A stretch of 64,000 nucleotides of DNA from Atractiella rhizophila (Eukaryota). The notes below the pieces were generated by a model. It was not told the DNA's origin. It did not search any database and saw nothing but the letters and a program-made list of their open reading frames with translations. The stretch spans positions 124,001 to 188,000 of the forward strand of contig MU271186.1 of assembly GCA_021432655.1 (NCBI GenBank), given 5' to 3'. Positions 1 to 64,000 of the stretch are shown one piece after another. The translations under genes and the position numbers were made by a program. Each line of letters starts with the position of its first letter. Within the stretch, counting starts at the first letter, position 1.

Positions 1-760
1 CCACACGACCCAAGAAATTTCATAACCAAACGGGATGAGATAGCTCACCTCGCCTGATGGAATTTGAGGGTGGGGAAATCTGGATGCCCAATTTACGCAT
101 GACATCCCTCCCGATCCCAGTCGTAGGATCATTCTCCTCCACACCTGCATTCCTCACTTCCAATCCTTCCAAATGTCTAGTTTTCACAGCTTCATTTGCT
201 TGCACCATCCCTGTTTAATTCCGTCCAAACGTGAAAATGGTCATCAGCGTCAAAGTCGCAACAATGGCGAGCTCAGCCGAAAGCTTACCGTTGAAGATTG
301 TTGAAACACTGTCGCAGAACTAATGTCGGTACTGTGCTCCCCTGAGGTTGGAGCAGCTGTGCAGGCGTCGAGTGGAGGGGCATGAGGGTTTGGTCGCTTT
401 ATAAGGCTTTGTCACTTCGCTTCAACTTCCGATTCACTGGCTCCGGCGAATTCGGCACAAACCAGGCGGTTTGAGGAAGGATCAGGAACGACTTTGAGCC
501 AGCAAACGGATCAGAATAGGTTGTATAGGGTCGTATTTTGCATATACACAGAGACATTACATGGGTGACGGCGAATCCAAGTCCTTTAACTAGTGTACAC
601 GAGCTTGAAGAGAAAAAGATATAAAGTATGACTGACGTCCAGAAACAAGGCTGGCTGAATTGTCCACTGAGAGAAATTTAAGGACAGATGGGGGTACCGA
701 CGACAAATCGTTGCTATAACCATTGAGCATCACACTGAATCATGAACTCGAATCTAAGAT

Positions 761-2562
761 CTAATAGCTCGGAGGCCGTGTCGGTCGTGCAGGCTCGTAA
801 GGATTTGGCCAGGTCCTAGTAGAAACATAGGATGAAGGAGTTCCTCCAACACCCAAAGTGGCCTGAGATCCTTGTCTCTCCTGATGGGCTTGAGATGGAT
901 CTCGAGAGGAAATATGTGAAGGAAGACCGGGAAGGGTGGCGTCGCGTCCATGGCCGTCCATCGAGGCTGGCGGCTCGCCAGGAGGAGCAGAATAATGGCT
1001 ATCTGCACTATAGACGGAAGAGCGAGTATCCTCTTGTCTCTCCTTATCCCTCATAGCTCCCCCTCCAACCAGTGCTGCTGATACACCGCCTGGTGGCGGT
1101 GGTGGCGCCACCGAAGACGGAATCGAAGGAGGAGTACCGGGATTACTAGACTTGGGGAGAGCCGCGATCTGCTCGTAGGGATTGGCGACGGGAATAGTGG
1201 GGGCTCGGGAAGGGGCTAGAGAGGGAGCTTGAGGAGGAGATCGAGTTCCAGGAGGCGGAGGACCATAAGGAGTGTAGTAGTTAGAACCAGGGGGTCCAGG
1301 AGGGGGAGCGTAAGCGCCAGCATAACCGTTAGGCATTCCCGGAACCTGTGGACGAGGCATGGGAGGGGGAGGGCCTTGCGCTTGACCGTCGTACATTGAC
1401 CTGAACGGTTCTCGAGAGCTGGCGGTGCTGCCTGACTGCTGTCTCCGTGGACTCGGTTGGGCAGCGTATGGATCATACGGCGCCTGATTCCCATATCCTC
1501 TCGATGGGCTCTGGTTGGGTCTTCCAGCATTCGGACCCCGACCGTATCCCATCCCGACACCCGACACCCTCTCCTCGTCATCCGACTCCCTCATCGCAGT
1601 CAGAGGGACCTGTTCGGCATTGTTCCCATACTCCGCAAAAGCAGGCAGGTCCTTCCCATTCTTACTCTTGCTCCTTCCGAAGCTGTTTCCGAAATTGGGG
1701 ACGTAACCCGTGTTGGCTCGAGCCTTTTCAGCCGCAATGGCGTCCTGTCGCATGTTTGAAGCGAAGGCGGGATCCATGCTTGGCTTCCACTTTTCGTGTT
1801 CGGGATTTCGGTTCGAACGTTGACGAATACAACATCTCCCGCACCCGAAGAAGCAACCGGAGAGGGAGAGGAGGATGGCGGCTGTGAGGGTGAGCCAGAT
1901 GGCGTTCCCAAGCTGCGCGTTGACCGTGGTGCTGTCTCCTGTGTCCGAACTATTGATTCGGGACTTGGCGATGGAGAAGGTGATGATGTCGAAGATGAAA
2001 GCTAGCCAGGCGAAGGACGCGGCGAAGGATGCGAAGCAGGTCGTGAAGCAGGTGCCGGAAAACTCCCTGATTAAAGAAAGCAATCCTAAAATGGACGCAA
2101 TTCCGCCGAACGCAGCGGCAACGGGATGAATCACCAAAGCGTACGTGAGACCCTTGATGAGAGCTTGGCGACAACGGATCAGACCGGGAAGGCAGCCAAA
2201 TCACAACTACTCACAATTAGGAATTCCACCTAATGCATCTTTTGCGAGTCCCCCTATATTCAGGAGTGAATCCGCATCTGTGCAAACAAATCGTCTCAAT
2301 CTCCAAAGTTTCTGCTTCGAGGTAAGAAGAACGCACCCAGATCATAACCGAGTTTAGCTTTTGAGCAAGATCCAGCGATGCAAAGTCCCCAAGTGCCTAG
2401 TGTAATGTCTCCTCCGGTACTGAACTGTTGAATCGTAACAGTCAAGTTCGCCTTTAAGAAAAAGACAGATTTGATGATTGGGACGGAGAGAGAAACGACG
2501 ACGAGAAGGGCCGTGCCAACAAGAACGACCAGCGTTCCCGGGAAATTTGGGGAAATCGCCAT
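761..2562 (-). CDS. palI: SUR7/PalI (Rim9) family membrane protein with long Pro-rich C-terminal tail; 3 exons
   Basis: Exon 1 MAISPNFPGTLVVLVGTALLVVVSLSVPIIKSVFFL...ITLGTWGLCIAGSCSKAKLGYDL carries the G-x-W-G-x-C...C motif. Later exons give LTYALVIHPVAAAF and AQLGNAIWLTLTAAILL followed by a Pro/Ser-rich tail (ORF 761..2137). GT-AG introns near 2339-2280 and 2213-2164. Confidence 0.85.
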
Positions 2563-3537
2563 GAATCGAGGAAGCGAGAATTGGTCGTGAACAGGGGAAC
2601 GTTAGCGCTGGTCAGTTCAGTGCACTATTACTCAGTGTTACCTGGCAGTAATGGGCAATGGGATAAGACTCACCTTGATGGTGGTACAGTCAAGAAGCAC
2701 TGCTTTTTGTGTTCTGTGGCAGGTGGTTGCTGGTTTCGGATGGTTTGATGCAAGAATCACTCACCCCTGGCCCGCGCGTAAATTCGGCCTGTCCGCCGGA
2801 CCAGCTGCGCAATTTGTTGCTTCCGTGTTTCAGGTACGTACGTTCGCCTTTGTTTATATCAGACAAAGACGGCAGCGTGATTAAGACAGGCGACCATCTC
2901 AAACTGCCATCTCAGGATCTGAGGTATCATTCAAGCTTTCGAAGGTGAGCCTATTTGATTTGATACTCACGATTTGTGATTCTGATTCATTGAGATTCGC
3001 AGTGTATTGTCCAGAACTCAATTCAATTCGACGACGTTGGTCTTTGGTCGACAGTGCTTTGCGGTTGCCGTCCGTTCATGACTGCTTAACGCAGTAAGGC
3101 TGGATTGAAGCACCATGGCCACGTCAAGGAGGGGAACAGCTCCGCGTTACTACTACTGCAATGGGTGCAAGGTTCTTCCACCTTTCTAACATCTCGTGGA
3201 CAAGCTCGTTGATGGGACAATCTTGTCCAGATCGAATTCGAGACCTCAATGGATTGGAATAGGCATTGCGTCAGCATTGAAGATAACAGGGAGCTGCAGG
3301 TAACGCTCTTTCTTCCTAATCTACGTGCTGATTATCAAAGGAATATAGGAAGGACTGGGCGCGCTCCCTGATGGGACTGTAAGCTTCCCTTTGTCCTTCA
3401 GTCTTTACCAATTTTGAGGTACTCTTTCTTGGTAGATCCCTTCGCTCATTTGCCCCCAAAAAATCGATTCTGTCGAATTTTGGGTGGAGCGTCAGCGTTC
3501 TATTCTATCCAGTTTGCTCCAGCTGAGTGCGGAGTGA

Positions 3538-4959
3538 ATGTTAGATGCTTATCAGACTCGCACCAACATCAGTGAAAGTTTGATCGACGTATACACCGGA
3601 GAAGTCGTCCAAACTGCAACAGGAGCCCGCCAACTCTTCTGCTTCTATTGTCAACGAAACTTTGGCGGAGCAATCGAGTTTTCTCGACATTTGAAGACCG
3701 TGCCACACGAAGTCGTCTCCGTACAGAGCTCTTTTTTCTTCATCACTTCTCCAATGACCATGAACCAATCTACAGGTTCGTCCATATGACAACGGCTTTA
3801 CCTGCCCAGAACGAATCCGCGAACTTCAAATCCAGCACGGGCTGTCAGTCTCACCTCTATTTCCTCATTTAAGTCAGCTGAACGAAGGAATAGGGACCCT
3901 GATCCTCCACGTCCTCGATCAGTCTCAGTGCCTCAAACCGCCAGCCGAAACGATGACCAGCAGAGCGCACCAAGCAATCCTCCTCGTCCACGAACGCCGT
4001 ACACCAGATCTGATCAAGGTCAAGCTCCATGCCCCAATCCTCCGCGTGCGCGAACCCCATTCGCTAGAGACGATGAAGACCCGAGCTCGCGACGTTCGCA
4101 CGCCGATCCTCCGCGTTCGCGGACGCCGTTCGCTCGAGATGATGAGGATGAAGGTCCACGAGTTGTTCCACGCCGTTCACGAACGCAGTACGCTCGGGAG
4201 AGGAGCAGGAGCAGGAGCAGAGGCAGAGTATCTTATGAGGCAGAAGAACGAATCAGGGGAATGCAGTCTCCTAATCCTGCAGAAGGACAGGGGAGAGCGT
4301 TTCCCACCCCTGGTGCAGAAGAGCGAGGCAGAACGTATCCAGTTCCTCGTGCAGGCGGCAGGACATATCCCGTTCCCCGTGCGGCAGAGGGTACAACGTA
4401 TCAAGTTCCTCCTCTTGCTGAAGAACGAGCCAGAACGGCTTCCGTTCCCCTTGCAGGAGGCAGAACATATACTGTCCCTCTTGCGGAAGAGCTTGGCAGA
4501 ACATATCCCATTCCTCCTCCAGAAGAGCTAAGGCGGCCATTCTATCCTGCCCGTGCATCGACCTCCTTTGAGGGAGAAGAGTGGAGGAGAGCGAATTCTC
4601 CTCCTCAAACGTCTTCTTCCTACACCACGCCCGGTAATCCACCGTTCCCTTCTGCACCGCAAGCGTCCGCTCCCTACACCACAATGGGAAATCCACCGTA
4701 CTCCTCTTTTCCACAGGCTTCTTCTTACACCACTATGGGGAATCCACCGTACTCCACTGCACCTCAAGCGTCCGCTTCCTACACCACAACGAGGAACTCA
4801 CCTCACCCCTCTGCGCCTCAAGCGTCCGCTCCCTACACCACAATGGGAAATCCACCGTACTCCTCTTTTCCACAAGCGTCTTTCCGCATCTGTGCCAACA
4901 AATCGTCTCAATCTCCAAAGCTTCTCCTTCAAGATAAGAAGAACGCACCAAGATCGTAA
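3538..4959 (+). pseudogene. Orphan zinc-finger / Pro-repeat / coiled-coil gene A, copy 1, truncated at the duplication junction
   Basis: Exons MLDAYQ...FCFYCQRNFGGAIEFSRHLKTVPHEVVS | VRPYDNGFTCPERIRELQIQHGL | DPDPPRPR... At 4883 the ORF runs into antisense PalI intron sequence and lacks the coiled-coil end present in the other copies. Confidence 0.6.
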
Positions 4960-5174
4960 CCGAGTTTGGCTTTTGAGCAAGATCCAGCGATGCAAAGTCC
5001 CCAAGTGCCTAGTGTAATGTCTCCTCCGGTACTGAACTGTTGAATCGTGACTGTCAAGTTCGCCTTTAGGAAAAAGACAGATTTGATGATTGGGACGGAG
5101 AGAGAGACGACGACGAGAAGGGCCGTGCCAACAAGAACGACCAGCGTTCCCGGGAAATTTGGGGAAATCGCCAT
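4883..5174 (-). pseudogene. 5' fragment (exon 1 plus intron 1) of the PalI-family gene
   Basis: ORF 4929..5174 encodes the same exon 1 peptide; downstream exons are absent past the junction at 4883. Confidence 0.85.
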
Positions 5175-6147
5175 GAATCGAGAAGCGAGAAATTGGTCGT
5201 GAACAGGTAACGTTAGGGCTGGTCAGTTCAGTGCACTGATACCCAGTGTTAGCTGGCAGTAGTGGGCAGTAGGGATAAAGGATAAGACTCACCTTGATGG
5301 TGGTACAGTCAAGAAGCACTGCTTTTTGTGTTCTGTGGCAGGGTGGTTGCTGGTTTCGGATGGTTTGATGCAAGAATCACTCACCCCTGCCCGCGCGTAA
5401 ATTCGGCCTGTCCGCCGGACCAGCTGCGTAATTTGTTGCTTCCGTGTTTCAGGTACGTACGTTCGCCTTTGTTGTCAGACAAAGACGGCAGCGTGATTAA
5501 GACAGGCGACCATCTCAAACTGCCATCCCAGGTTCAGGCATTATTCAAGCTTCGAAGGTGCGCCTACTTGATTGGATATCCACAATGTAATTCTGAGTTG
5601 TTGAGATTCGCAGTGGATCGTCGAGAACTCACTTCAGTTCGACAACGTTGGTCCTTGGTCGAAAGTGCTTTACGGTTGCCGTCCGTTCATGACTGGTTAA
5701 CGCAGTAAGGCTGGATTGAAGCACCATGGCCACGTCAAGGCGGGGAACCGCTCCACGTTACTACTACTGCAACGGGTGCAAGGTTCTTCCAGTTTCCTAA
5801 CCTCCCGTGGACAAGCTCGTTGATGGGACAATCTTGTCCAGATCGAATTCGAGACCTCAATGGATTGGAATAGGCATTGTGTCAGCATTGAAGATAACAG
5901 GGAGCTGCAGGTAACGCTCTTTCTTCCTAATCTACGTGCTGATTGTCAAGGGAATATAGGAAGGACTCGGCGCGCTCCCTGATGGAACTGTAAGCTTCCC
6001 TTTGTCCTTCAATCTTGACGAATATGAGGTGCTCTTTCTTGGTAGATCCCTTCGCTCATTTGCCCCCAAAAAATAGATTCTGTCGAATTTTGGGTGGAGC
6101 GTCAGCGTTCTATTCGGTCGAGTTTGCCGTAGCTGAGTGCGGAGTGA

Positions 6148-7887
6148 ATGTTAGATGCCTATCAGACTCGCACCAACATCAGTGAAAGTCTGATCGACGT
6201 ATACACCGGAGAAGTCGTCCAAACTGCAACAGGAGCCCGCCAACTCTTCTGCTTCTATTGTCAACGAAACTTTGGCGGAGCAATCGAGTTTTCTCGACAT
6301 TTGAAGACCGTGCCACACGAAGTCGTCTCTGTACAGAGCTCTTTTTTCTTCATCACTTATCCAATGACCATGAACCAATCTACAGGTTCGTCCATATGAC
6401 AACGGCTTTACCTGCCCAGAACGAATCCGCGAACTTCAAATCCAGCACGGGCTGTCAGTCTCACCTCGATTTCCTCATTTAAGTCAGCTGAACGAGGGAA
6501 TAGGGACCCTGATCCTCCTGCACGTCCTCGATCAGTACCAGCACCTCAAGCCGCCAGCCGAAATGATGACCAGCAGAGCGCACAAAGCAATCCTCCTCGT
6601 CCACGAACGCCATACACCAGATCCGATCAAGATCAGGCTCCACGCGCCAATCCTCCCCGTGCGCGAACCCCATTCGCTAGAGACGATGAAGACCCGAGCT
6701 CGCGACGTTCGCACGCCAATCCTCCGCGTTCGCGAACGCCGTTTGCTCGAGATGATGAAGATGAGGGCCCACGAGTTGTTCCACGTCGTTCACGGACGCC
6801 GTATGCTCGGGGAAGAAGCAGGAGCAGGAGCAGGAGCAGAGGCAGAGTATCTTATGAGGCGGAAGAACGGATCAGGGGAATGCAGTCTCCCAATCCTGCA
6901 GAAGGACAGGGGAGAGCGTTTCCCACCCCTGGTGCAGAAGAGCGAGGTAGAACGTATCCAGTTCCTCGTGCTGGAGGCAGAACCTATCCCGTTCCCCGTG
7001 CGGCAGAGGGTACAACGTATCAAGTTCCTCCTCTTGCTGAAGAACGAGCCAGAACGGCTTCCGTTCCTCTTGCAGGAGGCAGAACATATACTGTTCCTCT
7101 TGCGGAAGAGCTTGGCAGAACATATCCCATCCCTCCTCCAGAAGAGCTAAGGAGGCCATTCTATCCTGCCCGTGCATCGACCTCCTTTGAGGGTGAAGAG
7201 TGGAGGAGAGCGAATTCTCCTCCTCAATCGTCCTCTTCCTACACCACGCCCGGTAATCCACCGTTCCCTTCTGCACCGCAAGCGTCCGCTCCCTACACCA
7301 CAATAGGAAATCCACCGTACTCCTCTTTTCCACAGGCTTCTTCTTACACCACAATGGGGAATCCACCGTACTCCACTGCACCTCCAGGGTCCGCTTCCTA
7401 CGCCACAATGGGAAATCCACCGTACTCCTCTTTTCCACAAGCGTCTTCGTACGCCATGAGGGGGAATCCACCGTACTCCTCTGCACCTCAGGCTACCGCT
7501 GCCTACACCACTACTCCACCTCATTGGCAAGATACGACAATGCCTGAGTTCAGGGGTGGTTTGGGCGACGATGAAGACCCACGTCTTCACGCGCTCAGGG
7601 GGCACATGATTCAGATAACGAACAGTCTATTGAAACTTGAAGGAGACCTGATCCATTTGACTGAACAGGTGCAAAAATTCCAACAAGAGAGAAGAGAGAA
7701 GGAGAGCATTCGGGATGACCTGTTGAGAAAGCTTCAAAATGCTGGTATGAGAAACGGGTCCGTCTTTCTGTCGATTTGTGCAAGATGTCTCGGTTGTTTG
7801 TTGTCTTCTTTGCATGGTTTCTTTCAAACGTTCCATGACCCCTGTCCTAGTATGAGACAAAGCCATTTTGCTCTCAGTCCGTCATAA
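6148..7887 (+). CDS. Orphan zinc-finger / Pro-repeat / coiled-coil gene A, copy 2 (3' end uncertain)
   Basis: Same spliced structure as copy 1. Contains GRTYPVP and YTTMGNPPYSSFPQASS repeats and the heptad-like LHALRGHMIQITNSLLKLEGDLIHLTEQVQKFQQERREKE. Lacks 4 nt (gtgt) that give the stop after AGMRV in copy 3. Confidence 0.6.
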
Positions 7888-8693
7888 TTATTTGTGCTGA
7901 TCACAAAAATTTGAGCATTAAACTCTTAACTTGAACAGAAGCCGGAGACCCTACAGATGGTACTCAATTCAACTCTCGTAACTGGGTCCAGACTCTGCTG
8001 CCTTCACATGCACTGCTTACATTTAACTTTACTTCGCGTTCAGACAGAAGTGACAGCAATAAGCCAAATCTGGTGGAAACATCCGATACACAATCAATAA
8101 AAGGGCTAGCCTGTATCTGTTCAGCCCATTTTCCCAAGGCTTCCCTACATCAAAGCAGATTGAAGGCCGCAATTTTCAGTAACAAATACACATCAGGCTG
8201 CCATATTCTCCACTCTTCGCCTTTTTGGGCTGATGCTCAAGGTTATGGTAAAGCTTATCAAGGGTCTATAAAGTTCGGGAAGGGAAACTGCCAGATCTGG
8301 GTGTCAGGGCACAAGTGCTTATCGTACCTTTTACTGATTTTCATGAAAGTTCGAGGGACAGAGCGCAGGACATAGCGCGATCACAGACAGTACAAAGGGA
8401 AGCACGGGCTCCTATTGCACCATTTACCACCCTCTCAAGCCACTCAAGCTTTTTTGTCCCTAGCCCTTGTGCTGTAACATCTCTTCAGATATTAGATGGT
8501 GCGTTGTTGTAGATAAGAAGTGCAGACTCTGATGTGTTTTCATAATGGGTACAGCGCCATTGTCGAGCTGTCGTCCTGCACTTCGTTTAGAGACTGCCTG
8601 TATAATCTACCATCGTCGGTTCTCTCATCCCCTTCCTCTTAATGATATTTACGAAGTCGCTTCTAGCACACAGGCCACCTATACATCATAACT

Positions 8694-9765
8694 ATGGTGC
8701 AACCACCTGCTATATGGAGGCTTTCGGAATGCGATCCAAGGGACGATGAATCGAGCCCTTACTCGACGATCACCTCGGTATTGCATGCACTGCGATACTC
8801 AGGTAGCAGTCTGATCTTTCAAGTGAAAACCAACTAATGATAAGGCAGTTTACCGCTACTGCTGTCTATGAGAGGCACAAACTCGACATTCCTGATGAGA
8901 ACAAGAGAGTCCGTTGTTCAATATCGTTATTTGGTAAAATGTCGCTGAGGTTTTCATTCCAGACACAACTCGGGGGAGCGACAAAAACATGTCCAGAACG
9001 TCTCGCGTCAACAGGTACGTTCTCACCGTACACTTCTCAAACACCTCACCTCATGATTGGTCACGCCAAGGTTACTGGATGGGGGCACGTCTTTGGGTAT
9101 AATTTATATTCCCTATTTCTAATGATTGGAATGGGGTAGTCGCCGAAGAAACCTACAGACATCAAGATGATCGAGTGTTACTTGGGCAAGAGCATTCCCA
9201 CCTCTGTCTGGTGCCACAACCCCACTCGCTGCGCGTCAGTCACTGTCCTTCGCTTCCACTGCAGAATAAATCTGACTGACTTGAATAGCTTTGAATGTCA
9301 TTGGTGTCCTGGTAAACGTGTTTAAATTATTGGATACTTGATTCTGATAAAGCTATCTAGGACAATGGTTCAATCCGAAGGATTTCAGCTCTCCCACTCA
9401 TTTAGTTGACCTAGTACAAATGTTAAGCAACGATCCAATCAGGGTTGCAAGATTTCGGGTATGATGTGCCTTGTGAGCATAAAATGAATCAATGAGCCTG
9501 ACACAGGAACTGCTCAATGACAAAGACGTCAAACACATCTGCAAAATGTTGTATGATAAAACGGTGAAGATTTTAGATGCGTTCGTGTTCTTCCCTCGTG
9601 TTGTTTTATGACGACTGAGGAGGCGACAGAGAGCTGGTGAGAGGAAGAGTGAGGGTGCAGAGGGAAGTTGAAGAAGCGCGAGCAAGAGCTGCTGCTGCTG
9701 CAAATGCCACACAGACACCAGCAGAGACACGAGCAGCAGCACCTGTACCAACACCTGCTCCATTG
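8694..9765 (+). pseudogene. Orphan gene B, partial copy with a 2-bp deletion, ending at the scaffold gap
   Basis: Near-identical to 14567-15639, but gaatcgagccc replaces gaatcgaaagccc (frameshift in exon 1). Confidence 0.55.
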
Positions 9766-9790
9766 NNNNNNNNNNNNNNNNNNNNNNNNN
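9766..9790. other. Assembly gap (25 N)
   Basis: Run of n characters. Confidence 1.
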
Positions 9791-12695
9791 CGTAAGGGGA
9801 CTAAGCAAGAAGGCGGAGTATTCTATGAGACGGAGACGAGGACGAGGACGAGGAGAGGGCTCGCATGACGCAAGCACTTGCCGCACCTTGTTGAGCACCT
9901 GGGAGTAGGAGTAGTAGAGCTCGCTTGCCGCAAGCGCTTGCGCCTCCTAGCCGCACGCTTGCAGCGCTCGAGCCCAGAAGTAGCAGAGATCGCTTACCCC
10001 AAGCGCGTGCGCCTCCTAACCCCGTACCTCGAACTGGAACTAGTCTAGACCACATGCCGCAAGCACCTGCTCCTCCTAACGAACCACGCGAGACGACCAG
10101 TAGCAAAGCCGACCGCCAAACTCCGTGACTCTGACTAGCTCCTGCACCTCCTAGTCCCAGGGATAAGGAAGCAAGTCGACTGAATTTACTCCTTTATCTC
10201 CACTCTGACTGTCGGGCACGACCTAAACTTCAAGCGCCTAAGCAAGACCCGTCCATTTCGGCAACAGTATACCTGCTTGGACATCTAACCAAGTACCAGT
10301 AACCTATTCACTACTTCTTTTTTCTCGAGACATGTCTCTGCTGAAGCACACCGTGCCAGAAGTTTACAGCTCTTTTGAGCTAACGAGGCGGTTTCAAAGC
10401 AACTGTTATCTTCGTCTTCTCAACCGCCCGAGGACAACGTCAAACCTGCTGAAGAGGCCACATATGCAGCTAGTTTGAAAGTGACTACAACCACGCTCAG
10501 ACTATTCGTAGATTGTAAGTGAGGCGTGAGTCGATGTCGTTTGACCTGCTTATCTTGCGACTGCGAGGTGGGTTTTAAGCTGTCTTAGATAAAAAACCCC
10601 CGTTTACTCGCTTCCCCTAGATGGTTCTTTCTCGTGGAGTTTAAGCACTTCTAACTTCCTGTTTCCCTTCGAATGTCAAGGTAGTCCCTCGCGCGGGTCA
10701 GGAAGGATATAAGGGAACTGTTAGTCGTGCATCTAATCCTTCTTTCTCGCAATGGACGTCGAGGGACAATAGAAGTTACGACTGCGTTACGGATAAGGTT
10801 AGGTAACTCCAGAGCTTAAGCTAGACCTGTTCTAACAGGGTAGTTGCTCGAACAGGTGCTCTCCAATCTTTTGACCTTCTTGGAACGTGGGTAACGTCAT
10901 CATCATTGCGCCTCGCCAAGGGGAGGAACTGCACCGGTACCACGAAGTTAGGTCGGAATGACGCAATTCGTCAGTACTTGCCTGCCGTTGGCGTTTCGTG
11001 AAAGCTGGTTCCTGGTTGCAACAGCTTGACTTCACTCAAGAGCTGCTAGGTGACGCTTAGAGTTGTTGAGTCTTAGTGTTTAGCACCCTATAGGTTTAGT
11101 TCATCCGAGTGGAAGCTTTCGAACTTATTATGGAGTTGGACTCTACCGTCAAACTCTACCAGCGGACAGAATTAGTGCGACGGCAGAAACAGACTATTTG
11201 TTTCCGCTTGCATGCATGGACTTTGTGCCTTCGTTGTTTAACGCGTCGACCAGGCCGCCTGTCCGGCTTAAATGCGCGCCCGGTCCCCACTCACTAAGAA
11301 CGTAGTTTGGTAGGCTTTGGTCGTTGGTGGGACGGTGTCTTGTGTTTTTCGTCACGAAGAACTGACATGGTGGTAGTTCCACTCAGAATAGGAAATAGGG
11401 ATGACGGGTGATGACGGTCGATTGTGACCCATAGTCACGTGACTTGACTGGTCGGGATTGCAAGTGGACAAGTGTTGGTTAAAGAGCGAAGAGCTAAGTA
11501 CCGCTAAAGGGGTTTAAAGGGCCCTTGCGACCAGCAAGAACAACCGTGCCGGGAAGAGCAGCAGCAAGAGAGAGAGGCAGGGTTAGTAGTTTAGACAGAA
11601 AAGGATTTCCGCTTGAACTGTCAGTGCTAAGTTGTCAAGTCATGGCCTCCTCTGTAATGTGATCCGTGAACCCCTGAAACGTAGCGACCTAGAACGAGTT
11701 TTCGATTTTGAGCCAATGCTAGAACCACGCAAGAAGAATGGAACTTCCTCTTTGAAACCTCTAACTCTGCTAAACAAACGTGTCTACGCCTAAGTGAGGA
11801 CTTATATCCCCCTGAGCGTTTTCTACGTAATCCACCTTAAGGATTAACACTCATCAACACTAAACCGACGGAAGGGCCAGACTAGGCAACAGCGGTTCGA
11901 GAGTAGTTCCCAGAGTGCATGCGAAACCACTAAGTAGGGCAACGGCGACGCAAGCCGCCTTAACGCAGGTAAAATCCTAACGAAAGAAATTAGTCCCTCA
12001 AAAGGCCGTGGACGAAGTGCTGGACGAAGCGTAGGAAGCGGCGCAGGAAGCGGACCGATCGAAAGTAGAAGCTGTAGTAGTGGAAGAGGTAGCGGTTCAG
12101 GGCTTAGTTATCAAGCCTGTGTCCTCTGTCGTGGTGCCAGTTGCGCGTCGAACCCTTGCGGTAGACCGAGTGGGAGTGTCGGCGGTAGGAGGAGAGGGAG
12201 AGGCCAACGAAAAAGCCCACGCCCTCTACAACATAAGCAGTTGCAAGCTTGGCTTTAGGGCTTGTGCTTTTCACCTTCGGTTCGTACCTAGGGCGGAAGC
12301 GAAGTTTGTACGCTGTCCTGCGGTAACGCCGACTTTTCCGAGCTCGGTTGTGCCCAATGCAGGGGGTTAAAGCCTTTGTCGAAGCCTTCCTCGTTCTCAT
12401 TCTTACCCTTCCTGGACGGACGAAAACGCCTCATACCCTTGTTACGGCTTTGTCCAGGGAGACTGACGCTACTCCCTCAGCCTACTGCTCCTCTCCCACA
12501 GCCCACAGCCCTACCCTATGCCAGCCCCAGGCTTACGACCTTCTGGGTTGGTCTCGGGTGGCTCTCCTATACCTTAGTCCGCGGCATACTAGGTATGCGA
12601 CGGGTTGGCTCAGGTGCCTCTGTCGTCAGTCCTTCGTGGCGGTCGAGAGCTCTTGGCAAGTCCAGTTACATGCTGCCAGTTCGCGTTCCGGGAGG
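9791..12695. repeat. Mirror (reversed, non-complemented) copy of 1368-4264
   Basis: 9791 cgtaaggggactaagcaagaag read backwards is gaagaacgaatcaggggaatgc (ending 4264). Reading backwards from 12695 gives ggagggccttgcgcttgaccgtcgtacattgacc (starting 1368). The match held at the internal positions checked. Confidence 0.97.
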
Positions 12696-13624
12696 AGTCT
12701 CCTAATCCTGCAGAAGGACAGGGGAGAGCGTTTCCCACCCCTGGTGCAGAAGAGCGAGGCAGAACGTATCCAGTTCCTCGTGCAGGCGGCAGGACATATC
12801 CCGTTCCCCGTGCGGCAGAGGGTACAACGTATCAAGTTCCTCCTCTTGCTGAAGAACGAGCCAGAACAGCTTCCGTTCCCCTTGCAGGAGGCAGAACATA
12901 CACTGTTCCTCTTGCGGAAGAGCTTGGCAGAACATATCCCATCCCTCCTCCAGAAGAGCTAAGGAGGCCATTCTATCCAACCCGTGCATCGACCCCCTTT
13001 GAGGGAGAAGAGTGGAGGAGAGCGAATTCTCCTCCTCAAACGCCCTCTTCCTACACCACGCCCGGAAATCCACCGTTCTCTTCTGCACCGCAAGCGTCCG
13101 CTCCCTACACCACAATGGGAAATCCACCGTACTCCTCTTTTCCACAGGCTTCTTCTTACACCACAATGGGGAATCCACCGTACTCCACTGCACCTCAAGC
13201 GTCCGCTTCCTACACCACAACGAGGAACTCACCTCACCCCTCTGCGCCTCAAGCGTCCGCTCCCTACACTACAATGGGAAATCCACCGAACTCCTCTTTT
13301 CCACAAGCGTCTTCTTACGCCACAACGGGGAATCCATCGTACTCCTCTGCACCCCAAGCCACCGCTTCCTACACCACGACTCCGCCTCATTGGCAAGATA
13401 CGACAATGCCTGATTTCAGGGCTGGTTTGAGCGACGATGAAGACCCACGTCTTCACGCGCTCAGGGGGCACATGATTCAGATAACGAACAGTCTATTGAA
13501 ACTTGAAGGAGACCTGATCCATTTGACTGAACAGGTGCAAAAATTCCAACAAGAGAGAAGAGAGAAGGAGAGCATTCGGGATGACCTGTTGAGAAAGCTT
13601 CAAAATGCTGGTATGAGAGTGTAA
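12696..13624 (+). CDS. Orphan gene A, copy 3, 3' part (5' exons lie inside the mirrored block)
   Basis: SPNPAEGQGRAFPTP...LLRKLQNAGMRV*. Un-reversing 9791-12695 restores the upstream exons in frame. Confidence 0.65.
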
Positions 13625-15639
13625 CGGGTGCGTCTTTCTGTCGATTTGTGCAAGATGTCTCGGCTGTTTGTTGTCTTCTTTGCATGGTTTCTTTCAAACG
13701 TTCTATGACCCCTGTCCTAGTATGAGACAAAGCCATTTTGCTCTCAGTCTGTCATAATTATTTGTGCTGATCACAAAATTTGAGCATTAAACTCTTAACG
13801 TGAACACAAGCCGGAGACCTACAGATGGTACTCAATTCAACTCTCGTAACTGGGTCCAGACTCTGCTGCCTTCACATGCATGCTTACAGTAACTTTACTT
13901 CGCGTTCAGACAGAAGTGACAGCAATAAGCCAAATTTGGTGGAAACATCCGATACACAATCGAAGAAAGGGCTAGCCGTATCGATATTCTGTTCAGCCCA
14001 CTTTTCCCAAGGCTTCCCTACATCAAAGCAGATTGAGGGCCGCAATTTTCAGCAACAAATACATATCAGGCTGCCATATTCTTCGCTCTTCGCCTTTTTG
14101 GGCTGATGCTCAAGGTTATGGTAAAGCTTACCAAGGGTCGATAAAGTTCGGGAAGGGAAACTGCCAGATCTGGGTGTCAGGGCACAAGTGCTTATCGTAC
14201 CTTTCACTGATTTTCATGAAAGTTCGAGGGACAGAGCGCAGGACATAGCGCGATCACAGACAGTACAAAGGGAAGCACGGGCTCCTATTGCACCATTTAC
14301 CACCCTCTCAAGCCACTCAAGCTTTTTTGTCCCTAGCCCTTGTGCTGTAACATCTCTTCAGATATTAGATGGTGCGTTGTTGTAGATAAGAAGTGCAGAC
14401 TCTGATGTGTTTTCATAATGGGTACAGCGCCATTGTCGAGCTGTCGTCCTGCACTTCGTTTAGAGACTGCCTGTATAATCTACCATCGTCGGTTCTCTCA
14501 TCCCCTTCCTCTTAATGATATTTACGAAGTCGCTTCTAGCACACAGGCCACCTATACATCATAACTATGGTGCAACCACCTGCTATATGGAGGCTTTCGG
14601 AATGCGATCCAAGGGACGATGAATCGAAAGCCCTTACTCGACGATCACCTCGGTATTGCATGCACTGCGATACTCAGGTAGCACTCTGATCTTTCAAGTG
14701 ATAACCAACTAATGATAAGGCAGTTTACCGCTACTGCTGTCTATGAGAGGCACAAACTCGACATTCCTGATGAGAACAAGAGAGTCCGTTGCTCAATATC
14801 GTTATTTGGTAAAATGTCGCTGAGGTTTTCGTTCCAGACACAACTCGGGGGAGCAACAAAAACATGTCCAGAACGTCTTGCGTCAACAGGTACGTTCTCA
14901 CCGTACACTTCTCAAACACCTCACCTCATGATTGGTCACGCCAAGGTTACTGGATGGGGGCACGTCTTTGGGTATAATTTATATTCCCTATTTCTAATCA
15001 TTGGAATGGGGTACACGCCGAAGAAACCTACAGACATCAAGATGATCGAGTGTTACTTGGGCATGAGCATTCCCACCTCTGTCTGGTGCCACAACTCCAC
15101 TCGTTGCGCGTCAGTCGCTGTCCTTCGCTTCCACTGCAGAATAAACCTGACTGACTTGAATAGCTTTGAATGTCATTGGTGTCCTGGTAAACGTGTTTGA
15201 ATTATTGGACACTTGATTCTGATAAAGCTATCTAGGACAATGGTTCAATCCGAAGGATTTCAGCTCTCCCACTCATTTGGTTGACCTAGTACAAATGTTA
15301 AGCAACGATCCAATCAGGGTTGCAAGATTTCGGGTATGATGTGCCTTGTGAGCATAAAATGAATCATTGACCTGACACAGGAACTGCTCAATGACAAAGA
15401 CGTCAAACACATCTGCAAAAAGTTGTATGATAAAACGGTGAAGATTTTAGATGCGTTCGTGTTCTTCCCTCGTGTTGTTTTATGGCGACTGACGAGGCGA
15501 CAGAGAGCTGGTCAGAGGAAGAGCGAGGGTGCAGAGGGAAGCCGAAGAAGCGCGAGCAAGAGCTGCTGCTGCTGCAAATGCCACACAGACACCAGCAGAG
15601 ACACGAGCAGCAGCACCTGTACCAACACCTGCTCCATTG
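12696..15639. repeat. Direct-orientation copy of the gene A 3' half and the downstream region (matches 4265-4882 and 6884-9765)
   Basis: agtctcctaatcctgcagaagg at 12696 equals 4265. The downstream ORFs recur (8315/14188, 8837/14712) up to acacctgctccattg. Confidence 0.95.
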
Positions 15640-16314
15640 TCAGGCTCAGCTCCAGCGGCGGCTCGTGGGCGACCCCCAACCGTCCGCCCTCTAGGAAGAT
15701 ATCAACCTCCTCCTGCTCACATTTACAACCAACCGTCCCAGGGTCGCCGTTTCAACTACTCTCCTCCTCCGCCCCCACGACCTCATGTCTTTGACCAGCC
15801 TAACCCCGCTCGTCAATTCAACTACACGCCTCCGCCGCCACCTCGTCCCCATGTTTTCAGCCAGACGTACCCCTCACGCCAGTTCAACTACACTCCTCCC
15901 CCACCGCCTCGGCTTCCCCGTCGTCACACTCCATATCAACCACGTTCCGCTTCTCCCACTGCTGACCGCGATCGTCGCCCACACTCGTCCCGACCCACAA
16001 ATCATCCTGGGAGTCACCGGGATCGTAGTCCTCGCCCGTATGCAGGCATTCCTCGACCTCCGACATCCAGTCGAAATCACATCCCTCAAACGCAAACAGG
16101 GCCTATACCTCCACCGCCTTCTCGGACGCACCGACCAGCGGGGAGTGGGAACAGCGTGGATTGTCTGCAAGGGATACACAATACTCTCTTCAACATCCGC
16201 ATGAACAATCTAGGTCGCCATGCCTCAATCCGAGATCTCGAGCGAGCCAATAATGAAAAGAGAGATCGCATTGCAACTATGAGAGAAATGATACGGGGAC
16301 TACGACGTTCGTAA
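14567..16314 (+). CDS. Orphan zinc-finger / Pro-repeat / coiled-coil gene B (middle exons unresolved)
   Basis: Exons MVQPPAIW...RYCMHCDTQ | FTATAVYERHKLDIPDENKR | TQLGGATKTCPERLAST. The last exon has three RQFNYTPPPPPRPHVF-like repeats and IRDLERANNEKRDRIATMREMIRGLRRS*. Confidence 0.6.
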
Positions 16315-16662
16315 ATGAAACTGCATGGATTTGTAAATACTGTAGTCTGTACATAGGACATCATCACGATACACGAAAGTCCAGCTGTTCCTTGCCGAAG
16401 AAACAATCTATTATTGATGTCTAAGCGTTTGTCTCAGCTGCAGTCTTAAAGGCAGTCCGTACCGCAGCCCACCTTTGGATTTGTTTTGGCAACTCTCAGT
16501 TCGTTCTGAAATATGCCTCGAATTCTAACAAACAGATCGACTTCCTAAGGATGAAGAGATTAACTCAAGGTCAAACGAGCAATAAATCAGTCGATGTTTA
16601 AGGAGCAAAAGGGCGTTCGAGGCCTCTCCCCTCAGAGTAGTCCACTTGCACCCTCGTAAACC

Positions 16663-17761
16663 ATGTCGCACAACGCTGAATGTCCTGACTGTGGTAACTC
16701 CTTTTCTAGCTCTGCTTCCTTCCAGCAGCATGAGGTGGACGTTTCCAATGAGAGTATAAATTTCCGTGTAATGCTACTTGCCTTCATTGGTTTGGAGTTG
16801 ACGTTGGAGTAGATGATTTGTAAATTAGTGTTTCCGTCGCATCGCGTTTGCCCACGAAAGAAGGACCTGGTGAAGTGGCTTATCGCACATGTAAAGGATT
16901 TTGTTTCTTTTTACATGATTGAGTTCAGATTCATTTTGAAACCAGACCGAGACGAGCAACAATATCATCACGAAGGAGGAACGATTGTCAAGCGCAATTC
17001 ATAGCGTACAGCTTCCAATTTTCGCAGACAGGGACGATGCTACCAAGGGGTAGGTAACTTGCTACTTAGATCAATACTAGTAGCAGGACTAACGACAAGA
17101 TGTTCCAGCATCAAGTGCCGGGATTGCCAACAGACATTTCAGCTAAGTTTACCGTATTGTAATCATGGTACGAAGCCTTTATCCTCCACTGCAACAAGGG
17201 CTAAGTTCATCCCAGCCAAGAAGATTCCTGATGATCAGGTAAACATTCAAGACAAATACGGAATCGTCTGATTAGACATGGCAGCGTTATCTATTTGACC
17301 GGAACGTGACGAGAATCTGCCCCCTGACATTACAACGGGTAACAGAATCTGCCGCTTACGCAGGTCACGCTCCACGGAGGGCGAATACGATGAACGACTT
17401 CCCTCCTCGCCCTGCTAATAACCAACCTAATAACAACTTCCCTCCTCGCCCTCCTAACAACCAACCTAATAACAACTTCCCTCCTCGCCCTCCTAATAAC
17501 CAACCTAATAACAACATGTGGAACGATACGCCTCGCGAGGCACCTGATAATCAGGCTGAGAACATGCGAAACTTCTACATGGCCACCCTTCCTGACCATT
17601 TGAGAAGAGAGATCGATGAAGTCATCAAGGAAGCTTACGAGCTTATCAGAGACAAGGCAGAACTGGACAGACTCGCCTCACAGGAACATCAAAACCTGCA
17701 GGCGATGGATCAGGAAATTGAAAATCTCGAGCGTATCATCTCAGATATGCAGGGTAGATAA
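16663..17761 (+). CDS. Orphan zinc-finger / Pro-Asn-repeat / coiled-coil gene C (splice sites tentative)
   Basis: ATG at 16663 gives MSHNAECPDCGNSFSSSASFQQHE, followed by a probable exon FPSHRVCPRK. The last exon has three FPPRPPNNQPNNN-like repeats and the coiled coil LQAMDQEIENLERIISDMQGR*. Confidence 0.5.
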
Positions 17762-18625
17762 GTTCAATGTCGACAAAGGTTTCTCCCTCTGCTGTATTTG
17801 TAGAATGAACATGTAACAACTCGAAATAGTCAGAAAGCCTTCTTTCAAGAAGAATGATATCCTGTCAACTAATGTCTGAAATCTAGTCAGCATGGCTGGG
17901 GCTTGAAGCTTTAGCTTTGGTTCAGTGCGGTCCGCACTGCAGCTGTCATCTACTAGTTGTGTCGAAATGTGTTCGTAAATGTGTAGAATAACGTCGTGCA
18001 CTTCTTTTGCAGATGGAGGAGCACTCACTGCAATCAATAACACAGGAAGAAATTATCACCAGCTTCCTATCTAGGGAACGATATCTTTCTCATCAGAAGG
18101 CCATAGCTCCTCACCCGAGTAGGATTCGAGTGGGCGAATTGGGAGAAGGCTGAGAACTGTGAAGACAGTGATGACGAAGGTAGAAGTGTACGACGGTTGT
18201 TTTTATCGAAGTCAGCGAACTTCACTTCAAGTTGAAAGTTACCACTGGCCATCCCTACTCGGAAGTTCTGCGTCACGTAACATCAGCACCACATAGTATC
18301 CATATCAGATTTCGATCCTTACCGCACTGTTTAGCGTGCCTTTGCATTGATGCTCAGTACGCTCACTAGATCGCGCGCTTGGAAGTTGGTTTGCAGGTAC
18401 ATGTACACCAGACCTGATCTGCCTGATCAATGAGGTCCCCGAGCTTTTTTTCTTCGGGTTGTCACCACCTTTCATACTTTCAGATAAGCAGTTAATTGCA
18501 GGCTAATAGACGAATGTGGTGACAGAAACACGTATTGTAGGTTGGAGAATAGATAATCTGGATGTCAAATAAGACGAAAGAAAAATGCAAACACAGATGG
18601 TAATCCCAGCCTACATCGTTGATGT

Positions 18626-20450
18626 TTAGACTGGGCTGGAAGAAAGGGGGTTAGGCATGTAAGGGATCTTCCTCCCTATACCAAGAATCCTCATTGGGTC
18701 TTCTCCCGGTCCAATGGAAGAAGGGATGCCCAGGACATGCCTATCAAGTCCAAAGGTCGGAGGGGGCGGTGTCTGAAGAAGAGACGTATCGTCCGTCGAG
18801 GGTTGAGCGAGGATGAAGGAGCGGGTTCGATGTGACCCCGTGTGCATGTGTAAGGAAGGAGAAGAATCATCGAGGGCCTCTGGCATTTCCGGAGGAGAAG
18901 AATCGCCTGGGGGCAGTAGTCTTTTCCGGCCAGGATTGCGAAAGGATTGGCTTGGTCGAGGGGTCGAACTGGGAAGGAGCAGTCCTCGATTGCCGCCTCG
19001 ATCTGAGGAAATTTCGACCCCTTCGTCCTCTGTTCTTGCTGCAGGAGAAGACTGATCCTCCAGCAGCTGAGGGTCGATTTGCAGCGATGTTGAGGGGTGG
19101 TCAAGGATAAGAGGCGATCTGAGAGGCGATTCATTGTCGTCGTGATCGTCGTACGGCCATTCATTCAGAGGAGAATGCCTAGAAGAGACGGAAGTGCGCT
19201 TGCGTTTGTTTCCCGCTGTGACCACTCTTTTCCCACCGCTACTGCTCCCGCTCGCAGTCTGGACACTGATCCCACTATCAATGTTCGACAGACGTTTCGG
19301 GATCCTGGTAGACGCGCGAGACGCCTTCTTCCTCGCCTGTGGCACTGGACCAGCCTCCGAACTAAGGCCAAACAACACCGCAGCTGCCTCCGTCTCCTCG
19401 TGGCTGTGATGACGAGAGGTTGGACGTGAGTTTGCAGGAACCCCGTCAGAGTGCTTCTGGCTGCTACCGTAATGATCATGCTCATAAGTCGCGGTAGGGG
19501 ACAATAAGTCGTCAACATAAGTCTCGTCCTCGAATTCAACTTCGTTCACGGCTTGAAGTTTCTTCTTCCTCTCCCGATTCTCCCGCGCCCAACGTCGCTT
19601 CGATTCCAAAGTACGCTCTCGTCGTTCTTCCGCTGTTGATGGCCGATTAGGATCTAACAAAAATAAGTTGGATTCTAGCATCATAAAGAAAAAGCCATAC
19701 TATTATCCCATCGGGTTTTTCTTGCTTGACTGTTGAGAGGAATGCTGTGTTTCTCTGCAAGATGCCCTGATAAACCATCCCTGTCAGCTTTCTGATAGAT
19801 CCGCAGATGGGCAAAGAGGAAACAAACTCTTGTAGATGCTTCGAGCGTTTCGTCCCTTGTAGCACTTGTCGCAATACTCGCACTGCATTTCCACGATGAT
19901 ATTCGTTTTCGGCGATTTAGCGACTCGGTAACGAGAGGAACCTATCATAATAACGATCTCATCAGCAACCTTCCTTCGAATATTCACACAAAGGGTAAGC
20001 AATGTATTTATTATGGATGACACGGAAACAAGGAAGGAGCCAGAGAACCGAAAATACTGTAGTCAGGAACGCGCAACTATAACGAGGCACCTCAACCGTC
20101 CGTGAGAACTCAATATCAGCGATAGTGCTCGTGATGCAGCATGTTGCCATCCTTCCCTCGTTGTAAACTCACTCATGAGACGGAAACAGATCATAGAAGT
20201 CACAACAACAACCGCCACCAGGATCTCAAACAAGGGACGCACCATGTATTTCGTTCAGATCAGCACCATAGCTATCATTCGACAGATCTCTCTGTCCTCC
20301 ACCGATAGTAAGTCCCGCTCTCCTCCTCCTGGTCTGGGTCACCGCCGTAGCTGTTGGTTGTTCCATCCTCAGACTTTCATGTTTCTCCGGGATCATTTCG
20401 TCAGGCTGCTGGTCGTATTCGGACTCCCAGAAGAGAACTGGTGGGTCCAT
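18626..20450 (-). CDS. C2H2 zinc-finger protein, probable transcription factor (5' exons tentative)
   Basis: Spliced CEYCDKCYKGRNARSIYKR|HLAEKHSIPLNSQARKTRWD, then a basic helix EERRERTLESKRRWARENRERKKK and a long Ser/Pro-rich tail. Confidence 0.7.
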
Positions 20451-20776
20451 CGCTGTAGATGTCAAGGTCAAAGGGTGGATGAAGGGGATCGAAAGTGCTT
20501 GTTGCTCAAGGGAGTTGAAACAACTTCTATCACATTCATGCTCCGAAAACCTAGTTTGTGAGCGGTTCCGAGGTTGCTTCATCACGTGATAGATAGGGTA
20601 GGAGAAGACAGGCAGGAGCTATTTCCTGGGTATTTAAACATTACATCTACTATAGCTGTACCTACTAAGCGCTATGTACTGCTAACGAAGGAAAAACGAA
20701 TCTTTTAGCTCAACCTCATCATCTCTTCCTTCCATCGCCATCCTAAACTCCAGGTCAAATCACCGTCATTCCGAAA

Positions 20777-22255
20777 TCAAGCCTTGTCCTTGGTCTCCTC
20801 AGCTTCGTTAACGTCAAAAACGACTTCACCGCCTGACGGAGGCGTAGAGTTAGGAGCAGCAATCGGAGCCGGAGGCATGGCGGTAGCTGCTTGTGGCGGA
20901 CGGGTGGGAGGTTTAGAGGCCAGACGCTGGTCCAGAGCTTTGAGCGCCATTGCCCTACACAACGGTAACTTGAGATCAGCGCTGTTGCTTGAGGTAGATA
21001 AAGAAAGAATTGAGACGCACCTTCTCCGCTCAGCTTCTGCTCGCGCTCCACCTGGACCGACGTAGAGGCCGGATTCGAGGTCAGTTTGGATCCAGGGTTG
21101 GAGGACGTGCAGTTTGACTGCCAATCCGAACAGAAAATTCGCGAGCGTTCCCACGGGTTTTCTGTTCACACAACGTGACTTACCAACTATAACGAACGAC
21201 GGGAGAAGAGACGTACTGCAAGAAATGGGGAAACCAGTTCTTGAACGCAAAGGTCTCGCTACGGTCACCACGGAAGTCCATGCCTTCGTTCTTCTTCACG
21301 AAGCGGAGATAGAACCAGGAGACGAGCCAGCCGAATTGGATCAGGGCGAAGGGGGACTGGTAGCCGATGATACACATGACGTTTGAGAAACCGACGTAGA
21401 GCATGGGGAGTTGCTGTTAACAGGTTGACATCGCAGCATGTCAGCTCAAACATGAAGTAGTGAGAAAAAGGAGCGCAAGACGGACCTTGACGCGCATTTT
21501 TATGAAGCCTATATTACCAATAAACCAAGGTGCCTATGCATGAAGAGGAAACAGACGGACCACCGAAAAGCATAACTTGATGCTCAGGTATAAGCTGCGT
21601 GAAGGCTACCAAGTATCCGACCTGGAGACCCATCATCCCATGGTAACTCATCCCATACCTGCGCAAACCCTGGTTCGTTTCTTCCTCAATTAACAAGCAG
21701 ACTGAGCTTACAAGAACGTTCCCGAATAGGCCGAAATGACAAAGCTCTCTATCACATTCAGTCCAACCGCAATTACATTTGATCCTATGTTTCCATCTGA
21801 ATTAAGCCAGGATGAAGGAGCGGATATTGGGGACTGACCGATTATCACTACACCGCAAAACTTGAGATACTCCCGTCCGCCCCATACCTTCTCCAGATAT
21901 CTCCCACAAAGCGGGAGAGCGAGTAAGCTAGTTAAAAACTGTGCGTTCCGCACACAACCCATCAAGGTCCATCCCAACGTAGACGGATACCACGCACCTC
22001 GAACAAATTAACCTCACAAAAAGCGCTCGTCAAAAGCGTCCAGGGATTCCAAACTGCGCTTCCAGGGACCAAAACAAGCCACGGGAAAGCGAGAGAAGAA
22101 TCGTATCCGCTTCGAAAGACGTCTTGGATGTCAGTCCGGCGTGCCCACGCCTTCACCAGGGCTAACGAGAGCGAGAAAAAGAGGAGCAGGCCGGTGAGCA
22201 GCCGCGAGCCTGCAGGAATGGAGGACAGCCAGGAGGGCAGTGTGACAGCTGGCAT
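20777..22255 (-). CDS. TMEM115 / DUF1751 rhomboid-like integral membrane protein
   Basis: Exons with LVLVPGSAVWNPWTLLTSAFCE, GRYLEKVWGGREYLKF, GYLVAFTQLIPEHQV, GWLVSWFYLRF, GDRSETFAFKNWFP and AEAERRR|ALKALDQRL. Confidence 0.85.
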
Positions 22256-22297
22256 TTTGGAGTGTTGCTGAAGCTCTGGCTAATAATGCCCGCTTCC

Positions 22298-24628
22298 AAG
22301 AGAAAGGTCGTCGTTTTGTGTGCAGAACTGACGGGCCTTCTTGCCAAACTTCGTATTGACGAAACAAAAAATTGACGACCAACGTACAACGTAGAAGCTT
22401 CAAAGCAGCCTCTCCTCAGCTGGTTCTAGGGCGAGCCCGTCTACTTTGCACGGGAACGAGACATGATTCAAAAAATGACAAACTCAAGCTGGAATGGACG
22501 TGACTGCGAGGGCATCGTTTTATGATAAAGAGAATAGTAGGAAATGTCGAGGATGGATTGGATTCAATTTGTGAAAGTGAGTTGGTTGGAGCGCTGTAGA
22601 CCTTTTTCAACAAACTTCTTTCAACATGCATACATGGAAATGTCATGCATGCTGTTAAACTTCATAGTCATGCGAACAAAATTAAAAGAAGAAACATGTA
22701 CTTTTGAAAGAGTTTAGCTCGTAAGGGCATTAATTGGCCAATGTTCAAGGTGACAGACAAACCATAGATCTCTAAGTATTGGCCATATCCTCGGACTGCG
22801 TCCAGGTAGCGAGCTGTTTAATATTTTGGACACTTTTCTTCAGTGCTAAGAAAGGAGGTTATGACAGGCTACAGTAACACAGACCGGTGCCTGCTGTCGA
22901 ACACGTGCAAAGCGAGTCGTTTGTCTGGTTTTCAATTTCAAGGATGCGTGGCAGTCTGGTTCTTCAGAATAAGGGCCATGGCGTGGAGTATTTCGCCCTC
23001 CTCACTGGAACGCCGGGTCCATAACTGCGCAACTCGAAGGGAGATAGCTTGTAGATGAGGAGCCACTCAACTTTGTGCATCACGATGTCACACCTTCGAT
23101 TCATTACTGCCTTACAGAGTATGTCACCTCCTCGGATGCAATACGAGTACCCAATGTTGCTTCAGTTGGTCTTTTGAGCCATGGCATGACTGGCGCGAGT
23201 TTTGTATGGATGTTTCATCACTCACCACCAACAAGAAATGGTGCCTGCAATAACTGGTGACTTTAAGGGACGATCCTGATATAACATGATGGTCCCTGCT
23301 GTCCCACAAAATAGTGCAGGACCATGGTGACGAACAGCAAGACCAATGGTGGACATTGAAATTGACGCGTCAGTCAGCTTGAGCAAGGCACCATACCGCG
23401 TCGCCGATCGGTCAGCTGTTTTCTTCCATCACCTCGGTTGGTCGTGAAGCTTTGAAGAGAAAGGTCGTCGTTTTTGTGTGCCGAACTTGACGGCCTTCCT
23501 GCCAAACTTGTTGACGAAAACGAAATTGACAACCAACTTCGAAGCTTCGAAGCAGACTCTCCTCAGCCATCCTTTCTCACCAGGTTCTAGGGCAAGCTCG
23601 TCTACGCCGCCTATTTTGCACGGAAACAAAACGTGATTCGAAAAATGACGAACTCAAGTTGGAATGGACGTGACTACTACGGTATAGGTGTATGATAAAG
23701 AGAATAGTAGGAAATGTCGAGGATGGATTGGATTCAATTTGTGAAAGTGAGTCGGTTGGACCGCTGTAGACCTTTTTTGAACAAACACCTTTCAATAAGC
23801 ATACAAGTAAGTGACATGCACGCTCTTAAATTCATACTCATGTGAACAAACTTCAAAGAAGAAAACATGTGCCTGACTTGAGCATTCTAAACCGTTTAGC
23901 TCGAATTGGTCAATGTTCAACGTGACGGACAAGCCATAGATGTCTAAGTATTGGCCGTGTCCACGGAATGCTTCCTGGTGGCGAGCGGTTCAAATATTTT
24001 GGCCTCCTTTCTTCAGTGCATAAGCCTTGTCAGTGTTTCTCTCTCTACATTAACACAGACCGGTGCCTGCTGTTGAACTCTTGCAAAGCGAGGCGTTTGT
24101 CTGGTTTTCAATTTCAAGGATGTGTGGCAGTCTGCTTCTGCTTCTTCATAATAAGTCGCCTTGGCGAGAAGTATAACGCCATCCTCACTGGAACGCCGGG
24201 TCCATAACTGCGCAGCTCGAAGGGAGATATCGTGCTTGTAGAAGAGGAACCACTTACATTGGTGCGATTCATTACACGCCTTGCAGAGTATGCCACCTTG
24301 TGGGCAGATGCACGTCGTTCAGATACGGATAAGCAACGTTGCTTCAGCTGGTCTTTTGAGTTATGTGGATGCTTCATCACTCGCTAACGAGACAGAGTGA
24401 GTGCAATAGCGGTGACTTGAAAGGACGTTTCTAATATAACCTGAGGGTCCCTGCTGTCCCACAATCTAGTGCAAGAGCACCTCTTCAAATTATGACGACG
24501 AACAGCAAGACTAATGGTGGACATTGGAGCTGACGCGTCAGTCAGCTTGAGCAAGGCACCATACCGCGTCGCCGATCGGTCAGCTGTTTTCTTCCATCCA
24601 CCTCGGTTGGTCGTGAAGCTTTGAAGAG
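22298..24628. repeat. Diverged tandem duplication of ~1.16 kb in the TMEM115/catalase divergent intergenic region
   Basis: aagagaaaggtcgtcgtttt begins both units (~22298, ~23456) and ggttggtcgtgaagctttgaagag ends both (~23459, ~24628). Confidence 0.9.
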
Positions 24629-25081
24629 CGAAAGCGTGCTTAGGCGTGCTATTTGCGCCAGATGATTGATCTAGCCCAGCCCAGCGGGCCATCGATGAGG
24701 AGAAGTGGTCTGCGGCCTGACAAATTTGCCTGCCCGTCCAGTTGTTACCTGGGCACACTGCAAGTAGTCACCAAGATTGGTCCCTCTTGAACAAGTTCCA
24801 AAGGTTTCGGGCAGAGCTTAGGGTATTGAAGCTGTTGAAGCGTTCAAAGCAAACATCTGCCGTGCCAAGTAGTCGTTCAGCAAGCGTTCAGAATATTAAT
24901 TCTGAGCTGAGTGAAATCTGGAAATCTCGGAATGATGATTGGCTGAAAGCCTATTTGTAAGCGAATGTGTTGAAGAATAGTGTGCGGAGAATTTGTCAAG
25001 AACCTTCCCCTCAGTCTGATAAAAGCGGGACGCCATCGATCCTGCCTCTCAAGTTGTCTTTTGCAATATCTACACATCAAA

Positions 25082-27030
25082 ATGCCTTCTCAGCAAGTAT
25101 TCAACAACAAGGACGGTGCTACCTACACCACCTCGAATGGTGCACCTTATCCGGTGCCTTACGAGGCTCAGAGGGTGGGCAAGCTTGGGCCACTCCTCCT
25201 TCAAGACTTCCACCACATCGATCTCCTCGCACACTTTGATCGCGAACGTATCCCAGAGCGTGTCGTGCACGCCAAAGGTTTGTGTCATCTGTGATGCAGC
25301 GATGGTGGGATTGAGCATTGTCCTATACAGGTGCTGGAGCCCATGGTGTCTTTGAGGTGACAGACGATATTAGCGATCTCACAGTTGCTTCTCTCTTTTC
25401 CAAAGTTGGAAACAAAGCGAAGGGTATGTGGCGATTTGCTCGTGCATGTCCAGGAAGCTAATGTGAGCTTGAAATCTAGCAACTGTTCGATTCTCGACTG
25501 TTGGTGGTGAGAGTGGATCTGCTGACACTGCCCGAGACCCACGAGGATTCGCCATTAAGCTGAGGACGGATGAGGGCAACTGGGATTGGGTAAATGGACT
25601 GCTATTGCCTTCTTTCTTGTGCTGATCGGCGTATGTAGGTGTTCAACAACACACCTGTTTTCTTCATTCGAGACCCTGCCAAGTTCCCTCACTTCATCCA
25701 CACCCAGAAGAGAGATCCTCAGACGCACTTGAAAGACCCCGATATGTTCTGGGACTACCTTTCTCAGAACCCCGAGTCTATCCATCAAGTCATGATTCTT
25801 TTTGGAGATCGTGGAGTATGTGCCTTTTGAAAGCCGCTCATCTCTGTGTTAAAACTAGAGGTAGATTCCTGACGGCTACCACCATGAGCACGGATACTCT
25901 GGTCACACCTTCAAGTTCGTGAAGAAGGATGGTTCGTTCAACTATGTCCAAATCCACGTGCGAAGCGATCAAGGAGTGAAGTTCCTCACTGCGGAGAAGG
26001 CTCAAGAGCTCGCAGGATCGAATCCTGATTACGGAATCCAACAACTATTCGAGACCATCGACAGGGGAGAGTTCCCTTCATGGACCGTTTACGTTCAGGT
26101 CATGTCGCCGGAGGAAGCTGAGAAATTCCGATACAACGTCCTCGATCTCACAAAGATCTGGGTGCGCTTTCTCTCCTCTTGCGTTAGCAAAGAATAGTCA
26201 ATTGATTTGTCGTTGACTGGACAGCCTCACAGCCAATTCCCTCTCAGGAAGGTCGGAAAACTGACGCTGAACGAAAACGCGCAAAACTACTTCGCTGAGA
26301 TCGAGCAAGCCGCCTTCTCTCCCTCCCACCTCGTCCCAGGTGTGGAACCATCAGCCGACCCCGTGCTGCAATCGCGTCTCTTCTCCTATCCGGATACTCA
26401 CCGCCATCGCCTGGGCACGAACTATCAACAGCTGCCCGTCAACGCGCCGGTCGCTCCGGTGGCCAACTTCCAGAGGGATGGCGCGATGGCGTTCAACAAC
26501 CAGGGCACGCGACCAAACTACCAGTCTTCGATCGCCGAGCTCTCGTACCGTCCGAGACCTTATACGACGTCTCAACACGAGCAGTTCATCGGTGCGGCCG
26601 CCGCTGACCTTTCTTACATCACCGAGCTCGACTTCGAGCAACCGCGCGTGCTCTGGCAGAGGGTGTTCGACGATGGTGCGAAGGAGAGGTTCGTGAAGAA
26701 CGTGTATGTCACCTCCTCCATCGCCCTTCCTTATGTCCCTGGTGAGGATTCGTGAAATTGATGTGTTGACATTGCATGGGAAACAGTGCTGGACATCTCG
26801 GAAGCGCCAAGTCGGTAGAGATCAAGAATAGGCAGTTGGCCGTCTTCAGCACCGTCGATCTCGACCTCGGATCGAGACTCGCGAACGCTATGGGCCTCCA
26901 ACCCGTTTCTCCTCTCAAGCGTCAGTCTTCTCTCTACCTCACCTTTTCTTTAACGCTGATCTTGAATGTACTGGCTACAGTTAAAACTGCTGAAGAGGCC
27001 ATCAGCTTCAGAGCTAACCTGACTAAGTAA
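25082..27030 (+). CDS. Small-subunit monofunctional heme catalase, multi-exon
   Basis: [79 protein letters not shown] and the proximal heme ligand motif [14 protein letters not shown]. Confidence 0.97.
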
Positions 27031-27491
27031 ATCAGCTCGCTGGAGATGAGTGGTTGTGTGATGAAGCCACCGCTGTGGTTGTAGTAGTAGCGAAGAAAAC
27101 AAAAATGAGTGCTGAACGTTGATTGTTGATTGTTGTATTCCCACCATGGATCACTCTGCGCCAAACCCGAAGTGAAAGTTTGAGATGGAGGAATGGGGAA
27201 GATGTTTCATTTTGATAGAGTACACACAGTCGTTACATCAATTCGTAAGTTAATCAAACAAACCCGAAACACTAAAAAGCGAGCAAGAGTGCGAAAGTAG
27301 ATAGAATCACTCGCACCTGAGATCGAGAGTTCATTGGACTCTCCGAGTTAAGTTGATGGATGGATACAACGATAGGGATAAGGGTAGGGCGAATACGGTC
27401 ATCATCACAATCAATCCTGGCATTGCTCATAAAAAGAAAACACAAGAGAAAAAGAAGAGGAGGAGATGGAGGGAGAGAGAAGGGATATTGA

Positions 27492-29224
27492 TCAGGACTG
27501 ATCCTTCCTCAACATCTCCCTTGCTCTCGCTCTCTCCGGAATACTCCTATAAACAGCCCACAAATCTTCCTTCTCGACCCCGAGTCTTCCACTGGGCGTG
27601 CACTTTGCTTTCCCCCTCAACTCAAGACACAACTCGTCCTATCCATCCCCGTCAATCAACATTCAACCGCCTTTCGAAAGAGGAAGAAAAGAGGCAGAGC
27701 GAAGAAAGGGAGACGAACCACGTTACACTGTTTAAACTCGGGATGGCTCGCCAACTTAGCCCAAGCCCTTTCGCACGACACCACATCCTTCTCCTCCCTG
27801 CCCTCCCTAGTCGGCGGCGGTCTCCATGGACTAGGGAGGGCACAACTGAGGGCGTCGAAGTTGCACTCTGGTTTATCGCACACCAGGGCCGGCGGCAAAC
27901 TATCGAGGTCTTCGTCTTCGTCTACCTCTCCCCTTTCCCCTTGGCCGTCGCGGTCAGTGTCGAGGAGGGAAGGAGTGGGTGGCCTGCTCGTGCTGGTGGT
28001 GGGGGGCAGGACGGTGCTAAAGAAGAGGGGAGGGAGGGGGAGAGAGAGGAAGGAGGGAGAGATGGTGTCGAGGTCGAAGTCGAGTGGGATGGAGGGTAGA
28101 CTCAGATCCATCCCCTCCATCCCCTCCATGGCTTCCATTCCTTCCATCCCTTCGGAACCTGAGCCTGATCCTGAGAGTTCATCCGTCGTCGCTGTCATGG
28201 GGACGGAGGTGTCTAAGTTGGTAGACGAATTGAGGTCAGGATGGTGTTGTGTTGCCGCTGGGATGTGTTGCTGAGGTTGAGGTGGGGACTGGGATGTAGG
28301 TTGCGGTTGAGGTTGGAATTGGGGTGATTGAGTTGTTGGTTGAGATGGAGGATGGAAAGGAGGGGATTGTCTTTGCTGATTGGTGCCTTGGAAGGAAGGA
28401 AGTTGCTGCTGCAACAGCGTCATTTTGTTCCTTAGCGCCGCCACCTCGTTCTCCAGACTGCCACATCGACATCGACATCAGCATAAGAACACTAAGGAAA
28501 AGAGGAGGAGGGATGAGGACGAACTCGTTGATGTACTCTTTCATCTCCCTATTCTCCGAATTCGCAAATCCAAGTTTGTCCTCTAACTCCCTCACGTACT
28601 TTTCCTTCCTCTCCCTGAACGCTCTCTGCGCCGCACGGTTCTGTTCCTTCCTTTTCTGTTCCCATCAATATATCATCATCACATCAGCAAATGATCAGTG
28701 AGCAATCAACAAAAACGAACCTCAGAATTGATGTTTTGCTGACCAATGGACTTTCCGCGCTTCCTCCTCCCCATCCCGTTCATCTCCTCCTCACCTCCGT
28801 CCTGTTCTCCTTCAACTTGAAACTTCCTCTTCGTCCCACCTCCACCCACCTCTCCAAGCGACATCTCCCCAACGTCCGTCCCGATACCCTTGATGCCCAG
28901 CGCATTCTGCGTCGCGAAATACATCGGTGGTTCCCGCTGACTTCCAGGCGACGAATACTGCTGCTGCGACGTATTCAGGAAGACGGGCCCGTCGCCCAGC
29001 GAGTCTACGAGGTGATGGAGGTTGTCCTTCTTCATGTACGGAGGTGGGACGGTGCCTCCTTGGCTGAGAGAGTGCGGATGGGGGATGGAGGAGTGGGCGT
29101 TGGGGGGCAGGACGTAGTATTGCCTAGGGGGCGAGAGGGAGGTTGGGGGAGGGAGCGAGTGGGAGTGTGGCGGGTGGGGATGGGGGATGGAGATGCTGTT
29201 GAGCATGGGAGAGAGAAAGACCAT
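27492..29224 (-). CDS. Yap1/Pap1-type AP-1 bZIP transcription factor with C-terminal cysteine-rich domain
   Basis: Basic region RKEQNRAAQRAFRERKEKYVRELEDKL. The C-terminus SCERAWAKLASHPEFKQCNV|DELCLELRGKAKC resembles the Yap1 c-CRD. Confidence 0.85.
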
Positions 29225-30320
29225 CGCCTGATCTGTCCTTTTGCTTTTGTTTTTGCGTGTTTCGTGCCCGGGTCGGAAGAAGTTTAACACCGGTATCACC
29301 GATGCTTCTCTCCAGTTCGATTCGAGAAGGGCAAGATGATGAAATGTACCGAGGGTAGCTATCAGTATCAGTGATAGGCAAGTATGCGAAATAGTGCTCA
29401 ATGACTGGGCAGAGGTGTCGAGGTTAAAGGGAGCAATAGGACCCTATTTGAGCCGATCGGTGAGTGGAACGGAGTGCGGGATGTGGTCTGGAGTGGGGAA
29501 TGGAAGTCTTGTTTTGGGACTTATATTAGCATAAGCGTCGCTCAAGAGGGACCGAATGACCTCCACCAAGTGGCGTGAGTGGTGCACTTCTATCTCCTCT
29601 CTTCCTTTGGGTTTGCGTTTCAATTTTCATTTTCGTCATCCCTTTTCTCTTTTCTTTAGGTGGAATATTCAACTTTAAGGTCCAATATAGAGTACCTCAG
29701 ATCCCGTCGACGTTGTTGCTGCCGTTAATCATGTCGGGAGGAGGAGATTCGTCGGTTCATTAACCTCACCTTTGGGCTAGTAACGAGTTAATAACATTCT
29801 CAGTGGGATTATTGCGTGGATTTCAACATCTAACCAGCACTCAGGGCTTTGATGTCGATTAGTGGGCTTTTTTGGGAAAACTGCAGTTTTCTTCCTCTTG
29901 GTGGCATTTTAGCAAGCTCAAGCTCAACCTTTTGCGTTTCAAAGAGATTGCCAATCCCCAAGTTCCATGGCACGGAATGCCACTGCTGCCTCGTTCGTTA
30001 CACTTACACTTCCAACGGATTGGGTGGGAATGTGGGATCTGCGGGATCATCATTGTAACATTCGGAGCAGTCTTGCACTAAAGGTTGTTAAGGGTGTCTG
30101 TCAAGTGATGCTGTAGGAGTAGGAAAGGATACAATGTGCAATTTTATGGTCATCCTTAACGAAAAGGCACCACAAAGCAGCACGGTGAGTATCAGCAATG
30201 GCAGTTTGGTTGGCTGCAAAGGCGCAGGAGCAGAGGATCCAACGAGGACCTTGAATGGGAGGAGGTAATGGAGAAGAACGGCAAAGCACATACAACAATC
30301 TCCTGCACATACAATCTAAT

Positions 30321-32051
30321 CTAGATACTAATGCTCTTCCAAACATTAAAACCCTCCACCGCAGTCGATACCACAACTCCCGGAATCTGAGGGTGCCAAT
30401 GTATCTCCTTGACCTCCTTCTGTCCCTGATGTATGAACAACAATTGCGGCGGGACCTTCTCCAACCCCTTCTGCCCTTTTGCGGTCGATTCTTCCTCGTC
30501 GATTTCCACTGAAAGGTCCCACAGCGTCACTTGGTCGTCGGCTCCTGAAGCGGCGAAACAGGAATCTTCGGATGGGTGCCATTCGATGGAGGTTATGGGA
30601 GCTGTGTGCCATGAGAAAGAAGCGACGGGTGTCGGCGCGTTCGTTTTTCTATCGACAATGTCAATCAGAATCATATTTATTTGTGGCAAAAGGGGTGAGG
30701 AAGAGGAGGGAGGAGGACGAACGATTGGAAGTTCCTAAAGTCCCACACCTTGATCCCTCCCTCGTCTCCACCGGTGAGGAGCAAATAAGTCGAATGTTTG
30801 TTCCAACTCATAACATTCACATCGCTCTCATGTGCCCCATCTAGCGCTAACACGCTCTTCCTCTCCTTAACCCTTACATCCCAAACACGGACACTCCTAT
30901 CTGCAGAGCACGAAGCGAAGATTGTAGGTTCAACGGGGGACCATTGGATGTCCTCCACTGAGGAAGTATGTGAGGTGAATGGTTTAGGGGACGGAGTGAA
31001 GGATGTTTGACCCATCGTCGTCAAGTAGATTTTTCCCGCGCAATCTCCAGACAAGAGTCGTCCACCAGAAGACCCAAGAGGCGGGCCCCACGCCAATCCG
31101 TACCCTTCTTCCCGTCCGTGGCTCTTGATAACCTGCACAGGTTTCTTCTCCAATCCCACCCCGGACCGCTCAGCGGGATGATGCAGCGATTGCAGATGAG
31201 GAGCGACGTCGTAGATGTTGACGTTGCCCGTCTCGGAGAATGTGGCGACGTAGTAAGGGGAGGGAGGGGAGGGAGGAACGCTGGAGGGGAGAGGTTGGGC
31301 ACGGAGACGGTTGACGCAGCCGACGTGTTGGAGCGTGCGGAAGGTGAGGATGGGGTCGGAGTCGATGTTGGAGGAGGTGTCGGAGGCATCATCTTCTGAA
31401 TCTGAGTCTTCTCGATCTGCAATACTCCCCATCAATGTCAATTTTGCCAAAGAAAGGAGCGTGGGCTGTGAGGGAACATGACGAACCTTTGTCTGTTCGA
31501 CTCAGACCTTCCCATCGCATGACAACCACTTCATCCTCTCCTCTCACGCCTGCCTGTGTTCCAGCTACGACAGTGACGTCCATAGGAAACTTGCGTCTCT
31601 CGTCTCCCCGGCCGTCTGCAAGGACATCGAACGAAAGTGAAGGCCACTTGAGGGACATAGAATGCAAAAGCGGATAGACAGCCATATCCGGCTTAAGTTC
31701 ATGGCCCTCTTCCAATTTCTGACCGGGCAAGTGCGCCACGACCTCTTCCTCTTCCTCCTCCTCCTCCTCCTCTTCTTCTTCAGAAGACTCACCGTCGATC
31801 TTCATCTTCTCAGCTTCCTCAGCCACAGTTTCCATCCGCTCATCATCCTCTGCCTCCCGCTCCGCATCGCTGTCCGGGTTGCTGATGATGTCCTCCTCCT
31901 CGAACTCGTCCTCCCACTCATCCTCAAACTCGCCCATCTCGTCCTCCCCCTCTTCAGCGCGCCGATTCGTCGATGGTGCTACGGCGGTTTTTGAGCTCCC
32001 CCGGAGGGATACCGAGGAAGGAGCCCGCTTAAGGGTGTTCGTTTTTGACAT
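30321..32051 (-). CDS. RRB1: Ribosome assembly WD40 protein Rrb1/GRWD1
   Basis: Acidic N-terminus, [58 protein letters not shown]. Confidence 0.93.
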
Positions 32052-32115
32052 AATCAGAAATGGATGTCAATGGCTCTCTCGGGAGAGTAGATGGAGATTC
32101 GATCGCAGAGTTCAG

Positions 32116-32125
32116 AAATTTTTTG
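32116..32125. promoter_or_regulatory. RRPE-like motif (AAATTTTTTG) upstream of RRB1
   Basis: AAAAATTT on the minus strand ~65 nt upstream of the ATG of a ribosome-biogenesis gene. Short motif that could be chance. Confidence 0.35.
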
Positions 32126-32241
32126 GAACGGAGCGGGTATGACGCGGTACCTGTCGGCGTTATCTCCACCTGAAAGCGTCACCACCTAACTAACCATTAC
32201 CTAGAGGAGGGAGGGTATCCCACCAATAATCCAAGGCAGCT

Positions 32242-34317
32242 ATGGCCTCCGACCTCCTCCCACCCTCCGGCACGCTCCTCGCGACCCGCACTTCCACGCA
32301 CTCCGCCATACGCCGCGAAGAGGGAGACATACGCGCGAAGCTCGTCTCTGACTTTGTGAGGATCGTGCAGGAGAGCGTGGAGAACGACTTTGAGTTTCCG
32401 CCGGCGGGGAGCGTGGTGAAGGGAAAGGAGGCGCTTAGTTTGCAGACTACTAGCGCTAATTTTACGAGGTGAGTGTTTGGGTTCTGGTCTGGCGGCTTTG
32501 GGTTTGGACCTTTGGGTTTGGGAGGGACACAACATATTGTTGTTGTGGCCATAACGTGTGTTGAATTGTTGAGGTCAGGCTGAGACAATTTATTGATATT
32601 CATTGTCATTTGTAATCTTGATGAAAAGCCATTTGTTCAACTCATATCTACTTGAAAGCATAGGGCCGGGATGTGCTGTAGAATGTACAAATGAACAGCC
32701 TGATTCGCTCGTTCTTCCCGGTTCACTCAATGAGATTCAACTCGCAATATCCAAGAGGGCAGTTGCAGAATGCTCTACGCTATCATGCAGTTGGTGCAGC
32801 TGGGGGTTCAGTGTTACCTAAGAAAGGAGGTCATAATCATCACTTTGAATGGAGTGTGACGCAGTAGTTTGAACAGAAGTTTCTAAATCAGAGAAATTTG
32901 GTTCACTCATGTCAGTGAACCGCTCTTTTTCTGTCGATGCCGTCAGGATTGTGGTTTGTACTAGGCCACCAGAACTGCCACCATTCCACTTGGAGAAAGG
33001 AATTTTCCTGTAATAGTGCCTGCCAGCTTGTAAAAATATCTAGGTAATTTGCAAGTCAGATCATTCATACAGCGCACTTTCATCTCTCCCGTATTAGAAA
33101 ACACGCTCCTCAACATTCAATCTCTTCCCTGACTGTCTTCTCGCCTTTTTGCTTATGGATAAGGCTGTATCCCACTACTTGCTCGAACCATGTGTCTACT
33201 TGTGGCGATTAAACCCAACAGCGACAGGAGATGACGAAACGATAAAATGCGAAGTTCAAATTGGTTTGATGGTTGATTCATTAAGTAGGTGCAGGAAGCC
33301 TCGGTGATCTTGTAACTAGAAGGTGCTTTAATCCTTCTACCATGATTAGTGGATGTACCATATCTTGGACGTTGTACCTTTCTCTTCCCAGAACAATTAT
33401 CGTGAAGACTTGTTGGTGATTCCATAGAGCTTCTAGGACTCATCGAATGGGACCAAGCGCAAGCCTCCTGAAGCGATTTGTTTTGCATTTTCAGTACTGA
33501 CGTTCTTCCTCTTCCGCGTACGAATAGGTTCATTCAGCGATCTGGCCCTCTCTTCGCACTACAGGATACCATTCTTCAAATCTTAACATGGGAGCAACCA
33601 TCACGAGCAATCTTCGTTTCTGTTCTATGGAGCTTAATTTGTACGTCATTTCATTGCTCCAGTAGTTCATCAACCTAAGAAATCACTGAAGGTTACAAGC
33701 CTAAACTTCTATTTGCTCTTCCAACGACCCTACTCCTAGCTCTCTTCCTATCCCTTCCATCTAAAACATCTCAAGCATCCTCAGCGTCCAAACCGACGTC
33801 GACGCCGACAACAACAACTTCAGCCTCAACCCTTGCACCACCAACAACAACGCAAGAACCTTCCAGCTCCGCCTCCAGCCAAAACAGCACCCCACCCTCC
33901 TCCCCCATGCCCGCTCCACCAGCCCTGAACCCGATCTCCCCAACCACACCGACCCCTCACCCACTAGCACCACCCACTGAAGGTTCCATCGACTACCTCG
34001 CCAACCTCCAGAACATCCAAAACCTCCTCGGCCTCTACTGCGCCGCGTTCGACCTCATCGTCCCCAACCTCGCCTCTCGTCCTCCCGAGCCCATCATCGC
34101 CCTTGTGTTCATTATAACCGTCGCATTGTACCTCACGGTCGATATCTTTCCTTGGCGTCTTGCGTTTTGGATCGTAGGGGAGCTGGGACTGTGCGCTTAT
34201 CATCCGGTGGTGCTGAAGGTGTGGGAGAGGAGAAACGAGGTGGGAGAGAAGGGGGAGCGGAAGTGGGCTGAGGAAAAGGTGGCTAGGTTGTGGAAGGATT
34301 GGACGGAGGATGCTTAA
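32242..34317 (+). CDS. Pex24p-family (Pex28-32-like) integral membrane peroxin
   Basis: LSLQTTSANFTR|FIQRSGPLFALQDTILQILTWEQPSR, YLANLQNIQNLLG and hydrophobic segments. The first intron is 32469-33527. Confidence 0.75.
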
Positions 34318-34802
34318 ATCAAGAGAAGCGTCATTTGTAAGACTGTTGTCAACTACTTTGCGTCTGGATATCTGGATCACCACCTCAGAAGCAAGCAGAG
34401 TGAATTTGCATTTGAGATCTTTGATCCTAACTTTGACATGATGTTACAACGACAAGATACCTTTGAACGTAAGAATTAAGTAGTGACTATTCGATGGATT
34501 TGCCGAAAGAAGAGAAATGAAGAGAAAAGTACAGATGATGGTTGAACATCGCAAAAGCTGAGACTGAGAAGTGGAGAGAATTGAGCGAACAAAGCAGATT
34601 GAGGTGGGACTGAATTGAAGACGAAGAAGAAAAGGCCTGCTGCGATTGATCATTGATTGCACTGATGCGAAACGGAAGGTGTTCACTTCTAGCAAGGCGA
34701 AGAGTTGTGAAGATTGTAGAGCACTGAAAAACACAAGGCAAGGGTATCCACCGATCGATTGAAGCATTAGGTATTAACGAATTTTATGAGAGCGCCGAAC
34801 GC

Positions 34803-36326
34803 TCAAGCTAATCCTCTTCCGTATCCATAATATCCTCCAGTAGGAGCAGTCCCGTCAAAACTCTCCGCATCTTCCATCTGTGGCACCTCGATGTCTACAT
34901 CGGGAACGAGTACGACAGCCACAGCTTCGACAGTGCTCCCGTCAGGTCCGTTCACGAAATTAGTCTTGACCAGAGCGGAAGCTCCTTCCTTCCTCGCTTT
35001 CCTAACCACCGAATTGAGGAGCACCCTCCTCTGCTCAAACATCTCCTCCCTATTCCTCGGTCTCCCCAACCCAAGTCGAGATCCATGCATAGTGATCGTC
35101 CCGACCACTTTTGAGATTCTGCTCCCCTCTACCGAGGAACCGTGAGAAATAGTGAATTCAGACAGCTCGTTGTTGACTGGGGGATCGGGTATGGAGTGCG
35201 AGCGGGTACGGGGGCGACCGTAGTGCTGCGAGTGGGGATGGAGGCTATCGGTAGGAGAAGGCGGTTGACGAGTTGTCGGGGGAGAGGGATGGAGGAAAGT
35301 ATTTCCGGCTGGTCCATGGGGCATAGATCGCCTCCTTGCTCGTGGGAGGGGAAGTGACGTTGTTGGGTTGCTAGTCAGTGGCGTTGGCTCGTGGATTGCA
35401 ATGGACGGGGCGGAAGGGATGTCGAGAGGGAGATGCCTCTTCTGAAAAGATGAATACGTAGGGAAGTGCGACTGTCTAGTAGGTGATTCGTCGTCGAGGG
35501 AGGACGATGGTGAAGTGTATGTATTAGAGGTGAATCCATAGGTTGAGGTGGCGGTAGGAACCTGGCGGGAGGCATAAGCGCTCCTCGGTCGAGGGAGACT
35601 GTCATAGCTGTTGCCGTGATTGGGATAAAGACCATCAAGAGTGGATGATTGGGCCATGTATTGCGATGGCTGTCGAATTGTAGCGCTTGAAGACCTCGGT
35701 ATGCCATTAGGAGGAATGCGAATCGAGGTTCCAAACTTCCTCTTTCCTGACGCAGTGTTCACAAAATTGTCGAAAGGATCGGAGTAGCTTGCGCCAGCCA
35801 GACTTCCTCCAAGTGAATCCGTCTCCATCCCCATTGTGCCCAAGTCATCTCGATCCCACAGCCCACTTCTTGTCGTACGTTCCCCAAAACCAGACCGCCC
35901 GAGCGAAGCAGTCCTGGGCAAAGGCGGCGCAGTCGGAAACGGCATCACCTCCTCCTCCTCACGCTGATAGATAGGAAGGGAGCGTCTTCCACGATACATC
36001 GAACCGTTCATTTTTGTTCCTAGATTCGGGTTGGGATTGGGTACAAGGTCATTAAGGACCCTTTGTTTTGAACTCCGAAATGGTCGAGGTGTAGGATCCC
36101 TGTCCAGCCCTTCACAAAGTAAAATCGGTTCAGCGCCATGTTAAGTCAGAGAAACGCACTTACCTGCACCGACGTTTTTCAGGCCAAAAGCAAAGTGGTC
36201 GTCTTGCAAACTTCCTTTCAAGCCTGCGGGCGAGTCACCTGTTTGTTCGGACAGATTTTCTGACTCATGCTCGTCTTCCACGTCTTGCCTCCAACGCTTC
36301 TTCGCATTCAAGTTCTCAAACTTCAT
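34803..36326 (-). CDS. Ser/Pro-rich disordered protein with a C-terminal YbjQ/UPF0145-like domain
   Basis: Exon MKFENLNAKK...KNVGA splices in frame to ORF 34803..36011. The C-terminus VEGSRISKVVGTI...VVRKARKEGASALV...VEAVAVVL resembles the YbjQ pattern. Confidence 0.55.
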
Positions 36327-38347
36327 GGCAAGTTTGTTCTGTGCTCTAAAACGCAACGCGATTTGAGTGAAATCTGGGGAAGCAATGCTTTTATGCAGTC
36401 CCCGATATACGCCACACCCCAGAATCGGACTCGGTTGGGCACGCTGCCAGTGATGTCAGATCCGTTTTCAACCTTTAGCCCGACGCGTATCCACATTCAA
36501 CATCGATCTGCTGAAAGCAGGCAAGGATTCACTCAAAAGGTCCTGGCAGGCAAACAAACGAGTAGAGGCGGAGAGATGTCAAGCAGTCAGGTTGAGCGGG
36601 CCTCGAAAAAGTGAGTTGATGAGCTGATAGGAGAAGAAGATAGGAGAAAAAGAAAGACTCCAGAAATCAACCGAATTGAATCGGTCCCAACTGGAAAACC
36701 AACATCCAGTGTTGGGTAAAAGGGCGTGGGGAGCAGAAATTCGGTACAAAGGAATTGCATGGATAAATTTTGTTTGTTGCTAGAGAAGTAACGTCCCAAA
36801 TCCATCCCACTTCTCCCCCAAACTACCCACCTTGACCTCACCATCCGGAGCATATATCATGTTGAGTTTGATTAAATCCAAGCATCCATGAGATCCATAA
36901 CACTGTAGATGTGACGAGACATGAGATGTGAGACGATTGATGAGGTCGGTTTTGTCGTGAGCGTGGGAGGGAAGACGTATAGAGAACGGTTCAAAGAGCT
37001 ACCGTTCGAGGAAGACGTTTACTCTACGAAACAAACCATCAATCAGTAAACTGCGCCGTCGCAATCGATCGTAAAATGGAATAGGCATACTGGATCTGGC
37101 CCTCATCTTTCGTCGCTTGCGCTTCAGGCGCCTCACCCTTTTCTTTCTCTACATTCAAAGCGTCATCAGTTCCAGGCCCCATAGAACACATGTAAACACT
37201 CACCCATTTCGCTCTCATGTTAACCAGTTAAGGTGTTATAGAGAGCTCTGCTTGGTTGTCGTTTGCGTCTGTCAGGCTGGAGATAAATAAAACGCCACAT
37301 CCCTAACCCTACAAATCAAGTGTCAAATGCGGCGACATTGGGAGTGCATTTTGTTTGCCTTATATTCTTGCGGGTGCGGGTGGTGAGTGTTAGCGGTGGT
37401 GCATGCCACGCTTCAGTACCAGCTGCCTTCGTTCACCCTTTTCGTAGTAATCAGTTCAGGGGAATGAAATCCTCAGTACCTGCAGATAGTACCGAGTGTG
37501 TGCAGCCTGAGTGCATGAACGTCTTTCAACAAGATTACAAACAGAAACAGCAGGGGCGATTTCACTACCAGCAGTGTGCTCTCACACATGGCTAAGCCCG
37601 CTGTGTTGTCGCCCTCTTTGTCGGTTGTCACTCTCTTTGTCGCCTACTTTCGCTGGTATTCACAGCGCAATCTATCATGAAATGTTTGATAATCCCTTCC
37701 TGAATCTCGGCCCCTTGATGTTAAATGCCCAGTAACAGAACATACGCCAAAGTAGCTTGTTCTGCAACCACTTGAAAGTTTTTGCGGGATGACGGCCATA
37801 CGACAACCAGTAGCAGACATTACACAATTAATATTGCTAAGGATGCTGACACAATTGTGTTGATAGTATTGGCACATGGCTCATAGTTCCTACCCTCTTA
37901 CCCTCCACCGCGGTATATTGCCTTGCCAGTCACAAATAGTGGGTAAGAGCCATCGTTTTTGGATGGCCAAGATTTACATTGATATTCATATCAGCGCTCC
38001 CACCCATATGCATACACGTACGGTGTACTGCCGTAATGTACAGCCAGCGAAAACCCATACCCATACAGCCTTTCCTTATCAAATATACTGTCAGTATTGA
38101 CCCTGAAAGTATCCGTATATTGATTGCTAACGTAAGCTTGATATGTCCATATATTGTGATACGGCTATGCCAACGGCAGCTGACATGGCCCAGACATGAG
38201 ACGTCCAGACCAGATGGTGAAACACAGAAGCAGAAACCACTGCCACTTGCATCAATAATCTTGGGGATGCCCAATTTTTTTCCTTCTCATGGCTTCTTTC
38301 CGAATTCCCCAACGTGTGTGACCATTTGTGCGAAGCTATAAAAGTAT

Positions 38348-38763
38348 TGTTGGGGCTGACACTATGTGCGGTCGCCGACAGGCGATGCGTCTGTAGTGGA
38401 GATAAACCTAAGAGCATGATATGACATGAAGACTAACCTGTAGTGGAGATAAACCTAAGAGAATACTCTAAGGTCACCTCCACTACTCTCTGATCTATAT
38501 ATACAAGTGGAATAACACTGCCACAAAGCGTAGAGGAGAGCAGATGAAACATGTAAGAGAACTAAAAGGGGAAGTGACAGTGGGATTACGCGGAGTTAAT
38601 AAGAGGAGGATAGGCACAATTGGGCTAAGTGGTGATGTAGGTGCAAATGGGCGATGGGAGACGTAGAGTGGCGACGGGCGCCGATTCGCAGGGAACGCAA
38701 ATGGGCGAAAGGAGACGCAATCCGGCGAACGGGCACCGATTTGCGTAAGATGCAAACCTGACA
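38348..38763 (+). mobile_element. Solo LTR 1 (416 bp); strand is relative to LTR 2
   Basis: TGTTGGGG...CCTGACA termini with 5-bp TSD AGTAT on both sides. Internal direct repeat ctgtagtggagataaacctaagag occurs twice. Confidence 0.88.
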
Positions 38764-39181
38764 AGTATGTCCCTTTCTCCCACTTTCTCCTTTCATATCC
38801 ACTCATCCACAATGCCTGAGCCAGCTACCCAACGTGCATCACCACACACAACAAAAGGCTGCAGACCAGCTACACTGGATGACTATGTCATTGAATCTGG
38901 TACCAATATTCTTCATTCGATTGAACGACCAACTTCCCCGACCCCTCGTTTCCATGCAACTCCTGGGCCAACTAGTTCACAACGACTTATTCCTCCGCAT
39001 CAGCAGCCTGATCTGCAACTGATTCAACTTTCTTCTTCAGCGGAGCAGTCAAATGAAGGGTCCGAGTATAGTGACGAGAACTGTCAGAAGAGCCGCCCTG
39101 CAAAGAGGAAGGGGTCCAGTTATCTTGACATGGATGGAGAGAAGGATGAACGGAATGAAGATGAAGGTAGTGAGGAGATGG

Positions 39182-39669
39182 TGTCAGGCTTGCCCCTACG
39201 CATTACCGAAATGCACCATCCAAGGTCACGTGACCCACCTTACCGTGTCATGAGATCACGTACCTACCCATCGCCGCTCTGCACATGTCTGCGCTGTTCA
39301 CCGCTTTTCTATTTCTCACACGAATCGCCACTCAGCAAACCTTATACATTTCGCCAGTCTGCACCGTCTCCATTTTCGCCTTATTGTCCTTTCTCACTAG
39401 TACTACCCAGTATATCTTATTTCCGAGTATTCCCTTTATTACTTTCCTGATCTAACTATCTTACACATTTCAAGCAACGTATGTTACAGTTTATGGCAGT
39501 GCCTTTACTTATGTATATATACATCGAGGTAGTGGTGGTGACCTCAGAGTATTCTCTTAGGTTTACCTCCACTACAGGTTAGTCTTCTCATGCCATACTA
39601 TTCACTTAGGTTTACCTCCACTACAAACACATTGCCCATCGGCGACCGCACATAGTGTTTGCCCTAACA
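39182..39669 (-). mobile_element. Solo LTR 2 (488 bp), same family as LTR 1, opposite orientation
   Basis: TGTCAGG...CCCTAACA termini with 5-bp TSD GATGG on both sides. The reverse complement aligns with LTR 1. Removing it rejoins transposase sequence SEEM-DTEDGERLDSDVEITR. Confidence 0.9.
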
Positions 39670-41577
39670 GATGGACACTGAGGATGGAGAGAGGCTTGAT
39701 TCGGACGTGGAAATTACAAGGATTGTTCCTGTTTTCTAATTCAATTGCTGAGTTGTGTCCTGGATGGAGCTAGGTTAGGGAGAGCAAGGCAAAGAAGATG
39801 CAAGCTTGAAGTGCCCCACCTCTGGTGGCAAAGAAGGTGACATTCTGTTTTACTGCTTCTCAAACTCCACTTCTCATTTCAAGCATAGATCAGAGTAGCC
39901 CAGATGGACCGGAAAGCATGTGCAACTCACAAACATCAGCCAAGAAGGGGGAAGAAGAGTGTCCCCCAAATGCATGCCGAAATGGATGTGAGCGGTCCTC
40001 CTCCGGACGCCAGTGATGTTGATGGAGATGAGGAGACGACAAGGAGAAAACCAAAGGCAAACCCGATATGGGAATGTTAGACCGTCCGTGTTTCCTCTCC
40101 TCAGAGTAACATATTGACATGTTTTACTTTAATAGCACGACCCGACCGCACCAGCATATCCCAATGGGATACAGAACAACCGCTCAAAATATCAGCGTAA
40201 ACTTGGTTGCGGGTATGGGTCTTGTTCTGTGGACATGAAGTTGCACGAATTTTGGCAATTCCTCATAGCACTGTCTACTCCTTCTTTGGCTGCGAGTATT
40301 CAAACCTCAACAAGCATACTCATACCTGCAAGAAGTGTGGAAAAGCTGAAGAACTCGGTATCAAGCTCCTTGAGCAGCCTCACAACCCAGTTCCCAATGC
40401 TTTCAACAGTTTCTCTACTCTGAAGAAATGGACACGAGAAGAATGTGACCAACTGTTTCACAAGATTGTCGAGTGGATTCTTCGAACTGACAAGCCCTGG
40501 ACAATGGTTGAAGAGGATGGGTTCAAGGAACTTATAAGATTTCTTGATGAGACCGTTAACGTTTGCGGCGTGACAACCACCCGAACTTGCGCCGCCCGCC
40601 TTCACTCTGCGTTGAAGGTGCAGGTGCAACAAGAGATAGATGTAAGTCCTTGCTTGTGGTTAAAGAAGTTTCTTAACTCAACGGTCAAAAGCACATAATG
40701 GCAAAATCCACATTAATATAGACTGCTAGACGAGCTTTGGGTCGATGCATGCAGTCAGCGCCATGATTGGATACTGGATTGATGAAGACTGGCGGCGTAT
40801 TAAACGAGTGCTGCGTTGCTCTGTCTTAGAGGAATCGCATACATCTCTCAATCTCGCAAGAAGGCTGAAGCAAACCATCATTGACCGGAGGATAAGTAAT
40901 AAGTTAGGTGTGTCCATAACTATTTTTTTAGTTCCGTGAGTGCAAGTTTTAATGTGGCACATGGATGGCTAGAAAACATTGGATCGGATCATGCTTCAAA
41001 TATCGTCACTGCTATGTCATTCCTACAAGCAGGCCTTATCTCCTCCGATCACGATGATCTTTGGGAAGCTGACAAGTAACACAATGGCTGTTCCCTTCAT
41101 GCCATTGCCCTTTCTGCTCAGGCTGGTCTTTCTGCCATGGGGGTTGGAAACTCTCCTGATGTTGAAGATCATTACCTAAAGGATAAAAACCTAGGTCTGC
41201 GGAGAACGGATGAAACGGAGATGGTTGAAGAAGAAGAGGTGGAGTTGTGCACTGGTAATGACCAGCTCTCTGAAATTGAAGAGTCGGACTTGGAGGATGT
41301 GTTGGAGGGTGTAGAAGAAGAAGATGGGGAGAATGGCCTAAAGCAATGTCTTTTTGTGAAGAAGAGTAATTGGCAGACACGGAATAAGGTGAGTAAGCAC
41401 TGATTCTATGTTTTAACATTGTGATTATAATTCTAGCTCTTCAAACTCTGTCGCATCATCCGTTCAACACCGAATCGGCGTTCGGAGTTCAAGAAAGTCT
41501 CACAAGAAACCTACCCAGACGGCCACATCAACCGTGGTGTTATGCCGAAGCATAACAATACTACCCGATGGAATTCA

Positions 41578-41742
41578 TGTCAGAGTTTGGCACCGTTTTA
41601 AGCTGCATGCGTGCCACTGTCATTTGTGGCTCTAGTTTTCTTTCCACTTTGCCGTTTCTCTCATTTTGCTGAGTTCCTTAAGGTATAAAAAGCCCATTAT
41701 AACTTCATTGTAATTCATTCCTTTCGACCCTTGCAATCAACA
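41578..41742 (+). mobile_element. Short solo LTR 3 (165 bp), unrelated family
   Basis: TG...CA termini, internal TATAAAA and a near-perfect 5-bp TSD (ATTCA/AGTCA). Removing it restores TRWNS-EYNVLTRG in frame. Confidence 0.7.
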
Positions 41743-44092
41743 AGTCAGAGTATAATGTTTTAACCAGAGGGTTTTGTTTGAAACAGGTATGTCTTCTGCT
41801 TGACACCTTTATATATTGCTAATGTGTCCCATATGCACAGGCACTTCATAATTTGTCTATAAATTCATTGATAACTATGGACGGTATGCAATGAAAGAGT
41901 CTGAGTGGAAGGAAGTAAAAGTCGTTGCTACTGGCCTAAAGGTGGGTCTTACATTTATCCTGAACTTGTGCTTTCTCATCATCAACAACATGCTTATGAT
42001 CAGCCCTTCAAGGAGACAACTCTCCTCCTGGAAAAAGAAGATGCATGTCTGTCCGAAGTCCTCCCTACATTCGAACGCTTGCGGCGCATACAGGTCAAGC
42101 TCAAAAATGATCCAACAATGGCAGCGTGGCATCTGGCAGCCGAAGCATCCATCAAGAAGCTCGACAAATACTACAATATTATGAAAGACAAGTGGTGCTA
42201 CCAACTTGCTACAGGTTCGTCTGATCAACTTGGCCTCTTAGCATGCCTCAAATGCAATCTGATGCGTTTAAAATGTAGTTTTGTCATAGCTATGGATCCT
42301 CATTATGGGTTGGCTTTCTTTGAAGAAGTTTATGGTCAAGAGTTCAAAGATTTGGTAAAGGGGAAGGTTAAGATGGAGTACTACCGTCGGGCGAAGACTG
42401 CCGGCAGCAGGGAAGACATGAGTGAAGAAGAGGATCAGAGAGCGGGAAGGAGCTTAAGGGCATGAGTTCAGACGAAAATGGAGAGGAGTATGGTGTTCTC
42501 GTTGATCTCCCATTGCGTGAAGACCTTGAGGATAGCCTCCATGAAATTGACCGGTTCTCTGCTATCAAGCTCAAAAAGGACCGTGACCCTCTCAAATGGT
42601 GGAAGGTTAGATGTCTTCTATTTTCTTTATTCTAGTTACTTAATTGATGCTTTGTTTAGCGACATGAGGATTCATATCCCATTCTACGGCTCATTGCAAG
42701 AGATCTTCTTGCAATACCAGCCTCAACAGCTGGTATTGAGCGACTTTTCTCATGGGCAAAGTTTATCAATACGAACCAACGAGGCTCAATGTCAGCGGAA
42801 ACTCTTTCAGAGACCATGACAACGAAGGCATGGTTGATGCAAGGAGTCAAGAAACCGCAGATATGGTGACTCCATTTTTTTCTGTTCCATATGCCATATA
42901 CACCGTATAATGTACCTTCCGTACCAGTAAACATTTTGGAAATTAAATTAACTTCATTTCACTTCCATATCCGTATCGTTTGAAAAGAAGCATGTACGGC
43001 CAGGATTGGTACTGCAATACCCATATACTCTACGGGTGGGAGGGCTGATTCATATGGGCTGCCTTGGACCAATCAAGACAGCGAGATCTGTGAGTTTCGC
43101 AGCTGGAATGCTTCACTTGCTCACATGTCATAATGGGCCGGAACGGAATGAACTTGAACTTCCTCTTTCTCTGATAGTTGGATGCATAATCCGACTGGAC
43201 AAGTGGTCAAAGCTTGCTGTTCTCAAGCGACATGTTCTTCTGAACCGTTGGCAGAGGCGGAGATGAAAGGGATGACCAAACTATCAGATCGCCCCTTATC
43301 AGGCGTTTCGAGACTTCCATGGCGCGATACGGTGACAGAACAGGTCCTTCGGTGGGGTAGATGACTCTGGAGACGAAATTGACTGTAACGATGTAAAGTA
43401 ACCGTACTGACATATTGAGCATCACGAAGGAACAAAAATTGATCTGAATGCTTCTTCTCCTTCTTCCTCACTCCTCCCCATTCTGCCTCCTTTATTAACG
43501 CCGGCCCTCCTTTCGCACCTCCTGCTTCCTTTCTCCAGATCCTCCGAGCGAACCTTTCGTCCTTTCGCGGATTACAACGAAAATGCAAGAGGCTCCACTT
43601 AATTCGATAGTTGCCTTTTCTTTTGTCGTGTCGCCCGGCGCTGTTAACATCTCAGACGTAGTCTTATTTATGATGGGGATGAAACACGAACCTCTCGCTT
43701 TACCTTGCCCTTTGCATCGTTAACCTCGAGTTGGAAGCGACATAGTTTGATAAGGCTTTCCTGTCCTCGGTGACATTGACACTTTCCCGAAACAAGATGT
43801 CTCCTGTTCTCAATGGTCAGGCTCGAGCTAAATACAGGGAATGGAAGAAAACCTGCTTCGCTTTGATGGGACGCACGAAAGGATCCCTGGCGAAAATGGG
43901 CACGTTCGTGGGATCGTCCGTTGTGAACTGTTCACCAAAAAATCGGAAAGAAGGATTTTGACAGTTTCCTTTGAGGTGCGATTAATTTGTTATCAAAATC
44001 TGGAATAATGAGGGCATACCTAGGTGCAAGAGTTGTCCTTTCAACCACTCTGCACAGTTCATCAGATATAAGGCTTTCATTCAAAAAAAAAT

Positions 44093-47000
44093 TTAAGGCT
44101 CACCGTGACCGTTTCCAGTCCACGGAGTAACCATATCTTTACCCACCCAAACTTCCACATATGTCTCCTTATCAAATGTGAGTTTCGTCCATTTATTTCG
44201 CATTGTGTTCGTTTTCGGGTCACGAAACTGTTCTGAAGGCGAAGATGATGCCCTGCCCTCAATTCGCAGCTTCTGATGATCCCAATGGCAGATCAGGTCC
44301 TCCTGCATGGGGCAGATGCTGAGAATCCGCCCGTTTTGTGATATTTTGATCAATCTCAAGGGTCTGGTGCCAGTTTCCGTACGACGCAGATCGCTGGAAG
44401 GGTGCACCGCAGCTGCAGTTACAACTGGGTCTTGTGTTGTCGGTCGAATGGTATTCGAATCGATCGGCGCGCCGTGGCTCGAAGCTGAGATTCTTGACGT
44501 TGTGGGTGCAAAGTGGGCCGTTGGGGACTGTTTCTCAGCCAGATAGAGAGGCAAACGAGACGGCCCTGATTCCGCTCTTTGGTCAATCCGTTGCTCTTTA
44601 CGCCAACTTTCTGCGTCAAGGTTATCAGCATGTTGTTCTATAGAATCAAGAGGGCGTCGGTGTGAAGTTTGACCTTCGTTAGTTAGCATGGCGGAATCCG
44701 AAGGGAACCCCGAAGTCTCAAACTGATTTTCCTGATGTAGAAGTGCAAAATCATTTGAACGTAATTCAGGAGTGAAAGCTCCAGCGACATCCCTATTGCG
44801 GGGAGTGGAATCAGCAGAGACTTCTGTGAGATCATCCGGAGTGCTGTGGCGAGATTCAGCATCAGGATTGCTGGGAGTCGCCTCGAAAGAATCAAAGCTT
44901 GGGGTGGGTGATGCTGGAGTGTGCAGCTCGCGACTCATACGAACCAATAGGTCACGGCTGAGTTCAAAACATGTACCTGATCTGAGGTCTTGATATTTGT
45001 ATGACTCGAAGGATTTGATGTGTTGGATATGAAGAAAATAAGCATCCTCGTTCGATTCAATCCGCGCATTGCCATTGGGGACACTCGCTAAAGCCTGTAT
45101 CGCCGTGTTGCGATCAAAGAGAGATGCCGTATTGGGAAGTGGAGCGAGTTGGGATTCAGGGAATTGAGGTGGAGAGGGCTCCTTCATTTCTGATGTGCTG
45201 AGGGGGACGTAAAAGGATCGATCGCAAGGTAATTCAGTGAACACGCCATGGGGTATATCGACCTCGAGCGCTCTGAAGTCGTCGATAGGGGTCTCAATGG
45301 TGATACCAGAAGAGAGAACAGGATCCGGTAAATGGGCAGATAGAACCAACTAATAAAGATACAGTCAATCATATGCAACAAGATCAACTGGAGTAGCGTA
45401 CCTGCATTTCAGCATTGCAGCTATCCCAGATCAGAAGATCGTCTTTCGTGATCTCGATCCACCCTTCAATCGTCCAGACTGAGCCTTGGTCGGTGCCAGA
45501 TATTCCCACACCAACTTTCCTGCCCTTCGACGATAGCTGTTCAATTGGTAAAACTGTTCTACTCTCCTCCTCCCCTCTCCCTAGCAGTATCCGCCGTGAC
45601 AATGAAATCTGAAGTTTCTCCATGAGCGAGCTGAGCTCCTCGTTTGGAGAGTAAGCGGGATCGCCACGTTGAACCAAGAAACAGTAGTTCAGGAAGATGG
45701 TAGAAGCCTTGCCAGTGGGTCTAAAAATGTGGTAGCTGAGCTACGTATTGAGTATCAGCAAGTGCATGGATAGGCATACAGCCATCAGTGGGGACAAAAC
45801 CTACCTCAGCAAATGGAACAGGCGGGCTTTGGTTGGCAAATCTCACGCCGCGTGGATCACTGGCCCATGCACACTTCCATAGACCATCTGTCCCACCATT
45901 CGCTACCAATCCAGTTCCCGTGGCGAAGACGTGATCTCCTCGATGTACTATAACAGGGATGGAAATCTCGTCTAAGAATCTGTTCCTCCTTAGCTGGATC
46001 GAATAATTGATGCTGATTTTTGAGTCTCGATATGTCGTTGGAACAGGGACTGTGGATCCAGGACAAGCGCAGTTCGTATAAAGAGGCACCTCGAACTCAA
46101 ACCTCCACTCGCGCAACGGCCTGAGTTCTTTCAGAGTGACCGATTTCGTAAGCTGAAAAAAGGTATGGTCTTCTGGCCTGCTTGCCACAAAACAATCAGT
46201 CATTCATTGTTTGACGGCTAGAAAGCAACATACGACTCCAGGGTCACAGTGCTAACACCAGAAAAGATGAAATCCACCTTATCATAGTTGTCGACGTCGT
46301 GTTGAGATGATAAACGAATGCGGCATTGTATCACTTCTCCAGGGGAAACCGCCGTGTTCCTTAGGCTGGGGCGTACCAAAAAGTGGATGCCCTCACTAAA
46401 GTACCCCTCCCATGGCTCTACTTGACCGTTCCTTCCCGTGGGGTAAATGGGGTTAACTGTTGCAGAAGGTGATACAGACCTGGAACTATCAACCGTTGTC
46501 GACGGATCGGCTGCGACGTTATGAGCTAAGTTGGGTACGACTCTGGTGGTAAAGAGTGTTGATGTCCACGTCTGCGGAGCGCTTGAATTCAAGGGTTGGG
46601 CGGCGGCGTGTTGAAATACTGATGTTGATGGACTTTGAGGGATCCGAAGTGATGAAGGGATACGAAGTGATGAAAGGATTTCCGGGCGTGAGCTGACAGG
46701 AGGGCTGGGCGTGTTCAGGTCGGAGGATACTGAGATGGTTTTGTTCGGTCGGGTTGCATAGAATGAGGCGTTTGTGATATGGGGCGGACTTTGAGTATGG
46801 GGTAAAGGGACGCAGTCGACGGATTCGCTAGCGGTTGGCGAAAATCCCTGTCGAACTGAAGGGAGGAGTAATCTCAATCCGGAGGGGTCGGGAGGTAGAC
46901 TGCCTTGCTGGGGGAACAATACATGGTCGTGAAAAGGGCTACTCCACGGATACACCAACACTGGAAGGTGTGGTGGGAAGGTATCCGTTGGCACTGGCAG

Positions 47001-47289
47001 TGGCTTGGTGTTGACATCTTGATCCTGAGGCTGACTAGTTAACAATGAAAAGTCGATTTTTGGGTTTTGCTAGCCTGTCGCCCTACTACTGATGAGAAGG
47101 GCAGCAGGAGGTGGTGGTGGTGGATTGTTGAACCTCTGATATTGTCGAACCTGGTATTGTCGAACCTAATATTGTCGACGGGGAGAGCAAGGAATAGAGA
47201 CGTTCGTATTTATATTTGAGACTGGGGAGCCCGTGTAGATCATCAGGGCGTAACAGCTTCATCCTTGTAGTGCTTCTCGTACCAGCCAT
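44093..47289 (-). CDS. Multi-exon hypothetical protein with a possible arrestin-like N domain
   Basis: Consecutive long minus-strand ORFs separated by short intron-like gaps. AVSPGEVIQCRIRL...DFIFSGVSTV and WRFEFEVP...VPTTY...ISINYSIQL resemble alpha-arrestin strands. Start position uncertain. Confidence 0.45.
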
Positions 47290-47749
47290 GGCGTGCTCGA
47301 TCCAAATAGAACTGAATTCAAGCGATCAAGCTCAAGCGCTCAAGCTTCCTTCCAATGGTCAACAATTGAACGTTATTATTGAATAGTGAACGGTTGAATG
47401 TTGACCGTTCACAGCATGAAGCTTCAAAGCTCCCAATTGCTGGAAGGGTAATAATCAGCTATAAATAGTACTCAAATAAAGAACCCATTAGCTGAGCACA
47501 GTATGGACCTGAGACACATTTGCCATTCTTTGTTTGCTAATGTAATGCCATCACATGTACCGACCATACCTTGAGACAATACGTGAAAAAAATGATCAAG
47601 AGCGTTCGGGGTGTGCACAGGAACAACCTAAGATTTGCTCCTCGTCCTTTCGTGAGGCAAGCACCTTAGGTTTTCTCCGGGGGTTCCTCTCTTCCTTTGA
47701 GACAAGAATCAGGATATTGGGATCATGGAGCGAAGGAGACACGGACTAA

Positions 47750-50056
47750 TCAACGTTTGCGTCCGAGGAATGAATACAAATTTCGATCTGGTTCCACGGT
47801 ACCTCGCGTACGAGGGCCCCTGACGTCGCCACACATAGTAGTTAGCAGGCTCAAGAGAACGCAAGTATTCCGTTCATGGCGTTGCATTCTATCGTCAGAT
47901 CTGTGCAGGCTGTGGAAAGCTGGAACGTCCACGTCTCTTCATATCGTCAACCGCGTAGATAAACATCATGAAACAATTGTAAATCTTCCGCTTTTGTCCC
48001 AAACGTGCTCGTTGGGCTTGAAGGCACGGGGCAGGGTTAACAGGTTCCAAACTCTTTCGCCCACTGATACACTGGGAACAGTTTGGATGATCGAGTGTCT
48101 GCAAACATTAACCGTTGATAATTCTTCTGCTGGGTATTGCTGTAAAGGTACAAGTGCAGTGATCGAATTGAAAACCGAAAGAGCGTGGGTATACTACGAA
48201 ATATCACGAGGCGGAATGCTATCCAAGATGTGTGCTCAGCCTCTCGATCGCTCTTAAGGACGGGGTGGAACTTACCAATCTCTTTCCATCCTCTCGACTC
48301 AACGAGCGAGCAACGGGTCAAGCTCGCACTCATCCAAAAACTCATCATCCTTCTTCTTGCCTTGGGGAGCACTAATCGCATCGATGGATCAACAAACTCG
48401 TTCCCAATGAGAGTAAAGGGGAGGAGGAGCACCTGGTGGGAGTGACGAAAGCGAGGATGAGGAAGAGAGGGAGGAAAGAAGGCGGGAGGGGATAGTCGAC
48501 TCTGAACTGTCCGTTCGTCTCCATCACCTTCTTCACGTCTACGCTCGCTTGGCGAAGGTGGTTGCCGTCACGGTGTTTGCGGCTAGGGTTGGAGCGATTC
48601 TGTTTCCAGTTTAATGAATGCTCAGTTTTCGCTTCGTGTGGTGATTATGAAGGAGCGAAGCACCATACGCTTGAAAGCTCTAACGGGAGACGCCTTTCTC
48701 AACAGGCGCCTGTAACGCATCTTATGCAAATCAAACAGACCAGAGTCTTAAAGTCTTGAAGTGTTGCAACTCGAGGGAAAGGGAGCGATGATAAAGGAAG
48801 TGAGGAAGGATCGTCCTTTGAGGCAGCGCGGGAGAAGAAGGCGAAGCTTCAAAAGGGGAAGGGAAGTGAACAAGAGATCTATTTGTACGTCTGTCCCCAA
48901 GCGACCAAGTATTCCGGGCGAGCTCCAGGTCCCCAGCCGAAACAAGAATGGAATCAAAATTTGATGTATGGAATGAACAGGAAGGAAATCTTCCTTTTGT
49001 TTTGAGGGAATTTGTCTTGATGGAGATATGCAAGAGATTTCAAGGAGATCTTGAAGGCGCGGAGAAGAAGGACCGGAAATTCCAAGTCAAGCTCCTCGAT
49101 CATGATAATTGGGCGACATAGAGATGCATTTGGCAGTTGACAATCCATCGTCCGTGGATTGCCCGGAAGAATGGGAAGGAGGACGGAGGTATTTGCGACC
49201 CCACTCAAACCCGGTGATGGCTGTCCTCCTACAAGGGAAGCACAGTGGCTCATGCAGGCACGTCCAACGAAGAAGACTTTTGAAGCTGACTCTTGCATGG
49301 GAAGGGAATGGGTCCAACTTCACCAAACAAGTTAGACACGTGTGAGATGAGATGAAACGCGGACGCTTAGATGAATATTGCTTGAATTTGCATCATCGCA
49401 TTGACGCAAAGGAGAACAAACATGCATCCAGTGCCAGGGTAGAACCTTCTTCAAGCCAACTTGAAGTGGACAATTGACGGCCACAGGAGCAAAGGCTCTG
49501 GATCCAATCACCAGAGCAAAGGCATCCATAGCTCAAGGAGATGGACACGTCTCGTCTTCTTGAGCTGTGCGCAACAATCGCCACCATGAGCGCGCATACG
49601 GCGACTTCTTCTCACACTGCTTCTCACACTCCTGGCGACAAGATCCCATCACAACACGCTCCTCTGACAAAACACGCTGAAACACCTTGGCCTTGAAGCT
49701 CACAGGGTGGGCGGGCAAACTGCCAATAGGAAACTCGAATGAGAAACTCAAGAAAGCCGATCGCTGAGCAAAATCAAAGGATGAGATGATGATACCTTAG
49801 CTAATGAGATACCTTCCCCCTCCGTCGACACCACTTAACTCGTTCCACACATCATTCAGTCAGGGCGTAGTTCACCTGGCACCTCCCACTCTCCCAGACC
49901 TATTGATTGATCGAAAATTATGGCGAATTGGTGGATGTGGATCTCCATAAATGCAAAAGATAATCGCAGCAGACCATAGCGACAAAGGAAAGGCTGTAAA
50001 TCACGTGGAAGGACAATGCCCAAGTTGTTCTTCCCGGTTCTTTTGAGAACTTCCAT
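47750..50056 (-). CDS. Possible multi-exon hypothetical protein; no family recognised
   Basis: Chain of minus-strand ORFs with intron-like gaps; frame and ends not resolved. Confidence 0.25.
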
Positions 50057-50191
50057 TCAGAGTCTAGAAATATCACCTTTCAATAATACTGTATCCTCAA
50101 ACGTATCCCTGTATCCCTTCAGTCCGCATCAAATTTAAGCTCCAAGTCCAGCCTTGGTAGGTTTGTTTACTGGTCTAGCAGAAATCCGCTG

Positions 50192-51793
50192 ATGATTGGT
50201 CGAGGTGTGATGATGCTCATTCTTCTCGCCAGCTTCGGATTGGGATTGGCGAACGCATACACCCTCTCCCTCTCAAAGACCTATTCCGGGCGACCTTCTT
50301 TGATGGCTGGACTTACAACCAGAGCGCCATCGACGCTGGTCCGTCTCTCCTCTATGCAGTCCTGCTTCCTTACTAACGTGCTTTCGGTGAGCAGACAACT
50401 TTGTCAGTCCCCTTCCTTTCAAGACCATTCGAAGTCGGAAAGAATCGCCCACTGAGTGAACTGACAGGGAAACGTTCATTTCGTTGGACAAACTGACGCC
50501 CTCGCTCTCAATCTCACCTACCTCAACTCTGCCGGGAATGCGATTGTGGCAGTTGACAACACGACGAGCGGCGTTGGGGATTCGACGTTCGGTCGCAACG
50601 TAGTCGTCCGTCTTCCTTCCCCTCCTTCTGCCAAAGCGAAGGATTACTGATGCTGGAATAGAGGCTGATCTCGAAAGACCCGATATCGATAGGAACGCTC
50701 GTCCTCGCGGACTTCCTACATGTACCGTATGGATGTTCCACCTGGCCTTCGTTCTGGACCATCGCGAGCTCTACCCAGAAATCGGCACAGGGAGAGATCG
50801 ACATTTTCGAGAGTCAGCTATTCTCTTCCTCTCAATCCTATACATTTATGCTCACCTCTCCCACAGGCGTGAACCAAAGAACGCACAACCAGATGACCCT
50901 CCATACAGGCACCGGATGCACTCAATCCAACGTCTCCTCTTCCTCCGCTTTCGCATACACTGATGCTACAGTCCTCTCCACCAATTGCGACCACACAGTG
51001 AACGATAACCTTGGCTGTGCGTTTTCCGATTCTCGCGACGGCAGCGCAGGCGCAGGATTCGCATCTTCTGGTGGAGGGGTACGCTTGTTCCAGTACCCTA
51101 CAAATTCCGTTTGCGCCATATACGATCAATGGCTAATCATCCGTCGGTGGTGGTTGTGAGGGAAGGTATACGCGATGCTCTGGGACGCAGACGGAATCCG
51201 CACCTGGTTCTTCCCCCGCTCTTCCCTCCCGTCAGACATCCAGTCGGCCTCTCAATCGCCCAACCCTGAAGGATGGGGAGAGCCACAGGCTTCGTGGCCA
51301 GCCGCCACTTGCAATCCGCAGACGTTCTTTGAGGCTCAGAGCTTGGTGTTGGGCACCAATATCTGCGGTTTGTTTCTCTCCCATCTTAGCATGGCCGATT
51401 GGAGCTTACTCAGGTTTGGATCGTAGGTGCATTCGCTGGCAATGCGGCCATCTACTCCCAAACATGCACTGGAACATGTACCGACCTAGTGGGCGATCCG
51501 ACCAACTACAAGTCTGTCCCCTCCCATCCCCACTCTCTCCTCTACATGTACGAAGGAGGCAAAGTTGACGGATGATATGGGTGAACAGCAACGCCTACTT
51601 CGAGGTTGCATACATCAAGACCTTCACAGGCGCACCAACCTCCGTCACCGCGACCGGCACCGCTACAGCTCCTGGAGGTAGTAGCACGGGAGGAGGAGGA
51701 GGAAACGGGTCTGGTGCTGGAGGGAGAGCAACGGGTTGGATCAGTGGCTGTATAGCTGCAGTGGTCCTGTTGGGCTTGCCTGCTCTCTTTTAA
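50192..51793 (+). CDS. GH16 fungal endo-1,3(4)-beta-glucanase-like protein, secreted and probably GPI-anchored; apparent 1-nt frameshift at ~50290
   Basis: Signal peptide, TFFDGW, HVPYGCSTWPSFWT, catalytic EIDIFE, AMLWDADGIRTWFFPRSSLPSDI, NAYFEVAYIKTF, Thr/Gly linker and hydrophobic C-terminus. Confidence 0.9.
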
Positions 51794-52059
51794 GCATTTC
51801 ATTCGTTGATGGACATCACGGACTCTGTGAACACTCTACATCTTGATGGACTTGATAATATTATCCTCTTCTACGCTGTTTTCAGTGATGTGATTCTAGT
51901 GTATCCATAACACTGGAATTGCTGCCCAAGGGAATGCGGCGCAAATTTTCTAGACTCCGAGTCCGTCAACCAATAATCTCCTCTCTGGAAGCTTCAGCTC
52001 GTCTGTCATCGCCGCGTAACGAGCTACATAACATAGCAGACAGAAGTTGAGACGTCAGA

Positions 52060-53505
52060 ATGGATGACACGACCTCCTCCCTCCACGATACCCTTGACGC
52101 CATGTCCGACTCGCTATCCGCCTTGGAGAGTGCATTGGACGACGTATTGTCGCCCGCTTCGATCGAAGAGCTCGAGAAGAGCCCGTTGCTCGTACAGGCA
52201 AAGCAGAGCGTTACTATGGCTTATACCGTCTATGATTTGGTCTTTGGTGCGCTTTCCCATACTCCCATTCGTTATGGTTGCGGGCGAGATGGCGGGACGG
52301 ATGGATGGATGGAATATTGATTTGCATGGCTTGGGGATAGTCTACCTGAAATTGAAAGGAATAGATCCTTCAACCCATCCAGTGCAAAATGAACTCGTGC
52401 GTCTCCCTTCTAAACAAGACTGCAAATACCTAAAAGAAAGCTTCGATGATTGAAGGGGACTGTGAAGGCGTATTTCACAAAGGTACAGAAAGCGGGTGAA
52501 AAAGAAGAGAAACGTACGCTCTTCATCCCATTTGACCTGAGAGAGACGGTGTTGAAGGGTCGTCCTTTTCTGATGGATAGGGACGACAAGAGTGGACAAG
52601 GAAGCCGCCGACAGGTTCATCAGACATGCTATCTCCCAAGCGTCGGCACCTACATCCTCACCAACTATAACCGGACAAGAATCAGGCATTTCCTCTCTTC
52701 CTCCAGCATCCACAGGTAAGGCGACGACGGTAACAGCGCAAGCATCCACCTCATCCTCCTTACCAAAACCAATAACCACTGACCCACTCATTGGTCTGTT
52801 TCGCATTCATCCTTTTGAAATCCATTTCCTTTACCTTACTCATATTGTCTTGTTTGGTGGGCAGGATACAAGGATACAAGCAAGAAGAAGCGTAAACGGG
52901 AGGGGGAGCCATCGAAGAATGCACTCAAGAAGGCGAAGAGGAGGATGGAAGCCCATCTCTCCTCCTCCGCTGATAACTCACAACAGACTTCCGAGCTAGA
53001 GATAGAGGTTGAGGCTCCTGCAGACACTCTAGCTGACGAGCGGACAGAAGCCGATGTACAGATGGAGCGGTTGCCCATCGAAGCTGGCGGCGAGGAAGGC
53101 GTGGTGGATGTTCCTGACGCAAAGTTAGGGGTGGAAGAAGATATGGAGCGAGAGGAAGGACAGCCAAAGAAGAAAAAGAGAAGGAAGAACAAGGCTCGTG
53201 CTTCCACGTCCAATTCTACCCCTCAATCCGCCAACATCTCACAACCACAATCGCAATCACAATCTCAGTCGGAAAATGTCGAGGGGAAGGAGGAGACCAC
53301 GAAGATGTCGAAGCGGGAACGGAAGAAGTTGAGGAAGGCACAGCAAGCGCTGCTTCGCGAAGGGGCAGAGGGGCAGGGAGTGGCTTCTGCCTCGCCGATC
53401 GATCAGTCGAATGGTGCGGCAACAGGGTCAGGCGAGAATGGGAAGAAGAAAAAGGGTGCGAAGTCAGTGGCGGGGACGAAGGAAGAACCACTCCTCATTG
53501 ACTGA
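52060..53505 (+). CDS. RRP47: Exosome cofactor Rrp47/Lrp1/C1D (Sas10/Utp3/C1D domain)
   Basis: AKQSVTMAYTVYDLVF|VYLKLKGIDPSTHPVQNEL|VKAYFTKV...VDKEAADRFIRHAI followed by a Lys/Glu-rich tail. Confidence 0.8.
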
Positions 53506-53627
53506 TGTGCACCTTCGCTTCCAGCAAGCAAGCAGAACTGCTTTGGTCTTTGCAAGGACAGTTGTTACAACATTTTCTTTTATTTTATTGTATCTTTAGT
53601 GAACAAAGCAATACCAAAAGGTGGCTT

Positions 53628-56468
53628 TTACTGCCCAAGCAACAAATTGACTGCCAATTCCACATTCCCACCCGCGGCCTCCAACATCCCCTCTGCCTCC
53701 TCTGCCGAACATCCAGCCAGACCCATGAGCATCTGGACATCTTCGGACCTCGCTCCCCGTCCTCCCCCCGCGCCAGCACTTCCGCTGGTTCCTGTTCCTG
53801 CTCCTCTCGGGGGTTGCGATTGAGATGGAGCTGAGTCCATCTCGATGTCCTCTTCAGCTGGGAAGTCATCGAAGTAATCGGCTGGGATATCATCTGTTTG
53901 AGGTGCTGGCTGCACTGCTGCAGGTGTAGGTTGGAAGCGGGGTGCTTTACATCCAAGGAATCAACCGTGAGAGGTTCACAAGAGGAGGGGAAGAAAGGCG
54001 TACCGGTGGCTTCATGAGCAATGGTAACCAGCGTCTGCCAACCAGCCAACCCACCCAATTTATTCACCCTCTCTTTGCGCTCTTTATCACTCTTCGCCGT
54101 CGCCACGCTGCCAAGGACTCTCATGTCCTCCTTCCCAAACATGCCACTAGTATCCAAGAAAGCGAGGAGGTGAAAGTCGCTCAACCACTTAGCGATGGCA
54201 AGCTCATCCCCTTGCTTCAGCAACGGAGCAAGCTTCCGTTCCACCAAATTGGTTAAATCTTGATCTTGAAACCCTGGTCGGTTTTCGATTTCGAACGGAG
54301 CTGGAGAGAGGAATTGAGGATTGGGTAAGGCTGGCACTCCGTGTGAGACGGTCACGAGCAGGTATTCGACAGGGAAGCAGGGTTTAGCGGATTCCTTCAC
54401 CTCGATGTTGTATTCGTTCTTGTAGCGGTAGAAGACATCGGGCACGTATCTTTCCAAGTAGCGGTATCACTGAGATGCTCCTGAATAGAAGGAATAGAAC
54501 TTACACATCGTCGCTCGGTTCAACAATCTTGAGTTGTCCAGGATCATTCGTAGCCCTAACAATGTTCGCCTCCGCCAATCCCATCGCCTGATCGCTGACT
54601 TGATAGGCTGTAACCTCCGTATCTCCATCTTTATTCCCACTCAGGACACAAGTCACGAAACGACTGGAAAATTTGCCAGTGTAAGAATACTTGGAAGGAG
54701 TTTGATAATTGAGTTGCCGACGAGCAGCGAAGATAATTTCGAGACAGGAGAGGTAGTACGAGTCTGCATGTCGCTTATATGTGAATTTCTGGCTCTTCGC
54801 CTCTTGTGTTTTCTCCTCATCTAGTTCGAGATCGGTGTATATGCACCCGACGATTTTGAGTCCTCCACATAGGTTAGCAAGGTCCCCAATCCGACCTTCC
54901 TCCTCCCAAGGCATCCCAATCTTGATTCCATCCGGACTGCCCTCTTGAGGAGGCTCGTAGATCGCCTCTACCACCGCCTTGACGCCCATCGGCACGAGTT
55001 CGTACGGTTCGTACCGACCTATCAGGAACCCAAAGCGCTGCAACCGCGTCTGCTGCCAGAAGTTGAAGAAATCCCGCACGGTCTGAGGATCGGAGAATTC
55101 GACGTGGTCCACCATCCGGAACTTTTGCAGTGCCAATGTTATAGCAGATGGTTGACATTTTGTGCATATTCCGGCGGGGTAAGGAGCGTGGGATTCGGTT
55201 GGACAAGGCGACTGGACTTTATAGAATGGCGGTGTGAGAGGGGGGATATAGGTTGCGGAGTTGGGATCGGACCATGTAGATGAGGAAGGCGGGAGGATAG
55301 ACTTCAGATAAGCGTAATGGGAGAGGTACTTGATATTGTGTTCCTTCTGATAGTTCGCGTCGTACGGCTACCCTAGAGGCGTGAACCCCCTTCCCAATGT
55401 TGATGTGAAGCAATTAGACGAACCTCAAGAGGCATGCAATAATCACACATGCTCTTCGCCCCATGCCTGCACATCCGCGTATCCCTTGGACGAGGGATCT
55501 TCCCATCCTTCTTTTCCCAATATTTGTCTACCTCATCCTCCTCCACATGCTGCCATGGCTTCGCTGCTACTGATGAACCTGCCTTCGAGGATCCAGCTTC
55601 AACTGAGGTTGATGTTGAAGCGGCACCATTGGCCACGAGCGGCGGAGGGGGGTCTGAAGATGCATCATCTTGGGGAGGGGGGTAAGAAGCAAAAAGGAGG
55701 TCTCCATGGCTGCAGGAACAGTCAGTAAACAAGAAATCATGCACAGCAGAGAGAAATTACTTTATACCCAAGCTCTTCAGGGAGCCTCGAAGTCCGGCTA
55801 CTTTATTTTCTCCTCCCCTTGGTTGATTAGAGAAGGCAAGAGCGCTGGGATCTGAAGTCTTGATATCTGCCAGTAACTGTGTTGCAGTATTAGTTAGCAC
55901 ATGTCCTCCTAGAATACTATATCCTGCGCAAAGCTACAGGACGTGCAATGTATATGGGTCACACCGTCTGTCGATATATAAACAAAGGAGATCTCTGCAG
56001 TGAAAGGAGACATATCCATAGGGCTGCCAGGTGGCGTAAGGCAGGGAAGCAACTATTCAACAGCCGACTTGGGTACACATTAGAACTACTGTCCGCATGA
56101 TCGAAGCTACAGAGCACATATTGGTAAGGCATTGCGGTTCCCTGTTCTTCGCAGAGATCTTCAAGCGTCTCACAATAACGCGTAAGCGTACGAAGGGACA
56201 CTCAGGAAGAGCAAGCATTCATCAGATATGGCCATCATCTTCCCACTTCACAGGCATCTTTTACGATGGAACTGTACAGAACAGCCTCACGAGCTCCAAT
56301 TCGAAAGCAGAGAAAGGAAGAACGCGCACCTTTTGTACAAGTACCTGGATATCATCTGTCTCCTTGACATCGTACCTGAAATTCCCATCTCTCGCTCTAA
56401 TTCTTAACAGCTACCATTCCAGAAGACCTAATCAGCAAAATCCCATATTTCCAAGGGAAACTCGCCAT
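53628..56468 (-). CDS. NPL4: Npl4, Cdc48-Ufd1 cofactor
   Basis: [12 protein letters not shown] (UBX-like), [63 protein letters not shown]. The start ATG at 56468 is tentative and implies a GC-AG first intron. Confidence 0.95.
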
Positions 56469-57435
56469 ATTTGCTTTGTGAAATATGCTGCAAAGGCCGG
56501 TGGTCGTTCGTTGATGACGCGTTGGATGCGTTGATGAGGGTAGAAACTCGATCAACTACCAATCCACCAACCATCCACAAGTAGAGTTGCAGAAGGCCAG
56601 GCGGAATAGAGTAAGGAATAGGCAATCGAACGGAATAGGAGAGACACAGGAGGAGAGCATTGGATTTATCGTAAAACCGCATTTGCAGCACAAAGTATGT
56701 GCTTCTCTCACCTTACCATATGTACTGCCCCGTCGTGTTGGGATTATCTTCCTTTGTCAGTCACAAACTCTCTAGAGTAGTTTCTTTGCCATAGGAAAAA
56801 AGAAAGCTCTTATAGACGAGGACAAACGGTGTTCTTTACGTCCCTCTCATGTTACCTTCTTGTGAACGGAAGCAGGAATGGAATTCCATGTGAAAAGGTA
56901 CATTATGCAGGGAAGAATTCAGCGAATCACAAACGTTATTATGCTTCTGAGTCTCCCAGGAATGTAAATGAGCTTATTCAGTTGCGGTTTGAGTGTTACT
57001 GGACTTCAGGTGTTCATTCACTCGATACTGTCCCCTTAAGCACAAACAACTTGAGGACATTGAGATGTGTATAGAGCTTCATTTATCAAAGCCATAACGA
57101 AACTTTCTACGATAGTTCACTTGTTAGCACCTTCTATCCCAAACGGTTAGCCGAATGAGTCTTAATGGTGCAAGATACCTCAAAAGGAGTGGCGTAGTGA
57201 GAAAGTCACAGGAGTTCAATGCATGGGCCATTCGCTTGAATGTTTCAGCCCTGAAGTCGTGTACACAACGCTATTGCTCTTCCTACCTCGTTCGTTTTAT
57301 CTTTGCTTACCGTCTTCTGAGTGATTGGCGGTCGAGGGTCGGATGAACATGTTAGCGGCGGCCCCATAAATGTTGCAAGCCTCTATATTCCAACATTTTG
57401 TTCTGTTTTCTGTAGTTTTCTGATATGACCTTCCA

Positions 57436-58245
57436 GTGTCTGCTACACCTCAGGTCAAAGCTTCCGGTTGGCGAACAAAAGGGAATACGGGCCTCTCATC
57501 CTCGGCCGTTCAATCACAAAGAGCTGTTCTCCTAGCCCCAGTCCAACGATACAAACGCATGCGAGTCGCCCATTCAGTCTACCCAAACTCGTCTGTCAAA
57601 GTTATGAAATGGGTCAAGGTCTCTGCTGACGAAGAGGAAGAGGAAGACATGGCACTGGAAGAAGCAGCCGAGGAGGAGCTGAAGAAGGCTGTTGAGGCCG
57701 CAATACCTCCACAACCTGGCTCAGAGACGCCACGTCATGAAGATGATGGAGGAACGCCAGCTGTGGAGGATGGGATGACGCCGAGCGGGCGACATGCAAT
57801 ATCGAAGGAGGACACGCCAGCGGTATCCGGCGTGTCAACACCATTGAGATCTAATCCCACCTCAAAAGGTCTCACTGGTACAGCTACCGAAAACGATTCT
57901 CCTGATCAAAGCGGATACGGAACTCCAAACCCTTACATTACCGCAAAGAAGCTACGCGGAGAGCACGTCTCAAAGCAGGGTTCGAGCTTGAGGATTGGAT
58001 TCAAATTCGATAATAGCCCACAGGAGGAAAAGGATTTTGAACAAGATGAAGGGATGGTTGAAGGAGAGGTCGAGGATCAGGGAATTATCGTTCAAGAGGG
58101 AGAGGAAATGGTAGAGGGGGATATGGAAGGCGTCGGCGAGATTCAATTTGAAGAGGGGGACAAACAAGTGCTGACCGACGACGGAGACCGCAAGTCTGAT
58201 AATCAGGACGAGGAGATGAATAGTGCAGAAGAGGAGAATGCTTGA
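57436..58245 (+). CDS. Acidic protein with a BCL7/Rtt102-like N-terminal motif (true start uncertain)
   Basis: 269-aa ORF. PVQRYKRMRV...SSVKVMKWVKV followed by an acidic disordered tail. Confidence 0.5.
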   Translation: MSATPQVKASGWRTKGNTGLSSSAVQSQRAVLLAPVQRYKRMRVAHSVYPNSSVKVMKWVKVSADEEEEEDMALEEAAEEELKKAVEAAIPPQPGSETPRHEDDGGTPAVEDGMTPSGRHAISKEDTPAVSGVSTPLRSNPTSKGLTGTATENDSPDQSGYGTPNPYITAKKLRGEHVSKQGSSLRIGFKFDNSPQEEKDFEQDEGMVEGEVEDQGIIVQEGEEMVEGDMEGVGEIQFEEGDKQVLTDDGDRKSDNQDEEMNSAEEENA

Positions 58246-61200
58246 CCTTTGTTTCATGGGTATCTATTTGTGCGTAAAGTCTTCTCTGCCTGAATCCGCC
58301 GCACGCCGACTCATTCGTTCCAGGTGTGACGATTAGACATTGCAATATCTTCATTTGTCAGATAGTGTCAAATTGTTGAGCAAAATGTGACATTCCAATT
58401 TGATAACCATGGCAAGAGACTCGGACCTGTGCAGACCGTTGGAATGCAATAAACGTAACACGATGCGTTCTCCCTTTCATCCCCGTTCCACAAGGCCGTG
58501 CGGTTTCCTTCTCTCCCCCGAATCCTCTACTCCGTTTGAACACAGACTCATGCCCCAAGCCGCTTTAAGTCTTGCCGGATCGATACCCGAGTATCAGTGG
58601 CGATTTTGTGGGGACTGTCTCTGATATAAAACCTACCCCGCGCGTTTTTTGTCTTTGGCACCTTACCACAACCAAACCTCCTCACAGGCTCCCAATTCAA
58701 TCCATTCCACAATGGCATCTCAGGCTCAAAAGGCAAGCGTCCCGCAGATGAAATTCGTCGCTCCCCCTAGCTATGCCAATGCGGAAGAGGAGCGAGCGCA
58801 CAAGCTCCAGAGGTTAGCTGTAAGTGCCTCTCGTGTAAGTTATTGATCTGATGCAAGTGTCTACAGTTGGCTTTCCGGTAAGCGGCAATATACAGTGAGA
58901 AATGATGCTGAACAAGTGGCAGAGTGTTTGCGAAATTGGGTTTCGATGAAGGTACGTTTACTGTTCAAGGCATGGATTAAAATTCATGACGAATTGCAGG
59001 CGTAGCGGGACATCTCACGCTTCGAGATCCCATCGACACTGACTGCTTCTGGGTCAATCCCTTCGGAGTACCTTTCGCCCATATGGTTCGTTCACGTACT
59101 TAGACACGGTATCCGCTGATCCCCTCCTCCAGACGGTCTCCGACCTTTTGAAAGTCGACCATCAAGGAAACATAGTCGGAGGTGGCAGACCAGATCTGCA
59201 ACTCTACAATCGAGCTGCTTTTGCCATTCATTCGAGGATCCATATGGCGCGACCAGATGTTCATGCTGCTTGTCACTCACATTCTATTCATGGTTTGTCA
59301 TGCTTGCGTCGTCGCTCGTTCTGCCTGACGTTCTTACCACCTGTGCAGGGAAAGCCTTTTCAACCCTTGGAAGAAACATCAGCATCATTACGCAGGATAC
59401 TTGCGCTTTGTACAAGAACTGCAATCTCTATCCCAACTTTGGCGGTATTGTGTTAGACGATGAAGAGGGAGACAATATCGCTCGACATCTGGGGGATGGG
59501 AAGGCTTTGATTCTTCAGGTAATCTACTTTTTCCCAACGCCATGTTTTATATTGACGGGGATTAGAATCATGGGATTCTTACCTGTGGTGAGACCATTGA
59601 AGAAGCAACAGGCTGGTTCATTGGATTGGAGAGAGCTTGTCAGGCGGAACTGCTTGCAAGAGCTGCAGGAGAACCCATACTCATTAGTGACGAAGAAGCT
59701 GAATTTACGAAGAAAACGACAGGGACTGCTCAAAGAGGGAGAGGAAATGGTAGAGGGGGATATGGAAGGCGTCGGCGAGATTCAATTTGAAGAGGGGGAC
59801 AAACAAGTGCTGACCGACGACGGAGACCACAAGTCTGATAATCAGGACGGGGAGATGAATAGTGCAGAAGAGGAGAATGCTTGACCTTTGTTTCATGGGT
59901 ATCTATTTGTGCGTAAAGTCTTCTCTGCCTGAATCCGCCGCACGCCGTCTCATTTGTTCCAGGTGTGACGATTAAACATTGCAATATCTTCGTTTGTCAG
60001 ATAGTGCCAAATTGTTGAGCAAAGTGTGACATTCCAATTGATAACCATGGCAAGAGACTCGGACCTGTGCAGACCGTTGGAATAAAGGTAACACGATGCG
60101 TTCTCCCTGTCATCCCCGTTCCACAAGGCCGTGCGGTTTCCTTCTCTCCCCCGAATCCTCTACTCTGTTTGAACGCAGACTCATGCCCCAAGCCGCTTTA
60201 CGTCTTGCCGGATCGATACCCGAGTATCAGTGGCGATTTTGTGGGGACTGTCTCATATAAAACCTACCCCGCGCGTTGTTGTCTTTGGCACCGTACCACA
60301 ATCAGACTTACCACAATCAGACGTCTTCACAAGCTGCCAATTCATTCCATTCCACAATGGCATCTCAGGCTCAAAAGGCAAGTGTCCCGCAGATGAAATT
60401 TGTCGCTCCCCCTAGTTATGCCAACGCGGAAGAGGAGCGAGCGCACAAGCTCCAGAGATTAGCTGTAAGTGCCGCTCGTGTAAGCTATTGATCTGATGCA
60501 AGTGTCTACAGTTGGCTTTCCGGTAAGTGGCATACACAGTGAGAAATGATGCTGAACAAGGGGCAGAGTGTTTGCGAAATTGGGTTTCGATGAAGGTATG
60601 TTTACTGTTCAAGGCATGGATTAAAAATTCACGACGAATTGCAGGCGTAGCGGGACATCTGACGCTTCGAGATCCTATCGACACTGACTGCTTCTGGGTC
60701 AATCCCTTCGGAGTACCTTTCGCCCATATGGTTCGTTCACGTACTTAGACACGGTATCCGCTGATCCCCTCCTCCAGACGGTCTCCGACCTTTTGAAAGT
60801 CGACCATCAAGGAAACATAGTCGGAGGTGGCAGACCAGATCTGCAACTCTACAATCGAGCTGCTTTTGCCATTCATTCGAGGATCCATATGGCGCGACCA
60901 GATGTTCATGCTGCTTGTCACTCACATTCTATTCATGGTTTGTCATGCTTGCGTCGTCGCTCGTTCTGCCTGACGTTCTTACCACCTGTGCAGGGAAAGC
61001 CTTTTCAACCCTTGGAAGAAACATCAGCATCATTACGCAGGATACTTGCGCTTTGTACAAGAACTGCAATCTCTATCCCAACTTTGGCGGTATTGTGTTA
61101 GACGATGAAGAGGGAGACAATATCGCTCGACATCTGGGGGATGGGAAGGCTTTGATTCTTCAGGTAATCTACTTTTCCCAACGCCATGTTTTATATTGAC

Positions 61201-61377
61201 GGGGATTAGAATCATGGGATTCTTACCTGTGGTGAGACCATTGAAGAAGCAACAGGCTGGTTCATTGGATTGGAGAGAGCTTGTCAGGCGGAACTGCTTG
61301 CAAGAGCTGCAGGAGAACCCATACTCATTAGTGACGAAGAAGCTGAATTTACGAAGAAAACGACAGGGACTGCTCAA
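58095..61377. repeat. Direct tandem duplication of ~1.64 kb (58095-59733 and 59734-61377)
   Basis: agagggagaggaaatggtagaggggg occurs at 58095 and 59734; agggactgctcaa ends both units. Confidence 0.95.
58712..59790 (+). pseudogene. Class II aldolase/adducin copy 1, 3'-truncated chimera
   Basis: Matches copy 2 up to TTGTAQ, then reads RGRGNGRGGYGRRRRDSI* from the duplicated neighbouring gene in a shifted frame. Confidence 0.75.
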
Positions 61378-61603
61378 GGAGTGTGGTTTTGGGTACGCTT
61401 TTACTCCTATAGGAAATCTGACGCTGATGACGCTGCTGCAGGCTCAACCCGTACGTCCTCATTGTGTTTCCTTCTAGCGAAGACTGACCAAACTGCGAAT
61501 TTAAGTACTTTACGGTAATGGTGAGTTGCATGTCCACGCTCCTCTAGCTTTGTACTCATGTCTTTCTTAGGATCGCGAATCCAAGGGCGAATACAAGGAA
61601 TAA
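60357..61603 (+). CDS. Class II aldolase/adducin-domain protein, complete copy
   Basis: FAKLGFDE|GVAGHLTLRDP, FWVNPFGVPF, NRAAFAIHSRIHMARPDVHAACHSHS, ALILQ|NHGILTCG, ending DRESKGEYKE*. Confidence 0.92.
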
Positions 61604-61771
61604 TTGCAAATGGGGTGCCATTAAGTTTACAAGTGTACATCAACAGTCAACAGTATTGGAAGGCATGTGAACGTTACTGAGACTTGCAGCTGGAGAAATT
61701 TCAAGAAGTTGCAGAAATGAAATCTGAAATCGCGATGCAACAAGCATTACCGAAAGTTTAACCCCAGAAAA

Positions 61772-63266
61772 TTAGCAGACATCTCCCCAATCCTCTTCTA
61801 GGTCTACCAAGGCCTCTCTCGTATCTTTCCATCCCTCATTATGTTCGTCCCATTCTTCAGAATCGTCCTCTTCCTCGTCTCCTTCCTCCCCACCTTCATC
61901 CTCAAGGTCTTCTAGCCCCTTCCGCTTTGCTTCTAGCACTAACGACGGCTCGTTCAATAACTTCTTCACAGTGGTTATTCGATGTCTATCCCGTTCCGCG
62001 ATATGCTCCTTAGGTGTAGAGAGCGAAAGAAGTGACATGAGTTCAGGCGGAAGTTCCTCCTCCGCGTCTTCCACCTCCTTGCCCTTGCCCTGGTCATCAC
62101 GTACGTCGAACGCCCCTTGTTTCGAGGGCGGAAAAGCCTGGTATTCCTGAACGACAAATTTTTCCTTCTCATCCTCCTCCCCAACCGTAGACGAAACAGG
62201 GACAGCATCGAACAACTTTGGCCGCTTCCTGTCTCGTTCCGACACCTCAAACTTATTCGTCGGTGGCTTCTTCCGCGTCTTCGCCTTCTTCTTCTCCGTC
62301 GCATTTTCATCAACATCCATATCCACAGTCCCTGGTCCCCGCTCGTCTTCAAAGTTTGCACCTTGGACCCGCTCCGAGTTCACGCGCGCTAGACGAGACG
62401 CGGCGGTCTTGGGACGAGCGTTTGAGGATGAGGTTTTGGAGGAAGAGAAGGGGAGAGAAGGCTGTTTCTCTTTCTCTTTTTCTTTAGATTGTGGTTGTGG
62501 CAAGGTTGGTCGAGAGGGTGGTTCCGGAGGTAGGAAGTCGACCGAACTCGACGATGACGCAACGGGTTGCGATGAAGGAAAGATGGAGTGGGTAGAGCGC
62601 TTCGACTTGACGGGGGACTGTGCACCGATGATGTCGAAAAGAGCTACGAACTTGCGAGCATCCTTCTTCGCTGGCGAGGGCTGAAGAACCTCATCTTCGT
62701 CTTCCACCTCTTCTACCACTGGGGGCTGCGACTGTCGCTGCTCCCGCTTGAGAGGTTGGGGGGCGGAAAAAGGGTCAGAGGTCGCGGTGTCGTCTGCTGA
62801 GGGGTCGTTCGCCTTTGAAAGAAAGGTGGAGCCCCATTTGCGATGCAGAGGAGAGGGACGAGCAGCACCAGTGAGCCAGGACTGTGCTTTTTTTCGCGGC
62901 GTCTCCTCCACAAATTTGGGTCCGCCATCCTTTGCTTTCCCTTTCCCATTGGTATCGAATAGAGACCCACTGGTTTGGCCATTATGTCCATTTGGACGAA
63001 GCTCCCCGTTCACCTTCCTCTCCCCTTTGTTGCCTTTGGACTGAGAAACCTTGGATGATGGAGCTTTCCGGAGGGTCTGGTATCTTTTGTACATGTCGGC
63101 TGATGTAATCGTCAGTCATATTCAACCTGTCGAATAGAACCAGCTTACAGATAGACGGGTTGGCTTTGATATCATCCTTTGTTGGAGGATGGCCATGAGT
63201 GGAAGTGAAATCTCGTTCATATCTCTTCAGCTCAGCTCGCAGTTCTTCCACGCCTTTCTTCGACAT
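61772..63266 (-). CDS. SLD2: DNA replication regulator Sld2/Drc1
   Basis: LRAELKRYERDFTSTHGHPPTKDDIKANPSI|ADMYKRYQTLRK (Sld2/RecQ4 N-terminal domain) and multiple S/T-P sites (TPRKK, SPAKK, SPVK). Confidence 0.8.
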
Positions 63267-63339
63267 AGCTCAAAGTCGCCTGGAAGTGTTATAGACCAAC
63301 AGATACTGCTTGATGAGACTGAGAGCCGCTGAGGTCGAT

Positions 63340-63345
63340 ACGCGT
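63340..63345. promoter_or_regulatory. MCB-like element ACGCGT upstream of SLD2
   Basis: Exact hexamer ~75 nt upstream of the ATG of a G1/S replication gene; single copy. Confidence 0.4.
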
Positions 63346-64000
63346 TTGTGGACTCAAAGTCATGTGACGGGCACGTCTAACCTTCTTGCTTGAAGTGATC
63401 AAGTGATAACTGAATCTGATGTGATTAGTCGTGAGAGGGAAGACAGGAGATTATGGGCTTTGTTGTGGGTTGAAAGCTAAAGGCCTGCTGATACTGTCAA
63501 TCACGGTAACTTCTGGTGAGTCCGTCCTGCTGTCTCGGTTTGCCAACATCAAGGTCTTCGCGCGAATTCGTTCAATTCCAATTCGTTTCAGTAAACGTGA
63601 GCTCAACAGGTGTAACCTCTTGTCTAAACTGTCTCTTGATTGTGCCATTGCTGCATTCGATATCTATTGTTGACCCTTTCGACTGTCACAGTCGCATCAT
63701 CTAGGAGGCTTGAGCCGTTCTATTGCGGCAGCACCTCTGCACCATGCTTTCACTTACAGTAGCTGTCTTACTTTGAATGAATGACTCTCGTTAGTGTTTC
63801 TGTCTATTTCGGATTTATGAGAAGGCTATAGATTTTTCAACCCTTTTTACGGACAAATCCATCAAGTACTGATGAAGGCAGTAACACGTATGGTATGGTG
63901 TTAATGTGTAGACGGCTCAGACAGTTCAGACAGACCCTGTTGGATCGATAATCTTCCTGTAAGAGGTAAATATGCGGTCAAATGTTGGACCATTAATTGA

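What the first reader, a model, noticed from the sequence alone, without database searches (positions are those of the whole stretch)
3538..17761. Tandem family of three orphan genes: C-x2-C-x12-H-x~19-C-P finger + unrelated Pro repeats + coiled coil
Seen only after splicing by eye. A: CFYC-QRNFGGAIEFSR-H-LKTVPHEVVS|VRPYDNGFT-CPER. B: CMHC-DTQFTATAVYER-H-KLDIPDENKR|TQLGGATKT-CPER. A and B have identical spacing, a shared TCPER motif and a phase-0 intron at the same codon. C: CPDC-GNSFSSSASFQQ-H...HRV-CPRK (tentative splice). Each then has a different tandem repeat and a C-terminal heptad helix. All are on the + strand, adjacent, and repeatedly duplicated. Inference: an old, fast-diverging lineage-specific cluster with an unusual C2HC finger. 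Function is unknown; a modular adaptor or allorecognition/defence role is only a guess. Best candidate here for an undescribed system.
Basis: partly seen in the sequence, partly recalled or inferred. Interest (0 to 1): 0.75.

Follow-up and report, generated by a model that had tools for sequence, protein, structure and literature searches.

The report
Three fungal variant zinc-finger genes
A root-dwelling fungus has three neighbouring, related genes whose proteins carry an unusual form of zinc finger, a floppy middle and a coiled tail; they have no known counterparts and their job is untested, and their apparent extra copies are most likely an assembly artefact.

Summary
The three genes are real, but the finding needs correcting. 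Database proteins from this locus are labelled Atractiella rhizophila. RNA contigs join the His exon to the Cys-Pro exon in B and C; for A only an NCBI model does. All five fingers read C-x2-C-x12-H-x19/24/26-C-P on a beta-beta-alpha core. Of 132 profile hits, only the three own proteins carry the tail. The nearest known tail is LYAR finger 2, a weak lead. 'Repeatedly duplicated' is most likely haplotypes plus an assembly error: 9791-12695 is reversed without complementing. One run splices A's end into B's leader. Purifying selection argues against allorecognition. Best guess: RNA/RNP-binding oligomeric scaffolds (about 0.4); zinc binding by the late Cys is untested. The scan holds other orphan finger families from this genome, none matching this one.

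The parts
761..2563 (-). SUR7/PalI-family gene, divergent upstream neighbour (not a family member)
   Evidence: PF06687 E 6.2e-11, over cut-off; 5' exon read
3115..4882 (+). Gene A, copy 1. Exons 3115-3171, 3231-3299, 3349-3378, 3436-3490, 3545-3720, 3776-3843, 3894 onward; cut off at 4882 in this assembly
   Evidence: Open frame; RNA run X10 carries the copy-1 letter at 12 of 12 listed sites 12868-13079 and has contigs through the coil exon
3491..3544 (+).
   Evidence: GT..AG, typical length, in-frame join; read unspliced, copy 2 has TAG where copy 1 has CAG; not RNA-tested
5726..7760 (+). Gene A, copy 2, about 570 aa: finger 1 (5768-6063, spacing 26), finger 2 (6250-6415, spacing 19), Arg/Pro- and RS-rich linker, 18-aa Tyr/Pro repeats, C-terminal heptads. 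Exons 5726-5782, 5842-5910, 5960-5989, 6046-6100, 6155-6330, 6386-6453, 6504 onward. A 4-nt deletion removes the stop seen in copy 3
   Evidence: NCBI model P0001 has the last two junctions
8694..9765 (+). Gene B, first copy, ends at the gap; a 2-nt deletion in exon 1 leaves a second ATG in frame (start of P0003)
9766..9790 (.). 25-base N gap
9791..12695 (.). Assembly artefact: copy of 1368-4264 written backwards without complementing; a mosaic of copies 1 and 2
   Evidence: 97.2% over 2914 columns to the reversed window; of 107 variable sites 55 match copy 1, 47 copy 2, 5 neither; three 1-base indels in PalI coding sequence
12696..13624 (+). Gene A, copy 3, 3' part of last exon with stop codon
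   Evidence: covered by contigs of X10 and X2
13628..14427 (+). 800-nt GT..AG intron from 3 nt behind A's stop into B's 5' leader (A-to-B readthrough splice)
   Evidence: One contig of one run (X10), depth 289, 29 letters on the short side; X3 reaches the same acceptor from an exon ending near 14370
14567..16314 (+). Gene B, second copy, 445 aa, 9 coding exons: finger (14657-14867, spacing 19), Cys-rich and helical segment with a second C-x2-C at about 15170-15185, 22-aa Pro repeats, C-terminal heptads. The acceptor of intron 4 reads AC in the window
   Evidence: All 8 coding introns follow from joints; open frame
16663..17761 (+). Gene C, 281 aa, 6 exons, single copy: finger 1 (16681-16851, spacing 24), finger 2 (17116-17320, spacing 19), 13-aa Asn/Pro repeats, C-terminal heptads
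   Evidence: All 5 introns in RNA contigs; open frame; NCBI model P0004 lacks exon 1

Best explanation
One locus, PalI <- -> A -> B -> C, holds three old paralogues that arose by tandem duplication of a two-finger gene. SHOWN: B and C are spliced and expressed; all three have a beta-beta-alpha finger core; the finger tail is shared and not found elsewhere in the searches run. INFERRED (about 0.85): the extra A and B copies are haplotypes and an assembly error. INFERRED (about 0.6): the invariant Cys of the C-P motif, 19-26 residues behind the His, is the fourth zinc ligand and has replaced the Cys that LYAR-type fingers carry 3 residues behind the His. INFERRED (about 0.4): the proteins work like LYAR/JAZ-type proteins. 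Widely spaced fingers grip RNA or an RNP, the Arg/Pro/Tyr/Asn-rich linker gives weak multivalent contacts under kinase control (RS and R-x-R-T-P motifs in A), and the coil makes dimers or oligomers. Part of B's mRNA comes from readthrough out of A, which couples their expression.
For: Splicing; open frames. Constraint: 11 synonymous, 0 replacement differences in 151 codons of A's finger region. Paralogy beyond the generic core: with cores masked, A-B and A-C are each reached by 1 of 1000 shuffles; gap-free finger alignment. C-P present behind 5 of 5 fingers. Tail H-x3-[IV]-[PSE]-[DENH]-[DEN] in 5 of 5 family fingers and 0 of 796 generic ones (motif defined from those five). The genome's own LYAR finger 2 has x12 spacing and a tail score reached by 6 of 796 generic fingers; LYAR is also a weak hit in Pfam (E 0.051) and PDB (E 0.55, profile positions 5-33). 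LYAR has two C2HC fingers, a low-complexity region and a coiled coil (PMC6232469, passages). Best Pfam hit of A finger 2 is the dsRNA-binding zf-C2H2_jaz (E 1.9e-4); top fold rows are JAZ and TUT1 fingers (Z 3.2, 3.1). A: 9 RS dipeptides, 4 R-x-R-[ST]-P. Readthrough transcripts are enriched at tandem duplicates in Agaricomycetes (PMC4503453).
Against: No test of zinc or RNA binding exists. The model leaves the late Cys unplaced (pLDDT 44 in residues 41-48). Fold scores of Z 2-3 are tied with DNA- and ubiquitin-binding fingers; Foldseek has no match at E <= 0.001. The LYAR core score is ordinary (483 of 796 generic fingers reach it), no intron position is shared with LYAR, and the proteins are Lys-poor (1-4%). 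A finger 2 has an alternative ligand (H-x5-H). Whole N-terminal A-B, A-C, B-C scores (79, 75, 56) are within or barely above the best scores against generic finger windows (68-83); B-C with cores masked is reached by 102 of 1000 shuffles; the three coils are not detectably homologous (115-559 of 1000). The A-to-B splice rests on one contig of one run, and contigs cannot show a single transcript.
Confidence: 0.4

Rival explanations
1. Protein-binding adaptors: the fingers bind a protein partner (as UBZ fingers bind ubiquitin or the EEA1 finger binds Rab5), the Pro repeats recruit SH3/WW-type proteins and the coil dimerises.
For: Weak Pfam hits of C finger 1 to zf_UBZ (E 0.015) and Zn-C2H2_12 (E 0.024); TAX1BP1 UBZ at Foldseek rank 3 (E 2.1); 9, 14 and 5 PxxP motifs in A, B, C.
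Against: All hits are below cut-off. The acidic residue two places behind the His that UBZ4 fingers use (recalled, not from a call) is absent in 5 of 5 fingers. No PPxY motif.
Confidence: 0.25
2. Sequence-specific DNA-binding transcription factors with two variant C2H2 fingers, an activation-type disordered region and a dimerising coil.
For: The core matches classical C2H2 fingers best by sequence (PDB profile hits; 129 generic hits).
Against: Fingers are 88-92 residues apart without TGEKP-type linkers; 4 of 5 lack a His or Cys 4-6 places behind the first His (A finger 2 is the exception); matches stop at about profile position 25.
Confidence: 0.17
3. Allorecognition or defence locus.
For: Lineage-restricted, clustered, several sequence versions in the assembly.
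Against: Copies differ by 3-7%, like neighbouring housekeeping DNA (4-6%); pN/pS 0-0.68 in seven regions; no defence or death domain in Pfam. One small contrary sign: A's coil has 3 replacement and 0 synonymous changes between copies 2 and 3.
Confidence: 0.06
4. The A and B copies are a real tandem segmental duplication on one chromosome rather than haplotypes.
For: Three distinguishable versions of A's last exon exist; copies 1 and 2 abut with no gap at 4882/4883.
Against: Eight other abutting near-identical pairs (88-100%) lie on the same contig; LYAR is present twice at 98.2%; some C2H2 loci appear on three contigs with equal scores; the truncated copy 1 is under purifying selection and matches an expressed allele.
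Confidence: 0.15
5. Transposon-derived proteins (gag knuckle or transposase cargo).
For: ESM feature hits to zinc-knuckle clusters at 0.80-0.83.
Against: Scores are under the tool's 0.9 bar; 5-8 introns per gene; no copy elsewhere in the genome; housekeeping neighbours.
Confidence: 0.03

Closest known systems
LYAR-type C2HC finger proteins (Pfam PF08790; PDB 6zmi chain CE)
   Same: Two N-terminal fingers, low-complexity middle, coiled coil (PMC6232469 passages). The genome's own LYAR finger 2 has C-x2-C-x12-H, an aromatic residue before the His and a similar I-[SP]-[ED] tail.
   Different: The Cys three places behind the His is missing in 5 of 5 fingers; fingers are far apart; no Lys-rich region; no shared intron; a true LYAR gene exists elsewhere in the genome.
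JAZ/ZNF346, U1C and matrin-type RNA-binding fingers (PF12171)
   Same: Widely spaced fingers, aromatic core, H-x5-H in A finger 2 (22.0 bits against cut-off 22.6; flagged over the cut-off at 22.8 with neighbours).
   Different: Only 1 of 5 fingers has H-x5-H; all carry the late C-P instead.
Classical C2H2 (PF00096) fingers
   Same: C-x2-C-x3-F-x5-hydrophobic-x2-H core and beta-beta-alpha model.
   Different: No second His at the usual place in 4 of 5, no TGEKP linker, below cut-off.
UBZ plus coiled-coil adaptors (TAX1BP1, NDP52)
   Same: C2HC-like finger combined with a coiled coil; weak hits.
   Different: Fingers are N-terminal, coil short and C-terminal; fourth-ligand spacing differs.
Polycistronic transcription units of Agaricomycetes (PMC4503453)
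   Same: Same-strand neighbours, stops between the frames, downstream gene also transcribed on its own, enrichment at tandem duplicates (passages and sections 9, 11 read).
   Different: That paper found them in four Agaricomycetes and not in Neurospora; here the host is outside that class, the link is a spliced 800-nt intron, and a full two-ORF transcript is not shown.

Membership tests
Classical C2H2 zinc finger (PF00096) | C-x2-4-C-x3-F-x5-hydrophobic-x2-H core | tested here: met
   5 of 5 fingers
Classical C2H2 zinc finger (PF00096) | Second His 3-5 residues behind the first | tested here: not met
   Present in 1 of 5 (A finger 2, H-x5-H); absent in 4
Classical C2H2 zinc finger (PF00096) | Pfam gathering score 25.2 | tested here: not met
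   Best 21.8 bits, C exon 1; P0003 and P0004 no hit; A finger 1 could be scanned only in exon pieces
LYAR-type C2HC (PF08790) | Fourth ligand Cys at H-x2-C | tested here: not met
   That position is S, T, D, D, K in the five fingers; C in the genome's own LYAR
LYAR-type C2HC (PF08790) | I-[ST]-E-type tail behind the ligands | tested here: inconclusive
   Own LYAR tail score reached by 6 of 796 generic fingers; comparison chosen after recalling the motif; Pfam E 0.051 only
LYAR-type C2HC (PF08790) | Lys-rich C-terminal region and nucleolar localisation | tested here: not met
   Lys 1.2, 3.4, 3.9%; localisation not testable
JAZ/U1-type dsRNA-binding finger (PF12171) | H-x5-H and gathering score 22.6 | tested here: inconclusive
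   A finger 2: 22.0-22.1 bits, 22.4/22.8; of the other four fingers none has H-x5-H
JAZ/U1-type dsRNA-binding finger (PF12171) | RNA binding | not testable with these tools
   Needs an assay
UBZ ubiquitin-binding finger | H-x3-C ligand spacing and conserved Asp in the helix (recalled) | tested here: not met
   0 of 5 fingers; zf_UBZ E 0.015, below cut-off
Beta-beta-alpha finger fold | Hairpin plus helix | tested here: met
   Model E3-5, E10-12, H15-24, mean pLDDT 63; nearly all 44 rows at Z >= 2 are such fingers
C2HC finger with distal Cys (proposed) | Late Cys coordinates the same zinc | tested here: inconclusive
   Invariant in 5 of 5 but unplaced in the model
Fungal polycistronic transcription unit | One transcript holding two complete ORFs | tested here: inconclusive
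   A-end to B-leader splice in 1 of 4 runs, 29 letters on the short side
Fungal allorecognition (het/vic) locus | Deeply diverged allele classes under diversifying selection (recalled) | tested here: not met
   only three versions and 40 of 102 RNA variants were available

The most novel reading that the evidence does not exclude
An operon-like, partly co-transcribed cluster defines a new zinc-finger subtype, derived from a LYAR-like finger, in which the fourth ligand has moved 19-26 residues downstream onto a Cys-Pro cap that starts a further conserved helix; A, B and C assemble through their coils into one RNA-binding complex specific to this fungal lineage.
Probability: 0.18. Interest if true: 0.65.

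Novelty: new variant of a known kind. Interest (0 to 1): 0.4.

Why it matters
If the late Cys is a ligand, this is a natural example of a beta-beta-alpha finger closing its zinc site across a 19-26-residue loop, which Pfam and gene annotators miss: none of the four NCBI models found here is complete. A spliced A-to-B readthrough would extend fungal polycistronic transcription beyond the Agaricomycetes in which PMC4503453 reported it. The locus also warns the scan that this assembly puts haplotypes in tandem and holds a block reversed without complementing, so apparent gene amplification here should be distrusted.

Tried and rejected
Structure of P0003 from the single sequence: pLDDT 32, unusable. 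Complex prediction of the A and B coils: no verdict, score 0.12 against mark 0.34; not used for or against binding. ESM Atlas: best feature scores 0.78 (P0003) and 0.87 (P0004 1-115), under the 0.9 bar; structure rows TM by query under 0.4. Metagenome scans: 0 relatives among 306 and 203 pattern matches; own-genome records may be left out there. Word-indexed protein searches gave only proteins of this organism: 1 of 19, 2 of 3, 1 of 34 candidates, weak evidence of absence. phmmer of C finger 2 against PDB: 2 chance hits. No further family member on 227,000 of 227,530 bases of contig C7 or among 51 distinct fingers in 83 loci elsewhere; intron-split members could be missed. Reading the upstream exons as a separate gene ending TGA directly before ATG 3538 (stop-start coupling or readthrough) was dropped: copy 2 has an earlier TAG in that frame and the 54-nt intron gives an in-frame join. 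In-frame readthrough from A into B was dropped: two more stops lie in the leader. The single replacement difference was my one-base coordinate error, corrected. No shared intron with LYAR. The wide fold search did not list LYAR, which excludes nothing. Literature: searches for Atractiella + genome, Atractiella + zinc finger (73), LYAR + C2HC (54), variant C2HC spacing (71) and lineage-specific Pucciniomycotina fingers (90) listed nothing on these genes; listings only were seen, as. No supplements were opened.
Full report
SETTING. The window is eukaryotic, on contig C7 of a 51.5 Mb, 1998-contig assembly. Database proteins encoded at this locus are named Atractiella rhizophila hypothetical proteins. 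The upstream neighbour is a SUR7/PalI gene on the minus strand; NPL4 and a WD40 gene lie further on.

GENE STRUCTURES. I laid four of ten listed runs on 12696-18400. Their contigs give 15 joints. X10's kind is not on record, but its GT..AG joints show RNA. The His-exon to Cys-Pro-exon junction of B (14783/14838) is in X10 and X3, that of C finger 1 (16767/16813) in X10 and X3; C's later junctions 17166/17215 and 17235/17282 are in three and two runs. Spliced accordingly, B is an open frame of 445 aa and C of 281 aa.

Support is indirect but strong: the 151 codons of the finger region differ between copies 1 and 2 by 11 synonymous and 0 replacement changes, 8 of them in the new exons, while the six introns differ at 24 of 324 positions (counted with a one-base offset in intron 4; 22 by eye). 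The stretch behind the first C-P aligns between A and C (CPQKIDSVEFWVE and CPRKKDLVKWLIA, each followed by His). One donor (GTTCTT, 3172) is unusual. B has one full finger and, 45 residues behind its C-P, a C-x2-C at about the place of finger 2 in A (43) and C (49); it lacks the His at +12 and scores E 0.16 to zf-C2H2_4. The ancestor was probably a two-finger gene (inference).

THE FINGER. All five read C-x2-C-x3-F-x5-aromatic-x2-H-x3-[IV]-[PSE]-[DENH]-[DEN]...C-P, His-to-Cys spacing 26, 19, 19, 24, 19. The core is ordinary: PDB and Pfam hits cover mainly its first 25 positions, all below cut-off (flags A finger 2 just over the PF12171 cut-off with neighbours), and AlphaFold gives a hairpin and helix at mean pLDDT 63 with the tail unresolved. 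The tail is particular. A profile search of 1.84 billion representatives gave 132 proteins; P0001, P0003 and P0004 reach the end of the profile, and the other 129 are mostly multi-finger proteins. Of 872 finger matches in those, 830 have His or Cys 3-5 residues on; 3 rows in 2 proteins have a late C-P and look unrelated by eye. The post-His motif is in 0 of 796 generic fingers (defined from the five, so descriptive). I recalled LYAR's tail from memory and tested it on the genome's own LYAR gene: its finger 2 has x12 spacing and a tail score reached by 6 of 796 generic fingers, but an ordinary core score and no shared intron. The family lacks LYAR's fourth Cys, so it is not a member; descent from such a finger is a lead. 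A finger 2 could instead close with H-x5-H.

PARALOGY. N-terminal scores A-B 79, A-C 75, B-C 56 beat 1000 of 1000 shuffles, but generic finger windows reach 68-83, so much of that is the core. With cores masked, A-B and A-C are reached by 1 of 1000 shuffles, B-C by 102. The coils have clear heptads but no detectable mutual homology. Adjacency, spacing and a phase-0 intron 8-12 codons behind the His in all five fingers add to the case.

THE DUPLICATIONS. 2271-4866 repeats at 4883-7482 (93.3%) and 6884-9765 at 12696-15639 (94.8%). 9791-12695, straight after a 25-base gap, is 1368-4264 written backwards without complementing (97.2%), which no biological process makes. Read backwards it is a mosaic: of 107 variable sites 55 follow copy 1, 47 copy 2, 5 neither. 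Contig C7 has 13 self-matches of 300 nt or more; 8 are other abutting pairs at 88-100%. Neighbouring housekeeping DNA has second copies at 94-96% on other contigs, LYAR is present twice at 98.2%, and some C2H2 loci appear three times. X10 carries the copy-1 letter at 13 of 17 comparable sites, 12 of 12 in 12868-13079, and has contigs through the coil exon, so the truncated copy matches an expressed allele (40 of 102 variants were shown). The locus is most likely single: PalI, A, B, C. A real segmental duplication is not excluded (about 0.15).

CO-TRANSCRIPTION. One X10 contig splices from 3 nt behind A's stop over 800 nt into B's leader (depth 289, short side 29 letters); X3 reaches the same acceptor from its own exon, and X10 also has unspliced sequence behind A. 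Stops separate the frames. This fits the readthrough units of PMC4503453 (passages and sections 9 and 11 read), which are enriched at tandem duplicates. A promoter inside A's last exon would look the same.

FUNCTION. No diversifying selection: pN/pS is 0 to 0.68 in seven regions; A's coil shows 3 replacement and 0 synonymous changes. Allorecognition is unsupported. Spaced fingers without TGEKP linkers, LYAR- and JAZ-like features, and Arg/RS/Tyr-rich linkers make RNA or RNP binding with coil-driven oligomerisation my best guess (0.4), ahead of protein adaptor (0.25) and transcription factor (0.17). Fold scores cannot separate these (Z 2-3, tied). All functional steps are inferred.

VERDICT. 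A real, expressed, lineage-restricted paralogue cluster with a variant finger; new variant of a known kind; interest 0.4. Earlier scan notes describe other orphan finger families in this genome and none like this sequence.

Noticed in passing
window 9791-12695: Block reversed without complementing, the only one on 227,000 bases of C7; it will mislead raw-sequence readers.
   Followed up: yes
window 58094-61381: Abutting 1.65 kb pair at 96.2% that duplicates parts of two genes, probably another haplotype pair.
   Followed up: partly
window 22292-24628: Abutting 1.2 kb pair at 76.6%, older than the haplotype pairs, with no frame over 101 codons; possibly a real duplication or an intron-rich gene.
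   Followed up: partly
window 18626-19900, minus strand: Gene convergent with C carries a C-x2-C exon near 19860-19880 that looks like another finger type; its 356-aa exon has no Pfam hit.
   Followed up: no
window 14946-14959: 14-nt micro-exon of B with a GC donor at 14960, used in two runs.
   Followed up: yes
window 7752-7760 and 8753: A 4-nt deletion removes A's stop in copy 2, and a 2-nt deletion changes which ATG starts B; alleles or assembly errors.
   Followed up: partly
window 38348-38527 and 39490-39669: 180-nt inverted repeat at 83.5%, about 1 kb apart.
   Followed up: no
window 43726-44363: 72.6% inverted match to C7:194406-195038, outside the window; probable paralogue.
   Followed up: no
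L037 and L038: The genome's LYAR gene, two copies at 98.2%; finger 2 has x12 spacing.
   Followed up: partly

Follow-up and report, generated by a model that had tools for sequence, protein, structure and literature searches.

A 64,000-nucleotide stretch of the Atractiella rhizophila assembly (GCA_021432655.1, contig MU271186.1, positions 124,001 to 188,000; hereafter the window) contains a 2.9-kb block that repeats neighbouring gene sequence when it is read from right to left on the same strand. Is this kilobase mirror a feature of the fungal genome, or was it written into the record by software? The extent of the block, its direction of writing, the genes and alleles that it touches, public sequencing runs and other gap edges of the assembly were examined in turn.

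Extent and symmetry of the block

The window holds a single run of N, 25 bases at 9766-9790, and the block (9791..12695; neither feature is assigned a strand) begins at the very next base, as had been claimed in an earlier note on this DNA. Upon reversal, all 2905 bases of 9791-12695 aligned with 1368-4264, giving 2835 matches, 53 mismatches and 19 gap openings (score 5402). The last 2001 bases of the reversed block also aligned with 4883-6883, giving 1937 matches and 53 mismatches. Against the same targets, the three remaining orientations (as written, complemented and reverse-complemented) reached scores of only 25-34. Exact 20-mers matching in reverse only connected 1368-4264, 4897-6869 and 9791-12695 of the window, and none matched as the complement only. 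The mirror arms lie 5.5 kb apart and, as written, the block is unique in the assembly, matching only itself.

Reversal of a wider stretch (9601-12900) produced a match no longer than that for 9791-12695, indicating that the block ends exactly at 9791 and 12695. When the block is flipped in place, its end meets 12696 without the gain or loss of a single base, as judged from the equivalent positions 4264/4265 and 6883/6884, in agreement with the earlier note. This right junction (12695..12696, plus strand) falls within the last exon of a gene referred to here as gene A and is seamless once the block is flipped. The block is genomic sequence that was reversed and not complemented, and its true content is the 2905 bases upstream of 12696.

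Direction of writing

The direction of each segment was scored using Markov models trained on both strands of 17001-64000, with the score defined as that of the sequence as written minus that of the reversed sequence. An order-4 model gave -118 bits for the block, favouring the reversed reading, and positive scores for all seven other segments of 1-17000 and for 16 of 16 held-out 2905-base tiles. With an order-5 model, one normal segment (4265-4882) also fell slightly below zero (-4.6). The ratio of TA to AT dinucleotides was 1.92 in the block vs 0.50 in 1368-4264, and ranged from 0.47 to 0.76 across 51 of 51 control tiles.

Seven introns were correctly placed via the joints in one of the public sequencing runs (X4). 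All seven had GT..AG ends once the block was flipped, and none did in the block as written, on either strand. This outcome is implied by the sequence match and is hence not independent of it. An eighth intron, outside the seven counted, exhibited GT..AG on a second version of the locus described below. None of the four tested ORFs in or overlapping the block had a Pfam match at E<=0.01, in contrast to the normal copy of a SUR7/PalI-family gene that lies partly inside the block. The Markov score, the TA/AT ratio, the flipped introns and this Pfam contrast together identified 9791-12695 as the reversed arm.

Three versions of the locus

The earlier note had described the block as a reversed reproduction of 1368-4264. 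The mirror relationship stands, with its 2835 matches, but the block is not a copy of that segment: reversed, it belongs to a third version of the locus. Version 1 (1368..4882, plus strand) is 97.3% identical to the flipped block plus 12696-13313 and breaks off at 4882. Version 2 (4883..9765, plus strand) restarts at the equivalent of 2271 and is 95.3% identical to 10695-15639 with the block flipped. Version 3 continues in normal orientation to the right of the block (12696..15639, plus strand) and is 94.8% identical to 6884-9765. After the junction, each version has letters of its own.

Of the substitution columns, 57 grouped the reversed block with 4883-6883 and 56 grouped it with 2271-4264. 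Substitutions private to the flipped block were confined to four columns, of which three lie together in a single doubtful stretch of the alignment, and to one further three-way column. So low a number, where the other versions have 57 and 56, is what would be expected of mixed reads reduced to a majority consensus, or of a recombinant. Single-base indels were found in the flipped block only at five places between the equivalents of 2271 and 4264, and three more distinguished it from version 1 alone in 1368-2270; several of these indels lie in homopolymer runs. A comparison of 4265-4882 with 12696-13313 (618 bases) yielded 15 substitutions and no indels. The three versions may represent alleles or a genuine duplication, or may consist of fill sequence.

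Version 1 passes into version 2 at 4882/4883 by a blunt jump, without N, from the equivalent of 13313 back to that of 2271, which may reflect genuine tandem duplication or a further fault in the assembly. The repeat region of version 2 exactly matched a contig of public run X1 (record 5). At 7752, 8753 and 5205, version 2 was without a few letters that are present in runs X1, X2 and X4, and owing to the loss at 7752 the end of gene A is longer in version 2 than in version 3.

Other repeats were observed elsewhere in the window. A tandem duplication of ~1.64 kb (96%), free of N, occupies 58094-61381, and an older one of ~1.2 kb (77%) occupies 22292-24628. A 1.3-kb stretch at 38348-39669, bounded by inverted repeats of ~180 bases at 83.5%, is possibly a small DNA transposon.

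Genes and gene models touching the block

The SUR7/PalI-family gene of version 1 lies on the minus strand at 761..2562, and its 5' part also occurs in the mirrored block. Segment 764-2134 matched PF06687 above the curated cut-off (E 5.9e-09; 36.3 bits vs 29.6). The segment 2341-2562 alone had no Pfam match, and the gene start at 2562 was read by eye. In the flipped block the frame is broken by single-base indels, with stops in all three frames. This gene is a passenger, the mirror not being explained by membership of PF06687.

Gene A was modelled on version 2 (5726..7887, plus strand) as a spliced frame of 612 codons with six introns after the ATG, the intron places being taken from the joints of run X4. 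Its ATG corresponds to 3115 in version 1 and to about 10939 as mirrored. The product is a low-complexity Pro/Arg/Ser protein of no known family, with no Pfam match for the last exon. Two Cys-x2-Cys...His motifs picked out by eye suggest putative zinc fingers. The expectation in the earlier note that flipping the block would restore gene A was borne out for the junction and not for an intact gene: one exon has 56 bases instead of 55, and the frame from the ATG is consequently shifted in the flipped version.

The relatives of gene A that were found were P0001 and P0002 only, both hypothetical proteins of A. rhizophila. P0002 is a chimeric gene model in public databases (NCBI, nr) with a footprint at 11642..13621 on the plus strand. 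Its peptide mapped exactly to the window as written at 12035-12307, 12363-12560 and 12617-13621, and its first four residues fit the ATG at 11642. Residues 1-187 of the 496 derive from mirrored DNA and residues 188-496 from the real last exon. P0001 was apparently spliced across two versions of gene A (3786-3967 and 6265-7884), with residues 1-44 from version 1 and the remainder from version 2.

Public sequencing runs

Part of the locus is present in four public runs (X1-X4), all of them sets of contigs from at most three samples; X1 and X2 represent one sample, and X3 covers a small share only (0.09). Record 3 of X1 covers 5806-6115 with four other letters and no gaps, and record 10 of X2 is alike. 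These letters, at 5880, 5968, 6017 and 6024, are the four that separate the flipped block from version 2. Version 1 differed from the same record at eight places plus one indel, and the extra base of the flipped block at the equivalent of 6047 was absent from it. Contigs also crossed 6883/6884, the equivalent of the flipped junction, in X1 (record 4), X2 (record 11, whose shorter side has 32 letters) and X4 (record 21), although these contigs are not specific to version 3. No loose ends at 6883/6884 were seen among those listed in the runs. These contigs, possibly from another strain, carry the letters of the block in normal orientation, and the flipped junction with them.

Among 29 listed other letters in 4883-6883 (112 more lie beyond these), 21 fitted the flipped block, 27 fitted version 1 and one fitted the flipped block only, and contigs may merge variants. 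As the letter at 5747 occurs in no version of the window, the runs may represent another strain. Past 9765, all four runs continued with sequence of the type found at 15640 and did not enter the block, whether as written or flipped.

As written, the block had zero depth in 10 of 10 bins (10013-12712) in all four runs, and up to the gap depth was recorded in 19 of 19 bins in X1, X2 and X4 and in five in X3. The zero depth was not counted as proof because contig sets have holes, which prove nothing, and because a bin of normal sequence (12713-12982) was empty too, its contigs having been placed on version 2.

Joints at 8614-8667, 8908-8963 and 9016-9139 were present in X1 and X2, guessed to be DNA, and also in the spliced run X4, two of them with GT..AG. 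None of these X1/X2 joints fell at the introns of gene A. They may stem from RNA in X1 and X2, or a second transcript may exist in an intron-less copy.

Reversed blocks at other gap edges

The earlier note had proposed a scan of the assembly for other reversed blocks beside gaps. Such a scan was performed on 823,530 of the 51,470,471 assembly bases (1.6%), drawn non-randomly from six large scaffolds and containing 11 gaps, or 22 edges. A flank was classed as reversed-like at >=25 bits. Seven of the 22 gap edges, the present one included, had such a flank (6/21 without it), and the remaining 15 had no mirrored flank. Control anchors away from gaps exceeded the threshold in 0 of 1800 cases, with a maximum of 19.4 bits; the Fisher value for edges vs controls was 1e-14, which is nominal as the control anchors overlap. 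An unanchored scan returned six segments of at least 25 bits, every one touching a gap. Reversed blocks are thus tied to gap edges in the sampled assembly. Mirrored sequence amounted to 17,687 of the 823,530 sampled bases (2.15%), a share that applies to large scaffolds.

All three 25-N gaps had a mirrored flank, one of them on both sides, and the remaining affected gaps were of 209, 256 and 3285 N. Two blocks on scaffold C1, 66583-67420 (L026) and 67446-74419 (L027), and one on C40, 41642-43639 (L054), lie at gap edges with a mirror partner nearby. Within them, C1 66627-67415 mirrors 78475-79262 at 98.5%, and C40 41732-43000 mirrors 43665-44933, the first 1269 bases right of the gap, at 99.0%. 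The other three blocks, likewise at gap edges, were recognised by word statistics alone: C40 92388-93874 (L059), right of the 256-N gap; C20 1945-5175 (L040), which lacks a second copy as written and, in the sampled sequence, a mirror partner; and C120 1-259 (L070), in which the block has only 254 bases of extreme composition.

One segment off any gap, C7 28001-29000 (-15 bits), was considered as a mirror and rejected, as 1027 bases recur at 100% as written on C329. These bases, C7 27900-28926 (L006 3900-4926), are identical to C329 50647-51673 and represent either a recent duplicate or redundant assembly.

Origin of the mirror

The reversed word statistics, the recurrence at gap edges, the public contigs in normal orientation and the lack of a Pfam match for 4/4 ORFs led us to conclude that the block is almost certainly an assembly artefact, most likely a software orientation error during gap filling. 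The same lines of evidence support the view taken in the earlier note, that of a string reversal in scaffolding or gap filling. The scaffold would have had a gap left of 12696, and long reads extending leftwards from the adjoining contig would have been combined by a gap filler into a local consensus. This consensus would have been trimmed at the correct base and then written with half of a reverse-complement operation, either by reversing without complementing or by complementing without reversing a contig from the opposite strand, which would equally yield the identical string. The 25 N would have been left behind because the two sides could not be merged. We infer gap filling as the step at fault, and the private single-base indels of the block point to long reads as its source. 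A fault striking only minus-strand local contigs would leave some extensions correct, and would be consistent with the 15 of 22 normal edges.

The responsible program was, on a modest balance of probability, PBJelly-like; PBJelly writes exactly 25 N at overfilled gaps. As described, PBJelly treats runs of >=25 N as gaps, lengthens the flanks so that they reach into a gap, and marks a gap as overfilled when its two extensions do not merge (PMC3504050); overfilling is stated to duplicate sequence in a second account (PMC9635638). The locus shares with such overfilled gaps the new sequence on a contig end entering an unclosed gap, the duplication of sequence across the gap, a lower-accuracy fill and 25 N as the program's smallest gap. 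It differs in the reversed-only output, which the available parts of these accounts do not describe for the program (PMC3504050, PMC9635638). No report of blocks reversed without complementing, by any program, was found in the literature searched, which comprised main texts and few subscription journals.

The same artefact could have arisen at another step, with a scaffolding, merging or submission script reversing whole small contigs without complementing them. Blocks adjoining gaps of 25, 209, 256 and 3285 N, to the left or the right and in one case on both sides, would fit such a script, as would block sizes of 0.25-7 kb, which suit small contigs. Against this, the far end of the block meets its neighbour without N and without overlap, the flipped C40 block and the beginning of the following contig share an overlap of 1269 bases in the manner of an overrunning flank extension, and the block has private single-base indels vs none in the 618 bases of 4265-4882 against 12696-13313. 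Within the artefact explanation, we regard the script as an unlikely source that nevertheless deserves weight, and gap filling as the preferred one.

Biological origins fare far worse. An unknown process copying a template backwards could have made a real kilobase mirror duplication in the cell; the string does stand in the record, and the sequencing evidence consists of contigs. However, all blocks found at 25 bits or above touch an assembly gap, the alleles of the block itself occur in normal orientation in public contigs, the mirror would need to have taken the place of precisely the sequence being mirrored, and a templated copy of this kind requires a polymerase moving in reverse. We consider this process wildly improbable, and attach no greater credence to the variant that the fungus bears kilobase mirror copies of its own genes and that gaps form there as mirrors confuse assemblers.

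Known classes of repeat differ from the block. Inverted duplications share a second copy in opposite order but yield the reverse complement, the orientation without a match here. Genomic mirror repeats and H-DNA motifs share same-strand mirror symmetry; the long mirrors of the complete human genome derive from simple repeats and are simple tandem repeats (PMC12214015), whereas the present mirror is 2.9 kb of complex, gene-bearing sequence running from an N gap. The block has ~50% G+C and contains parts of two genes, with neither the simple tandem repeats nor the homopurine-homopyrimidine arms of biological mirrors and H-motifs. Simple repeats are their own mirrors, and a chance or low-complexity origin might be sought in them; with 2835 matched bases of complex two-gene sequence, and scores of 25-34 for the control orientations vs 5402, such an origin is excluded.

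Implications

The mirror block is not a biological feature of A. rhizophila; it is a data error. Real genes in DNA written backwards escape six-frame searches and false ones arise in their place, and through this block a partly imaginary protein, P0002, has already entered public databases. A reversed-vs-written Markov score anchored at gap edges detects such blocks without a second copy and is applicable to any assembly.
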